Positions 1 through 64,000 of a stretch of 64,000 bases of DNA are shown in pieces. Each line of letters begins with the position of its first letter. Within the stretch, counting starts at the first letter, position 1. This DNA is from Takakia lepidozioides (Eukaryota; Plantae; Bryophyta). A program made the position numbers and the translations under genes. The stretch covers positions 35,960,001 to 36,024,000 of the forward strand of contig CM060733.1 of NCBI GenBank assembly GCA_030704615.1, read 5' to 3'. Below the pieces are notes generated by a model. It was not told the origin of the DNA. It did no database searches and saw only the letters and a list, made by a program, of their open reading frames with translations.

Positions 1-34
1 CCTGGATTAGACCATTGAAAGGTTCTCTATCACA

Positions 35-290
35 TCAACCACACAGCATAACAAGGCCTCTGTTATAAGACCCCAAAAGGGCCTGGGCTTTTGGCTGAGC
101 CTCGAGATTTTCAAAGTTGGCAAACTGAGGTACAGGAACAATTCCCTTGATGGATTGGAAGAGGGTGTCTCTCTGGTGAGAATACCCAGGACAGTGAATC
201 AGAAAGTGGATATTGTCTTCAGGCTCCCACACAACGGGCATTTGCAATCCCCCTTTCCTCTCTGTCACTGTTTGCTGTTCAAAGGTAGGC
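35..290 (-). mobile_element. LINE ORF2 C-terminal fragment (Cys/His knuckle) inside an NPC1 intron
   Basis: The translation ...EPEDNIHFLIHCPGYSHQRDTLF resembles the E-D-x-x-H-F-L-x-x-C motif at the end of non-LTR ORF2 proteins. Frameshifted. Confidence 0.5.
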
Positions 291-465
291 TTCCCGCCCT
301 GAGTTTAAATAAACTTTAGAGAGTTCACAGGAGGCTCTGATCCTTCGTAAACAATTGAAAGATAGACGGGGAACAGCACACAGAGAGTCGCGTGTCTCTC
401 TGCTTCCAGTGCTGCATGTATCATACAACAGGAACTTCTAACATTCTAACAGATATGAAACTCAC

Positions 466-2277
466 CTGTGTAGTTTTTGGCACCCCCTCCCACAAAGTCC
501 ATTGCCCGAGTGTTCATGGCTGCAAATTTAACATCCTTGCAAGAATTATAAAACCTTGAACCATACTCCTCTGTCACATAGAAATCAATGCTGCTCACAC
601 TCTCGCCTGCGGGTTCCTGATGAAATAAGTCATGAACAGGTTCCAGGGTCAGCAGGCAGAAGCCAAATAAATGACCCACTGAGACGAAGAAGGAAGATGT
701 AGAAAGTCCACCAGAGGGCCACCAGGGTCCATGTGGCAAGGAAAAAACAAAGATTTTGATTAGAGTACATCAAGTGTCAACCAAACACGAGTCCGCCCAA
801 GGCCCTAGGGACACATGTAGAACAACACTGAACAATGGAAAATGGACAGTAGTACCACTCAACTAGAGAAAGGAGAATACAAAGAGGGAAAATGTGCTTG
901 TTGTACTTTGCTTCCCCTGCCGACATTTCTGTGGATGCAGAAGAGAGAACACATGGGCAAGGGTACAGAGTATGGCGAACTTACCTTATGGATAGATGCA
1001 ACATCGATAAAAAGGCTTTGGTCAGGAGAGCATGCCAGCTCACAGAAAAGGTTCAGAAAGTTGCGGAGGCACGCTGGACAGCCAGTCAAGAAAGGAACAG
1101 CCTGCCACCAGTTGTCACACCAGATTACATGCAAGCTGACTAATTTCCTGAAAGGAAGCATGGCCTGAAACTTAATTGAGATGAAAAGAAATTGAGATGC
1201 TCTAATGTCACTAACCAAAAATTCAATCTGTAGATTCCCTTTGACCATGGCAAGTGCCAACACAGGTATAAGAAAAACTTGAACTATTTGTAGTCTATAA
1301 CAACTGTACACTCTGCCAAGACCACAAGTTCACTTACACTACAGCTAGGGCAGACTTGGTTCAACATAGAAGCTCAATGTTGCTGGGGATTTCACCAAAG
1401 AATTATGGCTGTTCTAGACTTAATGACTGTCAAAGTAGCCCCCATGACAACCCAATACACCGTTAAGGCACAGCATTTCTTGAATTAGCTTTACAGGTAC
1501 TGTAGGCTATCCATCACAGTAAGCAGTATTTGGAAGGATTGTGGCCAATCTCCAAGATACCAAACTCAGACAAGCACCTTCATGGACAAGGTCTATACAC
1601 CTCCTTGCCCATCACCTCTGCTCTTTTCCCTGACTCCCAAAGTCAAAGAATGATGAAGGTAAGGACTTGAAGTAGGGAAATACAAAAATGAAACAGTAAG
1701 AACCTGCTGGACTTGATTACGTAGAACGTCAAATTGATCAGCAGTGCAGCATACATCCCCAGCAATAGTTGGACAGAGACTCTGAATTTTGTATGACAGT
1801 GTCTCACTTGGCTGCCAAAAGCATCCCAAACCAAAGAAATTGTTAGATTGCTGAAAATTGTCTTACTGCCAGTTTTAACAGCCTCACTTCATATACACTG
1901 ATGGTGGAGTTGATGTCTTCAGCAAATTGAGTAACAATTAAAAAAAAAACTGTAAGCCTTTGATTTCAGTATTGTCCCAAAGTCACCAACTATAGTGTAA
2001 TATTGACAAACCTTCCAAAGTATACAATACATGCATGAATATCTATAATAACATGAAAGCCTTGATTCAGTACCATGGAACCGATGAAACCTATCAGCAA
2101 GACATCAATGACACAAGAAACGGAAGCTAACAGATGTTACTTGAGTCATAGCTTCAGCTTAGCAGAGGACTTACAGTGACAGCTGGAGTAGAATACGGAC
2201 AATTTAAGGCTTTCCCATCTTCGCGTGTCCCACATAGATCGTACATTGCACACACATTCTTTCCATGCTTCTCTTTC
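466..2277 (-). CDS. NPC1: Niemann-Pick C1-like sterol transporter, N-terminal exons (2175-2277, 1704-1811, 985-1101, 466-616); gene continues left of the window; start/signal-peptide exon not resolved
   Basis: GT-AG bounded exons splice in frame to KEKHGKNVCAMYDLCGTREDGKALNCP / KIQSLCPTIAGDVCCTADQFDVLRNQVQQ / AVPFLTGCPACLRNFLNLFCELACSPDQSLFIDV / SIDFYVTEEYGSRFYNSCKDVKFAAMNTRAMDFVGGGAKNY. This is the cysteine-rich NPC1 N-terminal domain of plants. Confidence 0.92.
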
Positions 2278-3784
2278 CTGCAAGAGCATGAACACAGCCA
2301 CAGAAAGGGGGCCACACCTGAATACTTGTCACCATTATGGTACAAGAACACCAATCATAGGCTCATCCATGCCATGGCCTTGAAGCAACAACCAAAAGGG
2401 AATACTGCAGCATGTAAAATACCATCCAGGGCCATCCAGGGGCTTCTATTTTAGCTCTGATCACGAATGACACCCCTCTGCTGTACTTGATCTGTTTCAC
2501 TGTCTGTCGTAATTTCCATTCTGTTACTTCATGGAAAAGTCACAGATGTCAAAAAATACTTCAAAAATACAAAACAATGAATACTCACAAGAGGGAGACA
2601 TCAGACTGATGGGAACCATGTGTGTGAAGCGAACATGCCAAGATTGCTGCCTGCAACAATCCAACCTAAGAACCATCAGACACACCATACTACTTCAATC
2701 AAGAAAACAAGGGAAATTACGAGACGGTCCTTCAGTCTCTTTTTACGTTGCTTAGTACTAAAACTGAAGCCACAAATCTTGTAGGAAGAGAAAAACTAAT
2801 GGAAGTGAACAGGAGCCTCTCGTCCCTTCTGAGGGGAGCTTATGCGAATTGGCACATATGAAGACTCAGTGACTACATTGTCGGCCCTGCAATCCTGTGT
2901 TTTAAATTGATTGAGCTTAAGGTAAGTACTGCAACGAATGTAGTTGAACAACGGTAAGGAATCTTCACCTTCTCCAGTGAAAGCAGATGCTAGTCACAGC
3001 TAAGCGAGACAAATTTGATTGAAGGAGGATCTGTCATGGAACTATCTGGAAGTTCAACTAAGAACTTGGAGATCAATGAGGAAACTTAAGAGCGGAGGAG
3101 TGTGCCATGCATACTTTGTCACCCTCCTTGGGTTTACAGTCCTTCAAATTTGTCCAGAATGTCATGTGTCCTTAAAGTTAGAATGGGAAGGGACTCCATC
3201 TTCAAACCTTTCACCAAAACCTCAGCTCAAAGGCGAGGGTTGTTGTTTAATGACCTTTTGGAGTTCATGAGTCATGAACTCACGTATGCTCGCAGTTTGT
3301 GTTTGTGGTGAAATTGCATGAATAATCCCTACAACTAACAAGGCTTTACCATGAAATGAATCAAGACTCCTCGAATTTCTTCCTTTCAGGCAAGTATTTC
3401 TGAGGGGAACTTGACTGCAAGTGTGGGAAAAGTTTCTGCGAATGGCGGGATGATGTACTCAAACAGGATTTATCCAGGAATTTTGTTTTCTGTCATTGTG
3501 AACAAAGTGATTGAACTTCCCTATGTCATTCTTGAAATTAAAAATTCGTTCTCAAAATTTACAATGAAGATCAGGCTCAAGCTGAAAGTATAACAATTCT
3601 TACATCAACTGCAAAACCCCTAAACGTTTGGAGGCGCAGGTTATAAATTCAAATTGCAATCAAGAACATCCGTATTGTCTCTAAACGTTGACTCAACCCC
3701 TTCAACCCCCTCAGCTGTGCGTTGGACTGGACATCTGCTAAACGCCATCTTTGGATCCACGAATAGTATGTCATTGTGACTCTT

Positions 3785-3788
<4 letters not shown>

Positions 3789-3834
<46 letters not shown>
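3789..3834. repeat. Compound (TG)n(AG)n microsatellite
   Basis: About 16 TG units directly followed by about 7 AG units. Confidence 0.95.
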
Positions 3835-5475
3835 GGAGATGTACATACTAGGATTACATTTATTTCGAGTTGCACAAAGGCAGCATTCAAAATGCTGAGC
3901 TCTACTTGAGGAGGGAATTCTGGAGCAAGTGAAACGGTTTGATCTAAAGCTGAGGTCATTGACCAAGATTCCCCTGGCGCCAGAATTGCGCAGGTGATCA
4001 CGTTGGCAAATTCGCACCATTTTAGATCGGGAATGCACTGATGTTCTTCGATATGAAAGACAAAAGAAGGAGGATCCCGTTGCAAAGGAGAATTAGCCGA
4101 GGAGAGTCTTATTGAGGGGAAGAGTGAAAACTGGCCTGCAGAAGTAAAACCGCAATAATCGCCGTCGTAGTCTTGGCTCTTCCCATCGCTTCTGCTTCGT
4201 CGATCTATCTCACGATCATTCACGCAACGCACTCTTAGACTGTCACTCTCAATATATCTGTCGCTTGTAACCGTTACTGGTCCCGTATTCTTCTAGGCTT
4301 CCGTGTTATTTACACTTTAATTTGTCAGACGGTCAAATGCATACCATCCTCTCAGATCAAGAATCACAAAACATCACTTTTGTGACCCCTTCTCCTTCCT
4401 ATGTGGAAGCATTATCCTCGAGGAGGGGCTGAGTCGTGTCGGTGTGGAGATCCACTGTTTTTGTGAGACGTCACCACCATGGCCGCCATAGCCCGTCACA
4501 CTCCCAGCGACGTTCCCGGACTTGTGTACCGTTCCCTTGAACGTTCTCGTGAACACTCGATCTTATTTTTATGTTTTGCTTACCCTACTTTACTTTGTTT
4601 TTATTAAAAAACAGTGGAATTTGACCTAAAATATGGGAGTGCCTCGTCCTCCTCGCTCCCCTTAGCAGCTGTCACCTCTGTCTCCAGTCTCTACTTAATG
4701 CTATTCATTATTTCCCGGCTCTCCTAGCTTCATGGCGTTCCGGTGGCCTTTATGTTGATCTACCCAAGCCCCCGTTCCTGCAGATGTATGCTGCATGCCT
4801 CCCTCGCTGCAGCCTCTCACAAACCACCCAGTGTGCTTTAATGGAGCCAGCCCAGCCTTCAATTCCCCAATACACAAGCCACCGCTTAAGCCTAACGCTT
4901 TAATCCTTCCACAGTGAGCTCCATATGGACTTCCAAAATAGCTGGATCTAGTGATTAATTTAAGCAAGATTCAGCATTCAGATGATCTCCGCCTGAACTC
5001 CTATATATTCCTACGCTGGAGCAAAGTAAGAGTGTTTCGTGTTGCAATCTCCCATCTCATTCTTTTGACCATGGGTCCTCAAGTTTCCCTGAAGTCCCGG
5101 GCCTGTCTGGCAAGAGATGAGGAAACCACTTAAAGAGGAGTACCCAGCCCTTTCCCACCCCTCCCTGTCTTTTTAGGTAGGCAGATTTGAGTCCTAGAAA
5201 CTACAGGCCTTTCATTTTCTTGTCAATGAGTGGATTCTACCCCCAATGCATGACCTTATCGACTAAATCACTGCACAAGTTATGGGTGGTGGTCATTGCT
5301 CAACAGCATATTTAGCCTGGGCATCAAGCATCAGTATGCAGAAGCAATTGGTGAGCTGGGTTACGATCTGGAGGTGCTGGTTGAGCAGGTATATTATGAG
5401 CTCTCCCCATGCAGCACCCTCTTCTCTTCCTATTCTCTTCTCTTCCTTGGGGAGCTCATCAGTTGGTGGTGACCA

Positions 5476-5760
5476 GTGTTGTGAGGGTAAATAGATTTTG
5501 CTTACCCTCTGATTAAGGGTAAATTGAAATGAGAGGATTATTTATCCTCCAGGGTAAGGGTGATAGGTCCACTTATTTATCCGGGTTTCAGGGTAAATGG
5601 TAACTTAGTTGATGATTTATTTATCCTCCGGGTAAAGGGTAACACTATATTCACAAGGGTAAGGATAAATACCGGGTAGACCGTAGGAGTAGATGATTTA
5701 TCCTTTATATACCCACCAGATAAATCAAGGATGTATTGAAGGATATATAGGTTTTCCTGT
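5476..5760. mobile_element. MITE-like element rich in GGGTAA/TTACCC motifs
   Basis: Starts AGTGTTGTGAGGGTAAAT and contains many GGGTAA repeats. A related copy starts AGTGTTGTGCGGGTAAAT at ~19763. Confidence 0.45.
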
Positions 5761-6348
5761 TTGATACCGTAGTACCTTGGCAAGATCGACAATCATATGT
5801 CGAATATTTATTTTATTTTGAGAATTTCATTTCGACATATGGAATATTCCCAAAGATACTTTATTAGCATTCACAAAGCTGCAAAATTTTCAACACTTTG
5901 AAATGCCCCCACATGTGAGCTTCTCTACTGCGAGCTCCCCCCTCTTCTTTTATGTGCTTGACCACTCAGACTGTAAACGGGTATGGACTTTGCTGCTGGA
6001 CAGTGTTCATAAGCAGAAAATCCTGCCAGCTTGGTGGAACTCAGCAGGCATTCCATCCTCCCCACAATCCCTCTCCCTCCTTTCAAAAGCTCTAGCCTGG
6101 GACATATCTGCAGACATGTTTTCAGTTCTTAGAGACGGAGGGACCCACTTTGTACCTTTTCAAAACAATTGCAAAAGAAAAAAGGCAACAATTGTGTTCA
6201 CATGTCAGCTCCCTGTTTTGATCAATCCTCCACCAGGGTTCAAGTGGTTCTCCACCCCACAACCATCCGACATGCGTTCAAAGTATTTCTTCCTCCCACA
6301 ATGGCCATCAAGTCACGCAAAGAGCGTGGGCCTGATAGTCACACCCAC

Positions 6349-6917
6349 ATGAATCTGTCTCTTGTCTCCTGGAATGTGCGAGGTCTCGGCTCTAACCACT
6401 CTGCCCCCAAAAGGGCAAGGGTCAGAGCATGGGCCTCCACTCTGTTACGTGGTTCCAATATTATCTTTCTGCAAGAACACAAATTAAATCTACAAAAAAT
6501 AGCTTCCCTTGGTGCTTGGAAGTTGCCAGTTTAAGCTATAGTCGGGTCTGGAGGGAGCGCACACCATAACTACATACAAGGATGCCAAGAGAAACCTCTC
6601 CACGCTGTTACATGCCAAGGAGCAATTCTCCAGAGTCAAGGCTGGAGTCAATAGGAGCCTTAAAGGGGAAAAGATGAATAGATATTTCTTTGTTAAGGCT
6701 GCGCAGCGGCGAGCTGCGACAATTGTCCTAGCTTTGCGAGATGCAGATGGACTTTTGGTGGATAAGCCAAAAATCATGGCAGAAGTGGCAGCCTCATATT
6801 TTCAAGCTCTGTTTCAAAGGCAAGATCCTTCGCTGCAGAAACAAGAAGCAACTGCAGCCCTGCTGCACCACATCCCCTGCTCGATCTCTCAACTGGACAA
6901 ATCAAATCTGGCGGCCC
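6349..6917 (+). mobile_element. L1-like LINE ORF2, 5' part (APE endonuclease start plus linker), internally deleted and interrupted by the Gypsy element
   Basis: MNLSLVSWNVRGLG...IIFLQEHKL is the APE motif I/II; downstream GEKMNRYFF...YFQALF is the typical L1 linker. The reading resumes after 18826. Confidence 0.85.
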
Positions 6918-7004
6918 TGTCGTGCGCATACATATCGCTACACAACTACATCGCTGTCCAAACCACACCTACACATATATGCACAATAAAGTAGTCTGCC
7001 ACAA
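6918..7004 (-). repeat. Repeat A, terminal copy (87 bp)
   Basis: TGTCGTGCGCATAC...GTCTGCCACAA, identical by eye to 7354-7440. Confidence 0.95.
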
Positions 7005-7351
7005 TGATAAGAAAGCTAAGGACACACACGATGCAAAGCATGAAAACCAAAACCATCACTCTTTGAAATAGTAGTCGAGCCAGGGGCACCCCAAGCTATG
7101 GGGACTCCACCCCACAACAACCTACACTCCCATCATAAGCACTCTCAATCCTAAACGATGCAGGAGCTCGGTCGCGCAGGCTCAACTCGAGAAAGATGAG
7201 CCGCGCGACTGCCTCTCTCGTGAAGATAAGACGGACCAGGTGTCAAACTAAACTTGACACCTGATTTAACACTTGACCTAAATCCAAGTGTTAAATACAA
7301 ATAACTAGTTTTATTCTAGCTGTTTTCACACTGTGCTTATTTAACTTGACA
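7005..7351 (-). repeat. Repeat B (LTR-like, ~347 bp), 3' copy
   Basis: TGATAAGAAAGCTAAGG...TTAACTTGACA, near-identical to 18483-18826 apart from a few small indels. Confidence 0.95.
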
Positions 7352-7353
7352 GC

Positions 7354-7440
7354 TGTCGTGCGCATACATATCGCTACACAACTACATCGCTGTCCAAACC
7401 ACACCTACACATATATGCACAATAAAGTAGTCTGCCACAA
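7354..7440 (-). repeat. Repeat A, internal copy adjacent to the polypurine tract
   Basis: Second copy of 6918-7004, joined to repeat B by a GC dinucleotide (7352-7353). Confidence 0.95.
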
Positions 7441-7450
7441 TCGCCCCCCT
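7441..7450 (-). other. Polypurine tract of the Gypsy-MTase element
   Basis: The minus strand reads AGGGGGGCGA immediately before repeat A (TTGTGG...). Confidence 0.7.
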
Positions 7451-7699
7451 AGCTGGTGGATAGGTCCCTCTACCTCCAGATAGCTACAAGATGTAATAGC
7501 CACAGCCGTACTAAGTCCTCTATCACTGTCCCTATTGTACTCAAACTCTATAGACCAAGAGGCCGGGTACAAGAGTAGCCCCATCGTTAGTCGCCGTCTT
7601 GCAATCTATGAACTTGAGCCAAGATCTCGTGTGTTCAAGGTCTCCTAGTAGCTGGGTCTTGCGTTTCTTGTTAACCTCCCATGGTTGTATCCACTCCCA

Positions 7700-9012
7700 C
7701 TATCCAATGCAATGTGGACATAACCAATCCCCATCCGGAACCATCTCAAGAGGTGGAGTCAAGCATCCCATATGCCAACCTCTAGAGCACCGATCACATA
7801 CCAGCATGGTGGCTGCCCCTTTAGCAGACCCACACAACATGCACCTCAAACCTGCAGATACCACTGCCAGGTTTGGGTCAATCCTGCCATCGACATTCGG
7901 AAGGTGACATGGCGCACAATTACGCACATGGTCCTTCCAAGTGATGCCATCCCGACCCTCCAAGACCAAGACGCCTGAGGGCAAGACCTCTCGAACCCTC
8001 AAAATAACACGTCCTGCAGTCACATCCAGGGTCGTAGGAGCAGTCTGCTGCAGATAGACATAGTCACCAGGGTTGAATCTCCGAACCCCAGGACGATAGC
8101 CCCCACCACGTATGGTAGCATACCTCAACGTATCACGGTGTTGTGCAATGGCAAGGTTCTCGAAAGCCATGGGCATGACTCTCTTGAACAACTCTGCACG
8201 CTGCTCACATGCACGTGCCCACACGTCCGGATCGTCAAGGTTAAGAACTGTAGCAGCTTCTCTGCGAATGGATGTAGGCAAATCCGGCTCTCGGCCAAAG
8301 AGAAGAAAGTATGGTGAGAGAAAGAGGCAAGTGATGCTTGCTTGCTGAACCTGTAGCCCATGGCTAACCAGGGTAACTGAAGGTCCCAATCTCCTAGGTG
8401 TCCCTTCTGCAAGCCATACTTGCGCAAACCCCTCTTTACTGTCTGAACAACTCTCTCTGCCAAGCCATCGGCTTCAGGATGATCCCGAGAAGTGGTGCGG
8501 TGGTCTATCAAGGCTTTGTCACACAAAGCCTGAAACTCCCCCAAGAACTCTCTCCCTTGGTCCGTGAGTACCTCAGCTGGAGCACCGAATCGGCTAAGCA
8601 CACAATCCAGGAATGCATACGCAGCTCCCTCACTAGCCTTATCAGGCAATGGAACCAATTCAATCCACTTGGAGAAGTGCTCCACCATCACCAACACGTA
8701 CTTGTTGTGGCGCATGGTCAGTGGCAACGGCCCTGCGAAGTCAAGACTCCACCTGTAGCCCAATCCCATGATCGGAAGAGGGTGCAATTGTGGAGTAGGG
8801 GCGTTGAATGAAGCACGCACCCTGTCACACACCATGCACCTAGCCACAAAGTGTTGTACCTCTGTGTGCATACCACGCCACCAATACTGCCCCTGCAGTA
8901 GACTATGAGTGCGTCGCACCCCAAAATGCCCCAACTCCTCATGGGCATGCCGCACTAACCGTGCCCGCTGTGTTGGGTGAGGCACAATCCTCACTCGACC
9001 ATCCTCCCACAC
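7700..9012 (-). CDS. DDE integrase with C-terminal PHD finger (one frameshift near 8320)
   Basis: HHCC zinc domain (HEELGHFG...CMVC); core WSLDFAGP, VLTDQGREF, DGLAERVVQT; C-terminal C4HC3 CMLC...LVCDRC...WHMGC...WLCPHC (7703-7849). Confidence 0.92.
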
Positions 9013-10690
9013 TCGGAGCAGGTGTGTCCCCTCCCACCTGAACCTCTGGCTCGTTGTAGGATCCGATCCCTCTCCTTGGCAGTCATAGTGGCTGCCGTGT
9101 CTCCACTGCGGAGGTAGTCCAACACAACTGAATCCTCATGTATATCTTTGGCGCCACCCTGCTCATTGCTGGCCTCAGGGTCCTCAGACACTTGATCTAC
9201 AGTCATCCCTGTTGTAGGTCCAACCTGGCCTTCCGCTGCCAAGATACACAGAAATGCAGATGCATGCCATCCGGGCACCATCTCCTCGTCCGTCTCACCA
9301 TGCCACCGAGCTCCAGTGTCATCCTGCTGGCTCGTGCATGGATTGCGACTCAACCCATCTGCATTTCGATTGACCAAACCCGGTCGATGCACCACCTGAA
9401 AGTCATACTCTTGAAGGATGAGTGCCCACCGTGCAAGCTTCCCCGTAAGCTTGTCTGACTCCATCAACCACTTGAGTGGTTGGTGATCCGTGACAAGGGT
9501 GAAGAGATTGCCGTATAAATAGCACCTGAAGTGTGCCACGGCCCACACTGCAGCTAAGCATTCTCCCTCATATGAGCTATACTTAGACTCTGCAGCATTG
9601 TTCGAGCGGCTAGCATAAGCCACTACGAACTCTCTTCCCTCATCATCCACCTGTGTGAGCACCGCTCCAAGCCCCAGCATGCTCCAATCTGTATGCAGCT
9701 GAAAAGGACGCCCCCTGATAGGTCGTCTCAAGATGGGCGCCGAGGTCAACCTCGCCTTGAGCTCTTGAAAAGCTTGTTCTTGCTCATCTTCCCACTGCCA
9801 CTCCTGGTCCACCTTGGTCAGCTTGGTTAGAGCCTTTGCAATGGCACTAAATCCCTTAACAAACCGTCTGTAATAGTTTGCTAACCCCATGAAAGCTCGA
9901 ACTCGGCTCACATCCGTGGGGCGTGGAACCTGTGCAATGGACTCTACCTTAGTCTGCTGTACCCCCAATCCTCCAGGATATATCATGTGACCCAGATACT
10001 CAATCTGGTTGTGGAAAAACTTGCACTTGCCCGGATGTAACTTCAATCCGTGCGTCCTCAAGCGCTCAAATACCCCCTGAAGGTGTCTCTCATGCTCCTC
10101 CACCGTAGCACTAAAGATGATGATGTCATCTATGTAGCACCGAGCAAACTCCACCCCTGCTAGAATCCTGTCCATGACTCTTTGAAACTCAGCGGGAGCG
10201 TTTTTAAGCCCAAATGGTAAGAACCGCCACTGGTATAGGCAATCTTCCGTGCTCATTGATCCCCCAGAATGCCGTCTTTTGCTTATCCGCCTCCTTGATC
10301 GGCAACTGGTGATATCCGGATCGTAAATCCAACGTGCTAAAGACCTTGGAATGCCCAATGGCATCAAAGATCTCCTCTGGTGTTGGCATGGCATACCTAT
10401 CGGACTGGTCTGACGATTTACAGGCCGGTAATCACCGCACATACGTCTCTCCGTCCAATTGCCATAGACATCCTTCTTAGCTGGCATCACTGTGGCTGAA
10501 GCATACTCTCCACCAGAGAGCTCCACCAAACCTGCCTCCCAGAGATCTTGAGTCCTCATCTGAATCAAAGACCTCTCCATGTCACTGTATCTATAGGGTC
10601 TCCGAAAGATTGGCGTGTCAGTGGCCAACTCAATACGGATCTCTTGACCCTTCAGTGCTCCCAAGTCCTTCAAACTGAAGGCAAAGCAAT
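8991..10690 (-). CDS. Reverse transcriptase and RNase H (frameshifted)
   Basis: [22 protein letters not shown] (alternate frame), PFGLKNAPAEFQR, YIDDII, LHTDWS, YEGECLAAVWA, TDHQPL. Confidence 0.95.
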
Positions 10691-11124
10691 TCCTGTAAGC
10701 CCTCAGGAACCGCCGTATACGTCGTCTCTCTCCTCCGGTGACAATGGGTCCAATATCAGGCTCCCAATTGTCCTCCGTAACTGCAACCTTAAGTCCAGTG
10801 GGCTTAGAGGTAGAGGACGCGTCCCGTGGTTGCTATGCTGCAACCTCTTGAGCAGTACCCCCTTCCTGCTCAATCAATGACAAGGCCTCATCCTGCCCCA
10901 TCATCTCATCATTGAGAACCTCCTCATCCCGAGAAGAATCCCCAACCTCATACATCACAGCTGCCTTCGCTGCCAACTCCCTCTGAACCTCGAGCACCTC
11001 CCACATGTGCCATGGATGTCTACACCTCGTGGTCCTCACCGGCTCGCCCCCACTCGCTGCCTGTACCGTCTCGGTAGGCAGAGAGACCATCAAGGGAAGT
11101 GCACTCCGCACTCTACGTTGCTCA

Positions 11125-12085
11125 GCCATAGCCAAGCTGACAATCCAGGTCAAGCAATTGAGATCCATTGCTTGCCCCAACACCTGACGACGTGATGCCT
11201 CAGAAAGGGAAGGCACCGCCGTGGTCCCAGTGGAAAAACCCCATAGCCCGCTCTCGCTCGTCGGCATTAGGCTCCACTAACTGCTGCAATTGAGCATCCC
11301 ACAGGAGGCCAGGTCCACCATCCCGAAAAGCATGGGATCCTGGGAAGCTGAGCAGTGTAGGTAATGCTGCTCGTGGTTGACCCACCCTGTTGACCACTGC
11401 CAAAGGCGAACGGTCATCGTGTCTCACACGTTGAGACTGCCTTCCTGTGTCCAAAATGCCATCCACGGTGAGGTGTGCTAGCCGCTGCACCCCATCAAAT
11501 GCACGCTTGAGCAGTGCGGGTGGCATCAAGTTAGTCCACCATAGTCGTGGACGATGAGCCCGTGACCCCACTGCAGCTGCATCCAGCAATACTGCTGACC
11601 CAAGCCACGACCGGACTTGATGCACACTGGCCATCACCCTGGCCCGAGAATCACCCATCAGTGGCACATTCTCCAAGATGTATGCCGGAGATACAGCCTG
11701 ATGAAGCTGCAAGTGGCGCAAAATCCGCACCATCTCCCAAAACAGACCCGTCCTCGAGTCTCGCAATCCATTGCCATGCCCGGCTGATGAATGCCCTTGG
11801 CAGGGCCAACCTGCCACTACCAGATCAATGGAGCCAACCCTGCTCCAAATCCTGCGCCCCCAGCAACGCAATGTCTGCTGGCAAGGCCTGAGTATCCACG
11901 AACTGCAGACACGGCAACAACTCAGGGTGCTGCTGCACCATCTGAGCAACATGGCGCAGTGAGACGCGTCGTGCAGTCTCATCCCTCTCCACATACAGGT
12001 AACGTCGTACTCGTACACCTGCCTGCAAGCACTGCAGCCAATCCAGTGCTGATCCCGCCAAATAAGTCAGAAGGCATATGCCTTC
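11125..12085 (-). CDS. C5-cytosine DNA methyltransferase domain within the retrotransposon polyprotein (split by about four 1-bp indels)
   Basis: Ordered motifs: I DLFGGISTG, II YVERD, III PADI, IV DLVVAGWPCQGHS (catalytic PC), VI YILENV, VIII RAHRPRLWW, IX ERERAMGF, X RRQVLGQAM. Confidence 0.9.
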
Positions 12086-12479
12086 ATCCGGTCGCTGCCA
12101 CACAAGAGGTGTGGTGTCCAATGGCGACAACTGAGGTGGCCCTGGTACAATCACCGCACTCTCCTCCTCTCCTGACGGTACAAAAGCTTTTACCCAAGCT
12201 TGTTGCACCCGTCCATCAGCAGCGTGCTGCAAATCCTTGCTCGTACCCCACAACGGAGTGTGAGCAACCATGGCAGGCAACTCCGCCGTACCATGCATGT
12301 CATCCTGCTCTGCTGGAGGTGGCACATCCTCTGCATGGGCATTGCCTTCCAGCAACTCTCCAGGCCAGCTGACTGCAGCTGTGAAGGCGGCTAGTGTTGG
12401 CATCTTGCCCCGCTGGAGCAGCTGCAATACCCCCAATGAATGTCACAGGGAGCTGTGCACGGCGACCATCCCCTGACTG

Positions 12480-12900
12480 CCATCCAGGCCTGTAGGATGC
12501 TGACTCCTCCCAGAAAATCCAGGGTGAAGCCCATGGGGTATAACACTGCCCCACCAACAAGGAGGACATCGTAAGAGACCGCGTCTGTCACAATGGCCTT
12601 GGCTCGCATCACTGAGCCATCTACAGGATGATCCGGCTGCAGTCTAATAGCCAACTGATGCCGTGTCATGCCGCGAGCCTGCTCTGATCCTCCCAGAGAT
12701 GTCTGTATCTGGAAAGGACAAGGCTCCATATCCGCCTCCATGAGGCCCAAACCTGCAATAGCAGCTCTGCCCAACATCAGTGGCTGAGCTCCTGAGTCCA
12801 ACAAGACCCGCAGTGGCCGGTACTTCTTGCCTGCCGGTCCACTCAAAGTGAAAATGCCTCCCTGGTTGTCTAACAAGACAACTCCAGGTGTCACCATGGC
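12480..12900 (-). CDS. Retropepsin-like aspartic protease
   Basis: VLLDSGAQPLMLG active-site motif; downstream YDVLLVG resembles the D-x-x-x-G closing motif. Confidence 0.8.
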
Positions 12901-13198
12901 GCGCTCAAAGGCTGGCCTAGCTGGCAGCTCCGTCAACCTGGCAGCTGCGCTTGCGCCCCAGGCGCTGCCGTGGCAGTCTTGACCCTCAAATCCGAGGATC
13001 CCTCTGCCACTACACCTTCCACTAACTCCGCAGAAGATGAAGTGACCCTCCACTCTCACAGAGTGTTGTGCTAGTCTGAACACTGCAGCTGGTCTCCCCC
13101 GGCGTCGCAATCATGGTTGCCGAGAACAGTGGGGCTTGACACACAAGAGGTGGCTGCTCCCAATAACACACCGGCTGCACTAGCCTTGGTAGCAGGTG

Positions 13199-14853
13199 TC
13201 AGTGCTGCACGGTAGCTCTCCCCAATGGCATAGTAACCTCCGCCTCGGTAACAGTCGGGCGAGAACTAGGTGCCATGGATGGCGTTGACACTGTCTCCGC
13301 CAATGTGAATGACTGAGGAAGCCTTGCCTGACGGCTTGCCTCCCCACGCTGTGGATCCAATTCCACCTCTGCACCTCGTGGCTCAGGAACTCGTGTTGCT
13401 CCTCGAGTCACGGCTGCAGCAGACTCCACCTGCTCTAGTGGTAGTGCTGCTCCGCACATGAATCCCATGCCTCCCATATCTCCTCCATCAGGAGCAGGAG
13501 GTGGACCATCCCGCCTGGGAGCCGGTACCGCCTGAGCTATAGCCATGGCAGCGAGCCTCTGCTCTAGCTGCTGAAGCCGTTGGCCATGCCTTGGTCAAAA
13601 CCTGACCTCCGCGTCCTTGCCATGTGGAGCTTGCCCTTGGCCTGCACCTCGTGCCCGACCACCTCGTTCCTTTGGGCTGGTCCACCTCGCCCCCGGCCCA
13701 CCATTGTTCCCTGGAACTGGCCTGGGCGCAACTCAGGATGCAAGTCATAACACTGGGCATCTACATGCCCATACTTGCCACAATGCCCACACTGCAACTG
13801 TGCAGGCTGTGCTTGTGCCGGCCTTCTGCCACTCTCTGGGCAATCTCTCTTGACATGGGGTCCTCCACATGTCCAACATATCACCCCTGGTTGCTGTTGG
13901 CCTGCAAAAGATGCCACGGGCCTCTGCACCTGAGGTCCCCTGTAAGCTCCATGGAACTTGGGGCTGGGCAACCTTGCCCCCCTGACCACGCTGTTGGGCA
14001 GTCCCTTGTGCTTGTGGGCTGACAGCTGTGCCCCGTACAGGCATGTCCTTACAAATCCAATTGTAACAACTCGCTCCTCCACCATGTTGAGCTCAATCCG
14101 CTCAGCCAGACAAAACACATCTGCTAATGTGGGTTGGGCTGCTTGTAACAGGGTTGCATCTCGCACCCTTCTCTGAGCTCCTTGTCCAGAATTCCATACC
14201 AAAACTGGATTGCCTGAGCTTCAGTAACCCCTTGGGTCACACTTATCAAGCGCCTCATACGAGTGTACGCCTCTCGCAGGCTCTCACTGGGTTTGCGCTG
14301 GAAGTCTTGCAAACTTCGCAGCTTTCTCTGTCCGTACACCTTGGTAGTTCCTCCGCAACTCCTGGAAGAACTCCACCACCGGGTGGTTGAATCTAGGCAC
14401 ATGTGTTGTAGCTGTGGCAGGAGGAGTAGTAGCACCTTTTGAACTGGTACCACCTGCAGAAGTACCAGCACTACTGCTCCACTACTAGTGCTGGCAGTGT
14501 GGGAGCTATTGGTACTGATGCAGCTACTGGTCGCGTCGTGCCTCGAGTAATGGAGACGTAGTCAGGTGACCAATACATCCTCCACTCCTCAATCTCTGCT
14601 TCATGTCCTGCCTGAACTCGTGGTAATCGTCCATAGGCGGGCCTTCCAAATGCTGGAACAGTCCCTTCCACGCCATGAATGGGGTGAATAGATGTGGATT
14701 GCGCATCTGCTGCAAATCACACCAGCTGTCGAACTCCTGGATAAAGTCATCCAACTCGATTGTGCCCACAGCTCCAGAGTACCTACGAGGCCCCTTGGTA
14801 GCTCCATACATCTCCTCCATGTCGTCCCACAACAATGGCGAATGAAAGTGCAC
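13199..14853 (-). CDS. Gag-like protein with two zinc knuckles (frameshifted)
   Basis: Capsid-like YSGAVGTIELDDFIQEFDSWC and FQRKPSESLREAYTRMRRL; knuckles CWTCGGPHVKRDC and CGHCGKYGHVDAQC. Confidence 0.8.
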
Positions 14854-16899
14854 ACCTGTTGATGAAGCCTCCGAGTCTGTGTCTGACTCTACAGTAATTG
14901 AGGGTGGCGGTGTGAAGGTGGTCTGAACCGAATACCTCGTCTTGTGAACCCACTCTCACTGTTACTGCCTGTAGCCGTACTCCCCTCAAAACCCTTGGGT
15001 AACTCCGTAATGACACTCACAATGTGCACCTCCTCCACGTGACACTATAAGGCTCTAGTACTAATCTAATAGTGACACGGGTTGGCACCTGTTGCAGTCT
15101 AAGGGTCATATCCCAGTGGCTCAGGGCACCTGCACCTGCATCCACCGCAAGAACTCCTATGGTTGGCTGGTCATCAACCCAGCCTCACCATAGAAGAAAC
15201 ACTGGTGGTCTTGCTGGTCATCACTCCAGCCTCACCACCGACAGCATACTCTAGGATTGACGGTGATCAAATCCGGCCTAATCCCTATGAAAGCAAGCGC
15301 CCACACAAAACCAACATGGAGGCAGTCACAGTCAAGCATGCAGGTGTTGGGGGGGATCCAAACACAAGAAATCAAAACATCAACACCCCCACACCAAAAT
15401 AAAGCAGACAACGCTGATGACCTGGAATATCCCGCCAAAACCCCGGACTGACTGGCCTCCACAAGAGAGGCTTTGGCAACTACAAGTACAAGGTAATGAA
15501 AATAGTATACAGAGATGATGGAGGGGAAGCAAAAGAATAGAAGCCCGACCAAGCAAGATCTAATCCTGATCTATGCTATCAACTGCCAGACTTCTCTCAA
15601 AGTGCCTCGTATGCATGATGGTAAGGTGTAGGAGGTATATCTATGTCCAGGAACCCTGCCACTAACCTTGTCCCAAGCTACAGTAGCTCGCTCTAACCAA
15701 CCCTCCTCCTCTTTCTGCCAGGTAGAGACAAGCAATACTCCCCTATCTCCCGCTCACTGAACACTAAAGAAAACAAAGGTAGGGTGATAGTCTCTCAACT
15801 CGACAAAGCTTTGAGACGGTTTGCGGGTGTCCTCATTGCGAATGACTGCATCTCATTCACGCACAACAAACATGTCATTTGCTGATGAACCCGCCGTCGG
15901 TTGCCCTGTGCGAGCGGATCCGGCTTGCAAACCATGTTGATTGCACACAAACTTGTGTAGCTCCTGCTCCTCTGCATCCAGTACACCACGGCCTTGTGGA
16001 TGAACACCTGGTCCCCGGCTGTGCTGTCTTGGCTGTGTTCCAAGCCTAGCTTCCACCCACTTTGGTATTTCACCTACAGCTGCAGAACTGCTGGCTCCAA
16101 CAGAGTTTTGACTGTCCAAGCGATATGAGGCCCTCAATGCCAACTACAGCAGTCTGTGTCTATGCTAATGCCTGACTCCAAGTATTGACCAACAACTCGT
16201 CCAACTGTTCTCCACTCAAATCAGTCTGAGTTCCTTGGGAAACATAAATCCTGTCCCCTTGTGGCACAGGATAAGAGAAGAAGAGACCTGCCTTCAATTA
16301 CGTCTCATTTCCCCCCAGCCATGCAAGGAGTAACATCCACAGATTGGCTCTCTATGTAGACCAGCACAGGTTCTAGAGACAGGATTGGGATCTTTTAGGC
16401 ACACTCCACTCTAAAATTCCATAGATTTTTAGCAGAGTCCCCAAAAAACAGAAAAGGGTATAGGGGTAGGTAGATATTCCCCTTTTGCAGATATTCCCCA
16501 CAATGAGTCCCAAAGGCCTTTGCCCACAGATATGCCCCCTTTGGCTCGACCTATTACCTTCGATCACAAAGAACGGTTTTTTTTTTTTTTTATATGTGCC
16601 CCACCCCAGCACGTTGTTCTTTGTGTTAGTGCTTCCCCCTTATTTATTTACCTGTTCCCTTAGCTTGCTGATCTAAGGTGTTTCTGTTAATTTGGGGTCG
16701 CCTCGCCATTACCACGGAGCAGCTCGATTTTTGGACTCCGATCGGCTTCTCCTCCATGATGGACCGCGTTGCCGCTTCGTCATCCCTCAGCTGCATTTGT
16801 TCAGGTGTCCGTCCCACATACTGATCATTGCTGACTCTCAGGTCGTTTCCCGTAAGTTCCAGCTCGCATGGAGGGAGATTACCGGCAGCCTGCACTTCA

Positions 16900-17180
16900 A
16901 CTCGACTGCCTCCCTGATACCATGCTGTGGATCTGACCAGTACTCAATGCTTCATGCAGACACATATTGATCCGCGTAGTCGGTCGCGAACGGCAAGTCC
17001 TCTGCATCCCCTTCACTAATCGTGCACTCCTTGAGAGGTGCCTTCTCCTTTGCTTTAGCAAGCTGGTGAGGATTGATCCAGAATGCTCACATTCTTGGCA
17101 TCCACAGTTTTTTCAATCCCCAATGTGGCGAATCCCGTGCCGCCACCAACATCTACCACCACCAAGGTAGGATCATCGAG
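16900..17180 (-). pseudogene. VTE3: Captured fragment of MPBQ/MSBQ methyltransferase (VTE3/APG1), SAM-binding part
   Basis: Manual translation: LDDPTLVVVDVGGGTGFATLGIEKTVDAKNVSILDQS(fs)HQLAKAKEKAPLKECTISEGDAEDLPFATDYADQYVSA*SIEYWSDPQHGIREA. This matches plant VTE3 as I recall it. Confidence 0.9.
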
Positions 17181-17440
17181 GCAAATCTGAAGTAAGTTAG
17201 GCTGTTTTTGAATTGGGTTTCAGCGATGGCAATGGCTGCAAGGATGGGCACCATCGGCAGTGGAAGGGGTGACAGTTGTGGACAACCAACAAAGGCTTCG
17301 CTCTCGGGATATCCTGCAGGTTTGAGCTCATCATCATGCTTACATAGGTTAGCGTCGACAGGCTTGTTGCTCAGCGGGCAATTATAAGCCAAGAACTGGA
17401 GCGTGCATGTGAGCAGAAGGAGAAACGTAGCGATCTTCGA

Positions 17441-17618
17441 TTGCGGGCTGTCAGTGCAGACCAAAGCGTCTCAAGGCCTGCGTCGCAGCTGCGGTTCATC
17501 CAGCACAAGCAGGAGGCATTCTGGTTTTACAGCTTAGTGTCTGTATTGTACGACCATATCATAAACCCTGGGCATTTGGGCGGAGGACATGCAGGAGGAT
17601 ACTCTAGAACCAGCAGAT
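17441..17618 (+). pseudogene. VTE3: Captured fragment of VTE3/APG1, N-terminal part (opposite strand to the other fragment)
   Basis: SRPASQLRFIQHKQEAFWFYSLVSVLYDHIINPGH(fs)WAEDMQEDTLEPAD, the segment immediately preceding LDDP.. in VTE3. Confidence 0.9.
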
Positions 17619-18466
17619 GGACCTCCACAGGAGCAACGGTGGCCAGAGCACATAGGAGAGCTTTAGCAAGCTTGGTGGAGCTGACAAAGTCACCAACAAT
17701 TATCATTGTCTGATTCTGTAGTTGCTGCAAGGGCCTCTCGTCGTCCAGTGGCCATGGCAACGGGAAATCTAATGGCATCCATTGCTGCTGCAGATACTTA
17801 GTATCCAAGCCCTCTGTGATCACATCTGCGCATAGGGGACGATGAAGGTCAGGCTTTTGCGAACAAGAGAGCAGGGAAGAAGAAACAGCTTCAATTTCTT
17901 GCTTTATACTTAGGACCAGCCGATGGAGCTCCTGCCCATTCTAGCCTGTACATCGTCAGCATCGTTGCTGGAGGGCTCAACCCAAGCACCCAGTTGGAAT
18001 GTGCGCTCAGCTATGACGTTGGCTTCCCAGCAGCCCCTTCTCAGGAGAAGAGCCACAGTCCAGAAGCTTCGTGTGTTGATTCCCTGGATTACTGGCCTGA
18101 TAGCACTGTTTTAACCCACACCTGCGTAAGGCAAGCTCGTCGCCGATGACACTGTGAACCTGACGAACTAATGCCGCCGGATCACTTATCCAACAAGAGC
18201 GCATCTGCCTTTCGGAAGTGGAGACCCTTGATATATGCGTAAAGAACCACCGGTGCCTCCGACATAGGAAGGCCTTCGATCACATGCAAACTAGGGGCAG
18301 GCATAGGAAAACCAACGACAAGTTGATGATCAATCGCAAGGCTAGAATCTACCAGAGAAACCTGCAGCTCAAGTTTTAACCAACATAGAGCCCCCGTCTC
18401 TCTCTCTTTCAAAACAAAAACCACAAGTGCTAAAACTAAACTCACCTCTGGCACTCACAGATGCAA

Positions 18467-18483
18467 GCTCATCTTTCTCGAGT
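18467..18483 (-). other. Self-complementary primer-binding site
   Basis: GCTCATCTTTCTCGAGT (+) abuts repeat B and is the exact reverse complement of ACTCGAGAAAGATGAGC at 18660-18676 inside B. No TGG-tRNA PBS is present. Confidence 0.85.
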
Positions 18484-18826
18484 GATAAGAAAGCTAAGGA
18501 CACACACGATGCAAAGCATGAAAACCAAAACCATCACTCTTTGAAATAGTAGTCGAGCCAGGGGCACCCCAAGCTATGGGGACTCCCCCACAAAACCTAC
18601 ACTCCCATCATAAGCACTCTCAATCCTAAACGATGCAGGAGCTCGGTCGCGCAGGCTCAACTCGAGAAAGATGAGCCGCGCGACTGCCTCTCTCGTGAAG
18701 ATAAGACGGACCAGGTGTCAAACTAAACTTGACACCTGATTTAACACTTGACCTAAATCCAAGTGTTAAATACAAATAACTAGTTTTATTCTAGCTGTTT
18801 TCACACTGTGCTTATTTAACTTGACA
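18483..18826 (-). repeat. Repeat B (LTR-like, ~344 bp), 5' copy
   Basis: Near-identical to 7005-7351; TG...CA ends. Confidence 0.95.
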
Positions 18827-19750
18827 GCCCCCCTGTCAGTGTACTTTGGCTTCGCAAAAATCGCCAGGACTGGATGGTCTCCCAATTGAACTTTTTAAAG
18901 CGCTATGGCATACAATTGGGGAGGACTTCCTCCTTATGGCTAATGATATTATGGTAAAACAGATAATGCCCTCGCAGATGGCGGAAGGTCTCATTACTCT
19001 AGTCTTTAAGAAAGGAGATAGAGAAGATTTGGCCAACTACCAGCCAATCACTTTGCTAAACTCAACTTACAAGATTATCGCAAAGACCCTGGCCTTGAGG
19101 TTGCAGCCCCTCCTGCCGAAAATTATTAGGAAGGAGTAGACTAGCTTTCTCAAGGATCGGATGATCTTAGACAACATCTTGCTGGCCCACGAGGCCCTTC
19201 ACAGAGCAGAAATAAACAGCCAGCCGCTGGCCTTCTTAATGCTTGATTTTGAAAAGGCCTTTGACTCCATTGATTGGACTTTTCTGGAAGGGGCTATGGA
19301 GAAATCAGGGCTGGGAGGGCCTTTCCTGACATGGGTCCACATCCTCTTGCATGCAGCATCCAGCAAGGTCATGGTTAATGGGGTTATATCGAAGCTCTTT
19401 CGCATTTCCAGATCGGTGCGGCAGGGTTGCCCCCTGGCACCCTTCCTCTTCCTCATAGCGGCGGACTCGCTGGGTCACATGTTGCACTACAGGCAAGACA
19501 TCATTGGCCTTCACTTGCCCACGCTGACCCTGGAGATGCTGAAGCTCTCGATGTATGCAGATGACACTACACTATTGCTGGACAACTCCACAAAGGCCAA
19601 CGTTGACAAGGCACTCTAAATTCTCCACACCTTCTGCCTGGCTACAGGGCTCAAGGTCAATTGGAAAAAATCAATGGGCATTTTGTCCAAGCTGCATAAT
19701 GAAGCAATGCCTATCCACCAATGGGACCAACAACTCTCACATGTATTTGA
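18827..19750 (+). mobile_element. L1-like LINE ORF2, reverse-transcriptase part (degenerate, in-frame stops)
   Basis: KSPGLDG, NYQPITLLNSTYKIIAK, LDFEKAFDSIDW, RQGCPLAPFLF, YADD. Confidence 0.92.
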
Positions 19751-19761
19751 CCATGTCACCA

Positions 19762-19950
19762 CTAGTGTTGTGCGGGTAAATCATTTACCCAGACTGCAGG
19801 TAAATCAGAAAAATATTAATGATTTATCCGAATATATCATTTTTATTTACCCTTACCCTTATGAATAATACATTATTTCTATATACCCTTTATCCACGGA
19901 TAAATTATTATTATGTGAGGGTAAATAAGAAAAGGATAAATAGAAACAAG
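19762..19950. mobile_element. MITE-like GGGTAA-rich element, related to 5476-5760
   Basis: Shares the start AGTGTTGTGnGGGTAAAT and GGGTAA/TTACCC motifs. Confidence 0.4.
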
Positions 19951-20509
19951 GTAGAAGGTCTTCCTCCTCTTGAGCCTAGACTCCTTATATCCGCCTTAAT
20001 TTTAGCATCCTTCGCAAGTGTGTCCTTAGTAAGCTTCCCAAGGTCCCTCTTACAACCTCCAATGCAGGGTACCAGTGTCCCGCGTTGATAGAGAGGAGAT
20101 TATTAGTCTTAGATATTGAAATTATATATTACAAATTGCATGATCCTAATTCGCTTATTTAGTTACCTTTGGTCTCCTGACTCCATTTACATTTTTTTTT
20201 TTCTTGCGCCTTATATTCTTCACTGGGGCCTAAGTTGTCCCTTTCTTCATTCTAGCAATGACCGAAGGTCGGAAGCTAGTTTAGCGTAGAGCAGGTATAG
20301 GGTGCCATAGTGTCATCGTCGCCACATCATCGTAGCCAGGTCATCGTCGTCGTCAATTTCTTTGGAATCTGCCCGGAGGGCCCGCGCGAAATAGGCCAAT
20401 AGAAATCGTCGCGCCAACGTCTTTGGAACTGCCCGCAATGCCCGGATCTTGATCTTCTTGAACTGCAGGAGCTCTGCGTTTTCCGCCCATCGTTCACCTT
20501 GCAAGCAAC

Positions 20510-21110
20510 ACCACATCTTGTTCAGCCATTTGAAAACTCCCTTCGCATCCTTCATGCACCCACATTTGGCATACATGTCCACCAGGGCAGTGTTCAGGAT
20601 GACATCTGGTACAAATCCATTTTTGACGATGTCACCATGGACCTCTTCCCCCTTTTCCAGAGCTCCTAGGCTTGCACATGCATTGCAAACACAAACAAAT
20701 GTGCTGCGGTTGGGCTTCACCCCTTCGCACATCAATTGCTCATAGGTCTCCAAAGCCTCCATCCCGCATCCTTGCTGTGCATATCCTCCAATCATCGCAC
20801 TCCACGACACCACACATCTCATTCAGCTATACTGTTGAACACTCCCTTTGCATCCTCGATGCACTCACATTTGACATACATGTCCAGCAGGGCAGTGTTC
20901 AGAATGACATCGGGTATAATTCCAGATTTGACGATGTCACCATGGACCTCTTTGCACCTTTCCAAGGCTGCCAGGCTTGCACACGCATGTCCACGAGGGT
21001 ATTGTTCAGAATGACACTTGGTACAATTGCAGCTCTGACAATGTCGCCATGGACCTCTTTCGCCCTTTTCCTGAGCTGCCAGGCTTGCACACGCATCGCA
21101 AATGCACACA
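20510..21110 (-). pseudogene. PLS-class PPR repeats, inverted copy
   Basis: [74 protein letters not shown]. Stops and deletions present. Confidence 0.88.
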
Positions 21111-21142
21111 ATCTCAACAAGTCAATTGTGGTCGTAAGATAC

Positions 21143-21241
21143 CTTTTTCCAGTCTCTACCATATTTCCGAAATGCTTGATAGAAGAGCTCCGGGTCCTCT
21201 TTGCTCCAGGGAGGTCCAAGTATGTTCGACAATTTGCGCTT
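21143..21241 (-). pseudogene. Orphan exon of an ALWAYS EARLY/LIN-9-like gene (N-terminal SANT/Myb domain)
   Basis: AG/GT-bounded 99-nt exon encoding [33 protein letters not shown], which matches the ALY-type KRKLSD.LGP.WS.EEL..FY..YRK.G..WKK motif. Confidence 0.75.
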
Positions 21242-21529
21242 CTGATCACCAGCCCGCCCACTCACCTCAGTCCCATAACCGCATTCAAGCAGCATCCAAA
21301 ATTGGATTTCACTCTTGCTCACGCTGGGTGTGCTACCCATCTGCCCAGTCCCAATGGCACCATTGCTCCTGGATATGGAATTTCGTCGGGATCCAACAAC
21401 CTGCAACCTGACATCACCAAAATCAGGCAAATTGTTCAATTGAATGCCTTTGATGAGGATGGATCTATAGGCAAAAATAGAAAGAGAGCTCAATTTGCTG
21501 GGACAGAAAGTGATATTCCTTGAACGCGA

Positions 21530-24500
21530 TGCAGCTTGCAGGGTATGCACAGCAGGGGCGTGGGATGGAGGCTTTGGAGACCTATGAGCAAGGGGGGAGG
21601 GGTGAAGCCCGACCACATCACGTCTATGCGCTGGACATATGTCAAATGTGAGTGCATCGAGGATGCAAAGGGAGTGTTCGACAGTATGGCTGAATGAGAT
21701 GTAGTGTCGTGGAGTGCAATGATTGCAAGATATGCACAGCAAGGATGCGGGATGGAGGCTTTGGAGACGTATAAGCAAATGTTGCGCGAAGGGGTGAAGC
21801 CCAACCGCATCACATGAGTTTGTGTTTGCAATGCGTATGAAAGCATGGGAGCCTTGGAAAAACAAGGACAATGTGGTGAGGGCACCTTCTTCGTCGACCA
21901 GCCTGTTTTGCGCTCTCATCAGATTCAGCCCTGAGATGCATATTGAATTCTGTAAGTTAGCTCGTTGGGTGGATCTGTGGTGGTTTGGAATGACTTTGAC
22001 AAGTAACTGCCGCGAGGCAGCAGGAAAGTCTCCAAAAACAAATAACAGAGATGAGGATCTACCAAGCATGGGTGTGGTACGAATGCTTTGGAGACCTATG
22101 AGCAAATGATGCATGAAGGGGTGAAGCCCCACCACATCACGTTCATTTGTGTTTGCAATGCGTGTGCAAGCCTGGGAGCCTTGGAAAAGGGCAAAGAGGT
22201 CCATGATGACATCGTCAAAGCTGGAACTAACCAGATGTCATTCTGAACACTGCCCTGGTAGACATGTATGCCAAATGTGGGTGTATTAAAAATGCAAAGG
22301 GAGTTTTCATTTGGACATGAAATGATTAACACTGGCCTTTTTATGCAGTTGGCTGTTTCACTTGGTAACAATAATACTCTTCACTAGGAAAAGGTAGCAA
22401 AAGCACTGCACCCATTTTTCTCGAAGGAGAAGACAACAATGTCCTACTGCGGCAGGTCCGTGCTCCAGTTTTAATTCAGATCTAGGAGCAAATGTTGCGC
22501 GAAGGGGCGAAGCCCAACCACATCACATTTGTTTGTGTTTGCAATGCGTGTGCAAGCCTAGGAGCTCTGGAAAAGGGGAAAGAGGTCCGTGGTGACATCG
22601 TCCAAGCTGGAATTGTACCAGATGTCATTCCGAACACAGCCCTGGTGGACAAGTATGCCAAATGTGGGTGCATTGTCAGACCTGCAATTGTACAAAATGT
22701 CATTCAGAACAATACCCTTTTGGACATGTATGAAGGGAGTTTTCGACAGTATGGCTGAACGAGATGTGGTGTCGTGGAGTGCGATGATTGCAGGATATGC
22801 ACAGCAAGGGTGCGGGATGGAGGCTTTGGAGACCTAGGAGCAAATGTTAAGGGGCGAAGCCCAACCACATCACATTTTTTTGTGTTTGCAATGTGTGTGC
22901 AAGTCTGGGAGCCCTAAAGAGGTCCGTGGTGACATCGTCAAAGCTGGAATTGTACCTGATGTCATCCTAAACATTGCCCTGGTGGATATGTATGCCAAAT
23001 GTGGGTGCATTAAGGATACGAAGGGAGTTAATTTCAACACCATGGTTGAACGAGATGTGATGTCGTGGAACGCGATGCTTGCAGGGGTATGCACAGCAGG
23101 GGCGTGGGATGGAGGCTTTGGAGACCTATGAGCAAATGATGGGGGAAGGGATGAAGCCACATCACGTTTGTGTGCGTTTGCAGTTCGTGTGCAAGCCTGG
23201 CAGCCCTGGAAAAGGGCAAAGAGGTGCATGGTTGCATCACCAAAGCGAATTGTACCCGATGTGATTCTGAACAATACCCTCGTGGACATGTATGCCAAAT
23301 GTGGGTGCATCAAAGATGCGGATGAAGTGTTCAACAGTATGGCTGAACGAGATTTGGTGTCATGGAATGCCATGCTTGCAGGATATGCACAGCAGGGGCG
23401 CGGGGGATGGAGGCCTTGGAGACCTATGAGCAAATGATGGGTAAGGGGGTGAAGTGCGACCACATCACGTTTGTGTGCGTTTGCAATGCTTGTGCAAGCC
23501 TGGCAGCCCTAGAAAAGGGCAAAGGGTGCATGATGACATCATCAAAGCTGGAATTGTACCAAGGTTGCAATGCGTGTGCAACCTGGGAGCCCTGGAAAAT
23601 GGGAAAGAGGTCCGTGGTGACATTGTCAAAGCTGGAATTGCACCAGATTCATCCTGAACACTGCCCTGATGGACATATGCCAAATGTGGGTGGATCGAGG
23701 ATGCAAAGGGAGTTTTCAACACTGTGGTTGAAAGAAATGTGGTGTCATGGAACACTATGCTTGCAGGGTATGCACAGCAGGGCATGGATGGAGGCTTTGG
23801 AGACCTATGAATGATGGGGGAAGTGTGTGAAGCCCTCATGGAGTGCAATGATTGCAGGATATTAAAGTGGAGAACAACCTTCTTGACGCCAAATGTGGGA
23901 GTGGAAAAGATGCACGTCAGGTTTTCGACAAAAATGCCTGAACGAGATGTGTGGTCTCATGGAATGCCATGATTACAGGATATGCTGAGCATGGCTATGC
24001 TGAAGAGGCTTTCAAGATACAAGCAAATGGAACTGGACGCGATGACACCGAACAAGGTCACATTCGTTTCTGTTGTCAATGCATGTGCCAGTCTAGGGGC
24101 CCTGGAAAAGGGCACGCGGGTCCATGCTGATATTAACAAAGCTGGGGTTGTGTCATATATTAACTTGGACAATGCCCTTGTTAACATGTATGCCAAATGT
24201 GGGGAGTGTTTCACGATGCACGTCAAGTGTTTGAAAAATATGGTTCAGCAAGCATGGAATGCCATAATTGCAGGATATGCTCAACATGGGTGTAGTACAG
24301 AGGCCTTCCAACTATTTGAACAGATGCAACAGGAGGACTTGAAGCCAGATGGTATCACGGCCTCACTCCTACAGTGGAGCATTTTTGCTACATTGTGGAC
24401 CTTCTTGGCCGTGTAGGCCGATGAGATGAGGCAGATGACTTCATCAACAAAATGCCAATTGAACCAGATGCTCTGGTTTGGGGGACCTTGCTTGCTGCTG

Positions 24501-25430
24501 CGCCAGAATTCATGGGGATGTGGAGGTAGCAGAACATGCAGCAAAATCTCTTCTCAAGTGCGATCCAAACCACCATGCAGCTTATGTGCTGCTATCCAAC
24601 ATCTACGCCGCATCTGGCAGGTGACAATATGACACAACATGATGTGGTTTCATGGAGGACCATGATTGCAGCATATGCTCGACATGAGTATGGTAGGGAG
24701 GCTGTTGAGATGTATGACAAATGCAAAATAAAGGGCTAACGCTCAACAACGTCACATTCACTTGTGTTCTCAATGCATGTGCCAGCTTGGGAGCCTTGGA
24801 GAAGGGCAAAGAGGTCCATGCTGACATCATTAAATCTGGAATTGCATGCTACATAAGAAGACTACGCTTGTGGACACGTATGCAAAATGTGGGAGCATAA
24901 AGGATGCGCGTCAAGCTTTTGACAATTGGCTAAACGAGAGATAGTATCATGGAACACCATGATCGCAGGGTGTGCTCAACATGGATGTGACAAGGAGGCT
25001 TTCGAGATATATGAGAGATTGCAGCAAGACAGGCTGGAGGCTTTGGAGACCTCTGAACAAATGATGGGGGAAGTGGTGAAGCCCGACCACATCACGTTTG
25101 CGTGCGTTTGCAGTGCATATGCAAGCCTGGCAGCCCTGGAAAAGGGCATGGTTGCATCGCCAAAGCTGGAATTGTACCAGATGTAGTTCTGAACAATCCC
25201 CTCGTGGACATGTATGCCAATGTGGAATGCGATGATCGCAGGATATGCCCAACATGTTGTCATAGGGAGGTCCTGCAACTATTTGAAGGAATGCAAAAGA
25301 ATGGCTTGAAGTTGGACAGCCTTTATATGTGTTCTCTCTGCATGCAGCCACATTGGCCTACTGAATGAAGGAAGACGGTACTTTGATTCCCTGAGTCAGA
25401 TCATGGTATCACCCGACTAAAGCACTTTGG
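21530..25430 (+). pseudogene. Degenerate PLS-class PPR gene(s) with an E/E+ domain remnant (organellar RNA-editing factor family)
   Basis: Many tandem P-L-S triplets ([40 protein letters not shown]). E-domain remnant at ~24370-24620 (VDLLGR..INKMPIEPDALVWGTLLAA..YVLLSNIYA across frames). Numerous stops and frameshifts, with non-PPR inserts. Confidence 0.88.
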
Positions 25431-25642
25431 CTGCAGATAAGGAGGCCTTACGCAGCTTCATCAGCAGTGCAATGCTGTTTGGTGAGTACATTCTTAGACT
25501 GTCACTTCCTTCAATTGATTCCTTTCTTTTGAGGTGGCTGGAGGGGGTTTATGAGTTTGGATCAGGGGTTAAATGTACTGAAAGATAATGTTGATATCAA
25601 AGACGAGAGCTTCATGGCAAATTGCAAGGCTATGGAGCAGCT

Positions 25643-26374
25643 TGTCGCGCACCTCACTTCGGTAAGCTCCCCTTCAAGTCATAGTTACTCGCTTTGATGC
25701 GCGCGCGCCTGACTCCCCAACCTGGCCGCCGGGCCAACTCGGGAGCTTCGGCTGCTCACCGGGACAAACGGTCCCCTTCGCTCTCCCGAAAGACCCTCCA
25801 CCTATTTGGGCCTAGTGGAATTCCCTTTGGTAGATGGCAGTCCGGAACAGCTCCCCCACTCTTTGGTCGCTTTCCGGCGGCTTGCTTACTCACTAGTTTT
25901 TGGACACCAACGGGCTTGCACCGTTCTCGGGGTTACTACTCCCCTATATATACTTCTGTAGCTGTCCGCGGGGGGGTTTCACAACCAGCCATGCCATTTT
26001 ATGGCGAACCACCACGAAGACCCTCGACTCCCGGTGGTGAGTCGCGGTGAGTCTTGGCCCTCTCACCACGACCCCATTGGGCCGTGATGAGTCCCAAGAC
26101 TCCCCACGACTCCCACCACGAGGTCTCCACCCTGTGGTGGGTCCTATGCCACCCCCACTAAGACCCGCTAAGCTACCACCACCCCTTGTGGAGCCACCCC
26201 ACCGCAACCCGGTGTGCAGGGCTCCACCTAGTGAGCGCCTCCGCCTCCTTGAGTGCCTTGGACACTCAAGGGTGCTTCAGCCCCCCCCATACCTATCGCT
26301 GCCGCTGCCCCCACCACAGGGGCAGCCCCTCATGTGTCCCGAGACCCACGCCCTCAAGGCAAAGGGCCGCGACA
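25643..26374 (-). repeat. 3' LTR of the chromovirus
   Basis: Direct repeat of 31908-32633. Confidence 0.95.
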
Positions 26375-27241
26375 CACACCCGTACCAACAGGGAGTCGAT
26401 GTCCTCATCGACTTGTCCCATTTTGTAGAAACGAAACATCCAAGTTGTGGCGTCCCACATCAAGGGAGTTTGTTTCCGCACCATGGCGTCCCATGGCAAA
26501 GAACCAAACCCCACACTTGACTCTACTCTCCACTAGCTAGTTCGGCCGACTTCCTCCAAGTCCCGTCCAAGGGTGGAGCCTCTCAAGCTCCTCTCCAGTG
26601 CACTCTTCTTGGCCTACTTTAAGGCCAAGGAACGATCCTCCCCGAGGATCGAATCGCCTTACTGCAACAACATTGCTTGCGACCGCTCATGATGCCGCTT
26701 TTTGCATCATCTTGAGCAGGGTTCCCTGGGAAACCCTCTTTGACTAGGAAGAAACCTTGAACCAACCGTGCGCCCCAATCACTACAATTGGGTCCGCCTT
26801 GGAATGCTGGCCTGAGGTACGGGAACACGCCGAAGCCGTACTACGACTACGTCCCGAGGCTACACGATTATAGTACGTGAACGGAAGCACGTAGCTTCCG
26901 CGTTAGCCCGCACTACAAGGCGACCCCCTCGGTAGCGCAGTTATAGTACGCGCACGCGCCAGGTGCGCACACAGCACGTGAACTCCCAAAGAGGTGCAAG
27001 TTTCCTTGCCCCTTGGATGGGGGTCACCCAAATTTCGGCACTACGCAAACACACGATTAACCCAATTTACCTCTCCCACTTTATAAGCTAGCATGCATTC
27101 TACACCACTAGCCAAACCATACCATGCATCACCATTCCAAACAAAATAGGACGCACAACATTTTGGAAATCCATTTCATTTATAGCACGTTTTGTACAAT
27201 AAAAGTTTTTGCAATCGGATTCCTAAGCTAGCTAAGCCGGG

Positions 27242-30200
27242 CTAAGCATGCATTTCCTGCCCCCACGCTCCAAGGTTGATGTCCCCATCAACGCTTCTTC
27301 GCTTTTGAGGTCGCCCTTCGAAAGCTGCAACCGCCTCGGATGGCGTTTCCCATTTTGAGGCACGCACCCAAGATGCCTCCACATGATGATAGCCCTTCCA
27401 TTTGACGAGATACTCCATTTCTCGGTTCCTGAACCTCCTCGACTTAAGTATTGCCTCCACCTCGTACTCAGGTTCATTTTCATGATCCAACAGCATAGGT
27501 GGCGGACGCAACACTTGATGCCGATTCGGACGCGCTTCATCTTTGAAGTAAGGCTTCAAAAGGGAGACATGGAATACTGGGTGCACTTTGCTGTTTGTCG
27601 GCAGCTCCAATTCATACACATCTCATTCATAACCTTCCGAATGCGAAAGGGTCCCGCATACGGAGGTATGAACTTCGGACTCACTTCCGGAGGTAGTCGG
27701 AAATTCTTGATGTTCAACCAGACCTCTGTGCCCTGCCTCAAACTTCACTTCCCTCCACTTCCGATTCGCCTGCCTTTCATTACCGTTTCCTAGTTTTGGC
27801 AATATTTGTACTTTGCGGAGCTTCAACAAAACGCTCGCGTTTTCCAAGTTACCGCCGTACTTCTGGTTCCTCAACGTCCTGGGGCGGCCTAACTGTCGGC
27901 ACCAGAGGTGCTTTCCATAGACCAATACGAAAAGGGGAAACTCCCGTTGCGGAGTGTTCTGTGTTGTTATTATAACAGAACTCTTGCCGCGTCTAAGTGT
28001 TCCATCCAGTCTGATTGGTCTGCCGACAAGTAATTCCGCAAGAATTGCTTCACTACGGAATTCACTCTTTCCGTTTGGCGTCCGTCGTAGGTCGGAAGGG
28101 CGGTGCTTCATCTTCAGGCCTCGTCCCCATTCTTCTTCCAAAGTGCTCTCCAGAATTTACTCGTAAACTTTGGATCGCTGTCCGAGACAATATCCTTCGG
28201 GACTCCATGATGCTTTAAGACGTGGGCGAAGTAAAGTCGCCCTGTCTCCTGCGCCGTTGCCGTCTCCTTGGTGGGGATGAAATGGCCCATTTACTGAACC
28301 TATCCACCACCACCATGATTGCATCGAATCCTTTTGACAGCGGCATAGCAGTCATGAAATCCATCGAGACGCTTTCCCAAGTCCCCTCTGGAATCGGCAA
28401 GGGTTGTAACAGCCCCACTTGCTTTTTGTACTCGCTCCGGTTTTGTTGGCATGTGGTGCATGTCTTAACATACTCCTCTGCCTCCTCCCTCAGTTTGGGC
28501 CAGAAATACCCTTTCTTCAAGAGTGCCGCAGTGGGCTTGGCTCCGCCGTGGCCCGCAAGCGGGCTATCATGACATTCTCTCAAGAGGCTATCTCTGATCC
28601 CTCCTTTTGGCACGTAGAGAGGTTTTTGCTTATACCGGAGCAGTCCATTTTGCAAGTGGAACTGCGATTTAACCCCCATCCTCAAGTCCCTGCATCACGG
28701 ACTTCGCCAGCTCATCCTTCCAGCAAGCCTTCCGGATCTTCCTTTGGAGTGCCGACTCGCCTTTGTACACCAACAAAAGCTGCTGCTTTCTACTTAAAGC
28801 ATCGGCCACCACATTGTCCCGTCCCGGTTTGTACTGGATATCCACGTCGAACACCGCCAAAGTATCTTGCCACCTAAGTTGTTTTGGGGGACAACTTGGG
28901 CTGCGTGGCAAAATACTTCACTGTGACATTGTCCGTGAACACCTTCACTGGGTTGGAAACCAACATAGTGGCGCCAAAGCTCAAGGCAATGCACCACCGC
29001 ATTCATCTCTTTTTCGTGCGTCGGCCACCGTCGCTCCACTTCATTCAGTTTCTTACATTCGTAAGCCACTGGACGTCATCTTGCATAAGTACACCCCCAA
29101 TCGCGAAGTCCGACGCATCTGTATGAATCTCAAATGGACGATCGAACTCCGGGATTTTCAAGACTGGAGCTTCCGCCATCCGTTGCTTCAATTCAGCAAA
29201 AGCTTGGCCACAAAAGGTGTTCCATGCCCAGACTTTAGATTTACACAGAAGGTCCGACAGCAGCCCCGTGATCTTGGCGAAATTTCTCACATACTTCCGG
29301 TAATAGGAGGCGAGTCCTAGGAAGGATCGCACTCCCGAGACCGAAGTCGGAGGCTCCCAGTCCAAGATCGCCCTCACCTTTCTGTCATCCATTTTGATCC
29401 CTCCTGTGTAATCACATGCCCCAGGAACTCCACTTTTGTGACCCCGAATTCGCACTTGAAGCTTTGGCATACAGCTTCCCTCTCTCGCAATTTTTGGAAC
29501 ACCCTTTTGAGGTGCTCCAGGTGCTCCTCCTTTTTTCGAGTACACCAAGATGTCGTCGATGTACACGATCACAAAGTCATCCAACCACTCCTGGAAAAGG
29601 TTGTTCATCAGCGTGTTAAATGTCGCTGGTGCATTGGTGAGCCCAAAAGGCATCACCAAGAACTCATATGAACCATACCTTGTCGTGCACGCGGTCTTCT
29701 CCTCTCTCCTTCCCACCCGATTTGATGATAGCCGGAGCGCAAGTCGATCCGGCTGAAATACTTCGCTCCTGCCAACCGATCGAAGAGGTCGTCGATCCTT
29801 GGCAAAGGGTACCGGTTTTTGATAGTCACCTTATTCAGAGCCCTGTAATCGACACACATCCGCAGCGTCCCATCCTTCTTGTCTGCGAATAGCACGGGGC
29901 TCCGTAAGGTGACTTACTCGGCCGGATGTACCCCTTTGACATTAGATCCTTGAGCTGAGTCTTCAGCTCGACCAACTCCCTGTGGCTTAACCGGTAGGGT
30001 GCCTTGGCAGGCGGTTCCGTTCCCGATATCACCTCAATCTTGTGGTCAACTCCTCTTCGTGGTGGCAAGCCGCTTGGTAAATCCTCCGGCATCACATCCT
30101 GATATTTCTCCCAAATCCCCTTGATCCAATCTGGGCTCGGCTCCCCCATCGCCTTCTCCCTTCACTTCTCTAATGTAAAGCAAAAACTGGGGTTCGTGTG

Positions 30201-31655
30201 TCTCCTCCACGGCCCACTCCCTTGCTGACAGAAGGTTTATTCGCCTCCCACGGATTTGGGCGTTTCTGACACTCGTAAAACCTCGCCACCATTCCCACAT
30301 GGCAGCGTGACTACTCTCTTGGCGGCCATCTATGACCGCTCCGGATTTGCTCAAAAAGGTCATCCCCAAAATGAGATCCACTCCATCGATCTCGCAGATG
30401 GTGAAGTTCTCACGTCCCTCCAACTCCCCAGTTGAAGAGGAACATCAATCGCCAACCTTGTCGCCAACTGTGGTTCTCCTTTGGCAGAACGCACCTCAAT
30501 AGAGGCCCCCACGTCACTTGTCGGGAGTCCCAGCTTTTGTGTCGTTGCCGGTGCCATGAAGGAGTGCGTCGCTCCTGTGTCCACCAACAACGACACATTA
30601 GTTCCGGATATTATCCCATCCACGAACAATAACTGACTCTCTTTTTGTAAGGCGCCAGTTTCCTGATACAACTCACAAGAAAATTTGCCTACCTTGCAAG
30701 TCCTGGCGACCACCGCTTCCACCAAGCGACTGATGGTATCTTCCGACAGCTCCGTGGTTGCCCGAGGCATATTCAATTGTCGAGGTTTTGTGCACTTTTT
30801 GGCCATGTGCCCGGGCTCCCCGCAATTGAAACACACTCCATCAAAGGTTGCCTTCTGTCTGCCATAAGCCGCTCCACCCGCTTTTCCTTTTGAAGCACCG
30901 GGTGCCGCCTTGACGTGTGAAGGACCTCCCTTCGATTTCACGTGCCATTTTCGCCGCGTGGCCTATCCCACTTCTTTTCCGGTCGGGAGGAGTCACCTTC
31001 CCGCCGAATCTTCTTGTGGTTCAGCTTCGTACGGCCTTGTCTTTCACCCCTAGGGGACATCTGAGAAACATTCAGCCCTCTCAATAGCCTCGTTCAAAGT
31101 CTTGGGTGGCTTCTCCTCCAACTTCCGCCTGGCCCATGGGGCCAGTCCCACCACAAAGTTGAAGACCATTTCTGGTTCTGCCATGTCCGCGACCTCGAGC
31201 AACAGCACATTGAAAGCCTGGACATATCCCCGAATGTCATCTGTTTGCTTCAAATTCCTCATCTTGTCCCGGGCGAGCCAGGACGCGTTGAGGGGCACAA
31301 ACTGTCTTTTCATCAATTCCTTGAACCCACTCCAGCTCAAGGTTTCCGGGCTTGGACCTCGGTCGTGAAGGCGTTTCTGCCACCATTGTTGAGCATAGCC
31401 CCTCAAATAGGTGGGAGCCACTTCCACCCGATCCTCGTCACTCAACTTGGCCGCCCGGAAGTACTGCTCTAGCTCCAAGAGCCAGGTGTTGAGTGCCTTC
31501 CGATTTCGGATGCCCTCGAAGGTGCCGGGTTCCTTAGGCTTCACCTTAAACTTTGCCTTAGTGGAAGTGGCATTAGCCGCCTTCAACACGTCTTTCAATG
31601 TCCCGCCAAACTGCGCCAGCAACCCTTCCCAAAAGGCTGCCGGCATGGGGGGCAT
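27242..31655 (-). CDS. Chromovirus gag-pol (multiple frameshifts)
   Basis: Gag [14 protein letters not shown]; [10 protein letters not shown]; [16 protein letters not shown]; RH HTDASD; [18 protein letters not shown]; chromodomain EYEVEAIL...EYLVKWKGY...ASW. Confidence 0.92.
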
Positions 31656-31893
31656 CTATTGGTTTGTCGGAGCTCTCAAGGATTCCTCGGGCTCCGACTC
31701 CTCAGATTTTCTCCGCTCTTGCGCGGCCTCATTTTCAGAAGCATGCATCGCTTCCTCAAACGGCCACCTCGGTGACACGTCGCCCCATCGGGCTCACCAG
31801 GGTCATCATCTTTTGGGCCATTCCGCTTTCGCTTTGGCTTGCCCGACCCCATGATGAGGCCAATCCCAAGGACGATCGCGTACTGGACTCTAA

Positions 31894-31905
31894 GCTCTGA
31901 TACCA
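31894..31905 (-). other. tRNA-iMet primer-binding site
   Basis: Minus strand TGGTATCAGAGC, 2 nt after the 5' LTR. Confidence 0.92.
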
Positions 31906-31907
31906 AG

Positions 31908-32633
31908 TGTCGCACACCTCACTTCGGTAAGCTCCCCTTCAAGTCATAGTTACTCGCTTTGATGCGCGCGCCTGACTCCCAACCTGGCCGCCGGGCCAAC
32001 TCGGAGCTTCGGCTGCTCACCGGGACATAACGGTCCCCCTTCGCTCTCCCGAAAGACCCTCCACCTATTTGGGCCTAGTGGAATTCCCTTTGGTAGATGG
32101 CAGTCCGGAATAGCTCCCCACTCTTTGGTCGCTTTCCGGCTCGCTTGCTTACTCACTAGTTTTTGGACACCAACGGGCTTGCACCGTTCTCGGGGTTACT
32201 ACTCCCTATATATACTTCTGTAGCTGTCCGCGGGGGTTTCACAACCAGCCATGCCATTTTATGGCGAACCACCACGAAGACCTCGACTCCGGTGGTGAGT
32301 CGCGGTGAGTCTTGGCCCTCTCACCACGACCCCATTGGGCCGTGATGAGTCCCAAGACTCCCCACGACTCCCACCACGAGGTCTCCCACCTATGGTGAGT
32401 CCTATGCCACCCCCACTAAGACCCGCTAAGCTACCACCACCCCTTGTGGAGCCACCCCCACCGCAACCCGGTGTGCAGGGCTCCACCTAGTGAGCGCCTC
32501 CGCCTCCTTGAGTGCCTTGGACACTCAAGGGTGCTTCAGCCCCCCCCCATACCTATCGCTGCCGCTGCCCCCACCACAGGGGCAGCCCCTCATGTGTCCC
32601 GACCCCCCGCCCTCAAGGCAAAGGGCCGCGACA
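31908..32633 (-). repeat. 5' LTR of the chromovirus
   Basis: Direct repeat of 25643-26374. Confidence 0.95.
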
Positions 32634-33395
32634 CAGCTCCTGGTTGACCTTAGTAGGCAGCAAGTTGAGAAGGTACCTCCTCTATTGTGAGAGAGAGGAC
32701 AGAGCACATGCCTCCATCTTCAAAGCCTTGCAAGTGGCTTTGGCTATTGTGATGCTCATATGCTCACAAATCTGGCGAGATGTGGTTGTTTGTTTTCGGG
32801 AAGAGGGCGTATCAACTAGAACAGAATGAGAAAGAAAAAGGAACTTTATAACATCCACAGAGAGGTAAAATGTTTTTCGCATAGTATACATTTCCAATCA
32901 AAAGATACAAAGAGACAGGACAGTTTCAAGAGAAATGATCTTTTTTCATAAAAGAACAATTGTTTAGTCATTGATAATTTTTTCAATGTTTTTACACAGG
33001 TTTTTTCAAAGATTTACCAACTACAGTTTTAATAAATTCCATATTTTCTACGTGTATAGGAGTTTTGGCCAAAAGTTTAACTGCTATTATCTGGAAAGAA
33101 ATCCCGTGTTTCTTCTTTCGGAGGTTTTGCCAATATCTTGAGTGGCACTTGATGGCCACAAAGTCTCCCATATTCACAGACGATCCCGCAATTTTACCGG
33201 GCAGAAAAGGGGGTTCAACTCCCCCTCACTTCGTGGGCATACATAGGGGTATGCCTATGACGATTATACTTTTGCATAGTTCCTCATGTTTTATGCATAG
33301 TATATATTTCCAATTATCAAAAGAATCACCGTATGCGTGGGGATGACCCACCCCTTTTTGTGCCAATTGAACGGTAGTTCTCAGAATTCGCACAT

Positions 33396-33612
33396 CAGCT
33401 GTTAGCTCAGCTGATAAGTGCACAATGTGTCGCCCTGGTGGTTGGGGGTTCAAACCCGCTGCCCTGCCTGGTGTGTGGATTGTTCGTGACCGTCGGTGGT
33501 GGTCGTGACGTTTCCCACCTGTGTGCCTAATGGCTTATCTGAGTTAATTTTTCCCCCTCCTCAAGGGCCTGAATTGTGAGCAGGGTTTCCTTTAAATAAA
33601 TAAATAAATAAA
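33396..33612 (+). mobile_element. tRNA-derived SINE
   Basis: A-box-like TAGCTCAGCTG, B-box GGTTCAAACCC, 3' motif GGGCCTGAATTGTGAGC and (AAAT)n tail. Confidence 0.6.
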
Positions 33613-33900
33613 TTCTCAACCGACTTCCACTCTAGACAAAACAAATGCTAAATCCCTCCCCCTCACTTCTTGGGCATAGATAGAATTAGCTGCATCAAAC
33701 AAGGAAATGTGGAGACGTGACATGATAGCTTGGGCAACACTTCGCCATACTCTTCTGAAAAACAATGAAATATGGGATGTTTGTATATAACACCATGGGG
33801 ATAACCCCACCCTTTTTTGTGAAAATTGAACATAGTTATCAGAATTCGTCGCTAGTAGTGCAGAGCAACGCGAAGCTGTAGTATACTAATATATGACCGA

Positions 33901-34136
33901 CAGTTAGTAGCTCAGTTGGTAAAGTGCACTGAGTGCCATCCGGATAACCCTGGGGTCAAATCCTGCTACTTAACGGATGTGGTACGCTCTTCTCCCCCGT
34001 CTCTGCGCAGTGTCGCATCGGAAAGCCTTACGGCGAGGTTATTTTTCTCTCTCTCTATCAAGGGGCCTGATTTGTGAGCTGTCGCTCCCAGGTGTTTCCC
34101 TTTTTAAAAAATATATATATATATATATATATATAT
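33901..34136 (+). mobile_element. tRNA-derived SINE (same 3' motif)
   Basis: TAGCTCAGTTGGTAAAGTGC...GGTCAAATCC head, GGCCTGATTTGTGAGCTGTCGCTCCCAGG 3' motif, and (AT)n tail. Confidence 0.6.
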
Positions 34137-34282
34137 GGTGTGATGAAAACATCATGATTACCCATCATATTATTCACAAGATCATATAATCAGCCTATAC
34201 AAAAATAGCCACCTTTGTTTTATTTTATTTTTGAGTAGCATACCGTAGTACCTTGGTAATTTCGACACAAATTTTAATTTTA

Positions 34283-35935
34283 ATTTTAATTTTTTTGTGA
34301 AAGGGACAGAAGCCCTGTTGATCAAATTAAATAAGAAGGAGTTACACTGGGGTGGAAAAAATAACCATCCGGGGGGGACCGTGAGGGCTGAGGGGGGAAC
34401 TTCCCCGGAACCATAACGAACATGCTAAGGGAAAGGAGCAAGGAGACTCAGAGATGATTTTGAGAAGGAGGGACCGAGAGAGTGATGCGGGGGGGCCGGG
34501 AGAGAAGTGGTAGGGATGGGGGGGATATTAGAGGCAAGGATCCACAGTAGGGAAGTAGACAATGTCGGGAAAAAACAATGAGGTAAGTCTTGAAAAAGAC
34601 TTGAAACCAGCAAGGGATGCCAGGGGATGGTGGTAGTAGATTTTGAGGGTGATACAACTCGGAACCGTCGCAGAGGCGAATGAAGATGGCAGACTTCTAG
34701 AACTTTAGCTGCGCGCGGAATTTGGGGGCTCTAGCACGTTTATGGCGCCAGTTACAATCTCCCTCATCACCTTCACCAGGGGACCTCCCATTGAGAGGGG
34801 ATGGAATGTTGCCAAGTGAATTTAGAGTTGGAAAAACTGGCGCCGAGCATGCTGCATTTGCCCCAGGTGTCATGGAAGTCTTGAAGCAATTTCCTCCCTC
34901 GTTGCTCCAAAGTTCTGGAAACAGTTGCACAGACAGTTAACCAAGCCTTCCGCCCCTCAGTCAACATATCTTGGTAAGTATTGAATAATACTGATCTGCC
35001 CCTGGGGGGTTTTCCCTTATAAACCCAAGCACATCTTGTTTTCCATAAGTTCCACAAGGTAAGCGCTCTAAGAGCAGCCCAAACCGGGCAGATATAGGAC
35101 TTGGGTGGCTGCAAGAGGGCCGAACGCACAAGCTGCTGGGGCATCAAATAGGTCTGAACATGTCAAATCATGACCACTTCAAGGATGTGCTTGCTAGGCT
35201 AAAAAAAAACCTGGCGTTCGACAAATGTACCTCAGTACATGGAGCCCCTCCTAGCTGATGCATTGGTAATAAAGATACCCACTTGGATGGCCACCAGTCA
35301 GCAGATTCAGACCCCTGTCATGCTGGTCACAGCCTGTCAAGGTGTTAGAGCAACAGGTCTAGGTTTCTTTGCTGATAGGGATGGTCTTCTTCAGTATCAA
35401 GGAAGAATGGAAGCAAATAAGGCTGACCTCTTTCACATCAAAGTTCTGGATAATCTGGGCAACCCAAACCCACTACCCCCAGAAGGCATGGAGCCCCAAT
35501 GGGCAAGACAAGAAAACCTCACCTGGTTTTTGAGCTGCCCACTGGTTGACCTGCAATTCGATCCCAGGGAGTGGAGATGGATGGATAAGAAAAAGACCCC
35601 TTTCTTCACGTACTCTGTGAAATAGGGATACTCTCTCCTAACCCCCCCCCGATTGTTTGAATTCAAGTAGAAAGCAAAATGGAACATCCCGCTGCTAGAC
35701 CACCATGGATGGGACAAAATCTGGAGGGACATCTGGAGAAAAGACAGACCAGCCAGGCTATCCGGTTTTCTATGGAAAATCGCACATAGAATTCTACCAG
35801 TCAGAGAACGCACCCATGATGACAACCCTAACTGCTCTCTGTGTGGTTCTTCTCCCGAGACCATTTACACTGCCTGTTGATCTGCAATCTGCCTGTTAGA
35901 GTCTGGCACTTGGTTCTTGCTTTCTACTCCCGCTG
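34283..35935 (-). mobile_element. 5'-truncated L1-like LINE with an inverted 5' segment
   Basis: Minus-strand 3' part (RALTLWNLWKTR, T-rich tail on + near 34283-34296). Plus-strand part 35148-35935 encodes the upstream zf-RVT region (WRDIW...FLWKIAHRILP...CSLCG..ET). Confidence 0.75.
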
Positions 35936-38226
35936 GAATAGCTTCCCCTCTCCCTCCCCACCTTCTCTGTTGCTTCTGAATTTCAGTGGGTTTCTGTTAG
36001 TAGTTGAGGTATCATGTAAGTATCATGCATTGGACAGTCTACCTAGTTGAGCTCAGGTATGGAATACAAATATGAATACATATATTGAAGAACCTACTAA
36101 TTGGATATAAGTAAACCCATGTACTCATATACGTAGAGGGGGGAGAATGTCTTTAGGGTTTCACCCACACATACCAGACCCTCAAAAGTTCACTTAAGAA
36201 TAATATTTGATCAATGCTAAACGTTAAGAAAAGACATTACTCCAGTCAAAAGAAACTCAACTATGAAACACTCTCTTTGTATAAAAAGATAGTCATTCTC
36301 TCCCCCACTTAACAAATTCTGCACAAGGCTGCCTATTCATAAATTCATAACTTCATATCAGTCAGTTTGTTCTACAGTTTTAACATGGCAATGGGCTTAC
36401 CTAAGCACTCTACGAGTGGTACATGTTAAGCAAAACAGTCACTCTAGCCAGAAAATACTATAACAGTTATGAAACATGTTTTTTGTACGATAGAGAGTAA
36501 TTTTCTCCTCCACTTCAAAAATTCTACACAAAGCTCACAATCCAGCCTATTCATAAATTCGTAACTTTGTGTCAGTGAGTTCGTTGTATAGTTTTAACAT
36601 GGCGATGGGTTTACTTAAGAATATTCTTGGATTAGAGTTAAATTCTAAGCAAAATAATCATTCCAGTTAGAAGTTAAGCAAATACTCTTTGTATGGCAGT
36701 AAATAGCCATTCTACTTCATAGCTTGTAGTTTCAAGCTTAAAAACAATTCTAGGTAGATTTAGTATGCATGTTACTAATTCTATTGTAAACACTTCTAAT
36801 TCCTGCACTCCAGCCAGATCTCGTTGATCAGCTAAGTTACATCTCCAACTCCTTGCTCTCTGATCCCTCTCTCATTGCTGCTCATAACTCCATGATGACC
36901 TTCGAAACACTTTGCCAACCTCCTACAAATTCAGCCCCAGCCAGTCAGCCGGGTTATTGTCATCATAGAATGACCCTCTTCAGAACCATAAAGACCATAG
37001 TCTTTGCACTTCTATTCAGCAACTTCCAAGACCTCAAGGCTAGCCTAACCTTGGCCATGTTGATGGCTAATTGTTGGGCAGCTCCCGTACATCAAATTAT
37101 TGCTCGTGTGGCGAGCTATCTAGATCATGAAACTAGGGAAACACCAAAGTCAAGTGCAAAGAGGTGCGTACTTTGATCTGCAGAGGCTAGAAGCCAATGT
37201 TAGTATATGTACTGTGGTCGCACTTAATAATCGTCATGGGGCGGGGGTAAAATGGAGATGGAGTAGTGAAGAGATCCATGTGACTCATTGCCTTTTCCCA
37301 GGTCCCACAAGCATTACAAATTTTAAAATATGTGGTGAAGCTTCACCACACCTCTCCAAAGCCTTTCCCGCATTATGCTAGTCTAGGACACCACCTTTAA
37401 TTTAGCCATACAGAGCATGCAAAAAGAGGAAAAAATGGATTTTCTTTAAAATGACAATAAAAAATAAAAACCCAAAGCCCATGCTCCTTCTCAGCCCATA
37501 TGCAAGTGAATGTGAAGGTGAATGTGCATACAGAGACGATTGTCTTTGGATGGGAACAAAGTGAGATTTTACGTGCTTTTGAGCACAATTTTCAAAGAAA
37601 AGCTATGCGAGCAAGTTTTCTAACCAACTTGTTTCCAGTGAATGATGATTTGGTGGAAGGATAGATGTACTCCATATTTATCATGACCTTAGCGTGGAGG
37701 AAACCATATGTATGTCTTGCAAATCTGCACATTGAAGATATGGATGTCCGTGATCTCAATGTGATGGACTAGATAGATGGAGAGATCATGATGACTAACG
37801 ATGAGGATCAACATGATGACATTGTCAAACACATGCAAAGACCTTTGGAAGTTACATGGAGTTCTTGTAGGTGGATTAGGATTTACAGGAAGATTGTTCC
37901 GCCTCCATATGTGTGCCAATAGGTAAGGGCCCGAATGATTCTGGTGTGTAGAGGAAGAGAGAAGACTCTGGCCGAAGTCCTGAAGTCAGAGTTACAAGTA
38001 ATAGTGCTTCCCCTGTCAAGCAGGGTACTGCTCCCTGTTGGGGGGTGAGCTCTTCTGGTGCGTACTGAATCATATCCTTCTGGGCACCAATCTCCAGCAC
38101 AGATGACCAGCAAGGACATGGAAATTGTGACACATTAGGAGGAAGGCCGAGGCTGGCACTGAGACCTCTCTACGACTTCTCCAGTCTTAGATTCCACCAG
38201 TGATTCTGATACCACATGATTTCAGA

Positions 38227-41200
38227 TTATGCGATTGTCCAAAGCTGCTCAATGTAGGTATCAGAGTATCGCACTTTATGGGAAGCAATTTGATCGCTAG
38301 CCTGCAAATATGCGCCCACTGCCAAGGCAGCAAAGTCATTAAGCAGCAGCGCTCGCCGACTTGCCAAGGCACGTAACCCCCACTGTGTTGCACTCCCTTC
38401 CATCCTCACCTGCATCAGTCAATGTCGAGCTCAGTGTTTGTATTTCATGCTGAAAATCCTCACTTTCAAAGTTTGCTTGGCATGGAACCTCAGAAGCCCA
38501 TTTGTGAAGTGGCTTAGTTATGCATAAAGAACTGTTCATACCAGTTCATAATCAGCTTATATGTACCAGCATACCTTGGTTCAAGTGAAAATGTGCGAAA
38601 GAGAGGAGAGGAGAGGAAGCACAGATTGAGCTACCCCCAGCCCCAAGGAAAAAGGAAATACATCCTAAACATCAAAAAATAGGTTCAATATCTTCTAAGG
38701 GAGTCTGCCCTGCCCTAATGTCTACAAAAAAGTGCATACCCATCCCAAACATGCTACATTGGAGCACAATCCACAGCCTCATTGAGAATAATAATTCACT
38801 GCTGAATAGCGACATCAAGAAAATGAACTACCCTCAATTTGCCTCCATGGTTGTCACTAGAGGATTGAACTGGTTCAATACTAGCTTTTAGAGCATAGCC
38901 TCTATCCACAAACACCTGCAACAGCTTCTTCACCCCCGCCATCACCTGTCCTCACATCACAGTTGTAAATTGAATCAAATTCCTTTGAGGATATCCAATT
39001 ATATAAAGCAATCACAGTCTGACCTGAATGCGGGTTGACCCACACACCATCTAATATTGAGAAAACAGTAAACCAAAGCACACTGCACAACTTGAGGCAA
39101 CAGCTAAGAAAGTTGATGAGAACATTCCCTTTTAACAATGATCGATACACTTCCATATTACGGAATGCCATCCATAGTTGCAGCTATTATCCACAAGGTG
39201 TCAATATTAGGAAGCTCACATAAGGAAACTCGGAGTCCAAAGGACAAGGTGGAGGCGCATTGAACTCTTCGCCTTCAAACCCTTGCAGAAGTTGTTGATA
39301 CAGCAAACTACCTGCTTTTTCATTGAAGGCAGCTGGCAGCATTGCATTATCTTTCAATCTCTCATCCCTCCTTAATGTCTGCAGCTCTCCCTCTGAGCCC
39401 AACTTCTCCTGGATCATAATTGTACATCTCCAGTTCAGCACCCAAGTACTGGCCAACAAGTATGCTTATAGTGACGACAAGTCTTTGCCGGTTTAACATA
39501 GTTGACCACCTAATATTATGTTCAATGCTACTTTTCAAAGTGTTTGTCAGTGGTAATTCCTAAGTGCTAGAGTCACAGGCAGACAGTGTTCATTTATTTA
39601 CTAGCAAACCCTGGAAGGGACACGAAGTTATTCATGACCAGGAATAGCCCACACCTCCTCACAGCTCCAACACTGTTGTGCAACTCTTAAACATCCATAT
39701 GTTAAATACTAAGGCCCAAAACTGGTTCAATTGGGCTAACCTGAAAGACATTCTCTCCAGTTGTCATCTCATTTGAAATGGTTGCAAACTGGGCAAAACT
39801 GATGAAGTCAAAATACAGCTGCAGAAAAAAGCAAGTCCATGAGACTTGATGAAATTCCGTACTTCCAAGAGTAGACAATCATACTGGGTGCACAACGCAA
39901 GAAGCTTCATAAACAATTTGAAGGTTCGTATGCAGCCGAAAAAGTTATGTATTGGAATGCCTTGTCTTTCTCTTTTCTTGCTCTCCAAACCCTGGTGGGT
40001 GCGAGCCCCACAAAAGGCTCTGGGAGGGTTAGCTCCCAGAGGGGTCAATGGCTGTAAGGCTATGGCAAGCCAACATTTGCAGGGAGCGGCATGAGTACGT
40101 TCTTTTCTTGCTCTTCTTCCACCCATTCCCAAGACTCTTTCACATTTTGCAAGGAAAGTAGCGGGCAGGCACAGCAAGACATAATCAACTAGCTCTAAGA
40201 ACCAAACAGCGGACTCGGTAACACAACTTGGAAAGAACCCATCAACCGTTTGAAATGTAAACTGTCTAGAGTCTGCTACTGATTGGATTTCTGCTTTCCA
40301 CAGTGCCTGATAAGGCAAATACAATGACCTGAGCAAGAACCAACCACCATGCTAAGCTAGCCAAACAAACACACCTAGGAGACACAACCAATGTGTCAAT
40401 TTAATGTTAGGAGAAGGAGAGATAGGAGCCAGAGAGAACAATGAGAAGGACGATAACGGACCAGGAGAGGGAAGAGGGAGGACACAGACAGGGTCAGTGA
40501 GGTCCCCGTATTTGACTCGTAACGGCTGACATTGCAACGTATATGGCTCCACTTCACTCTGCCGCAGCTTCCAAAACTGAAATCAGAAAGATAAATTGGG
40601 TTGGTGTGCAGCATACATTACTGGCCTTGGTTTAGTTCTAAGCGTTAAGAGTATGCAAACACCAATATCTCAGTTTACCAAGGTACGATTTAGGACTGCA
40701 CAGACCTGCTTCACAGAATTGGCGACCTTCCCGCAAGTCCTACAGAAACTAAATGAGAAAGCTACTGCTTTATAAAGGGGAAGGAATGTACTCTTTCTGG
40801 CTCAAGCGGTGTGGAGATGCCTAAAGAAAGCAATTTTCATCAGGCAGCCATCCCTTAGGAGTTGTAGTTACAGGTGGGCATATGCATACAAATGTCCCTG
40901 TCGCTCAAGTATCCCTCCATGACCTTGCTGTCAGGGCAGAGATTGGTATCTTAAGCCATACCCTCATCATTGGATACCACTTTATACCATGCACTGCTCA
41001 CAAAAGCAAGTCCTCGTGTATTTGAACGTACATCTCAGTTGAATTTTTGAAACCCCAAGAGATTGGCAGGTTTGGCAACAATCGGTCAGTCACTGCGTAG
41101 GTGATGCTTCCTTGAATCGCCGAATTCAAATGCTGATTTCCCGGATTTCATGCCTCAATGAAAGATTGAAGCTGAATGAAAATATTTAAATGCTCACTTA

Positions 41201-41752
41201 CTTTGACTTGGAATTTGTTCATTGGTATGAAATCCAAGGCATCCACTGCCTCGTAGGCTGATCGCATCAACAGAACCGCAAATTTCATATTGAGCATCTT
41301 CCTCGGAAAGAGCACGGGCTCCGGGGGCGGGGGTAGTATTAACGCACCCAGAGCGTCTTCAAATTCGTAGCCCACATTCATTCCTGCCTTTACAATCCAT
41401 GTCTCTCCCCTGCGACTCCTTCGACCACGCACGGTGATCCCAACTATTTGTTGTCTCTTGCTAAAAACCTGGATTTTCACTCCAAATGCTGCTGATCCTG
41501 TGACGACTCCGTCCCGAAGCTCCTCACTACTTGAATGTTGCACCCTGAGCTTGACAAAGCCCTTGATCTCTGATGTACAGCCAAACCAGCAGAGAAGGAG
41601 AACGGGGGGCGTGCAACGGGGTTCGTGACAGAGAAACGTAACACTGCAGTCAGGGGGCCATTACTGTGTGCAGAAAACTCAACTGGAGAGAAGGACATTC
41701 CCTTGGCAACTTCCTTAGAGAAATTGAAGGCGGCACTCGACAAGGACACCAT
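38227..41752 (-). CDS. Conserved uncharacterised protein, probably plastid-targeted; exons ~41202-41752 (one frameshift), 40490-40576, 39741-39818, 39220-39408, 38832-38945, 38227-38409
   Basis: GT-AG exons splice in frame: ..KFAVLLMRSAYEAVDALDFIPMNKFQVK / FWKLRQSEVEPY..GDLTDP / LYFDFISFAQF..VFQ / EKLG..PPPCP..PY / VMAGVKKLLQVFVDRGYA..LR / VRMEGSATQWG..QLWTIA*. Start codon uncertain. Confidence 0.8.
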
Positions 41753-42899
41753 AGCTATGGTGCTGGGTACCCAAATATCCTTCCCAAGCCAACTACCTAG
41801 TGATCTGTCTACGTAGTTCCAGACTGCTTGCTTATGGAATACCAAATGCCTACATAATCAACTATGATCAGAGTTCTCTAAGGTAGGTCCTATCGAGAAA
41901 CTAACAGACAAAACAGGGCTCCCCCGCAAGCTTACTTTTCCTTGCTTGTCTTTGCATATTATAAATAAATATTTTCTGGGCCTCTGTCCAGCATTTCTCC
42001 AAATAAAAAGCAATTTCACATAGTCCTCCCCTGAGGATGAATGGTTACGGTGGTGTGTGTGCCTGTGAAGTCATGATTCCGGCGCTATGGGTTTGTTCCC
42101 CTTCCTCTACCGGACTTAATCCTATCTGGGGAATGTAGTTGATAGATGGGCCTGGCATAGAAGACGGAAGAGGACGCAACGGAGTCGGACTTCCAAACCA
42201 CACACTCAAGCACACCGTTACACCAAGCTTACACTCGCATAAGACCCAAAAAGCCACCACCCTCACTCCCACGGCAGTCGAGTTTAAATAATATTAGGTC
42301 GTAATCTAATCTTAGTGCCGCGTGGCACTTACATATAGGCCAGCCAGATGCCCTTCCAACATAGCCATAGAAAGAAGCGAGATCACCGAGATCCATCCTA
42401 ATCTAATCCTATGTTAGAATAAGACAGCACCTAATAAAGTCATAAGCTGTTGCCTGCTCATCCTCATGCGCAAGGTGTAAGTTCATCCAGACTTCATCTT
42501 GGCTCCGTCCATCCCTAAATCATCCGGGGCGCATCCCTCCTCCGTTCATCCAAGTCGAAAAGGAAGATGAGAAGGAATCCCTGCTCCACATGCCTTATGG
42601 TGTAATTGGGGTTTTAAATTTTTCCCCCAAATAATTTATAATAAAACGTATCAGAGCTACTACCCCCTATTCTGTAAAATAAATAAATAAATAAATTATG
42701 GATGAATTTGCCAAATATAGATGATATAAATGGATTGAAGTACTTAAATGGATGAAATTTAGTGGATGAACAGAATGCACCGCAAAACTTTGTAGCCACT
42801 CGTGCTGCTTTCCAAATTTCTTAAGAAAAACATTGCCTCTATCCTATGTTCCTCCAAAAATATATAATACATATATATGTATCTATACCCAAGTCGACA

Positions 42900-43326
42900 C
42901 ATAGGACCCACCCCCGAAAGGGGCAGTAGCCACAAGGCGAAGTGGCTCTTAGTTACGCCGACTTGGGCCGGAGTCTTCTCTCTCTCTCTCTCAAAGTCAA
43001 CACGTCATTGTAGATGGCTTATTGAGGGTTGGTTTAGGACGACTACGGTCCAAGACCAAGACCAACTCAAAATGCAACGATCCTATTGGTTGACGGCATT
43101 TTCTTGGTCATATTGGCTTTACACTACGGACCAAGACCCAAAAACTTAGAAATGATGACAGGAGATTGGTCTAGGGACCAAGAAAGAAACCCATGTGGTT
43201 TGGAGGATCAACTCTTGGACTTTAGACCAAGTATGAAAAGAGAGATAGAAGACTCTGGCCAAAGCCGGCGTAACTAAGAGCCTCTTCGCCTTGCGGCTAT
43301 TGCCCCTGTCAGGGGTGGGCCCTATG
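42900..43326. mobile_element. MITE with ~90-bp terminal inverted repeats
   Basis: CATAGGACCCACCCCCG..AAGGCGAAGTGGCTCTTAGTTACGCCG..AGTCTTCT pairs with AGAAGACT..CGGCGTAACTAAGAGCC.CTTCGCCTTG..GGGGTGGGCCCTATG. Confidence 0.75.
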
Positions 43327-44594
43327 CAAGTATGAAAACAATAGATAAAATGTATAGAAATGATCGTGACCGTCCATTAGACATTAGAAAAAAAATTGAG
43401 GCCAAAGCAAGGCTGTCCCAACGTTCATATGTCCCCTAGTATAGCCGCTCAAGACGGGCTGCAATTTGTTAAAATGCCATTTTACCATCGTAGCAAAATG
43501 GTGGCAAAATGGGTTCCACGATGACGTTTCCACCGTGGCAAAATTGGTTCCACGGAGGATGATGTTCCTGCGGGAAGCGTCGGGTTCTCACGCTCCCCCA
43601 CTTCTCGCGCGCTTCTTCCCCAAGCTTCTTCCCCCTTCTTCCCGCGTTCTTCCATTTCTTCATTGTAGTTCATGGATTATTTTTTCCAAAATGATTGAGA
43701 TGTCAGTGCTCCTCTCGCTCTGCCTATTACTTGCGATGTCGTTGCGACGGTCTCCCTGGGTATCCTCATATCTGAGCTGAACTTTGCCTTCTTTCTTTCT
43801 TTTCGTTTTTACCATCTTGTACGCTTCCAGTTAGTCTCCAGTTAGTCTCAGTGTGCATAGTCGATACCTGAAGCTCACGATCACAAAGTGTCACTTAGTA
43901 GTCGCAGTGGACATCATCAGCATGCAATAACTTTCTTCTCACTTTTCCAGGGCACGGCTGGATTCAAGGCAGCGCGACTTTTCCACTAATTAAGACGTCG
44001 GGTTCCGTATGCGGGGGCGTGGCCGCTGTAGAGGTACAGAATGTTAATCTTTCGCTTGCTTCGAATTCCTCTATACTCCCTCTCTTTTTCTCTTTGTTTT
44101 GGTAGCTATGTGATCCTGCTTCAAGCTCGCGAGAAAGACAAACAGTTCCAAGGGGAGGCTGCTGACAGGATCTGAGATTAGCAGGCCACAATTTTGACAC
44201 ACCAAACAGCATGAAACAGACCTGCTAGATTGAGCCCGGGCACATCCCAGGGCATGATGTTATGAGCTGTCTCCTTCTTGTGTCCGCCTATGTGCATTCT
44301 CAGTCTTGCGAGTGCAGATCGTGTGTCCTTGGAGAACTTCTGCCGCTATAAGGATCTATCCATATCGGAAAGTTGAATTGAACACGGGTGCCGGCACTGT
44401 CTACTCTGATGGTGGATAGGGGCCTCGACATACTCCAAGACTGGCAGGTAACCTGATCCGCGAGTGACTTTTCTGATATCCAAAATGTTTCAGAGCTTAG
44501 CCAGGTATGCAGATGAACGGTTAGGGGTGGGCTAGGATCAACATTCTCCAATATTGCTCCCCTGTTCTTGGTCCAAGATCCTTGCTCCATATAG

Positions 44595-44875
44595 TGGGAC
44601 AGGGGGAGCGGGGACCACCAACAGGGTAGCGAGCCACATTCCACAGGGCGAGTAGGGCAGCGGGGTCGGGAACCGGGGGCGAGGAGGGGAGCAAGATCAG
44701 GAACATGGGAGTGAGCCACGTTCCATAGGACGAGGAGGGGAGCGAGGACCGGGAACAAGAGCGAGCCGCGTTCCATAAGGCAAGGAGGGGAGTAGGGACC
44801 AAGAACAGGGGAGCGAGGACAAGGGACAGGGATAGGGGAGCGGGACTGGAACAATGAGGGGACAGAACATGGGAG
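44595..44875. repeat. Degenerate purine-rich short repeats (GGGGAGCGAGGAC-like)
   Basis: Recurrent GGGGAGCG(A/G)G, GGAACA and GAGCC(A/G)C(A/G)TTCCA motifs. Confidence 0.55.
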
Positions 44876-45516
44876 CGTTTTCATTTTTGGAGATGAAAAA
44901 ATATGCAATTTAGTCCAATGTGCATCCAATTAGTCAACATGATTTTACTGCCACGTTTTGAGCCTCAGACCTCATCTTTGCAACAAACATTACCTAGACA
45001 CCACACTACCATTCACTTCTTGTAATATCTTTGATTTCCTAATGCTTTATTCTACAAATACAGACTCACAGGTGAGAGGGGAGCAAGGGGGGTGGGGATT
45101 TGACAGTGCGTCCCGCCAGAACGTCGCCGGTACGGCCATCCCCAGTGACTGTACCGACAAACCCACGCTTGCATTCAACTCGTCGGGTAAGCGTAGTCTG
45201 CTCCGTTTTTGGCAGTGATTGTCATGCTTTTAATCTTCCACATAAACGAAAGTTTTAAGTGGTGGTCGTCATGTTCAGAGCTAATTGGGGTACTACCACT
45301 ACTAGGAATCTGTGCTTTTTGAACCCGACTCACAACTGACTTGTTGTCCAAAACCACTCAGTTTGTAACTAATGTTTTTTCATCGAGTATTCAACAAATT
45401 TTCATCGTTCCATAGACGACTTTCCATTCTCACAAATTCAAAGCTATGATAGGATCGGCAAAAACGAAGCAAAAGAGCTGAAGGCCCAAGCCTTCCACCA
45501 CCACCATCTTTCCCTT

Positions 45517-45640
45517 TTTAATTTTTTTTTTTTTTTTTAAGAACAGGGGACAGAGGCCCTGGAAATTTATCAAAGGATGGATGGGGGTACAATGAAGTGG
45601 AAAAAATAACCACCCTGGGCCGTGAAGGCTTACATACCCG
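45517..45640 (-). mobile_element. Short LINE 3'-end copy related to 34283-34400
   Basis: Poly-T, then GGGACAGAGGCCCTG...GTGGAAAAAATAACCA...CCGTGA, shared with 34300-34390. Confidence 0.6.
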
Positions 45641-47605
45641 CTCACCTTCAAGATTCAACTTATTAGAAGTTTAATGGGCCCTTAGGAAGGCCGTGAGTTT
45701 TGTTTTCTTGAATTTTGCCCGTTCTTGGTTGTTACACTAAAGGGACCTCCTACTTGCGCGATAAAAAAAAGTACACCTTGGCTGATCACCAGAGAAAATA
45801 GTGTCTCCACTCTACGTTTCTTGGACCTTTGAAGCAAGAGTGCTACATGCGATTGTCACGTAGGCTTTGGGTTTCACGCCATTGTTGTCAAGTTTCCCTC
45901 GTTTCCGCGCCATCGTTCACCCGCGGCAACCTCGCTGCTGCAAGCTCTCAGTTGCGTGCTCATCGCAAACCGTGGCCTCGCGCGCGCATCAACTCTAGGC
46001 GCTCTTGAGACGCTCATCGCATCTTGCGGGGGCACTCAGGAGGAGGGTGTTGTTCGCCGGGCTTTCCAGCTTCTCTATGCGAGGCGCCATCCAGGCCCTC
46101 GCACGTCTCTCTCTGGCGCTCCGCAGGTAGCGGACTACCCCTTATCCTACGAACAAGGGCTGCCGACAATTGCATGCAGTGAGTACATACATTGTTGAGA
46201 AACTGAATGTGCTCTACCTATTACAACTTCACATTCTGCTCTCTACCTCTCACTGGAGAGGGACGTGTGCAGTAGGGGCTTGGACTCAAGCAACGAGCTC
46301 TCAGTGTCGTTTTCTGGGCACCATCTTAAAGCGAGTCTACTCGGGAACGGGTTGTGCTCTATGTGCTTGTGCAGATCTATGCAGCTGTGTGTCCTGAAGA
46401 TTTGTGACCGTCCCGGCGGACGTCTCTCTTGCGTGCGGTGCTTCGAGCGGTGACTCTAGGAGAGCGGTCCTTCGAGCGGTGCAGGTGTATCTTGTCGGTA
46501 TGCATGTGCGGCAGATCGATCTGACAAGCATGGTGTAATGCGTTGTGCAATGAACATATGAGAGATATTTGTACTCATAAGACTTTGTTTTCTGTACTCA
46601 TATGAGAGAAAGATGTCTGTTTGTTTATTTTGTTTTCTGGCATACTTTGTTTTCTATACTTCTGTTTCTGTACATATGAGAGAAAGATGTACTCATAAGA
46701 CTTTGTTTTCTGTAGCCTATGAGGGAGAGAGAAACTGAGAGAGGGAGAGAGAGATAGATGGGGGTTTGAGAGATGAATGTGGGGTGTAGCCATGGCTCAA
46801 TGAAGATAAGAGGAGGGCAGAGAGAAGCATCTATGTGGGGCTGCTGCTCGCACCACCAGAGCTGCTGTCAAGGCCTTTTTCCGTGACTTCCGTGACTTCC
46901 ATGAAGGTTTAAAGGTATGTGCAAATCTCTCTTCTCCTTTGTTTGTGGCACCCAACTATGTTTTAACCTATGCACCTGTCAATCTACTGGTCTTATTCTA
47001 AAGGAGAGTTCTCCACCAAGTCACAACCAGGGCTTGTGGCAAGAGAGACCCAGTTTGTTATAATGCGTTATGCTGAACCGAGGCTTCCAAGGATCCCATT
47101 GCACGTACAAGTCATTAGCTCGTTTTCGCTCAGAGCTACTCCTCACCGATGAGAATGACGATACTGTCGAAATTCTGATATCAAAACGACGGACAAACAA
47201 AGGAAAAGATATTTTGACATCCAAGTTGACATCCACCATAAATCGAACATGGCTTCCTATTTTGTTCTATGAATTGACAAGTTTAGGTTCAAATAGAATT
47301 TTAGTAAGATTTAACACATATAGTTCAAAAAGGGATGGTGAATTTCAAGACATGTCTCTGAGATTTTGTACCAAGTCAGCCTAGTAAATCACATTAGCTC
47401 CATCCCAACATTGCATGATAGATGGTACTTGATGGGTTGCCATAGAGTTGGCAGGTTGATGGATGTTGCCTTTTGCTGTACCGTATGACCTCATTACTGT
47501 CCAATGATACCTTGTCCAGATTCCGGGCCCGAGATTGCTGGTAAGTGCATGCCTTTTTGAAATTCAAATTTTCCCGCCTAAATTCAAAAGTACCCCCCTT
47601 AAATT

Positions 47606-48350
47606 GTGACGTCCGGGCGTCGCACTTTGCGACCCCCGGATGGTGCTAATTCTGCATTGCAGAGTAGGATTTTTTTTTTTTTTTTTTTTTTTTCCCCGAC
47701 GCTCGGGCGTCGCAAATTTCGTTTCTCCCCCCTGCCCGGAAAGGGCTGTTTTACGACGCCGCGGCGTGGCTGTGGCGTGGCTGTGGCGTGGTTAGTGTTA
47801 ACAGAGTGGCATCAGGCTCGGAAGGAGGACGATCAAACTTTCCCTTCCACTTTGATCAGATCTAGATTCACATCTTGCCTCTCTAGGGCAGCCACTGCCA
47901 CCACAGCTTTCACAACCTTTTCACAACAATCTCTGCCAAAATTCGCTGACACCTACAACCCAGAATGCCAACCAACCTCGGGGTCAGTCCTGTAGGAATG
48001 TTGCCCGTAGCTTTTGGGCTAGTCATGTGATGGATTAAATATAATCCAGGTTGCAACTTTTCAAATAGATCTGAATGAAAGAAAGCAGAGTTTCATCATG
48101 GAATTCCATCATCGTGCTCATTGAGTTCCATCATGGAGTGAGTGTTGCCACAAACCTGGCTTACAACTTTAACGTAGGGTTGACTCTGGCGTTGACCATT
48201 GACTCCGATTCTGTCTAATGGCGATGTGTTTATTTCTACATATATCATGCAATGCATACTTGAACCTAAAACCTCCACGTTATAACAATTCTAAGACACT
48301 ACAAACTAACCAACACACCTACGTTACATCTATGTATCACAAAAACAATC

Positions 48351-48391
<41 letters not shown>

Positions 48392-49593
48392 AACTCTTGG
48401 GTAGCATTGATGTCGGGTAAAAAAGGCGATCATGCTAAAGATTCATCGAAGCACGGCGGAACTTCTACAACAGAAGGGGCGTACAAGGCGAAGGTGCTGA
48501 AGTTTCGTTTCGAAGGTGGATCCACGGTGGTATCCAAAATCTATGTTCAACATGCTTACATGCAACGGCAACTCGATTTGCCTCCAAATGCAGCTTTTGG
48601 CAGAGACGCTTGCAATTGTAAGATGTCTAACTTTCCTCATAAGTTTACATTATTTGCTATGAAGTTCACCTTGTATGTGCACAGTGGAACAGCAATATGA
48701 TGAGGGTGGGGTTTTCAATGCAGACCTATACCTTTCCACTTTTGAAGATTGGATTGATCCGAAGAGTATATGTTGGTCTTGTATGGGTATCAGACCCGAG
48801 TACTTGTTTGGTGCCTGCAGAAACAGACACAATAGGTCTTGAATAAAAATTATATAAGAAAACCAGTGCATATGCTCGTGCAATCATATTTTTAAGAAAA
48901 AACTTGTATATGTTTAGCGCATGATGAAATATACATACATATAAAGATTTCCTTCAAGTTCCTTCAAGTTCCTTCTAAGGGGGTCTCTCTTGTGACGCCG
49001 AGGAGTTGCAACCTCCACGGCCTTAATGCCCAGCCCCAACCCCAGCATCGTCGCCGTTGTTGCACCCTTCCACCGCTAGGCGCCCCAAGCGACGTCCTTG
49101 TGATGACCTATGCTGACCACAACACCATTGCGACCTCTTGTGGCGACGCCGTTGCAATCCCCTGGCGTCGCAACGTTGGGTGTCCAAACGCGGGGCGCCC
49201 CAGCGACGCTTTTGTGAAGTTGAAGGCCGCAAAACCAAAAAAAAAAAAAAAAAAAAACTCCCACTGTGGTGATGCTGTTGCGACTCCCGGGTGTCGCAGA
49301 GGCGCTGGGGCGCCTTTAGTGACGCTTTTGCGACGCCTTGGCGTCGCAACGTCCACAAATAATAATAATAATTTGGATTTTCGACGCCGGGGCGTCGCAA
49401 GAAAAAAAATCCGTCGCAGCGAGGGCCCTCTTTCCCCCTTCATGCCACCTTACGACAGCTGGGCATCGTAATGGTGTCGCAGCGGGGGATTGCGACGCCA
49501 GGGCGTCGCAAAAAAAACGACGTGGGCTCAGCACTGCGCGGAGCGTGGGGGCGCGGTTGGCGTCGCAAACCCCCCCCCCCATTTGCTGTAGTG
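47606..49593. mobile_element. CACTA (CMC/EnSpm)-like DNA transposon remnant, one terminus visible
   Basis: Ends ATTTGCTGTAGTG (reverse complement CACTACAGCAAAT) at 49593. Dense subterminal GCGTCGCA/TGCGACGC repeats in both orientations at 48990-49570 and 47606-47770. Matching left end not found. Confidence 0.7.
48409..48842 (+). CDS. Putative spliced BAH-like domain ORF inside the CACTA remnant (exons ~48409-48617 and 48724-48842)
   Basis: Splicing GTAAGA(48618)..TGCAG(48723) gives ..AYKAKVLKF..KIYVQHAY..DACN-YLYLSTFEDWIDPKSICWSC, similar to the BAH ELFLS-x3-D-x-I-x3-SI-x2-C motif. Confidence 0.4.
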
Positions 49594-51597
49594 TAAAGGA
49601 GATTGGTCAGTTTCTTTTCTCTCTCTAGCTATGCCAAGCAGAGTCTAATAGTGCGTCTCTTGTTCTTTTTTGCCACATGCGGGTTTCTTGAGGTTCACCG
49701 TTACAATATGCTGGAGGTGTTAATTGCTTACCAATGGGTCTGTGGGTCTGATTACTTCTTTTGAAATGTGATATGGGTGCTGGACATTTCTCCAAGTCTG
49801 GAAGGCATTGGCACAATACATTGGCACAGTGTAAGTCACAATATTTTTTGTTTCTCCCTTAACATTAAGAGTTGATTTGATTGGAGCCCTCTTGTCACAT
49901 GGGGATAAACTTTCATTTCTGATTGGTGCAATGGTAAAGTTTACCATGATGATAGGCTTTGTCTGGCTCTCTTACATGGCATGGCTAGGTTGTTTTACAG
50001 CTCTGTCAAATAATTGAGTTTTCCAGACCACATATAGTGCTACTACAGTAAGCCTAACAATGTTAACTCATGACAATGGCCTCTTGAAAGTCTTACTTCA
50101 ATGCAAAGGGCTCTAACCTCTACACTAGGGTTGTTGGGTTTGGTTTGGTTTGGGTTGTTGGGTTTTGGCAACAATCAGTATTGCTGCTGGTTGCCAGTAT
50201 TTTTCTAGGCTGCCTGATTATAGAATAAAAAACCATTGAGATGATTACAGGCCCTTTGGTTATCTCCATTCAAGATGCCTATCTGTATGTATTTAAGACT
50301 TGGCAGGGCAGTGAAGGTCTGTGAGTACTTGTGCGAAGAAAGGCCAGCTTCCAACTTTACATGGGAGCCACAGATTGACACTAAGGGGAGGGAACTAGGG
50401 GAGCCACCAAAGCTGATCTTTACCCATCTGTCAACCGGTAAGTGCAGTCATGTCGTTGTTCCCCAAAAGCATGTCTTGCATTCTCAGGGCTACATGCCTT
50501 TTTGTGCCCAATTCAGTAGTAATTTATGAATGTGTTTGGTTTTTTATGTGATTCATTTGTACTCCGGTTGATGTGCTATTGTTTGTTTTCCAGTATGTAT
50601 ATTGTCATCTTCCTCCTCAATATCCAATATCCATCTTTTCATATATCAAAATCGAATATCCAATTTCCAATATGCAATATCCATTTTCTGATATAATGTC
50701 TAGGGTATTCTCATCAGAGAGGACCTCCGATTCACAGAGTCCCTGCACCTCTATTCATCAACTTTCAAAATCTTGAGGTTGAGCCTAAAGCCTTGGCCCT
50801 GTTGGGGTTTTATGGCTGGGAGCTCACAGACAGGAGATTAATGCCATCTGTGAAGAGCTATATAGAGGAAAGGGATCCCTCCTCACAAAGGTATCCCTCT
50901 TGTTCTGCCCAAACTGTGCGTGGGCCAAGGCTATGTAATGAGGCCATTGGCTTTCCCACATGAACTTTTTTGAACCTGTTCTGAGTCTGCAAGAAGTGGA
51001 ACTCAAGAAGCATCCCTTGGACACAAGATACAATACCATGGACCTTGATTTTAATAGGTTGTTAATCTTTTGACTGAGCCAGCTGGGAAAGAGATTCTAA
51101 GTTGATTCCTTGGTGGGATACAGAGGGAATTGTAAATCCGAAACACAATGCGGCCACGAAGTCAAGTAGGATATGTGATATTGTTCAATTCAAAAGACGA
51201 GGATGATAATTGGATTCCCATGAAGACATTAGCTTTTGAGTAGGATTGATATAAAAGAAAAAGGCATGTGAGAAGTCAACATTGTAAAGAGAGCTTAGGC
51301 TTGAGTGTAAAAATCCTCAAAGTATCAAAATATTGGTTGTGGTAGACCATATCATCATAATATGATAGTTTGATGATGGTAGAGTTCTTGCACATTTGAG
51401 AAGACTGACATATGTTGGGGTAACCTAAGTAATATATGTGTTTGCAAAGGGTAGTCAAAAAGTTTGTTAGCATGTATAATTTGAGATAACGGTGCTATAG
51501 TGAGAGTGGGGGAAGAAGCATGTATAACTTTTGTGCATGTTTAACTACAGTTCATATAGTGTTGGAGTAGGAATTATAGAAAAGATATATCTTTTCT

Positions 51598-51769
51598 AGC
51601 AAATTAAAACACAATCTGGTACTTGTCCCTGCTCTCTCATACTATCTTTCCAAAAGTGACACAAAAGGATACATGCGGCATGCCACATTATGTACCCTTT
51701 TGTGTCACTTTTGGAAAGATGTATGGGAGAGAGAGTAGGGACAAGTACCAACTTGTGTTTTAATTTGCT
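51598..51769. repeat. ~170-bp fold-back palindrome (MITE-like hairpin)
   Basis: AGCAAATTAAAACACAA..GGTACTTGTCCCT..TCTTTCCAAAAGTGACACAAAAGG pairs with CCTTTTGTGTCACTTTTGGAAAGA..AGGGACAAGTACC..TTGTGTTTTAATTTGCT. Confidence 0.85.
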
Positions 51770-51884
51770 TGTTCTTTGTCACATGTAGAGACTCTAGAAT
51801 CAGTGAATAGCGCTAGGAGGCAAATGACCTTCTCCAGGATAAGGGGAAACAAATCGTTCTTAGAGCGTAAAATGGCATCTACTA

Positions 51885-52233
51885 TATTTGAGAAAAGCAA
51901 TCACTCGCACAAGAGGCACGTTGTCACATAGGAATGATAAAAACGAATGTATTAGTTGTAGATCTCAGATTGCACTACACAGCAAAAGCCTCCGTGATTG
52001 CCTCACACACTGACTTATTGCAACTCCAGCATTTGTACGCACTTTGCCACTGAACTATGGTAGTCACACCATTGCCAAGCTTTCATGCATCCTGGTAGGG
52101 ATGCTTGCATGTAACAACTAATCGTTCCCTAACGTATGAAGAACTGCATATATGAAGAACCTGTATATACCAAGAACCTGTATAGAGCAACTAACCTCAT
52201 ACCGTATAAGAACCTAGATATATTACTACTACA
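51885..52233 (-). repeat. Copia 3' LTR
   Basis: Direct repeat of 56753-57081 with several substitutions and indels. Confidence 0.9.
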
Positions 52234-52279
52234 CTCCCACTCGGGATGAGGTTGATGGCCCGATGACGACGTCAGTAAG

Positions 52280-55200
52280 GCCAAGCAGAGTCTTCATTCG
52301 GCAGAATTTGTCACGGGGGAGAGCCTTGGTGAGTACATCAGCCATGTTGTCTGTCGTGTTGATGTATGTGATGCGAATCTCCCAGTGGCCTCGGCTTCAC
52401 GAATCTTGTGGAATTTGACATCAATATGTTTGGTCCGTTTATGGAACTCAGGATTCCGAACAAGGTGAATGGCAACCTGATTATCGCTATACAGGATAGT
52501 AGGACCGGTTTGAACATAACGCAGGTCATGCAAGAGACGGCGGAGCCAGATGACCTCTTGGCAGGCAAGGTGAGCGGCAATATATTCAGCTTCCGTTGTA
52601 CTGGTAGCAGTACAAGTTTACTTGCGACTTCCCCATGAAACAGGCCCTCCTTGGAGCATTAACACATATCCAGATCTACTCTTCCGGTCTTGAATATCAG
52701 CTGCGTAGTCAGCGTCACAATAACCAACAAGCTGATTGGCCAAACTAGATTGAGCACTGTAGGTGATGCGCACACCTGGAGAGCTGTGGAAATGCTTGAG
52801 GATGCGGCGCACAACTCCAACATGGGGTGCTTTGGGTGTCTCACAAAATTGGGCTGCATGGCTAACATAATAGCTCACGCCAATCCTGGTGCCAGTGCTA
52901 GCAAACTGCAAACTGCCAATGCAGTTGCGATAAGGAAAATTGGTCTCGCAGGGCTCATTCTGAGCAGAGAGAAATTCGGCCGAGGAGTGGGGATCAGTTG
53001 GGATGGAGAGTGGGGAAGCATGCTCAAGCCCAAACTTCTTCACAAAACGTTCAATGTACCAGTGTTGGTCAAGCTGGATGGAGCGAAAACATGATCACGT
53101 GTGATGTACAATCCCACATACATTTCGGGATGACCCTTAGTGATGCTAAAAGCACCTTTTACCTCAATGAGGACTTGCGTGATCATGTGGGTTTGAACGT
53201 TGCATGCAAGGCCATCATCCACCGAAATGCACAAGATTAAACAGGGATCAGTGCTGCTCATGTACACACAAGGGTCAGCGGTGGATGGAATCAGGCTGTG
53301 CGTAGTAAGAAAATGGTTGAACTTACAATTGTGGATAGAATCAAACTTGACAACTGGACTAAAAGTCTCGGTATAGTCCAAACCTTCCTTTTGAGTGAAG
53401 CCTTTGGCCACCAGCCTGGCCTTGAATCGAGCAACGGTACCATCAGCACCAAGCTTCGCTTTGAAAACCCACTTAGAGCGAACAACATTGCGGCCTTTGG
53501 GTAAATCTTGTAAGATCCAAGTCTCGTTCTCAAACAGGGAATTATATTCATCTTGCATTGCACAAATCCACTCATCGTGTTCTGGGGATGTGACGGCCTT
53601 GTCAACAGTCAGGGGTACATCAGGGACGTTATCAGATGTAGTGACAACATTACATGTGTAGTTCCCTTTTCCAACAGAGACCACCCAATCACCAAAACGG
53701 GAGGGGGGGTGGCGAGAGCGAGCATTACGCTCGAGAGTGATGTTGGGTGCATTGGTGATGGCAGCCTCGGGTGCATCAATGCTCACTGGTGCCTCGTCGC
53801 GAGGCTCATCATCGCCAGAGGTGGTGATATCAGGTGGTGTAAGCCACTCCGGGCTCTCCGGAATGCCGAGCTCGACGACAAGAGGCAAGTCTTCCATAGG
53901 TACCACCTCAGCAGCAACATGGGGCAAGGCTCCAGCGCGCACTCCCATTGCTTGAGCTGGCGGATAAAAAACGTGGTCACTCAAGTGAACAATGGAGCTG
54001 TCAACTGGTGGGTCAGATCGGTCACCTCCATTCATTCAAATTTAGCTCGTCAACAAGTACATCTCGACTTTCAATGATGCGACGAGAAACATTGTCCCAC
54101 AGCCTGTAGGCTTTACTTGTCTCACTGTAGCCCAGGAGTATGCAGTGCTTACTTTTCCGATCCATCTTCTTACGTAACTCAAAAAGAACATGGACATATG
54201 CACTGGAACCAAACACACGCACATGGGCTACTGAAGGTTTGACCCGGTACTACATTTGATAAGGGGTCGTGGAGTTGGGAAGCTGACGTGAACCAGTGCG
54301 ATTAAGCAAGTAGATAGCCGTGTGAGCAGCTTCACCCCAGAAGTGTGGATGAACATCGCTTGCATAGATCATGTTGTGTGCTGACTCAATGATGGTGCGG
54401 TTGTCTCTTTCAGCCAGCCCATTTTGTTCCGGAGTGTAAGCACATGTCACCTCGTGCTTGATATTCTTTGCAGCCAAGAACTCTTCAAACTGAGCGTTGC
54501 AAAACTCCATACCACGATCAGACCTGAGGATCTTTATGGTATGCCCAATTTCTCGTATCATCTGTCCTAGGAACCAGCGCAAGCACTCAAGAGTTGTTGT
54601 CGTTGTTTTCTCTTTAATACAGTAGATGACCCGAAAGCCAGAGTGGTCGTCCTTAAACAGGGAAAAATACTTGGCCCCACTTACTGTAGGAACGTTGATG
54701 GGTCCGCACAAGTCACAGTGGACCAAGTCACCAATCATCTCAGCTTTCTCACGATGATCTTTCCAGGGAAAATGTGCCCTATGACTCTTTCCATATGCAC
54801 AACCAATGCCAAAAGATGGATTTTGGCTTCTTCCACTGATAATCAGCCCATCAACCATGTCCTTAGCCTCCATATCTCTAATCATCCGATGATGAATGTG
54901 ACCAAGTTGCAGATGCCAGATATCAATATTCTGGGTGCTATCCTTTTTTGTCTGCACTCCAATCACCTTGGCCGAGAAAGCACTATGGTTGCTGGATCTT
55001 GATGGCAGGACGACAGAGATAAGGAGCCTGTAAATACCGCACTCCTCAATGCCACGCATTACAACCTCCCCTCTAGCCATCAAATGACACCCACCTTGGG
55101 TGTGAAGTATATCAATCCCGCGCTGAACCCCTCGAGAGGTTGAGAACAAGTTTCGACCCAATTTTGGAATGTGAACAACGTCCTTCAAGACACCGTGATG

Positions 55201-55744
55201 CTCTTGCCCGTCGACCCTCGCTTTGTAGTTGGCACATTCTCCCATGAGGACTGGAACGGACCATATGAAGCAGGTAGCTGGCTGAGAATCTTGGCCATGA
55301 CAGTGTTGTCAGTAAAAGTGTCATCTCCAAGATTTGTGAGCTCACAACGTGCTTCCTCAATCTTGCCAAAGAAATCAGCTATGCTATCACCATCGTCCAT
55401 GGTGATGTCAAAGAAGTGCTGTTGAATGTGATGAATGTTTTCATGGGAATGTTGATCATGCACCTCGAGTCTCGACCAACTTGTCCCAGATGGCTTTTGA
55501 GGTCTTGCAACTCATGACATACTTTAAGATCTTCTCCTCAACGGCTTGACACAAGAGATGGACTGCCTGATTGTCTTTTTTATCCATAAGGCAAGCCCCT
55601 CTGCATTTGACGATGCAGGTTTTGGGGTAGAACCATCAACTACATCCATCAGCTCTTTTCCAAGGAAAAAAACTGGAATTGCTACATGTAGAAATTCTGT
55701 CCTGAGAATTTCCTGATGTTTTCCAAGTCCTTATTGTCAGCCAT
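52280..55744 (-). pseudogene. Copia gag-pol remnant
   Basis: Frameshifted. RT jumps from FSPVVKFDSI directly to the ..KF...STADPCVY region, so the central RT motifs are deleted. No gag zinc knuckle or protease DSG visible. Confidence 0.85.
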
Positions 55745-55766
55745 GCTACGAAGACCGATTCCACTG

Positions 55767-56423
55767 CACGGGGGGGTCCCTATATGTATTTTTTCCATAT
55801 CACGTGTATACAAAGGTATATTTATACTAGGCTATATTTTTAAAATTTGCATTTTTTCCACCCTATCTTTAGGTAATATTGTAAAACCCTTTGTTTTCTA
55901 ACACCCTATTTTTCTTTATAATTTTTTTTGCAACAATCAATTAGACCCTATTTTAAATTGTCATTTTAAATAATTGCAAAATTTCAAAGCATGTACACAA
56001 AACAGTACATTCCATGTAACATAAGTCAAAAGCCGGACCCAAGAGCTTGGATCTAAAGAGTACAAGTTTTGAGATGGTTCAAATGCCATAGTCACTGTTG
56101 AGATTATGGTATCACATCAATCCACTGTGTATCACTGGAATCATATTTGAACTTCAGGTTCCTTCATCCTGATGGATTAGAGCTGGATGAAATATAAGAA
56201 ACTTCACAAGGATGGATACATTATACTGTAGATAAAACCCTTTATTACATTAACGTTCTAAGTAAAACTCTGGATTTTTGGTGACCATTCTAAAACTGGG
56301 TGAAAGAATATTGCCCTACGATATTTTCTAAGTAAAACTTTTCTAAAATTTACCTCAAAAAAATAAATCACGCCCTATATTTGTTCTCACGTGGTTTTGA
56401 AAATAGGGAGTGATCCCCCCAAG
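55767..56423. mobile_element. hAT-like non-autonomous element inserted in the Copia leader
   Basis: TIRs CACGGGGGGGTCCCTAT / ATAGGGAGTGATCCCCCCAAG; flanked by TTCCACTG / CTCCACTG (7/8 match of an 8-bp TSD). Confidence 0.75.
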
Positions 56424-56752
56424 CTCCACTGACCAGAAAAACAAAAACTTTAAACTTGCACAAGTTCAGCGACTTGTGGCTGAGAGATCTGACTCTCAAT
56501 TAACGAGAACCCACGAGCAAAATAGCTCACTCGTACACACACAAGCTTGGCAACTTGTTTTTACTGATAAACACGACGGCCTGTTTCTACTCACAAGCTC
56601 AAAATACTTGACTCCTTCAAGCATGGTAACTTGATCTACTTTCCTACTGTATACGCAATGCCCAACTATGACGTCAACCAAAAGATAATAAAAGAACGAT
56701 GGAATAATTAGACTGACATAGCTCGCAGGGAAGGGATACGTGGGCTATAACC

Positions 56753-57081
56753 TATTTGAGCAAAGTAATCACTCGCACAAGAGGCACGTTGACTCACATG
56801 AATGATAAAAAGGAATGTGTTATTTGTAGATCTCAGATTGCACTACACAGCAAAAGCCTCCGTGATTGCCTCACACACTGACTTACTGCAACTCCAGCAT
56901 CTGTACGCATTCTGCCACTGAACTATATAGGTAGTCACACCATTGCCAAGTTTTCATGCATCCTAGGAGCTACATGTAATAACTAATCGTTCCCTAACGT
57001 ATGAAGAACTGTATATACCAAGAACCTGTATAGAGCAACTAACCTCATACCGTATAAGAACCTAGATATATTACTACTACA
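56753..57081 (-). repeat. Copia 5' LTR
   Basis: Direct repeat of 51885-52233. Confidence 0.9.
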
Positions 57082-59717
57082 TACTAGTTTCATACCAGCA
57101 GTGAATGTTACCATGATGCGTCAATCACATGCTGAGCACTTTGTCTAATAGGAAGAGCAAATCCTTCATGAATACATAAAACCAAACTATACGCACCAAC
57201 TACACATGAATACATGAACCAAATTCGTTTAGTTGGCATGATAACTTGTGCCCTTTTAGCCTTTAAACTCGACTGCTAATCTGTCATGGCAAGAGACTGC
57301 TTAGGGTGTATAGATCTGTCCTTCCTACATGCATTCTGCATGTATATGTTTGTGGTCCTCAACATGATCTAGCGGTTTGCAACGATATAGCTTAAAAGCA
57401 TCAAGCTTGCAAAACTATATCAAAGGTCCAACCACCTAGAAGGCCAGGATCTAGTTAAGAAGTTGTGCACGCATAACCGGAGTAGTTGTCTTTTCAAACG
57501 TTCCTTGTTTGTGAGGTATCCCAAGTCTTCTTTGAGTTTATTTCCAGCTGCATGGTGTGCAAACCTGCAGGTAATGAACTTTTATTTTTCTCCTTTCCAA
57601 TGAACGACATGTAGGCTAGTATATTGTTGGCTTACGACCATACGTACATTTAAGGATATTTTCTACCCTATAGGATGAAGTTCTCAACGGATTTCATCCT
57701 TTCACAGTTCATTACAAATGCCAAAGCTGACAAGATAGGCTTTAAATATGACTATGAAAATATTATACTCAGATGATGTAAGTGAATTTAACGTCTATGT
57801 AAAGGAAAGGGGGTCCAAAACAAGTGCTGATGAGGTCCATAGTGCATCCAATCATCCATAACCAATGTCACCTTATTATTTTTACGTGTTGTTTAATGTA
57901 TAACATTGGGTTTGACTAGTCATATATGTGTATATATATATGCATCATAATTAGTTGTGACCATTCAATGTAGCGTCCCAGTTGTCCCACATGTAGAAAA
58001 TGGGATTTTAGAGCATTTAGTGTAGTCCACTTAATACTATTCGACATTGTGTTCAAATAAACACACTTGATCCTTATAACATAAAGACCCATCAAATGGT
58101 AAGAGAAAAGAGACCAGTATTGGGCGGTTATTTGATTTCTTTCGTAACTAACTATGGCTCCACTTTTTACAAAATCTTAAAGAATCATATAACCCCTAGT
58201 TCCAGTTTTTTCAGATTTTTTTTAATGGAAAGAACCATCACTTTCGGATAATTGTTAAACCTCAAAAAGCTTGCAGTTTTCGTCAAATAAGAACAAGCTT
58301 TTGAGCAAGGAGGAGATCCAAGAGAGGTTAGTTGTTGGCAACTTACTCCCTGAAACGGAATTGCCATAAGGTTAGTATTTACAGATTCACAATAAGAGTA
58401 GAATCTGATCTAGGTATATTTTATAGCGACGGAGATGCTGATACATCCATTAGCCCGTCGAGTGCTATCTTGCCATAGTGTGGGGCAGTCCATTCACTCA
58501 TATTTTTTTGTTGGATGTTTATATAAGAGGTGGTCCGTCTCTCTCCATGGCAAGTCATGAAAAGAATTGAAATAATCTCTACCACGCACACTCTTCCAAT
58601 ATAATATGTTATGTGATGGATGGTTGAAAGTTAACTCAAAGATTATGATCGAGTAACCACTCACTCTTTGATCTCTAGAGAAAGAGGACACCCCATTTAC
58701 AACAAAAACCTTCGAATGAAGTGCCATATTGATATCTATGATCCTTTTGATCAAGAATGTGGTCTAGTGAATAGCACGTCAAATTGAATGACTTTTGACA
58801 AATCAAAGTTGGAACAAAATTCATAAGTGGAAGATAAGATTCCAGGGTGCTTGCTACTTTGCTCGAACAATATCGGATGGTCCTCTCTGTTCAAAAAATG
58901 TTCTTACTGTTGGATCTTGAGACTATCGCAAACAAGTAAGAATCTAGCTACATGAGCAAGCTAGAGAGGAGCAATGACCCATGATCTACCTCACGTAACT
59001 ATAGAACACCAAGTGACTATTCTTTCGCAAGGACCATGCAACAAATTATCCAAATTGGATTGTTCTCTTCTGTTTTTCAACCTTGTTAAGTCAATAGTTG
59101 TTTTTTTGATAGACAATTTAAGTTTTACAAGAGCTCTGCATGTTCTAGTGAATTTAACCTTTCAAGAACTCTAGCACGCACAATGGTCTTCTTTTTAACA
59201 AGGGTGAATCTAAGGTCCCCTCATACTTTTGGGAAGTGATTTTTAGTTTGCCAACAATACTCTAGAAAGAATTGTACATATTGTCACGTTTGCAAATTTC
59301 TCCATGTGAAAATTCAAGCATGTATATTTAAGAAAATTGAAATATTTCTTTCAACTAGATAATGTGATAGATGTATAGCGGATCCTAGTGTGTTGCAATT
59401 GCATTGCGTTGACTTCTACTCTCGACAAATTTGATATATGTCTAAGAAAGTCTAGCGTATGTCACACATTCAATAAATTTGGTACAAATTGCATTGACAT
59501 CATTAATTGTGCCATCAAATTCTAGACGTTGTAACTACAAAAGGAATGCCTATGTATGTACAATTGAGATAATACATATATACAATGCAGTGGCACTGCA
59601 ACAGCTTGTCCGTAGATTGCTATATAGAATTAGGTCCTCATGAGGTACACTACACTAATGCGAGAAGAGATGGAAGGATGCACGTGAGACTTTGGTAAAT
59701 TAAACCACAAAGTCCTA

Positions 59718-60809
59718 CTAGGGGCAAAAGACCACTTTGTAGTCGGAGCCAGTGTTGCAGGTGTAGTCGACGTTGTCGCCATCTGTCGAGTAGGAGAAGG
59801 CATTGGGGCAGGCATTTTTGAAGGCAATGGTACCGCTAGTGGGACCACTAGTGTAGGGGCCATCGAGGTTGTAACAGCCATCCCCCACAACACCACTGAG
59901 TGTGTTGGGACTTGTGCAGAATCCGTTCTTAAGGTTGCTGATGACGCAGGTTGGCGATCCACAGTAAAACCCGTCGAGTTGTCCCCCGCTTGTTGGGCTC
60001 ACCCGCATTGGTAGATTATAAGCATTCTGTCAAGTCACAAACATTCATGATCTATCAACTATACTCTTGACAGAAAGATCCACTATAGCTAACCACGACA
60101 TTAATCATTAATTAAAATTGGAACCATCAATTGCAACATGTAATGGTCAATACAATGCCAACTTGAGCTCAAACCTTTGTTATATGCTAAGGATTGTCCC
60201 TAGATTGTCCTCTACAACAGATGTATGATATCAAGTGGGTGTTGTTAGAAGGGAGAGGACATGCATGCATACCACATTGCTGATGTCATAATAATCCAAG
60301 TTGTTGGCCCCACCGATGGTGATTTCAGCAAGGTTGGCTTGGGGCTTGGCAGTGATGCCGACGGATGGATTATTGTTGTTGCCAGGGTAACCCCAGATGA
60401 GGCCACCAGGCCAGTTACTGCCTACATCCATCTGCTGGAAGCCACTGCCAGCCCCCAGTGCATAGCAGTTCACCGACGCTCCAACCTCATTGTCCGTCGC
60501 GCATGCCGTGATGTCTTGCGAGCATTGATTAATGATGTTGATCTTTGCAGCTGCAAAAATAAAACCCCAAATCACATCTCTAGACTCTAGCAACACTACT
60601 ATCGGTCATCAATTGATAGAATTATGATAGCATTACAGATGTGATCGTATGATTTAATGTTATCATGTGTTCAGAACTATTATTATACATTATAACTTTC
60701 ATCAAACCAAACATTCAAGGAGAGTTCACTAACCCTCGACTAAGCTGAGCATACACCAAGACACCGCAATAAGCACTAGGGCAACGATCATCTTGCTCGA
60801 CTTTGCCAT
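59718..60809 (-). CDS. Small secreted thaumatin-like protein (PR-5 family); exons 60734-60809, 60273-60550, 59718-60026
   Basis: Signal peptide MAKSSKMIVALVLIAVSW..; IINQC; NLAEITIG..LDYYDISNV / NAYNLPM; FKNACPNAFSYSTD; YKVVFCP*. In-frame GT-AG splicing. Confidence 0.92.
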
Positions 60810-60907
60810 TGAAAACGTGTGTACAGAGCAATTCCGAGAACTAGGCCGAGAACTAGTAAGATGAAGGTGATGACTACACAATGGTAGTCAGTGCTATCCA
60901 TATCACT

Positions 60908-60918
60908 ATATTTATATC
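60908..60918 (-). promoter_or_regulatory. Candidate TATA box of the thaumatin-like gene
   Basis: Minus-strand ATATAAATATA about 100 bp upstream of the ATG. Confidence 0.45.
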
Positions 60919-63544
60919 TCTTTCTAGAGCTTGCAAAGTATTTCTTAAGTCTACACAGTCTTCTAGACTGCGGAACAGTAGATACTAGACCAAGACCCTG
61001 GAATCATTCCTTGGAATATATATCTATTTTAGATTAGTTTTTAAGCTACTTACTAATTATCTTATATCCTCAAGTATTTGGGGTGAACGCAATGTGGATT
61101 AATATTAAGGGGGAAAGGGGCAAAGAGGTTACCAAGAATCCACACACATGATTTGCTTCATTCAAAACAGACAACAAAAGTATATGTATCACAATGCAAG
61201 ACCAAAAAACCAGTTGGACCATGTATTCTCTTTCCCAATAGCAAGAGAAGTGGGTGTATCTTCCATCACTTTGAGTTCACATCTTGTAAATTTTTCAACT
61301 TATCTCCTATTAGTGTGGAATGAGCCAAATTGTCATTTGAGTCAATGTCAAATGTTTCACATAATTTATGGGTGTACGCTGCCTTAAAAGACTAAAGTGT
61401 GGAATGAGAAGTCATTTCATCGAGCGTCAAAAAAGTCAGATGGTGTTATCAAATAAAAACAAGCGGCTAGTTGCGTATGGCTCCTCTTTGTGAATAGTGA
61501 AGTCCATTCTCATGCATGATAGCTTAAAAGTTCATCCATTAATTTTTCATAAATCGTTCAATAAGAGAGGTGTTACCTGGGGAAGGTGTTACTTAGAGAA
61601 GGCATATGATCTTGAAGTAGTTTTTATCAAAGGAGAAGAGGTGACACTTGGGGAAGGCACAACATGGGCTTAGCTATTTCTTTGACAATGATGCATAGTC
61701 TCCTTTTTAGAATAAAGATGAGTCAACAATAAAAATGGACACGTTTGCCGAAGCAAGCGTAAATTATAGTGTCTTTTGACCTCGAAGATGTGCGATTGCC
61801 TTTTGGTGAAGGTGAACACATTTATGACATCCAACATGTGGTTTGAAATTTAAATTAACTAGTGTTGATATAGTATATAGGCAAAAGATTGGTATAAATA
61901 CTAATTATACATTGGTATTTAAAGATCAGACTAGTTTCATATGTGAACATGCTATACTCAAGGAGATATCGGTCTTAAAATCTTGCCCGCCTAGGTACAT
62001 CTCCTTGCCTGAGGCCACCTCCGAATCAACCCAAATGGCCAGCATGCATGCAAGTTTAAGCTGAAGATCGACGGTCCCTATTTGTTGTACAAGCTGATTC
62101 GGGAGAGACGTGCTTTGATCTTACCACAAGGGCATATTGATACTCAAGAGCACGAGGAACCGATACACTTACGGATATAATCCATTCTGAATTGGTCTTT
62201 GATTTGACTTGTATCAATGTGGAAGGCAGGATGGTGGAGCTTACTCCGCAAGGACCAAGTGCTATGGAGCTGTTTGCTTCCTAGAACCATGTTTAGGACT
62301 TATTAGACTGCGAAGCTGATTTTCTAATCTTCTAATCTTCATATTGTTAATCTTCATGTCTTTATATTCTTGTAGTTCAGATACATTAGCTTGGTGTAGA
62401 ATGATGTTCCAACGTGTTCATTGCGTAACGTTTTCCTCTACATCATGGGTTTTATCCCAAAGGGTTTTCCATGAGAGGTTTTTCACCTTGCGACGATGAG
62501 GAGCACCATGGCGGGGTAAATTCCTTATATTCACCTCGTGGGGCTCGGGTCTTTGGAGGGGGGGGAGGGGGGGAGGTTAGATATCTGATGCCCCATACTC
62601 CTTGGCCCCACAAACAGCTTTCTCATTACAGTTGTGTTAGACTTCGTTCCTGCTTTAAGTAGACGACAGTGGGAAGCCATTATACTTGGCTTGACCCGCG
62701 TACCTTGCACAACTAGCTAACCCTACACATGGGGCTAGCTTCATCTTGGCCTTTTGTTGTTTGACAGGATTTGGGGCAATATTCATAGCAATGGCATGCT
62801 ACTAGGTATGGGCTCATCCCAACCAAGGGTTTGGTGTATATCATGGTCTTTCTGAGCTTAAGTAAATTGGCTCTTTTTTCGTATATGCAGCCTGGTGTAC
62901 TTGTGTATGACAAAGCTCTAGATGTTTGTGTTCTTATATGCTTGATGTTCGTAAGCAGGCTTGCGTTGTCCTCCTCTACGCGTACCTTTGCTACTGCTAC
63001 AACAAAGCCCGTCTTTTCCTCAGTTGTACACCCCTAAATTAAACGTGCCTTGAGAAGAAGAACGAATCTCATCCAGGCACAAAATGAAGCTTCACAAGGG
63101 TGCAGTCAACTCCCTGGCCTTTTCTATTACTTGCATAAACGGCGGAAATATAAGAGCGCTACCATACTAGTTTGACTCAACTCTCTAAGACTCCCTAAAT
63201 AGCCTCATAAAAAAAGGTGTCTTGGTACCAATGGATGTTATTTTATGCGTATCTATTTTTTCGACTACTGGCTATAGTCAGCCATCCAAGTGTGAATGCA
63301 AACATGCGATGATCATCGTTTTGATGGTGTGACTTTTGGGATTCTCACGGTGTTGATATTCATTTCATTTTCAACATGAATTTGTTTGAACTTGTTGATG
63401 TGTAATTAATGTAGTATATTATGGGATCTATATTTTTAATTATTCAAAATATAGAGAAAAGATAAAATTCAATATTAATAGTTTTGACATAAGTTCCATT
63501 AGCTATTACCATTATCATATTTATATGCACTATTGTGAAATATT

Positions 63545-63640
63545 ATTTCCCCTCCCCTCCGACAAGAGCCTGAATTGTGGGCTGTCACTCCCAGGTTTTC
63601 TTTAAAATAATAATAATAATAGTAATAGTACTAATAATAA
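63545..63640 (+). mobile_element. 5'-truncated SINE tail
   Basis: GAGCCTGAATTGTGGGCTGTCACTCCCAGG followed by (AAT)n, the same 3' motif as the SINEs at 33.4-34.1 kb. Confidence 0.55.
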
Positions 63641-63820
63641 ATTAAAATATGCTTATTACAAGCCAAGATAATATTTAGAAGTGCTATAACATTTATACTG
63701 AATATGTGAAGAAACAAGCGGCTCTACCACAAGAGGCTCTGTCCTCTCTCTTTCCTTCGATGATTTTGGGGTTGTTGTTTTATACTTTTTTCACGACTTC
63801 ATGAATCATGCCCCTCAATC

Positions 63821-63990
63821 CTCCATAGACTAGCTGACTTAATGGATAAGCCTAGTTCTCCGCCTAGGCAAGATGTTCCACAATGCCTCTATCCCTTGCG
63901 GGTCCCATCAACCCTCCATAGACTAGGCAGAATGGATAAACCTAGTTCTCCATTCTCCGCGTAGGCAAGATGTCTCCACAATGCCTCTAT
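63821..63990. repeat. ~92-bp tandem duplication
   Basis: CCTCCATAGACTAG..AATGGATAA.CCTAGTTCTCC..TAGGCAAGATGT..CACAATGCCTCTAT occurs twice. Confidence 0.8.
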
Positions 63991-64000
63991 GGGACAGAGC

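What the first reader, a model, noticed from the sequence alone, without database searches (positions are those of the whole stretch)
6918..18826. Land-plant Gypsy retrotransposon carrying its own DNA-methylation writer and histone reader, with self-priming and split termini
Seen: one TSD-bounded, young element (near-identical repeats) combines Gag-PR-[C5-MTase]-RT-RH-IN-[PHD], a self-complementary PBS and a B-internal-A-B-A terminal layout. Known: Dnmt-carrying retrotransposons have been reported from dinoflagellates and the charophyte Klebsormidium. I do not know of this full combination in an embryophyte. Inference: the element could methylate its own cDNA or insertion site and choose chromatin via the PHD, making it a self-contained epigenetic replication system.
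Basis: partly seen in the sequence, partly recalled or inferred. Interest (0 to 1): 0.95.

Follow-up and report, generated by a model that had tools for sequence, protein, structure and literature searches.

The report
Gypsy retrotransposon with DNMT3 and PHD
This is a very recent but already broken copy of a retrotransposon that carries its own DNA methyltransferase and a histone-reading PHD finger; the kind is published from the alga Klebsormidium, and this copy shows it also lives in liverwort-type land plants with ends arranged in an unexplained, conserved way.

Summary
Window 6918-18826 (minus strand) is one Ty3/Gypsy-type element with Gag(CCHC)-PR-C5 MTase(DNMT3-like)-RT-RH-IN-PHD. Its ends are TGTC...GACA with a 4-bp target duplication. 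Its PBS pairs with a stretch inside its own terminal repeat, and its repeats are laid out A1-internal-B1-A2-B2.

It is not a new kind. De Mendoza et al. 2018 described KnitGypsy-Dnmt3 of Klebsormidium with the same Gypsy domains, a Dnmt3 in Pol and the same DIRS-like repeat order. The window element falls in one well-supported RT clade with it.

I found the same design elsewhere:
- Calypogeia fissa, a near-intact copy
- Marchantia polymorpha
- Klebsormidium nitens
- about 18 metagenomic loci
- relatives in Closterium and a chlorophyte

The window copy is defective (at least 8 frame changes, several stops), although its repeats are almost identical, so it was probably mobilised in trans.

What looks unreported: presence in land plants, the PHD as a family trait, covarying self-priming sites, and a conserved palindrome at B1|A2. 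The ends that reverse transcription should make (B-A...B-A) are offset from the ends the integrase used (A...B). How the second B arises is unresolved. The roles proposed for the MTase and PHD are untested.

The parts
6918..18826 (-). Whole element (11,909 bp), ends TGTC...GACA
6914..6917 (.). Target-site duplication copy, GCCC on the plus strand (3' side of the element)
   Evidence: The same 4 bp occur at 18827-18830. 4-bp duplications also flank the Calypogeia copy and the metagenomic copies.
18827..18830 (.). Target-site duplication copy, GCCC (5' side of the element)
18483..18826 (-). A1, the 5' terminal repeat (344 nt). It starts TGTCAAG and ends CTTATCA. It contains the primer segment at A nt 151-167 (plus-strand 18660-18676), followed by the conserved TTGAGCCT.
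18466..18482 (-). Self-priming PBS (CTCGAGAAAGATGAGC) directly abutting A1. It is complementary to A nt 151-166/167.
   Evidence: The RNA fold pairs the 5' end with the PBS (z = -4.9). Covarying pairs occur in L003 and L029.
14941..18465 (-). 3.5-kb leader with no detectable domain or tandem repeat
13046..14940 (-). Gag region with two CCHC knuckles. Degraded: two frames and at least 7 in-frame stops.
12514..12939 (-). Aspartic protease (LLDSGAQ), 62% identical to the Calypogeia copy
10959..12409 (-). DNMT3-like C5 cytosine methyltransferase, split over three frames (12409-11840, 11841-11236, 11237-10959). Motif IV PCQ, motif VI ENV and motif VIII HRPRLWW are present. The motif I region is garbled.
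9045..10802 (-). Reverse transcriptase and RNase H. The N-terminal half of RT has a local frame disruption around 10261-10407.
8311..9051 (-). Integrase: H2C2 zinc finger and DDE core (rve)
7706..8347 (-). Integrase C-terminal region ending in a PHD finger (PHD at 7709-7843)
7441..7470 (-). Conserved block ending in the polypurine G-run (…CCACCAGCTAGGGGGGCGA), directly 5' of B1
   Evidence: It is near-identical in Calypogeia, Marchantia and the metagenomic loci.
7354..7440 (-). B1 (87 nt), from TTGTGGCAG to CGCACGACA
7352..7353 (-). GC spacer at the centre of the B1|A2 palindrome GACA-GC-TGTC
   Evidence: It is conserved in L003, L010 and the metagenomic loci.
7005..7351 (-). A2 (347 nt), the internal copy of A
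6918..7004 (-). B2 (87 nt), the 3' terminal copy of B, identical to B1

Best explanation
What it is. This is a non-autonomous but very recently inserted copy of a Ty3/Gypsy-type LTR retrotransposon. It belongs to the 'Gypsy-DNMT3' lineage first described as KnitGypsy-Dnmt3 in Klebsormidium. The host here is most likely a liverwort-like land plant.

Shown:
- Pol encodes PR, a DNMT3-like C5 methyltransferase, RT, RNase H, a DDE integrase and a C-terminal PHD finger.
- The element is bounded by TGTC...GACA and a 4-bp target duplication, which is the signature of integrase-mediated insertion.
- The PBS directly abuts A1 and is complementary to a segment inside A.
- A G-run polypurine tract directly abuts B1.
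- The repeat order is A1-internal-B1-A2-B2, with a conserved palindrome at B1|A2.

Inferred replication:
- Minus-strand synthesis is self-primed, as in Tf1. The 5' part of the RNA folds back on the PBS.
- Plus-strand synthesis starts at the G-run. Reverse transcription therefore copies B+A as its repeat unit, and it regenerates both A and both B in every cycle.
- The integrase does not use the tips of that product. It uses the TGTC/GACA half-sites at the B|A boundary.
- The A2|B2 joint in each copy is a precise tip-to-tip joint of the RT product.
- My preferred reading (low confidence) is a directional, RT-side step, for example a template switch from the A tip to the B tip. That step would add a B to the right end, and the integrase would then act on the outermost TGTC/GACA sites. 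This would give A-int-B-A-B when the extension happens and A-int-B when it does not.

Inferred roles of the accessory domains:
- The PHD would play the part that the chromodomain plays in chromoviruses, tethering the integrase to a histone H3 tail state.
- The MTase would be carried in the particle as part of Pol and could methylate the new cDNA or the insertion site.
- Neither role is tested.

This particular copy cannot make its own proteins, so it must have been copied with proteins from intact relatives.
For: Identity and domains:
- Domain calls come from Pfam.
- The MTase matches DNMT3A/3B/3C best, then plant DRM.
- The MTase is 70% identical to the Calypogeia copy and 37% (E = 3e-64) to the K. 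nitens KnitGypsy-Dnmt3 copy.
- In the RT-RH tree, all MTase/PHD/split-repeat elements form one clade (99/99) apart from two ordinary Gypsy elements. The window copy sits in the liverwort subclade (100/100).
- The published description of KnitGypsy-Dnmt3 gives Gypsy domains, Dnmt3 in Pol and 'A-coding region-B-A-B' repeats (PMC5890265).

The same terminal grammar elsewhere:
- Calypogeia L003, Marchantia L002, K. nitens L010 and about 18 independent metagenomic loci.
- 4-bp target duplications: window, L003, L029, L049, L077, L014, L016, L024, L063 and L074 are perfect. L070 and L018 match 3 of 4, and L083 matches 2 of 4.

Self-priming:
- The window has a 17-nt exact complement.
- Calypogeia and L029 have different sequences at the same position, each still complementary to its own PBS, and each next to the conserved TTGAG(CC).
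- The RNA folds pair the 5' end with the PBS.

Regeneration of the repeats in each cycle:
- B1 = B2 and A1 is nearly equal to A2 in young copies, although B and A differ greatly between lineages.
- In old copies the B pair and the A pair have diverged to a similar degree.

Directionality: no locus has B upstream of A1 or an A-B-A 5' end (0 of 14).

Defective copy. Natural near-intact or intact relatives exist: Calypogeia has three same-frame ORFs separated by two stops, and P0272 and P0292 are single ORFs.

PHD as a family trait. The closest solved PHDs are CHD4, PHF12, KDM5A/B, ATXR5, PHF21A, AIRE and UHRF1.

Precedent for an integrase cutting palindromic LTR-LTR junctions: PMC1905944 and PMC1180852.
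Against: - No transcript ends, cDNA intermediates or enzyme activities are known for this family, so every replication step is inferred from sequence.
- Ordinary reverse transcription cannot by itself produce the A2|B2 joint. The template-switch step is a proposal without direct evidence.
- Many metagenomic copies end in a single B (A-int-B). These may be B1/B2 recombination deletions, direct integration products, or in part short-read assembly collapses. I could not separate these possibilities.
- The only published activity test of the Klebsormidium MTase showed no methylation and was called inconclusive.
- The window copy has a garbled motif I, and the Calypogeia copy has KNV in place of ENV.
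- The host was not identified.
- I could not place the RT against REXdb or GyDB reference lineages.
Confidence: 0.8

Rival explanations
1. The split ends arise because the linear RT product (B-A-int-B-A) is ligated into a two-LTR circle in the nucleus. The integrase then opens the circle at one of its two B|A palindromes.
For: - The A2|B2 joint is exactly the U5-tip/U3-tip joint expected of a two-LTR circle.
- B1|A2 is a perfect palindrome of the kind that retroviral integrases can cleave (PMC1905944, PMC1180852).
- A one-LTR circle opened in the same way would give the observed A-int-B form.
Against: - A circle has two identical palindromes. Opening the other one would give A-B-A-int-B, and this was never seen among 14 loci with a visible 5' end.
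- The junctions are precise in all lineages, whereas end-joining usually leaves some imprecise joints.
- Tyrosine-recombinase elements (Ngaro/PAT, SymbioDIRS) show the same A1-int-B1-A2-B2 order. This points to the reverse-transcription side and not to the integration enzyme.
Confidence: 0.15
2. The element is a DIRS-like (Ngaro/PAT-type) tyrosine-recombinase retrotransposon that was misread as Gypsy.
For: The A1-internal-B1-A2-B2 repeat order is the hallmark of split-direct-repeat DIRS elements. DIRS elements are also known to carry methyltransferases.
Against: - No tyrosine recombinase was found in any ORF, including the leader.
- A full H2C2 + DDE integrase, an aspartic protease and CCHC Gag are present.
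- 4-bp target duplications are present, and DIRS elements lack them.
- The MTase is a C5 DNMT3 type, not the Dam-like adenine enzyme of classical DIRS.
Confidence: 0.01
3. The combination is a one-off: a chimera, a nested insertion or an assembly artefact that put an MTase gene and extra repeats into an ordinary Gypsy element.
For: The window copy is full of frame changes. The repeats are short enough to confuse an assembler.
Against: - The same domain order occurs in a single open frame in natural copies (P0272, P0292 and the Calypogeia ORFs).
- The same repeat grammar, palindrome, PPT block and target duplications occur in four named genomes and about 18 metagenomic loci.
- The MTase core is about as conserved between the window and Calypogeia as RT-RH is (70% against 66%).
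Confidence: 0.01
4. The MTase and PHD are inert passengers, or they serve a purpose unrelated to methylating the element's own DNA. One example is RNA methylation. Another is acting on host chromatin in general.
For: - The Klebsormidium MTase domain gave no DNA methylation in yeast (inconclusive).
- Some relatives have lost the MTase. K. nitens L010 keeps only a 48-residue remnant.
- The MTase sits at two different places in Pol in different subclades.
Against: - The catalytic motifs are kept across Klebsormidium, Closterium, a chlorophyte and liverworts.
- The published Ka/Ks is below 0.2 for the Klebsormidium copies.
- The PHD is retained in nearly all long relatives.
- Retrotransposon DNMT3 domains from dinoflagellate DIRS elements do methylate CG de novo.
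Confidence: 0.25

Closest known systems
KnitGypsy-Dnmt3 of Klebsormidium nitens (de Mendoza et al. 2018, PMC5890265)
   Same: - Gypsy domain set.
- DNMT3-type MTase inside Pol, between PR and RT (L007).
- DIRS-like A-coding-B-A-B repeats.
- Same RT clade and a homologous MTase.
- Same GACA-GC-TGTC junction, and a G-run next to B1, in a K. nitens relative.
   Different: - The host is a liverwort-like land plant, not a charophyte alga.
- RT identity is only about 40-45%.
- The paper's main text does not mention the PHD, the self-priming site, the target duplications or the palindrome.
- I found the PHD in K. nitens only in an MTase-less sister element, because the MTase-bearing contig stops inside the integrase.
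Split-direct-repeat tyrosine-recombinase retrotransposons (Ngaro, PAT-like, SymbioDIRS-Dnmt3)
   Same: - A1-internal-B1-A2-B2 repeat order, in which the internal B1|A2 joint mirrors the joined ends.
- A Gypsy-like RT/RH.
- Some carry a DNMT3 domain.
   Different: - Those elements use a tyrosine recombinase, have no protease and make no target duplication.
- This family has a DDE integrase, a protease and 4-bp duplications.
Tf1/Sushi and plant Tcn1 self-priming Gypsy elements
   Same: The PBS next to the 5' repeat is complementary to a segment of the element's own RNA and not to a tRNA. The predicted structure includes an adjacent stem.
   Different: - Those elements have ordinary LTRs and a chromodomain.
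- Here the ends are split and the C-terminal reader is a PHD.
- Whether the RT belongs to that clade was not tested.
- The transcription start is unknown, so the primer may or may not be the very 5' end of the RNA.
Chromoviruses (chromodomain fused to the integrase C-terminus)
   Same: A small histone-tail reader is fused to the C-terminus of the integrase, so by analogy it would act as a chromatin tether for integration.
   Different: No binding data exist.
EpiLTRs (bioRxiv 10.64898/2026.05.21.726589)
   Same: LTR retrotransposons of algae and protists that combine a DNMT with a chromatin-reader domain.
   Different: - Those carry a Dam-type adenine MTase, a DNMT4-related C5 MTase and a chromodomain.
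- That preprint states that the acquisition is distinct from the streptophyte Gypsy-DNMT3.

Membership tests
Ty3/Gypsy (Metaviridae) LTR retrotransposon | Pol order PR-RT-RH-IN, with Gag upstream | tested here: met
   Pfam hits and translations. The order was confirmed against the intact relative P0272.
Ty3/Gypsy (Metaviridae) LTR retrotransposon | DDE integrase and a short target-site duplication | tested here: met
   Integrase_H2C2 and rve. There is a 4-bp duplication in the window, and 9 further perfect cases in relatives.
Ty3/Gypsy (Metaviridae) LTR retrotransposon | Two identical long terminal repeats at the two ends, with the PBS after the 5' LTR and the PPT before the 3' LTR | tested here: not met
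   The PBS follows A1, but the PPT precedes B1, not A2. The ends are A...B, not LTR...LTR. The element has a Gypsy gene set with non-canonical termini.
Gypsy-DNMT3 (KnitGypsy-Dnmt3) | DNMT3-type C5 MTase inside the Pol polyprotein | tested here: met
   PF00145. The best solved-structure matches are DNMT3A/B/C. The MTase is homologous to the one in K. nitens L007, E = 3e-64 via Calypogeia. It is in-frame in intact relatives.
Gypsy-DNMT3 (KnitGypsy-Dnmt3) | A-coding-B-A-B repeat structure | tested here: met
   The K. nitens relative L010 shows B1-A2-B2 with the same palindrome.
Gypsy-DNMT3 (KnitGypsy-Dnmt3) | RT groups with the Klebsormidium elements and apart from other Gypsy lineages | tested here: met
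   RT-RH tree with a 99/99 clade. Only two ordinary Gypsy elements served as outgroup, and no REXdb or GyDB references were available.
DIRS order (Ngaro/PAT type) | Tyrosine recombinase in place of a DDE integrase | tested here: not met
   No Phage_integrase hit in any ORF, including the leader. A DDE integrase is present.
DIRS order (Ngaro/PAT type) | No target-site duplication | tested here: not met
   4-bp duplications are present.
DIRS order (Ngaro/PAT type) | Split direct repeats A1-int-B1-A2-B2 | tested here: met
Tf1/Sushi/Tcn1 self-priming elements | PBS complementary to the element's own 5' RNA | tested here: inconclusive
   Complementarity, covariation and folding support it. The transcription start and the primer have not been mapped.
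Tf1/Sushi/Tcn1 self-priming elements | RT/IN phylogenetic placement in the Tf1/Sushi clade, and a chromodomain | not tested
   No reference sequences were available. The C-terminal domain is a PHD, not a chromodomain.
Chromovirus | Chromodomain at the integrase C-terminus | tested here: not met
   Only a PHD was detected.

The most novel reading that the evidence does not exclude
This Gypsy clade, recently active in a land plant, would integrate with a DDE integrase a DNA whose usable ends lie at an internal palindrome and not at the tips made by reverse transcription. Every integrated copy would then be a directional circular permutation of a two-LTR element. The same reverse-transcription trick would underlie the split repeats of DIRS/Ngaro elements, which would make this clade a living link between Gypsy and tyrosine-recombinase retrotransposons. 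Its DNMT3 and PHD pair would work together as a portable de novo methylation unit that marks the new copy.
Probability: 0.25. Interest if true: 0.7.

Novelty: new member of a known kind. Interest (0 to 1): 0.45.

Why it matters
**Testability.** The family is present, partly in near-intact form, in liverworts, including the genetic model Marchantia polymorpha and a chromosome-level Calypogeia assembly. The open question from the 2018 work is what a retrotransposon does with its own DNMT3. That question could now be tested in a tractable land plant.

**The ends.** The terminal design is a clean, conserved puzzle. The ends set by reverse transcription and the ends used by the integrase are offset by one repeat unit. 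This points to an unrecognised step in LTR-element replication and to a possible tie to the origin of DIRS elements.

**Annotation.** For genome annotation, it warns that LTR finders will mis-delimit these elements.

Tried and rejected
**Searches that gave nothing or little**
- An exact-signature scan of the metagenome collection (PPT block, gap, palindrome) found nothing. I replaced it with a protein-seeded scan.
- L001 (intact P0272) holds no terminal repeats. The contig evidently lacks the ends.
- L005 and L006 looked like two independent single-B copies but are the same locus.

**Host identification failed**
- No hit above 76% identity to the RT-RH ORF.
- The only host-gene fragment is an NPC1 N-terminal exon. 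It is too short for the length-filtered search, and the tools do not accept a read-through of the gene.
- The PPR array is degenerate.

**Not possible with these tools**
No reference sequences were available, and I did not type any from memory. The REXdb paper mentions no PHD, no MTase, and neither Klebsormidium nor Marchantia.

**Ideas rejected**
- DIRS identity, rejected as set out under the rival explanations.
- A shared extra base at the A2|B2 joint as a mark of non-templated addition. L026 and L038 share the same flank but differ at that base, so it is a later mutation.
- Metagenomic single-B ends as proof of a second integration form. Recombination or assembly collapse cannot be excluded.

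**Not done**
Natural near-intact copies answered the question of ORF integrity.
- No structure prediction was run, because the domain calls were unambiguous.

Full report
**1. What is in the window**

Two repeat families define the ends.
- A is 344/347 nt, at 18483-18826 and 7005-7351.
- B is 87 nt, at 7354-7440 and 6918-7004.

In element orientation the order is A1 - internal - B1 - GC - A2 - B2.

B1 and B2 are identical. A1 and A2 are identical except for one 13-nt patch holding a 3-nt indel and three substitutions.

The element begins TGTC and ends GACA. It is flanked by a 4-bp duplication, GCCC on the plus strand. It interrupts the reverse-transcriptase ORF of a LINE.

**2. Coding content**

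Pfam finds a C5 DNA methylase, RVT_1, RNase H, Integrase_H2C2, rve and a PHD finger, in that order on the minus strand. Two CCHC knuckles and an LLDSGAQ protease motif lie upstream.

The copy is not intact.
- Measured against a natural intact relative (P0272), the reading frame changes at least eight times.
- Measured against the much closer Calypogeia copy, the gag part also contains at least seven stops.
- The first half of RT is locally out of frame, and MTase motif I is garbled.

Motif IV (PCQ), motif VI (ENV) and motif VIII (HRPRLWW) survive.

The terminal repeats are almost untouched, so the insertion is very recent. A defective RNA must therefore have been copied with proteins supplied by other family members. 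This is an inference.

The 3.5 kb between the PBS and gag holds no recognisable domain and no tandem repeat.

**3. It is a family, not an accident**

The RT-RH ORF finds its best named relatives in liverworts:
- Calypogeia fissa, 67%
- Marchantia polymorpha Mp_2g26090, 68%, already carrying PF00145 next to RT
- Riccia sorocarpa, 73%

Klebsormidium and Closterium follow at about 40%.

An exhaustive search with the MTase piece gave 2,398 hits, many of them polyproteins of 1,500-3,400 residues. In those polyproteins the MTase sits either between PR and RT, as here, or between RH and IN, and most end in a PHD. Named examples include Closterium species and the chlorophyte Monoraphidium neglectum.

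The Calypogeia locus L003 is the best comparison.
- It has three ORFs in one frame, separated by only two stops: Gag-PR-MTase (1,339 aa), RT-RH-IN (797 aa) and IN-C plus PHD (248 aa).
- Its A copies are 99% identical and its B copies 100% identical.
- It has the same A1-int-B1-A2-B2 order and a 4-bp duplication, GTCA.

Marchantia L002 has the B1-A2-B2 part.

A protein-seeded scan of metagenomes returned 80 loci. About 18 independent ones show the full 3' arrangement.

**4. Relation to the published element**

De Mendoza et al. 2018 describe KnitGypsy-Dnmt3 of Klebsormidium nitens as a Gypsy element with a Dnmt3 in Pol. [quoted passage not shown]

- I fetched a K. nitens contig with CCHC-MTase followed by RT-RH-IN (L007).
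- I also fetched a sister element that lacks the MTase except for a 48-residue remnant. It has a C-terminal PHD and B1-A2-B2 with the same junction (L010).
- The MTases are homologous.
- In an RT-RH tree, all these elements form one clade (99/99) apart from two ordinary Gypsy elements. Subclades follow host groups, and the window copy sits inside the liverwort subclade (100/100).

The window element is therefore a member of that known kind.

I found no paper that reports the family in a land plant. Later papers cite 'streptophytes' only through the 2018 work. The plant LTR classification (REXdb) does not cover it.

**5. Terminal grammar**

Across the window, Calypogeia, Marchantia, K. nitens and the metagenomic loci, the same rules hold.

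- (a) The element starts TGTC and ends GACA, with 4-bp duplications. Ten of the thirteen scored are perfect.
- (b) The sequence right after A1 is complementary to a segment at about nt 150-167 of A, just before a conserved TTGAG(CC) motif. The window, Calypogeia and L029 have three different sequences there, each matched by its own PBS. This is covariation. Both RNAs fold with the 5' segment on the PBS plus a conserved neighbouring stem. This is the logic of Tf1-type self-priming, known in plants for the Tcn1 and TAR lineages.
- (c) A strongly conserved block ending in a run of six G lies directly 5' of B1. This is the expected place of a polypurine tract.
- (d) B1 and A2 are joined as GACA-GC-TGTC, a perfect palindrome equal to the two element ends placed head to head.
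- (e) A2 and B2 are joined precisely: the last base before the PBS is followed by the first base after the G-run block.

**6. What this implies**

Points (b) and (c) mean that ordinary reverse transcription would yield a linear DNA B-A-internal-B-A, with B+A as the repeat. Points (a) and (d) mean that the integrase used ends lying at the B|A boundary. Point (e) means that each integrated copy contains a tip-to-tip joint of the RT product. An integrated copy is thus a circular permutation of a two-LTR element.

B1 = B2 and A1 is nearly equal to A2 in young copies, while both repeats differ greatly between lineages. Each pair must therefore be remade from one template in every cycle.

A two-LTR circle opened by the integrase at a palindrome would explain the layout, and there is precedent for such cleavage. 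Random opening, however, should give A-B-A-internal-B as often as the observed form. None was seen among 14 loci with a visible 5' end.

I therefore favour, with low confidence, a directional step on the reverse-transcription side that adds a B to the right end, followed by integrase action at the outermost TGTC/GACA sites. Tyrosine-recombinase elements show the same A1-int-B1-A2-B2 order, which also points to the RT side.

Many metagenomic copies end in a single B with a matching duplication. They could be the product made without the extension, B1/B2 deletions, or in part assembly collapses. I cannot tell which.

**7. The accessory domains**

*MTase.*
- The MTase aligns best with DNMT3A/B/C catalytic domains, then plant DRM.
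- Between the window and Calypogeia, its core is as conserved as RT-RH (70% against 66%), while gag is at 39%.
- Published Ka/Ks for the Klebsormidium copies is below 0.2, but the yeast activity test for that enzyme was inconclusive.

*PHD.*
- The PHD is closest to the fingers of CHD4, PHF12, KDM5A/B, ATXR5, PHF21A, AIRE and UHRF1.
- From general knowledge, most of these read histone H3 tails that are not methylated at lysine 4.
- That would fit tethering to silent chromatin. It would also echo the ADD-plus-MTase logic of host DNMT3. No tool result here tests it.

**8. Host**

The window is rich in transposons: a LINE, a second canonical Gypsy and a Copia-like element. It also holds a degenerate array of PLS-type pentatricopeptide repeats, a land-plant trait from general knowledge, and one NPC1 exon. 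With the liverwort affinity of the element, a liverwort-like bryophyte is the most likely host, but it is not established.

**9. Limits and omissions**

ORF integrity was judged from natural copies.
- Breaks are described only by coordinates.
- Placement against reference Gypsy lineages, transcript mapping and all biochemical claims remain open.

**Verdict**

This is a real and well-observed feature and a member of a known kind, Gypsy-DNMT3. It extends that kind to land plants and exposes a conserved, unexplained terminal design. It is of moderate interest.

Noticed in passing
window 5900-6917 and 18831-20000: A LINE-type element whose RT ORF is split by the insertion (ORFs 6674-6916 and 18846-19139 on the plus strand; RVT_1 at 19161-19619). 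The two halves are out of frame by one base across the empty site, so the LINE was probably already decayed.
   Followed up: partly
window 20300-25400: A degenerate array of PLS-type pentatricopeptide repeats on both strands, with many stops. It looks like a decayed or rearranged PPR gene cluster, and it hints at a land-plant host.
   Followed up: partly
window 25773-32547: A second, canonical Gypsy element on the minus strand, with ordinary LTRs of about 515 bp (98-100% identical) and gag, protease and RT/RH fragments. In the RT tree it is far from the MTase clade.
   Followed up: partly
window 51885-56926: A Copia-like element with flanking repeats 93% identical and two 331-aa ORFs carrying RVT_2 and rve/gag_pre-integrase.
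   Followed up: no
window 859-1311 (minus strand): An ORF with a Niemann-Pick C1 N-terminal domain (4e-13). It is probably an exon of a host NPC1-like gene, and it is the only clear host gene fragment seen.
   Followed up: no
window 14941-18465: An unusually long (3.5 kb) leader between the PBS and gag, with no domain, no tandem repeats, and only 129 nt similar to the 1.7-kb Calypogeia leader.
   Followed up: partly
L010 9534-9677 (Klebsormidium nitens DF237340.1): An MTase-less sister element of KnitGypsy-Dnmt3 keeps a 48-residue remnant of the MTase C-terminus. This suggests loss of the MTase, not original absence. It also has the PHD and B1-A2-B2.
   Followed up: partly
L008 8654-9628, L009 7957-8973, protein P0318 (Monoraphidium neglectum): A subclade carries the homologous MTase between RNase H and integrase, not between protease and RT. 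This means either a domain move or a second capture. L008 also has an upstream 1,795-aa ORF with no known domain.
   Followed up: partly
L014-L083 (metagenomic loci), 3' ends: At least 20 copies end in a single B followed by unique flanks, with one A upstream and mostly matching 4-bp duplications (A-int-B form). Three loci (L011, L022, L025) read B-A-PBS-internal, which is either tandem copies or an assembler path.
   Followed up: partly
L021-L087, B repeats: Old copies show many CG-to-TG/CA changes, for example CGCACGACA becoming CACATGACA. This is the decay pattern expected of methylated CpG.
   Followed up: no
L003 about 9090-9120 (Calypogeia MTase motif VI): The otherwise near-intact Calypogeia copy reads KNV where the catalytic ENV motif is expected. 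The window copy has ENV.
   Followed up: no
L002 15385-15599 vs 20720-20940: In Marchantia, a second A-like repeat and matching internal sequence lie about 5 kb downstream of the first element's B2. There is evidently another partial copy nearby. No A1 was detected upstream of the first.
   Followed up: no

Follow-up and report, generated by a model that had tools for sequence, protein, structure and literature searches.

A Ty3/Gypsy-type retroelement of Takakia lepidozioides with a DNMT3-type cytosine methyltransferase, an in-frame stop codon before reverse transcriptase and split terminal repeats

What kind of cytosine methyltransferase lies between the protease and the reverse transcriptase (RT) of a bryophyte retroelement, what element carries it, and what could it do there? 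The question is raised by a 64,000-nucleotide stretch of Takakia lepidozioides DNA (contig CM060733.1), the whole of which was analysed and is referred to here as the window. The methyltransferase (DNMT) domain had been predicted from the letters alone to be intronless, oriented like pol, canonical in motif order and interrupted by nothing but indels. This description was borne out: the domain occupies positions 11125-12085 of the minus strand, in the same orientation as pol and with no introns, and frame translation of the window gave motifs I, II, III, IV, VI, VIII, IX and X in canonical, non-permuted order. Three frame changes were found (between motifs I and II, just before IV and just after IX) and no in-frame stops. 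The motifs and their two landmarks were located as follows.

12784-12804, minus: protease active-site motif, upstream of the DNMT
12042-12068, minus: motif I, DLFGGISTG
11981-11995, minus: motif II, YVERD
11870-11884, minus: motif III region, LPADI
11797-11829, minus: motif IV, IDLVVAGWPCQ
11665-11682, minus: motif VI, YILENV
11536-11562, minus: motif VIII, RAHRPRLWW
11236-11274, minus: motif IX, EPNADERERAMGF
11163-11192, minus: motif X, RRQVLGQAMD
10119-10136, minus: RT YIDD motif, downstream of the DNMT

The methyltransferase and the element that carries it

A single unjoined frame of the domain matched the Pfam family PF00145 with an E-value of 7.9e-13 and 49 bits, above the curated cut-off of 22, which answers the profile check proposed with the prediction; the two short outer frame pieces, taken alone, matched no Pfam family. 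The catalytic Cys of motif IV, the Glu of motif VI, the Arg-x-Arg of motif VIII, the SAM-binding motif I and motif X are all present in the window. The conservation of catalytic residues across copies, likewise put forward as a check, was found in 179 near-complete DNMT domains drawn from 246 proteins with identity down to about 35-40%: the Cys is conserved in 173 of them, the Glu of motif VI in 177 and the two Args of motif VIII in 173 and 175. FGGIST and GQA, which had been called variants, proved to be family forms common among relatives. FGGIST recurs in the relatives from Marchantia and Calypogeia and in one from Sphagnum, FDGIAT is the aligned sequence in DNMT3A, and the G and D of the motif X sequence GQAMD are conserved in 170 of the 179 near-complete relatives. 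Judged by sequence, intact copies of the DNMT are likely to be catalytically active.

A profile of 23 relatives was compared with solved structures and matched DNMT3A best (E 1.8e-22), then DNMT3B and 3C, with DRM2 (3e-8), HhaI (1e-6) and DNMT2 (1e-4) lower; the window piece alone again placed DNMT3A first, weakly (E 5e-5 against 6e-4). The DNMT of locus L005, which is naturally unbroken and 68% identical to that of the window, gave a structure model of mean pLDDT 96 that could be superposed from end to end on DNMT3B/3A (Z 29.9, rmsd 2.5, 272 aligned), the bacterial CpG enzyme 4dkj (Z 25.7) and HhaI (Z 24.4) being lower matches. We regard both the identity of the domain, a C5-cytosine methyltransferase of DNMT3 type, and its lineage as close to certain. 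The original prediction that the domain is not MET1, CMT or DRM holds, the nearest solved structures being DNMT3A/B. Specifically, a DRM identity was rejected because the motifs run I to X with no circular permutation, and a MET1/CMT identity because no BAH or chromo domain was found in the flanking frames or in the Marchantia relative P0004. Among viral contigs there was no sign of a close donor: 11 loci matched, each over a short stretch confined to the surroundings of motif IV (E 9e-10 to 6e-5). Non-flowering plants have a non-permuted DNMT3 of their own, which the prediction had omitted (PMC6453930). This host DNMT3 and animal DNMT3A/B have the same catalytic fold and motif order as the element DNMT, whereas the host genes, unlike it, have introns and extra domains (PMC6453930). 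Algal element DNMTs were reported as a clade separate from and more divergent than host DNMT3 (PMC5890265).

The domain belongs to a retroelement with the following features.

6918-18826, minus: whole retroelement of 11.9 kb, Ty3/Gypsy type, with TG..CA termini, within LINE-like sequence
6914-6917 (left) and 18827-18830 (right), plus: 4-bp target-site duplication
18483-18826, minus: 5' repeat X, 344 bp (self-comparison)
18661-18676, minus: 16-mer within X, complement of the primer-binding site and likely transcript 5' end
18467-18482, minus: predicted self-priming primer-binding site, directly after X
16300-18400, unstranded: low-copy sequence inside the 5' untranslated part (from depth, limits approximate)
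13200-14960, minus: gag and zinc-knuckle region in several frames (from Pfam and identity to P0004, limits approximate)
12514-12966, minus: aspartic protease (E 0.011, under cut-off; 57% to P0004)
11125-12085, minus: DNMT3-type C5-cytosine methyltransferase with three frame changes
10827-10835, minus: in-frame UAG (stop 10833-10835) then CAA-CCA, between DNMT and RT
9045-10766, minus: reverse transcriptase and RNase H (RVT_1 2e-23, RT_RNaseH 3e-36)
8317-9045, minus: integrase, H2C2 zinc finger and DDE core (rve 2.6e-14, Integrase_H2C2 2.8e-16)
7709-7843, minus: PHD finger at the integrase C-terminus (PF00628, 4.9e-11)
7440-7456, minus: polypurine tract
7354-7439, minus: repeat Y, inner copy, 86 bp (86/86 identical to the outer copy)
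7348-7357, unstranded: palindrome GACA-GC-TGTC, at the junction between the end of Y and the start of X
7005-7351, minus: repeat X, 3' copy
6918-7003, minus: repeat Y, outer copy, which is the 3' terminus of the element

The domain order is gag-PR-DNMT-stop-RT-RH-IN-PHD. The gag region was recognised by weak Retrotrans_gag and zf-CCHC matches (E about 0.07) and by 36-45% identity to P0004, and the LINE flanks by an endonuclease-like piece on the left (E 0.056, weak) and a LINE RT on the right (E 2.5e-16). The order PR-RT-RH-IN, the DDE integrase, the TG..CA ends and the 4-bp duplication are those of Ty3/Gypsy elements; two complete LTRs are absent, X standing alone at the 5' end and Y-X-Y at the 3' end. 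The enzymes are therefore Gypsy-type and the ends non-canonical. No tyrosine recombinase family was matched among the 11 element frames scanned with Pfam, and no tRNA gene was found in the 64-kb window.

Other features of the window were noted in passing. A conventional chromovirus-type Gypsy element lies on the minus strand at 25643-32633 (LTRs 96.6% alike, 5-bp target duplication, chromodomain E 2.6e-10); its LTR begins TGTCG and ends CGACA, its primer site is one that we take to be of the tRNA-Met type, and no DNMT match was found in it. PPR-repeat coding pieces with many frame changes cover 20300-25400 on both strands and represent pseudogenes or further indel errors, and a direct repeat pair at 51885-52233 and 56753-57081, 87% alike and 4.9 kb apart, is possibly an older LTR element.

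Priming site, stop codon and split terminal repeats

Both in the window and in locus L032, the 5' X is followed by 16 nt whose reverse complement recurs without mismatch as a 16-mer within X; the two 16-mers differ at 10 of 16 positions, yet each pairs fully. Among nine relatives the pairing extends over 16/16 positions in four and over 12-13 of 16 in five, and an RNA fold contains the long-range 16-mer helix (z -5.18). This pattern argues that the element probably primes its own reverse transcription without a tRNA.

The DNMT closes the Gag-protease frame, and a conserved in-frame stop, which had been overlooked, precedes RT. The readthrough motif of tobacco mosaic virus is UAG-CAR-YYA (PMC3159437, PMC2194720), and the window sequence UAG-CAA-CCA fits it. 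A linker stop in the RT frame was present in all 45 rows in which both flanks were available, with TAR-CAR in 35 and other contexts in 10; of the 35 stop-CAR rows, 30 belong to a single subfamily of near copies and have CAA-CCY, which departs from CAR-YYA by one base. In five rows (the window, L005, L037, L038 and L057) the first stop has the exact motif, and in four more the motif lies further upstream in frame. Several Marchantia, Calypogeia and metagenome proteins likewise terminate after the DNMT. One frame without a stop joins DNMT and RT in Klebsormidium nitens P0107 and in four metagenome proteins (P0068, P0086, P0098 and P0103), so the stop is not needed lineage-wide. Readthrough of the UAG between DNMT and RT is quite probable, and with a readthrough stop after the DNMT, both DNMT and protease would be made at Gag stoichiometry.

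Self-comparison placed X at 18483-18826 and Y-X-Y at 7439-6918, giving the layout X...PPT-Y-X-Y; these split repeats, too, were absent from the original prediction. Because the polypurine tract stands before the inner Y and the primer site after the 5' X, ordinary reverse transcription should produce a DNA bounded on both sides by Y-NN-X. In its integrated form the element lacks these ordinary linear ends and is bounded by the two halves of the palindrome GACA-GC-TGTC. Among the contig ends listed for the data set X2, at least 34 leave the stretch exactly at 7354 and continue into flanks that are unlike one another (agreement 0.37), which makes the palindrome half a family-wide terminus; ordinary ends may occur among the 101 loose ends outside that listing. 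Since the conventional chromovirus in the same window has paired LTRs, the assembly is not itself the source of the split ends.

The same organisation was found in relatives. Eleven loci in which X is followed by the primer site start at X beside unrelated flank, and in none does Y precede X. Y-X-Y is present in L008, L032 and L064, of which L032 is complete with the window layout, and the distant L047 and L048 have the same repeat pattern with worn joints. An exact 4-bp duplication borders four of five two-ended elements (the window, L018, L032 and L041), and in L028 three of the 4 bp agree. Seven loci end at tract-Y with no X-Y tail; X...Y forms (L011, L013, L018, L019/L021, L029 and L030) could also reflect a collapsed assembly or recombination between Y copies. 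Of 27 rows, 8 have the palindrome behind the coding region, whereas shuffled sequences contain it at 0.014 per kb, and the rows that carry it include L049, L065 and L067 of a second element layout, RT-RH-DNMT-IN-PHD; it was not found in the other 19 rows, some of which are short or end at Y. From element to element, the X-to-Y joint differs by one or two letters.

Two oddities were seen among the repeats. In L041 (12917-13198) and L042 (5538-5819) the X-to-Y joint is 17 letters long and its first nine letters are those of the primer site, as if primer sequence had been kept; L041 has the exact 4-bp duplication together with a 5' X. In L006 (1676-2014) a lone X with no primer site lies close to the protease region and next to a duplication of 333 bp.

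A circle opened at the palindrome would give X...Y-X-Y if it contained two repeats and X...Y if it contained one. Circles of LTR elements and retroviruses are usually regarded as dead ends; circle-junction integration by IS3-family DDE enzymes provides an analogy, and loss of the 2-bp spacer resembles retroviral end processing. We infer such a circle from the repeats and somewhat favour the view that it is opened at the palindrome.

Relatives, selection and the state of this copy

Annotated relatives at about 65-73% identity were found in Marchantia and Calypogeia, and more distant or partial ones in Sphagnum, Haematococcus, Klebsormidium, Cymbomonas and Scenedesmus; in total 492 cluster representatives matched with E-values no higher than 1e-10. 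The nearest named relatives are liverwort proteins, which, like the PPR pieces close to the element, accords with a land-plant host. Bryophyte annotations accordingly contain 'DNMT3' gene models, Marchantia proteins for example, that are transposon open reading frames. The 75 metagenome loci show two layouts, PR-DNMT-RT as in the window and RT-RH-DNMT-IN-PHD (14 loci). In quick unrooted trees of 66 rows (54 of the 246 proteins, the window and 11 loci, with proteins lacking a long DNMT or RT-RH match excluded and host DNMT3 not among the rows), a single branch separates the two layouts with support of 97 for DNMT and 99 for RT-RH. The window stands beside Marchantia inside a 13-row group that also holds K. 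nitens P0107. The agreement of the two trees indicates that the association of the domain with the element is an old one; the same two groups, spanning land-plant and algal elements, appear in both, in keeping with the earlier statement that this did not look like a recent capture.

A large sister group (L049-L069, L075 and proteins such as P0092 and P0132), the named members of which come from chlorophyte algae, has the DNMT between RNase H and integrase, and no description of it was found in the literature searched. In P0105 from Cymbomonas, Pfam matched protease-like, DNMT and integrase regions and no RT or RNase H.

The window differs from its nearest loci by dN of 0.21-0.27 with saturated synonymous sites, and as most between-lineage dS is saturated, dN/dS is not computable for the window itself. 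It is 0.13 for the pair L037-L038, and its median over 55 pairs, mostly inserted near copies, is 0.42 for DNMT and 0.38 for RT-RH; neither median lies near 1, the value named beforehand as speaking against the prediction.

The two X copies of the window show 344 identities, no mismatches and three gaps, and the Y copies agree at 86/86. Repeats free of substitutions point to a young insertion, and the element is highly repeated and likely young. In X2, the summed contig depth of the element, including its DNMT, exceeds that of the flanks by about three orders, a figure that is not a copy number, and the DNMT, RT and integrase regions have depths of similar order. Over the low-copy stretch at 16300-18400 the depth drops to flank level and no Pfam family was matched under E 0.04; this 2-kb stretch is likely a later insertion in this copy. 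Among six listed records of same-organism contigs (X1 and X2) that fall entirely within it, four have 0-2 other letters and 4-15 gaps, and the remaining two have no gaps. Such gap-rich, substitution-poor matches mean that the window carries many indel errors or private indels. Many of its indels look like assembly errors; in the high-copy part, error and mutation both fit. The window copy cannot be read as one open frame, and contigs from three runs have no frame break near 11,840. In run X5, which we guess to be RNA, part of 16300-18400 is deeper than the element and an opposite-strand joint was seen at 17175/17576.

A proposed replication route and its comparison with known systems

Based on these features, we propose a route in which the RNA would start inside X and its 5' 16 nt would fold onto the site after X, priming reverse transcription without a tRNA. 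Most ribosomes would stop at the UAG and yield abundant Gag-PR-DNMT, while a minority would read through into RT-RH-IN, and the protease would free the DNMT inside the particle. The linear product of reverse transcription would carry a full Y-NN-X repeat at either end, and these ends would be joined into a circle. The DDE integrase would then cut the GACA-NN-TGTC palindrome after each CA and insert the opened circle, a two-repeat circle giving X...Y-X-Y and a one-repeat circle X...Y. The DNMT would mark the DNA de novo, most likely at CG, and new copies would arrive methylated.

The reading of this element as a Gypsy retrotransposon with a DNMT3 that ends the Gag-protease frame, is packed in the particle and likely methylates the element's own new DNA before insertion has, in our judgement, slightly more for it than against it. 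Taken by itself, the proposition, made already in the original prediction, that the element's own cDNA is the target is finely balanced, a little to the doubtful side. The observed/expected CpG ratio is 0.51 in the element, 0.84 in the neighbouring chromovirus, 0.36 in the LINE and 0.56 in the rest of the window; the element thus lies below the chromovirus but is not set apart below the LINE or the remaining sequence, and its composition gives no specific sign of self-methylation.

The DNMT might instead be active and selected but have its target elsewhere, either in the nucleus (integrated copies, rival elements or the chromatin of the host) or in the element's RNA. In favour of such targets, the abundant Gag-protease frame would supply more enzyme than one cDNA needs, the DNMT slot differs between the two element groups, the element has no specific CpG loss, and the integrase already has a chromatin reader of its own in the PHD finger. 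On the other hand, both groups have retained the DNMT within the polyproteins that form the particle, its tree follows that of RT, and its fold is that of the DNA-acting DNMT3, with DNMT2 far weaker (E 1e-4 vs 1e-22); on the whole we consider action away from the cDNA unlikely. A decaying passenger with no present role would account for the three frame changes of the window copy, for a within-subfamily dN/dS of 0.42 and for the presence of an unbroken full-length DNMT in only 17 of 76 rows, but RT-RH is in a similar state (14 of 53 unbroken, dN/dS 0.38), as expected from copies that mutate after insertion. The catalytic residues are moreover kept in 97-99% of the 179 relatives, down to about 35-40% identity, and the contigs of three runs pass 11,840 unbroken, which leaves this explanation very improbable. 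It is scarcely credible that a host methyltransferase retrocopy or a misassembly placed the DNMT in one element by accident: the window is indeed rich in indel differences from same-organism contigs, but the same order recurs in proteins of Marchantia, Calypogeia, Sphagnum and Klebsormidium as well as in independent contigs by the dozen, and depth over the DNMT equals that over the rest of the element.

As to the ends, the split repeats could be rebuilt by template switches in the manner of PAT and Ngaro, with a linear substrate that ends at the start of X and the end of Y and no ligated double-stranded circle. Tyrosine-recombinase elements have this A-coding-B-A-B layout (PMC5890265), most DIRS-1 cDNA consists of linear single strands (PMC7192593), and the circle proposed here was deduced, not observed. 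Template switching fits poorly, however, with the positions of the primer site, where X ends, and of the polypurine tract, where Y begins, which define ordinary linear ends other than the integrated ends, and with the variable X-to-Y joint (one or two letters, 17 in L041 and L042), which fits an end-joining product. We hold this route, too, to be unlikely.

Extended to the whole clade, the circle-based reading would be that across the green lineage, from chlorophyte algae to land plants, a DDE integrase normally inserts a circle via a palindromic att site inside the terminal repeat, and that the DNMT3, raised to Gag levels by a leaky stop in the land-plant branch, pre-methylates the circle so that copies arrive pre-marked. 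We advance this wider version tentatively and with some reservation. If it is true, the clade looks built to integrate from circles with a DDE enzyme, standard LTR finders would miss or mis-bound such elements, and a transposon family abundant in at least one land plant would make its own de novo cytosine methyltransferase. Because relatives occur in Marchantia, where host methylation mutants exist, the question of the captured DNMT's role, raised for an alga in 2018, becomes testable.

KnitGypsy-Dnmt3 of K. nitens was described as an intronless, non-permuted DNMT3-type domain in a Gypsy polyprotein under purifying selection (de Mendoza et al. 2018, PMC5890265), with a DIRS-like repeat layout combined with Gypsy enzymes noted in a legend; methylation of cDNA by the captured DNMT was already proposed there. 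The isolated K. nitens domain gave no methylation in yeast, from which the authors draw no firm conclusion, and the SymbioDIRS-Dnmt3 enzymes, an independent capture in a dinoflagellate host, methylate CG de novo in yeast (PMC5890265). A DNMT3-type domain in a Gypsy polyprotein and A-coding-B-A-B repeats are common to KnitGypsy-Dnmt3 and the window element. The latter differs by its land-plant host, its very high repetition, its stop between DNMT and RT and PHD-tipped integrase, KnitGypsy-Dnmt3 being encoded in one frame (PMC5890265). The lineage shared with K. nitens rests on P0107 (PR-DNMT-RT-RH-IN, 45% identity, in the window's group in both trees), which may be one of the named KnitGypsy-Dnmt3 copies of the paper. 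The portion of PMC5890265 consulted holds no discussion of target duplication, palindrome, self-priming or integration route. With its stop between DNMT and RT, the window element is placed as a related land-plant variant and not in the K. nitens family itself.

Other systems share single traits with it. SymbioDIRS-Dnmt3 has split direct repeats and a DNMT3-type enzyme as here, with a tyrosine recombinase in place of the DDE integrase (PMC5890265). A 2026 preprint, which names streptophyte Gypsy-DNMT3 as a separate known case, describes EpiLTRs/DAM-LTRs, LTR elements that carry DNA methyltransferases as this one does; the EpiLTR cytosine enzyme is sister to DNMT4 and is accompanied by an adenine methyltransferase and a chromodomain (bioRxiv 10.64898/2026.05.21.726589), neither of which Pfam matched in the frames of the window element. 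PAT-like and Ngaro elements have split direct repeats like these and a circular intermediate has been proposed for them, and PAT and DIRS carry a methylase (PMC7192593); an rve integrase, a polypurine tract, TG..CA ends and the 4-bp duplication set the window element apart from PAT, Ngaro and DIRS. Tcn1 and Tf1/Sushi lack a tRNA-type primer site and have a predicted self-complementary site after the 5' repeat, as here (PMC6317226), but have a chromodomain and paired LTRs where the window element has a PHD finger, a DNMT and split repeats. Troyka, considered as a candidate for elements with three repeats and characterised by CG..CG ends, a 3-bp duplication and animal hosts (PMC12440569), was rejected, as these traits are not those of the window element. 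Land-plant members, the stop codon and circle integration were not found described in the literature searched; Repbase was outside its scope, and the supplements of PMC5890265 and of the 2026 preprint could list members. The design of a methyltransferase within a Gypsy element is known from an alga, and the window element is a land-plant variant of it that has a readthrough-type stop, a predicted self-priming site and split ends suggestive of insertion from a circle.
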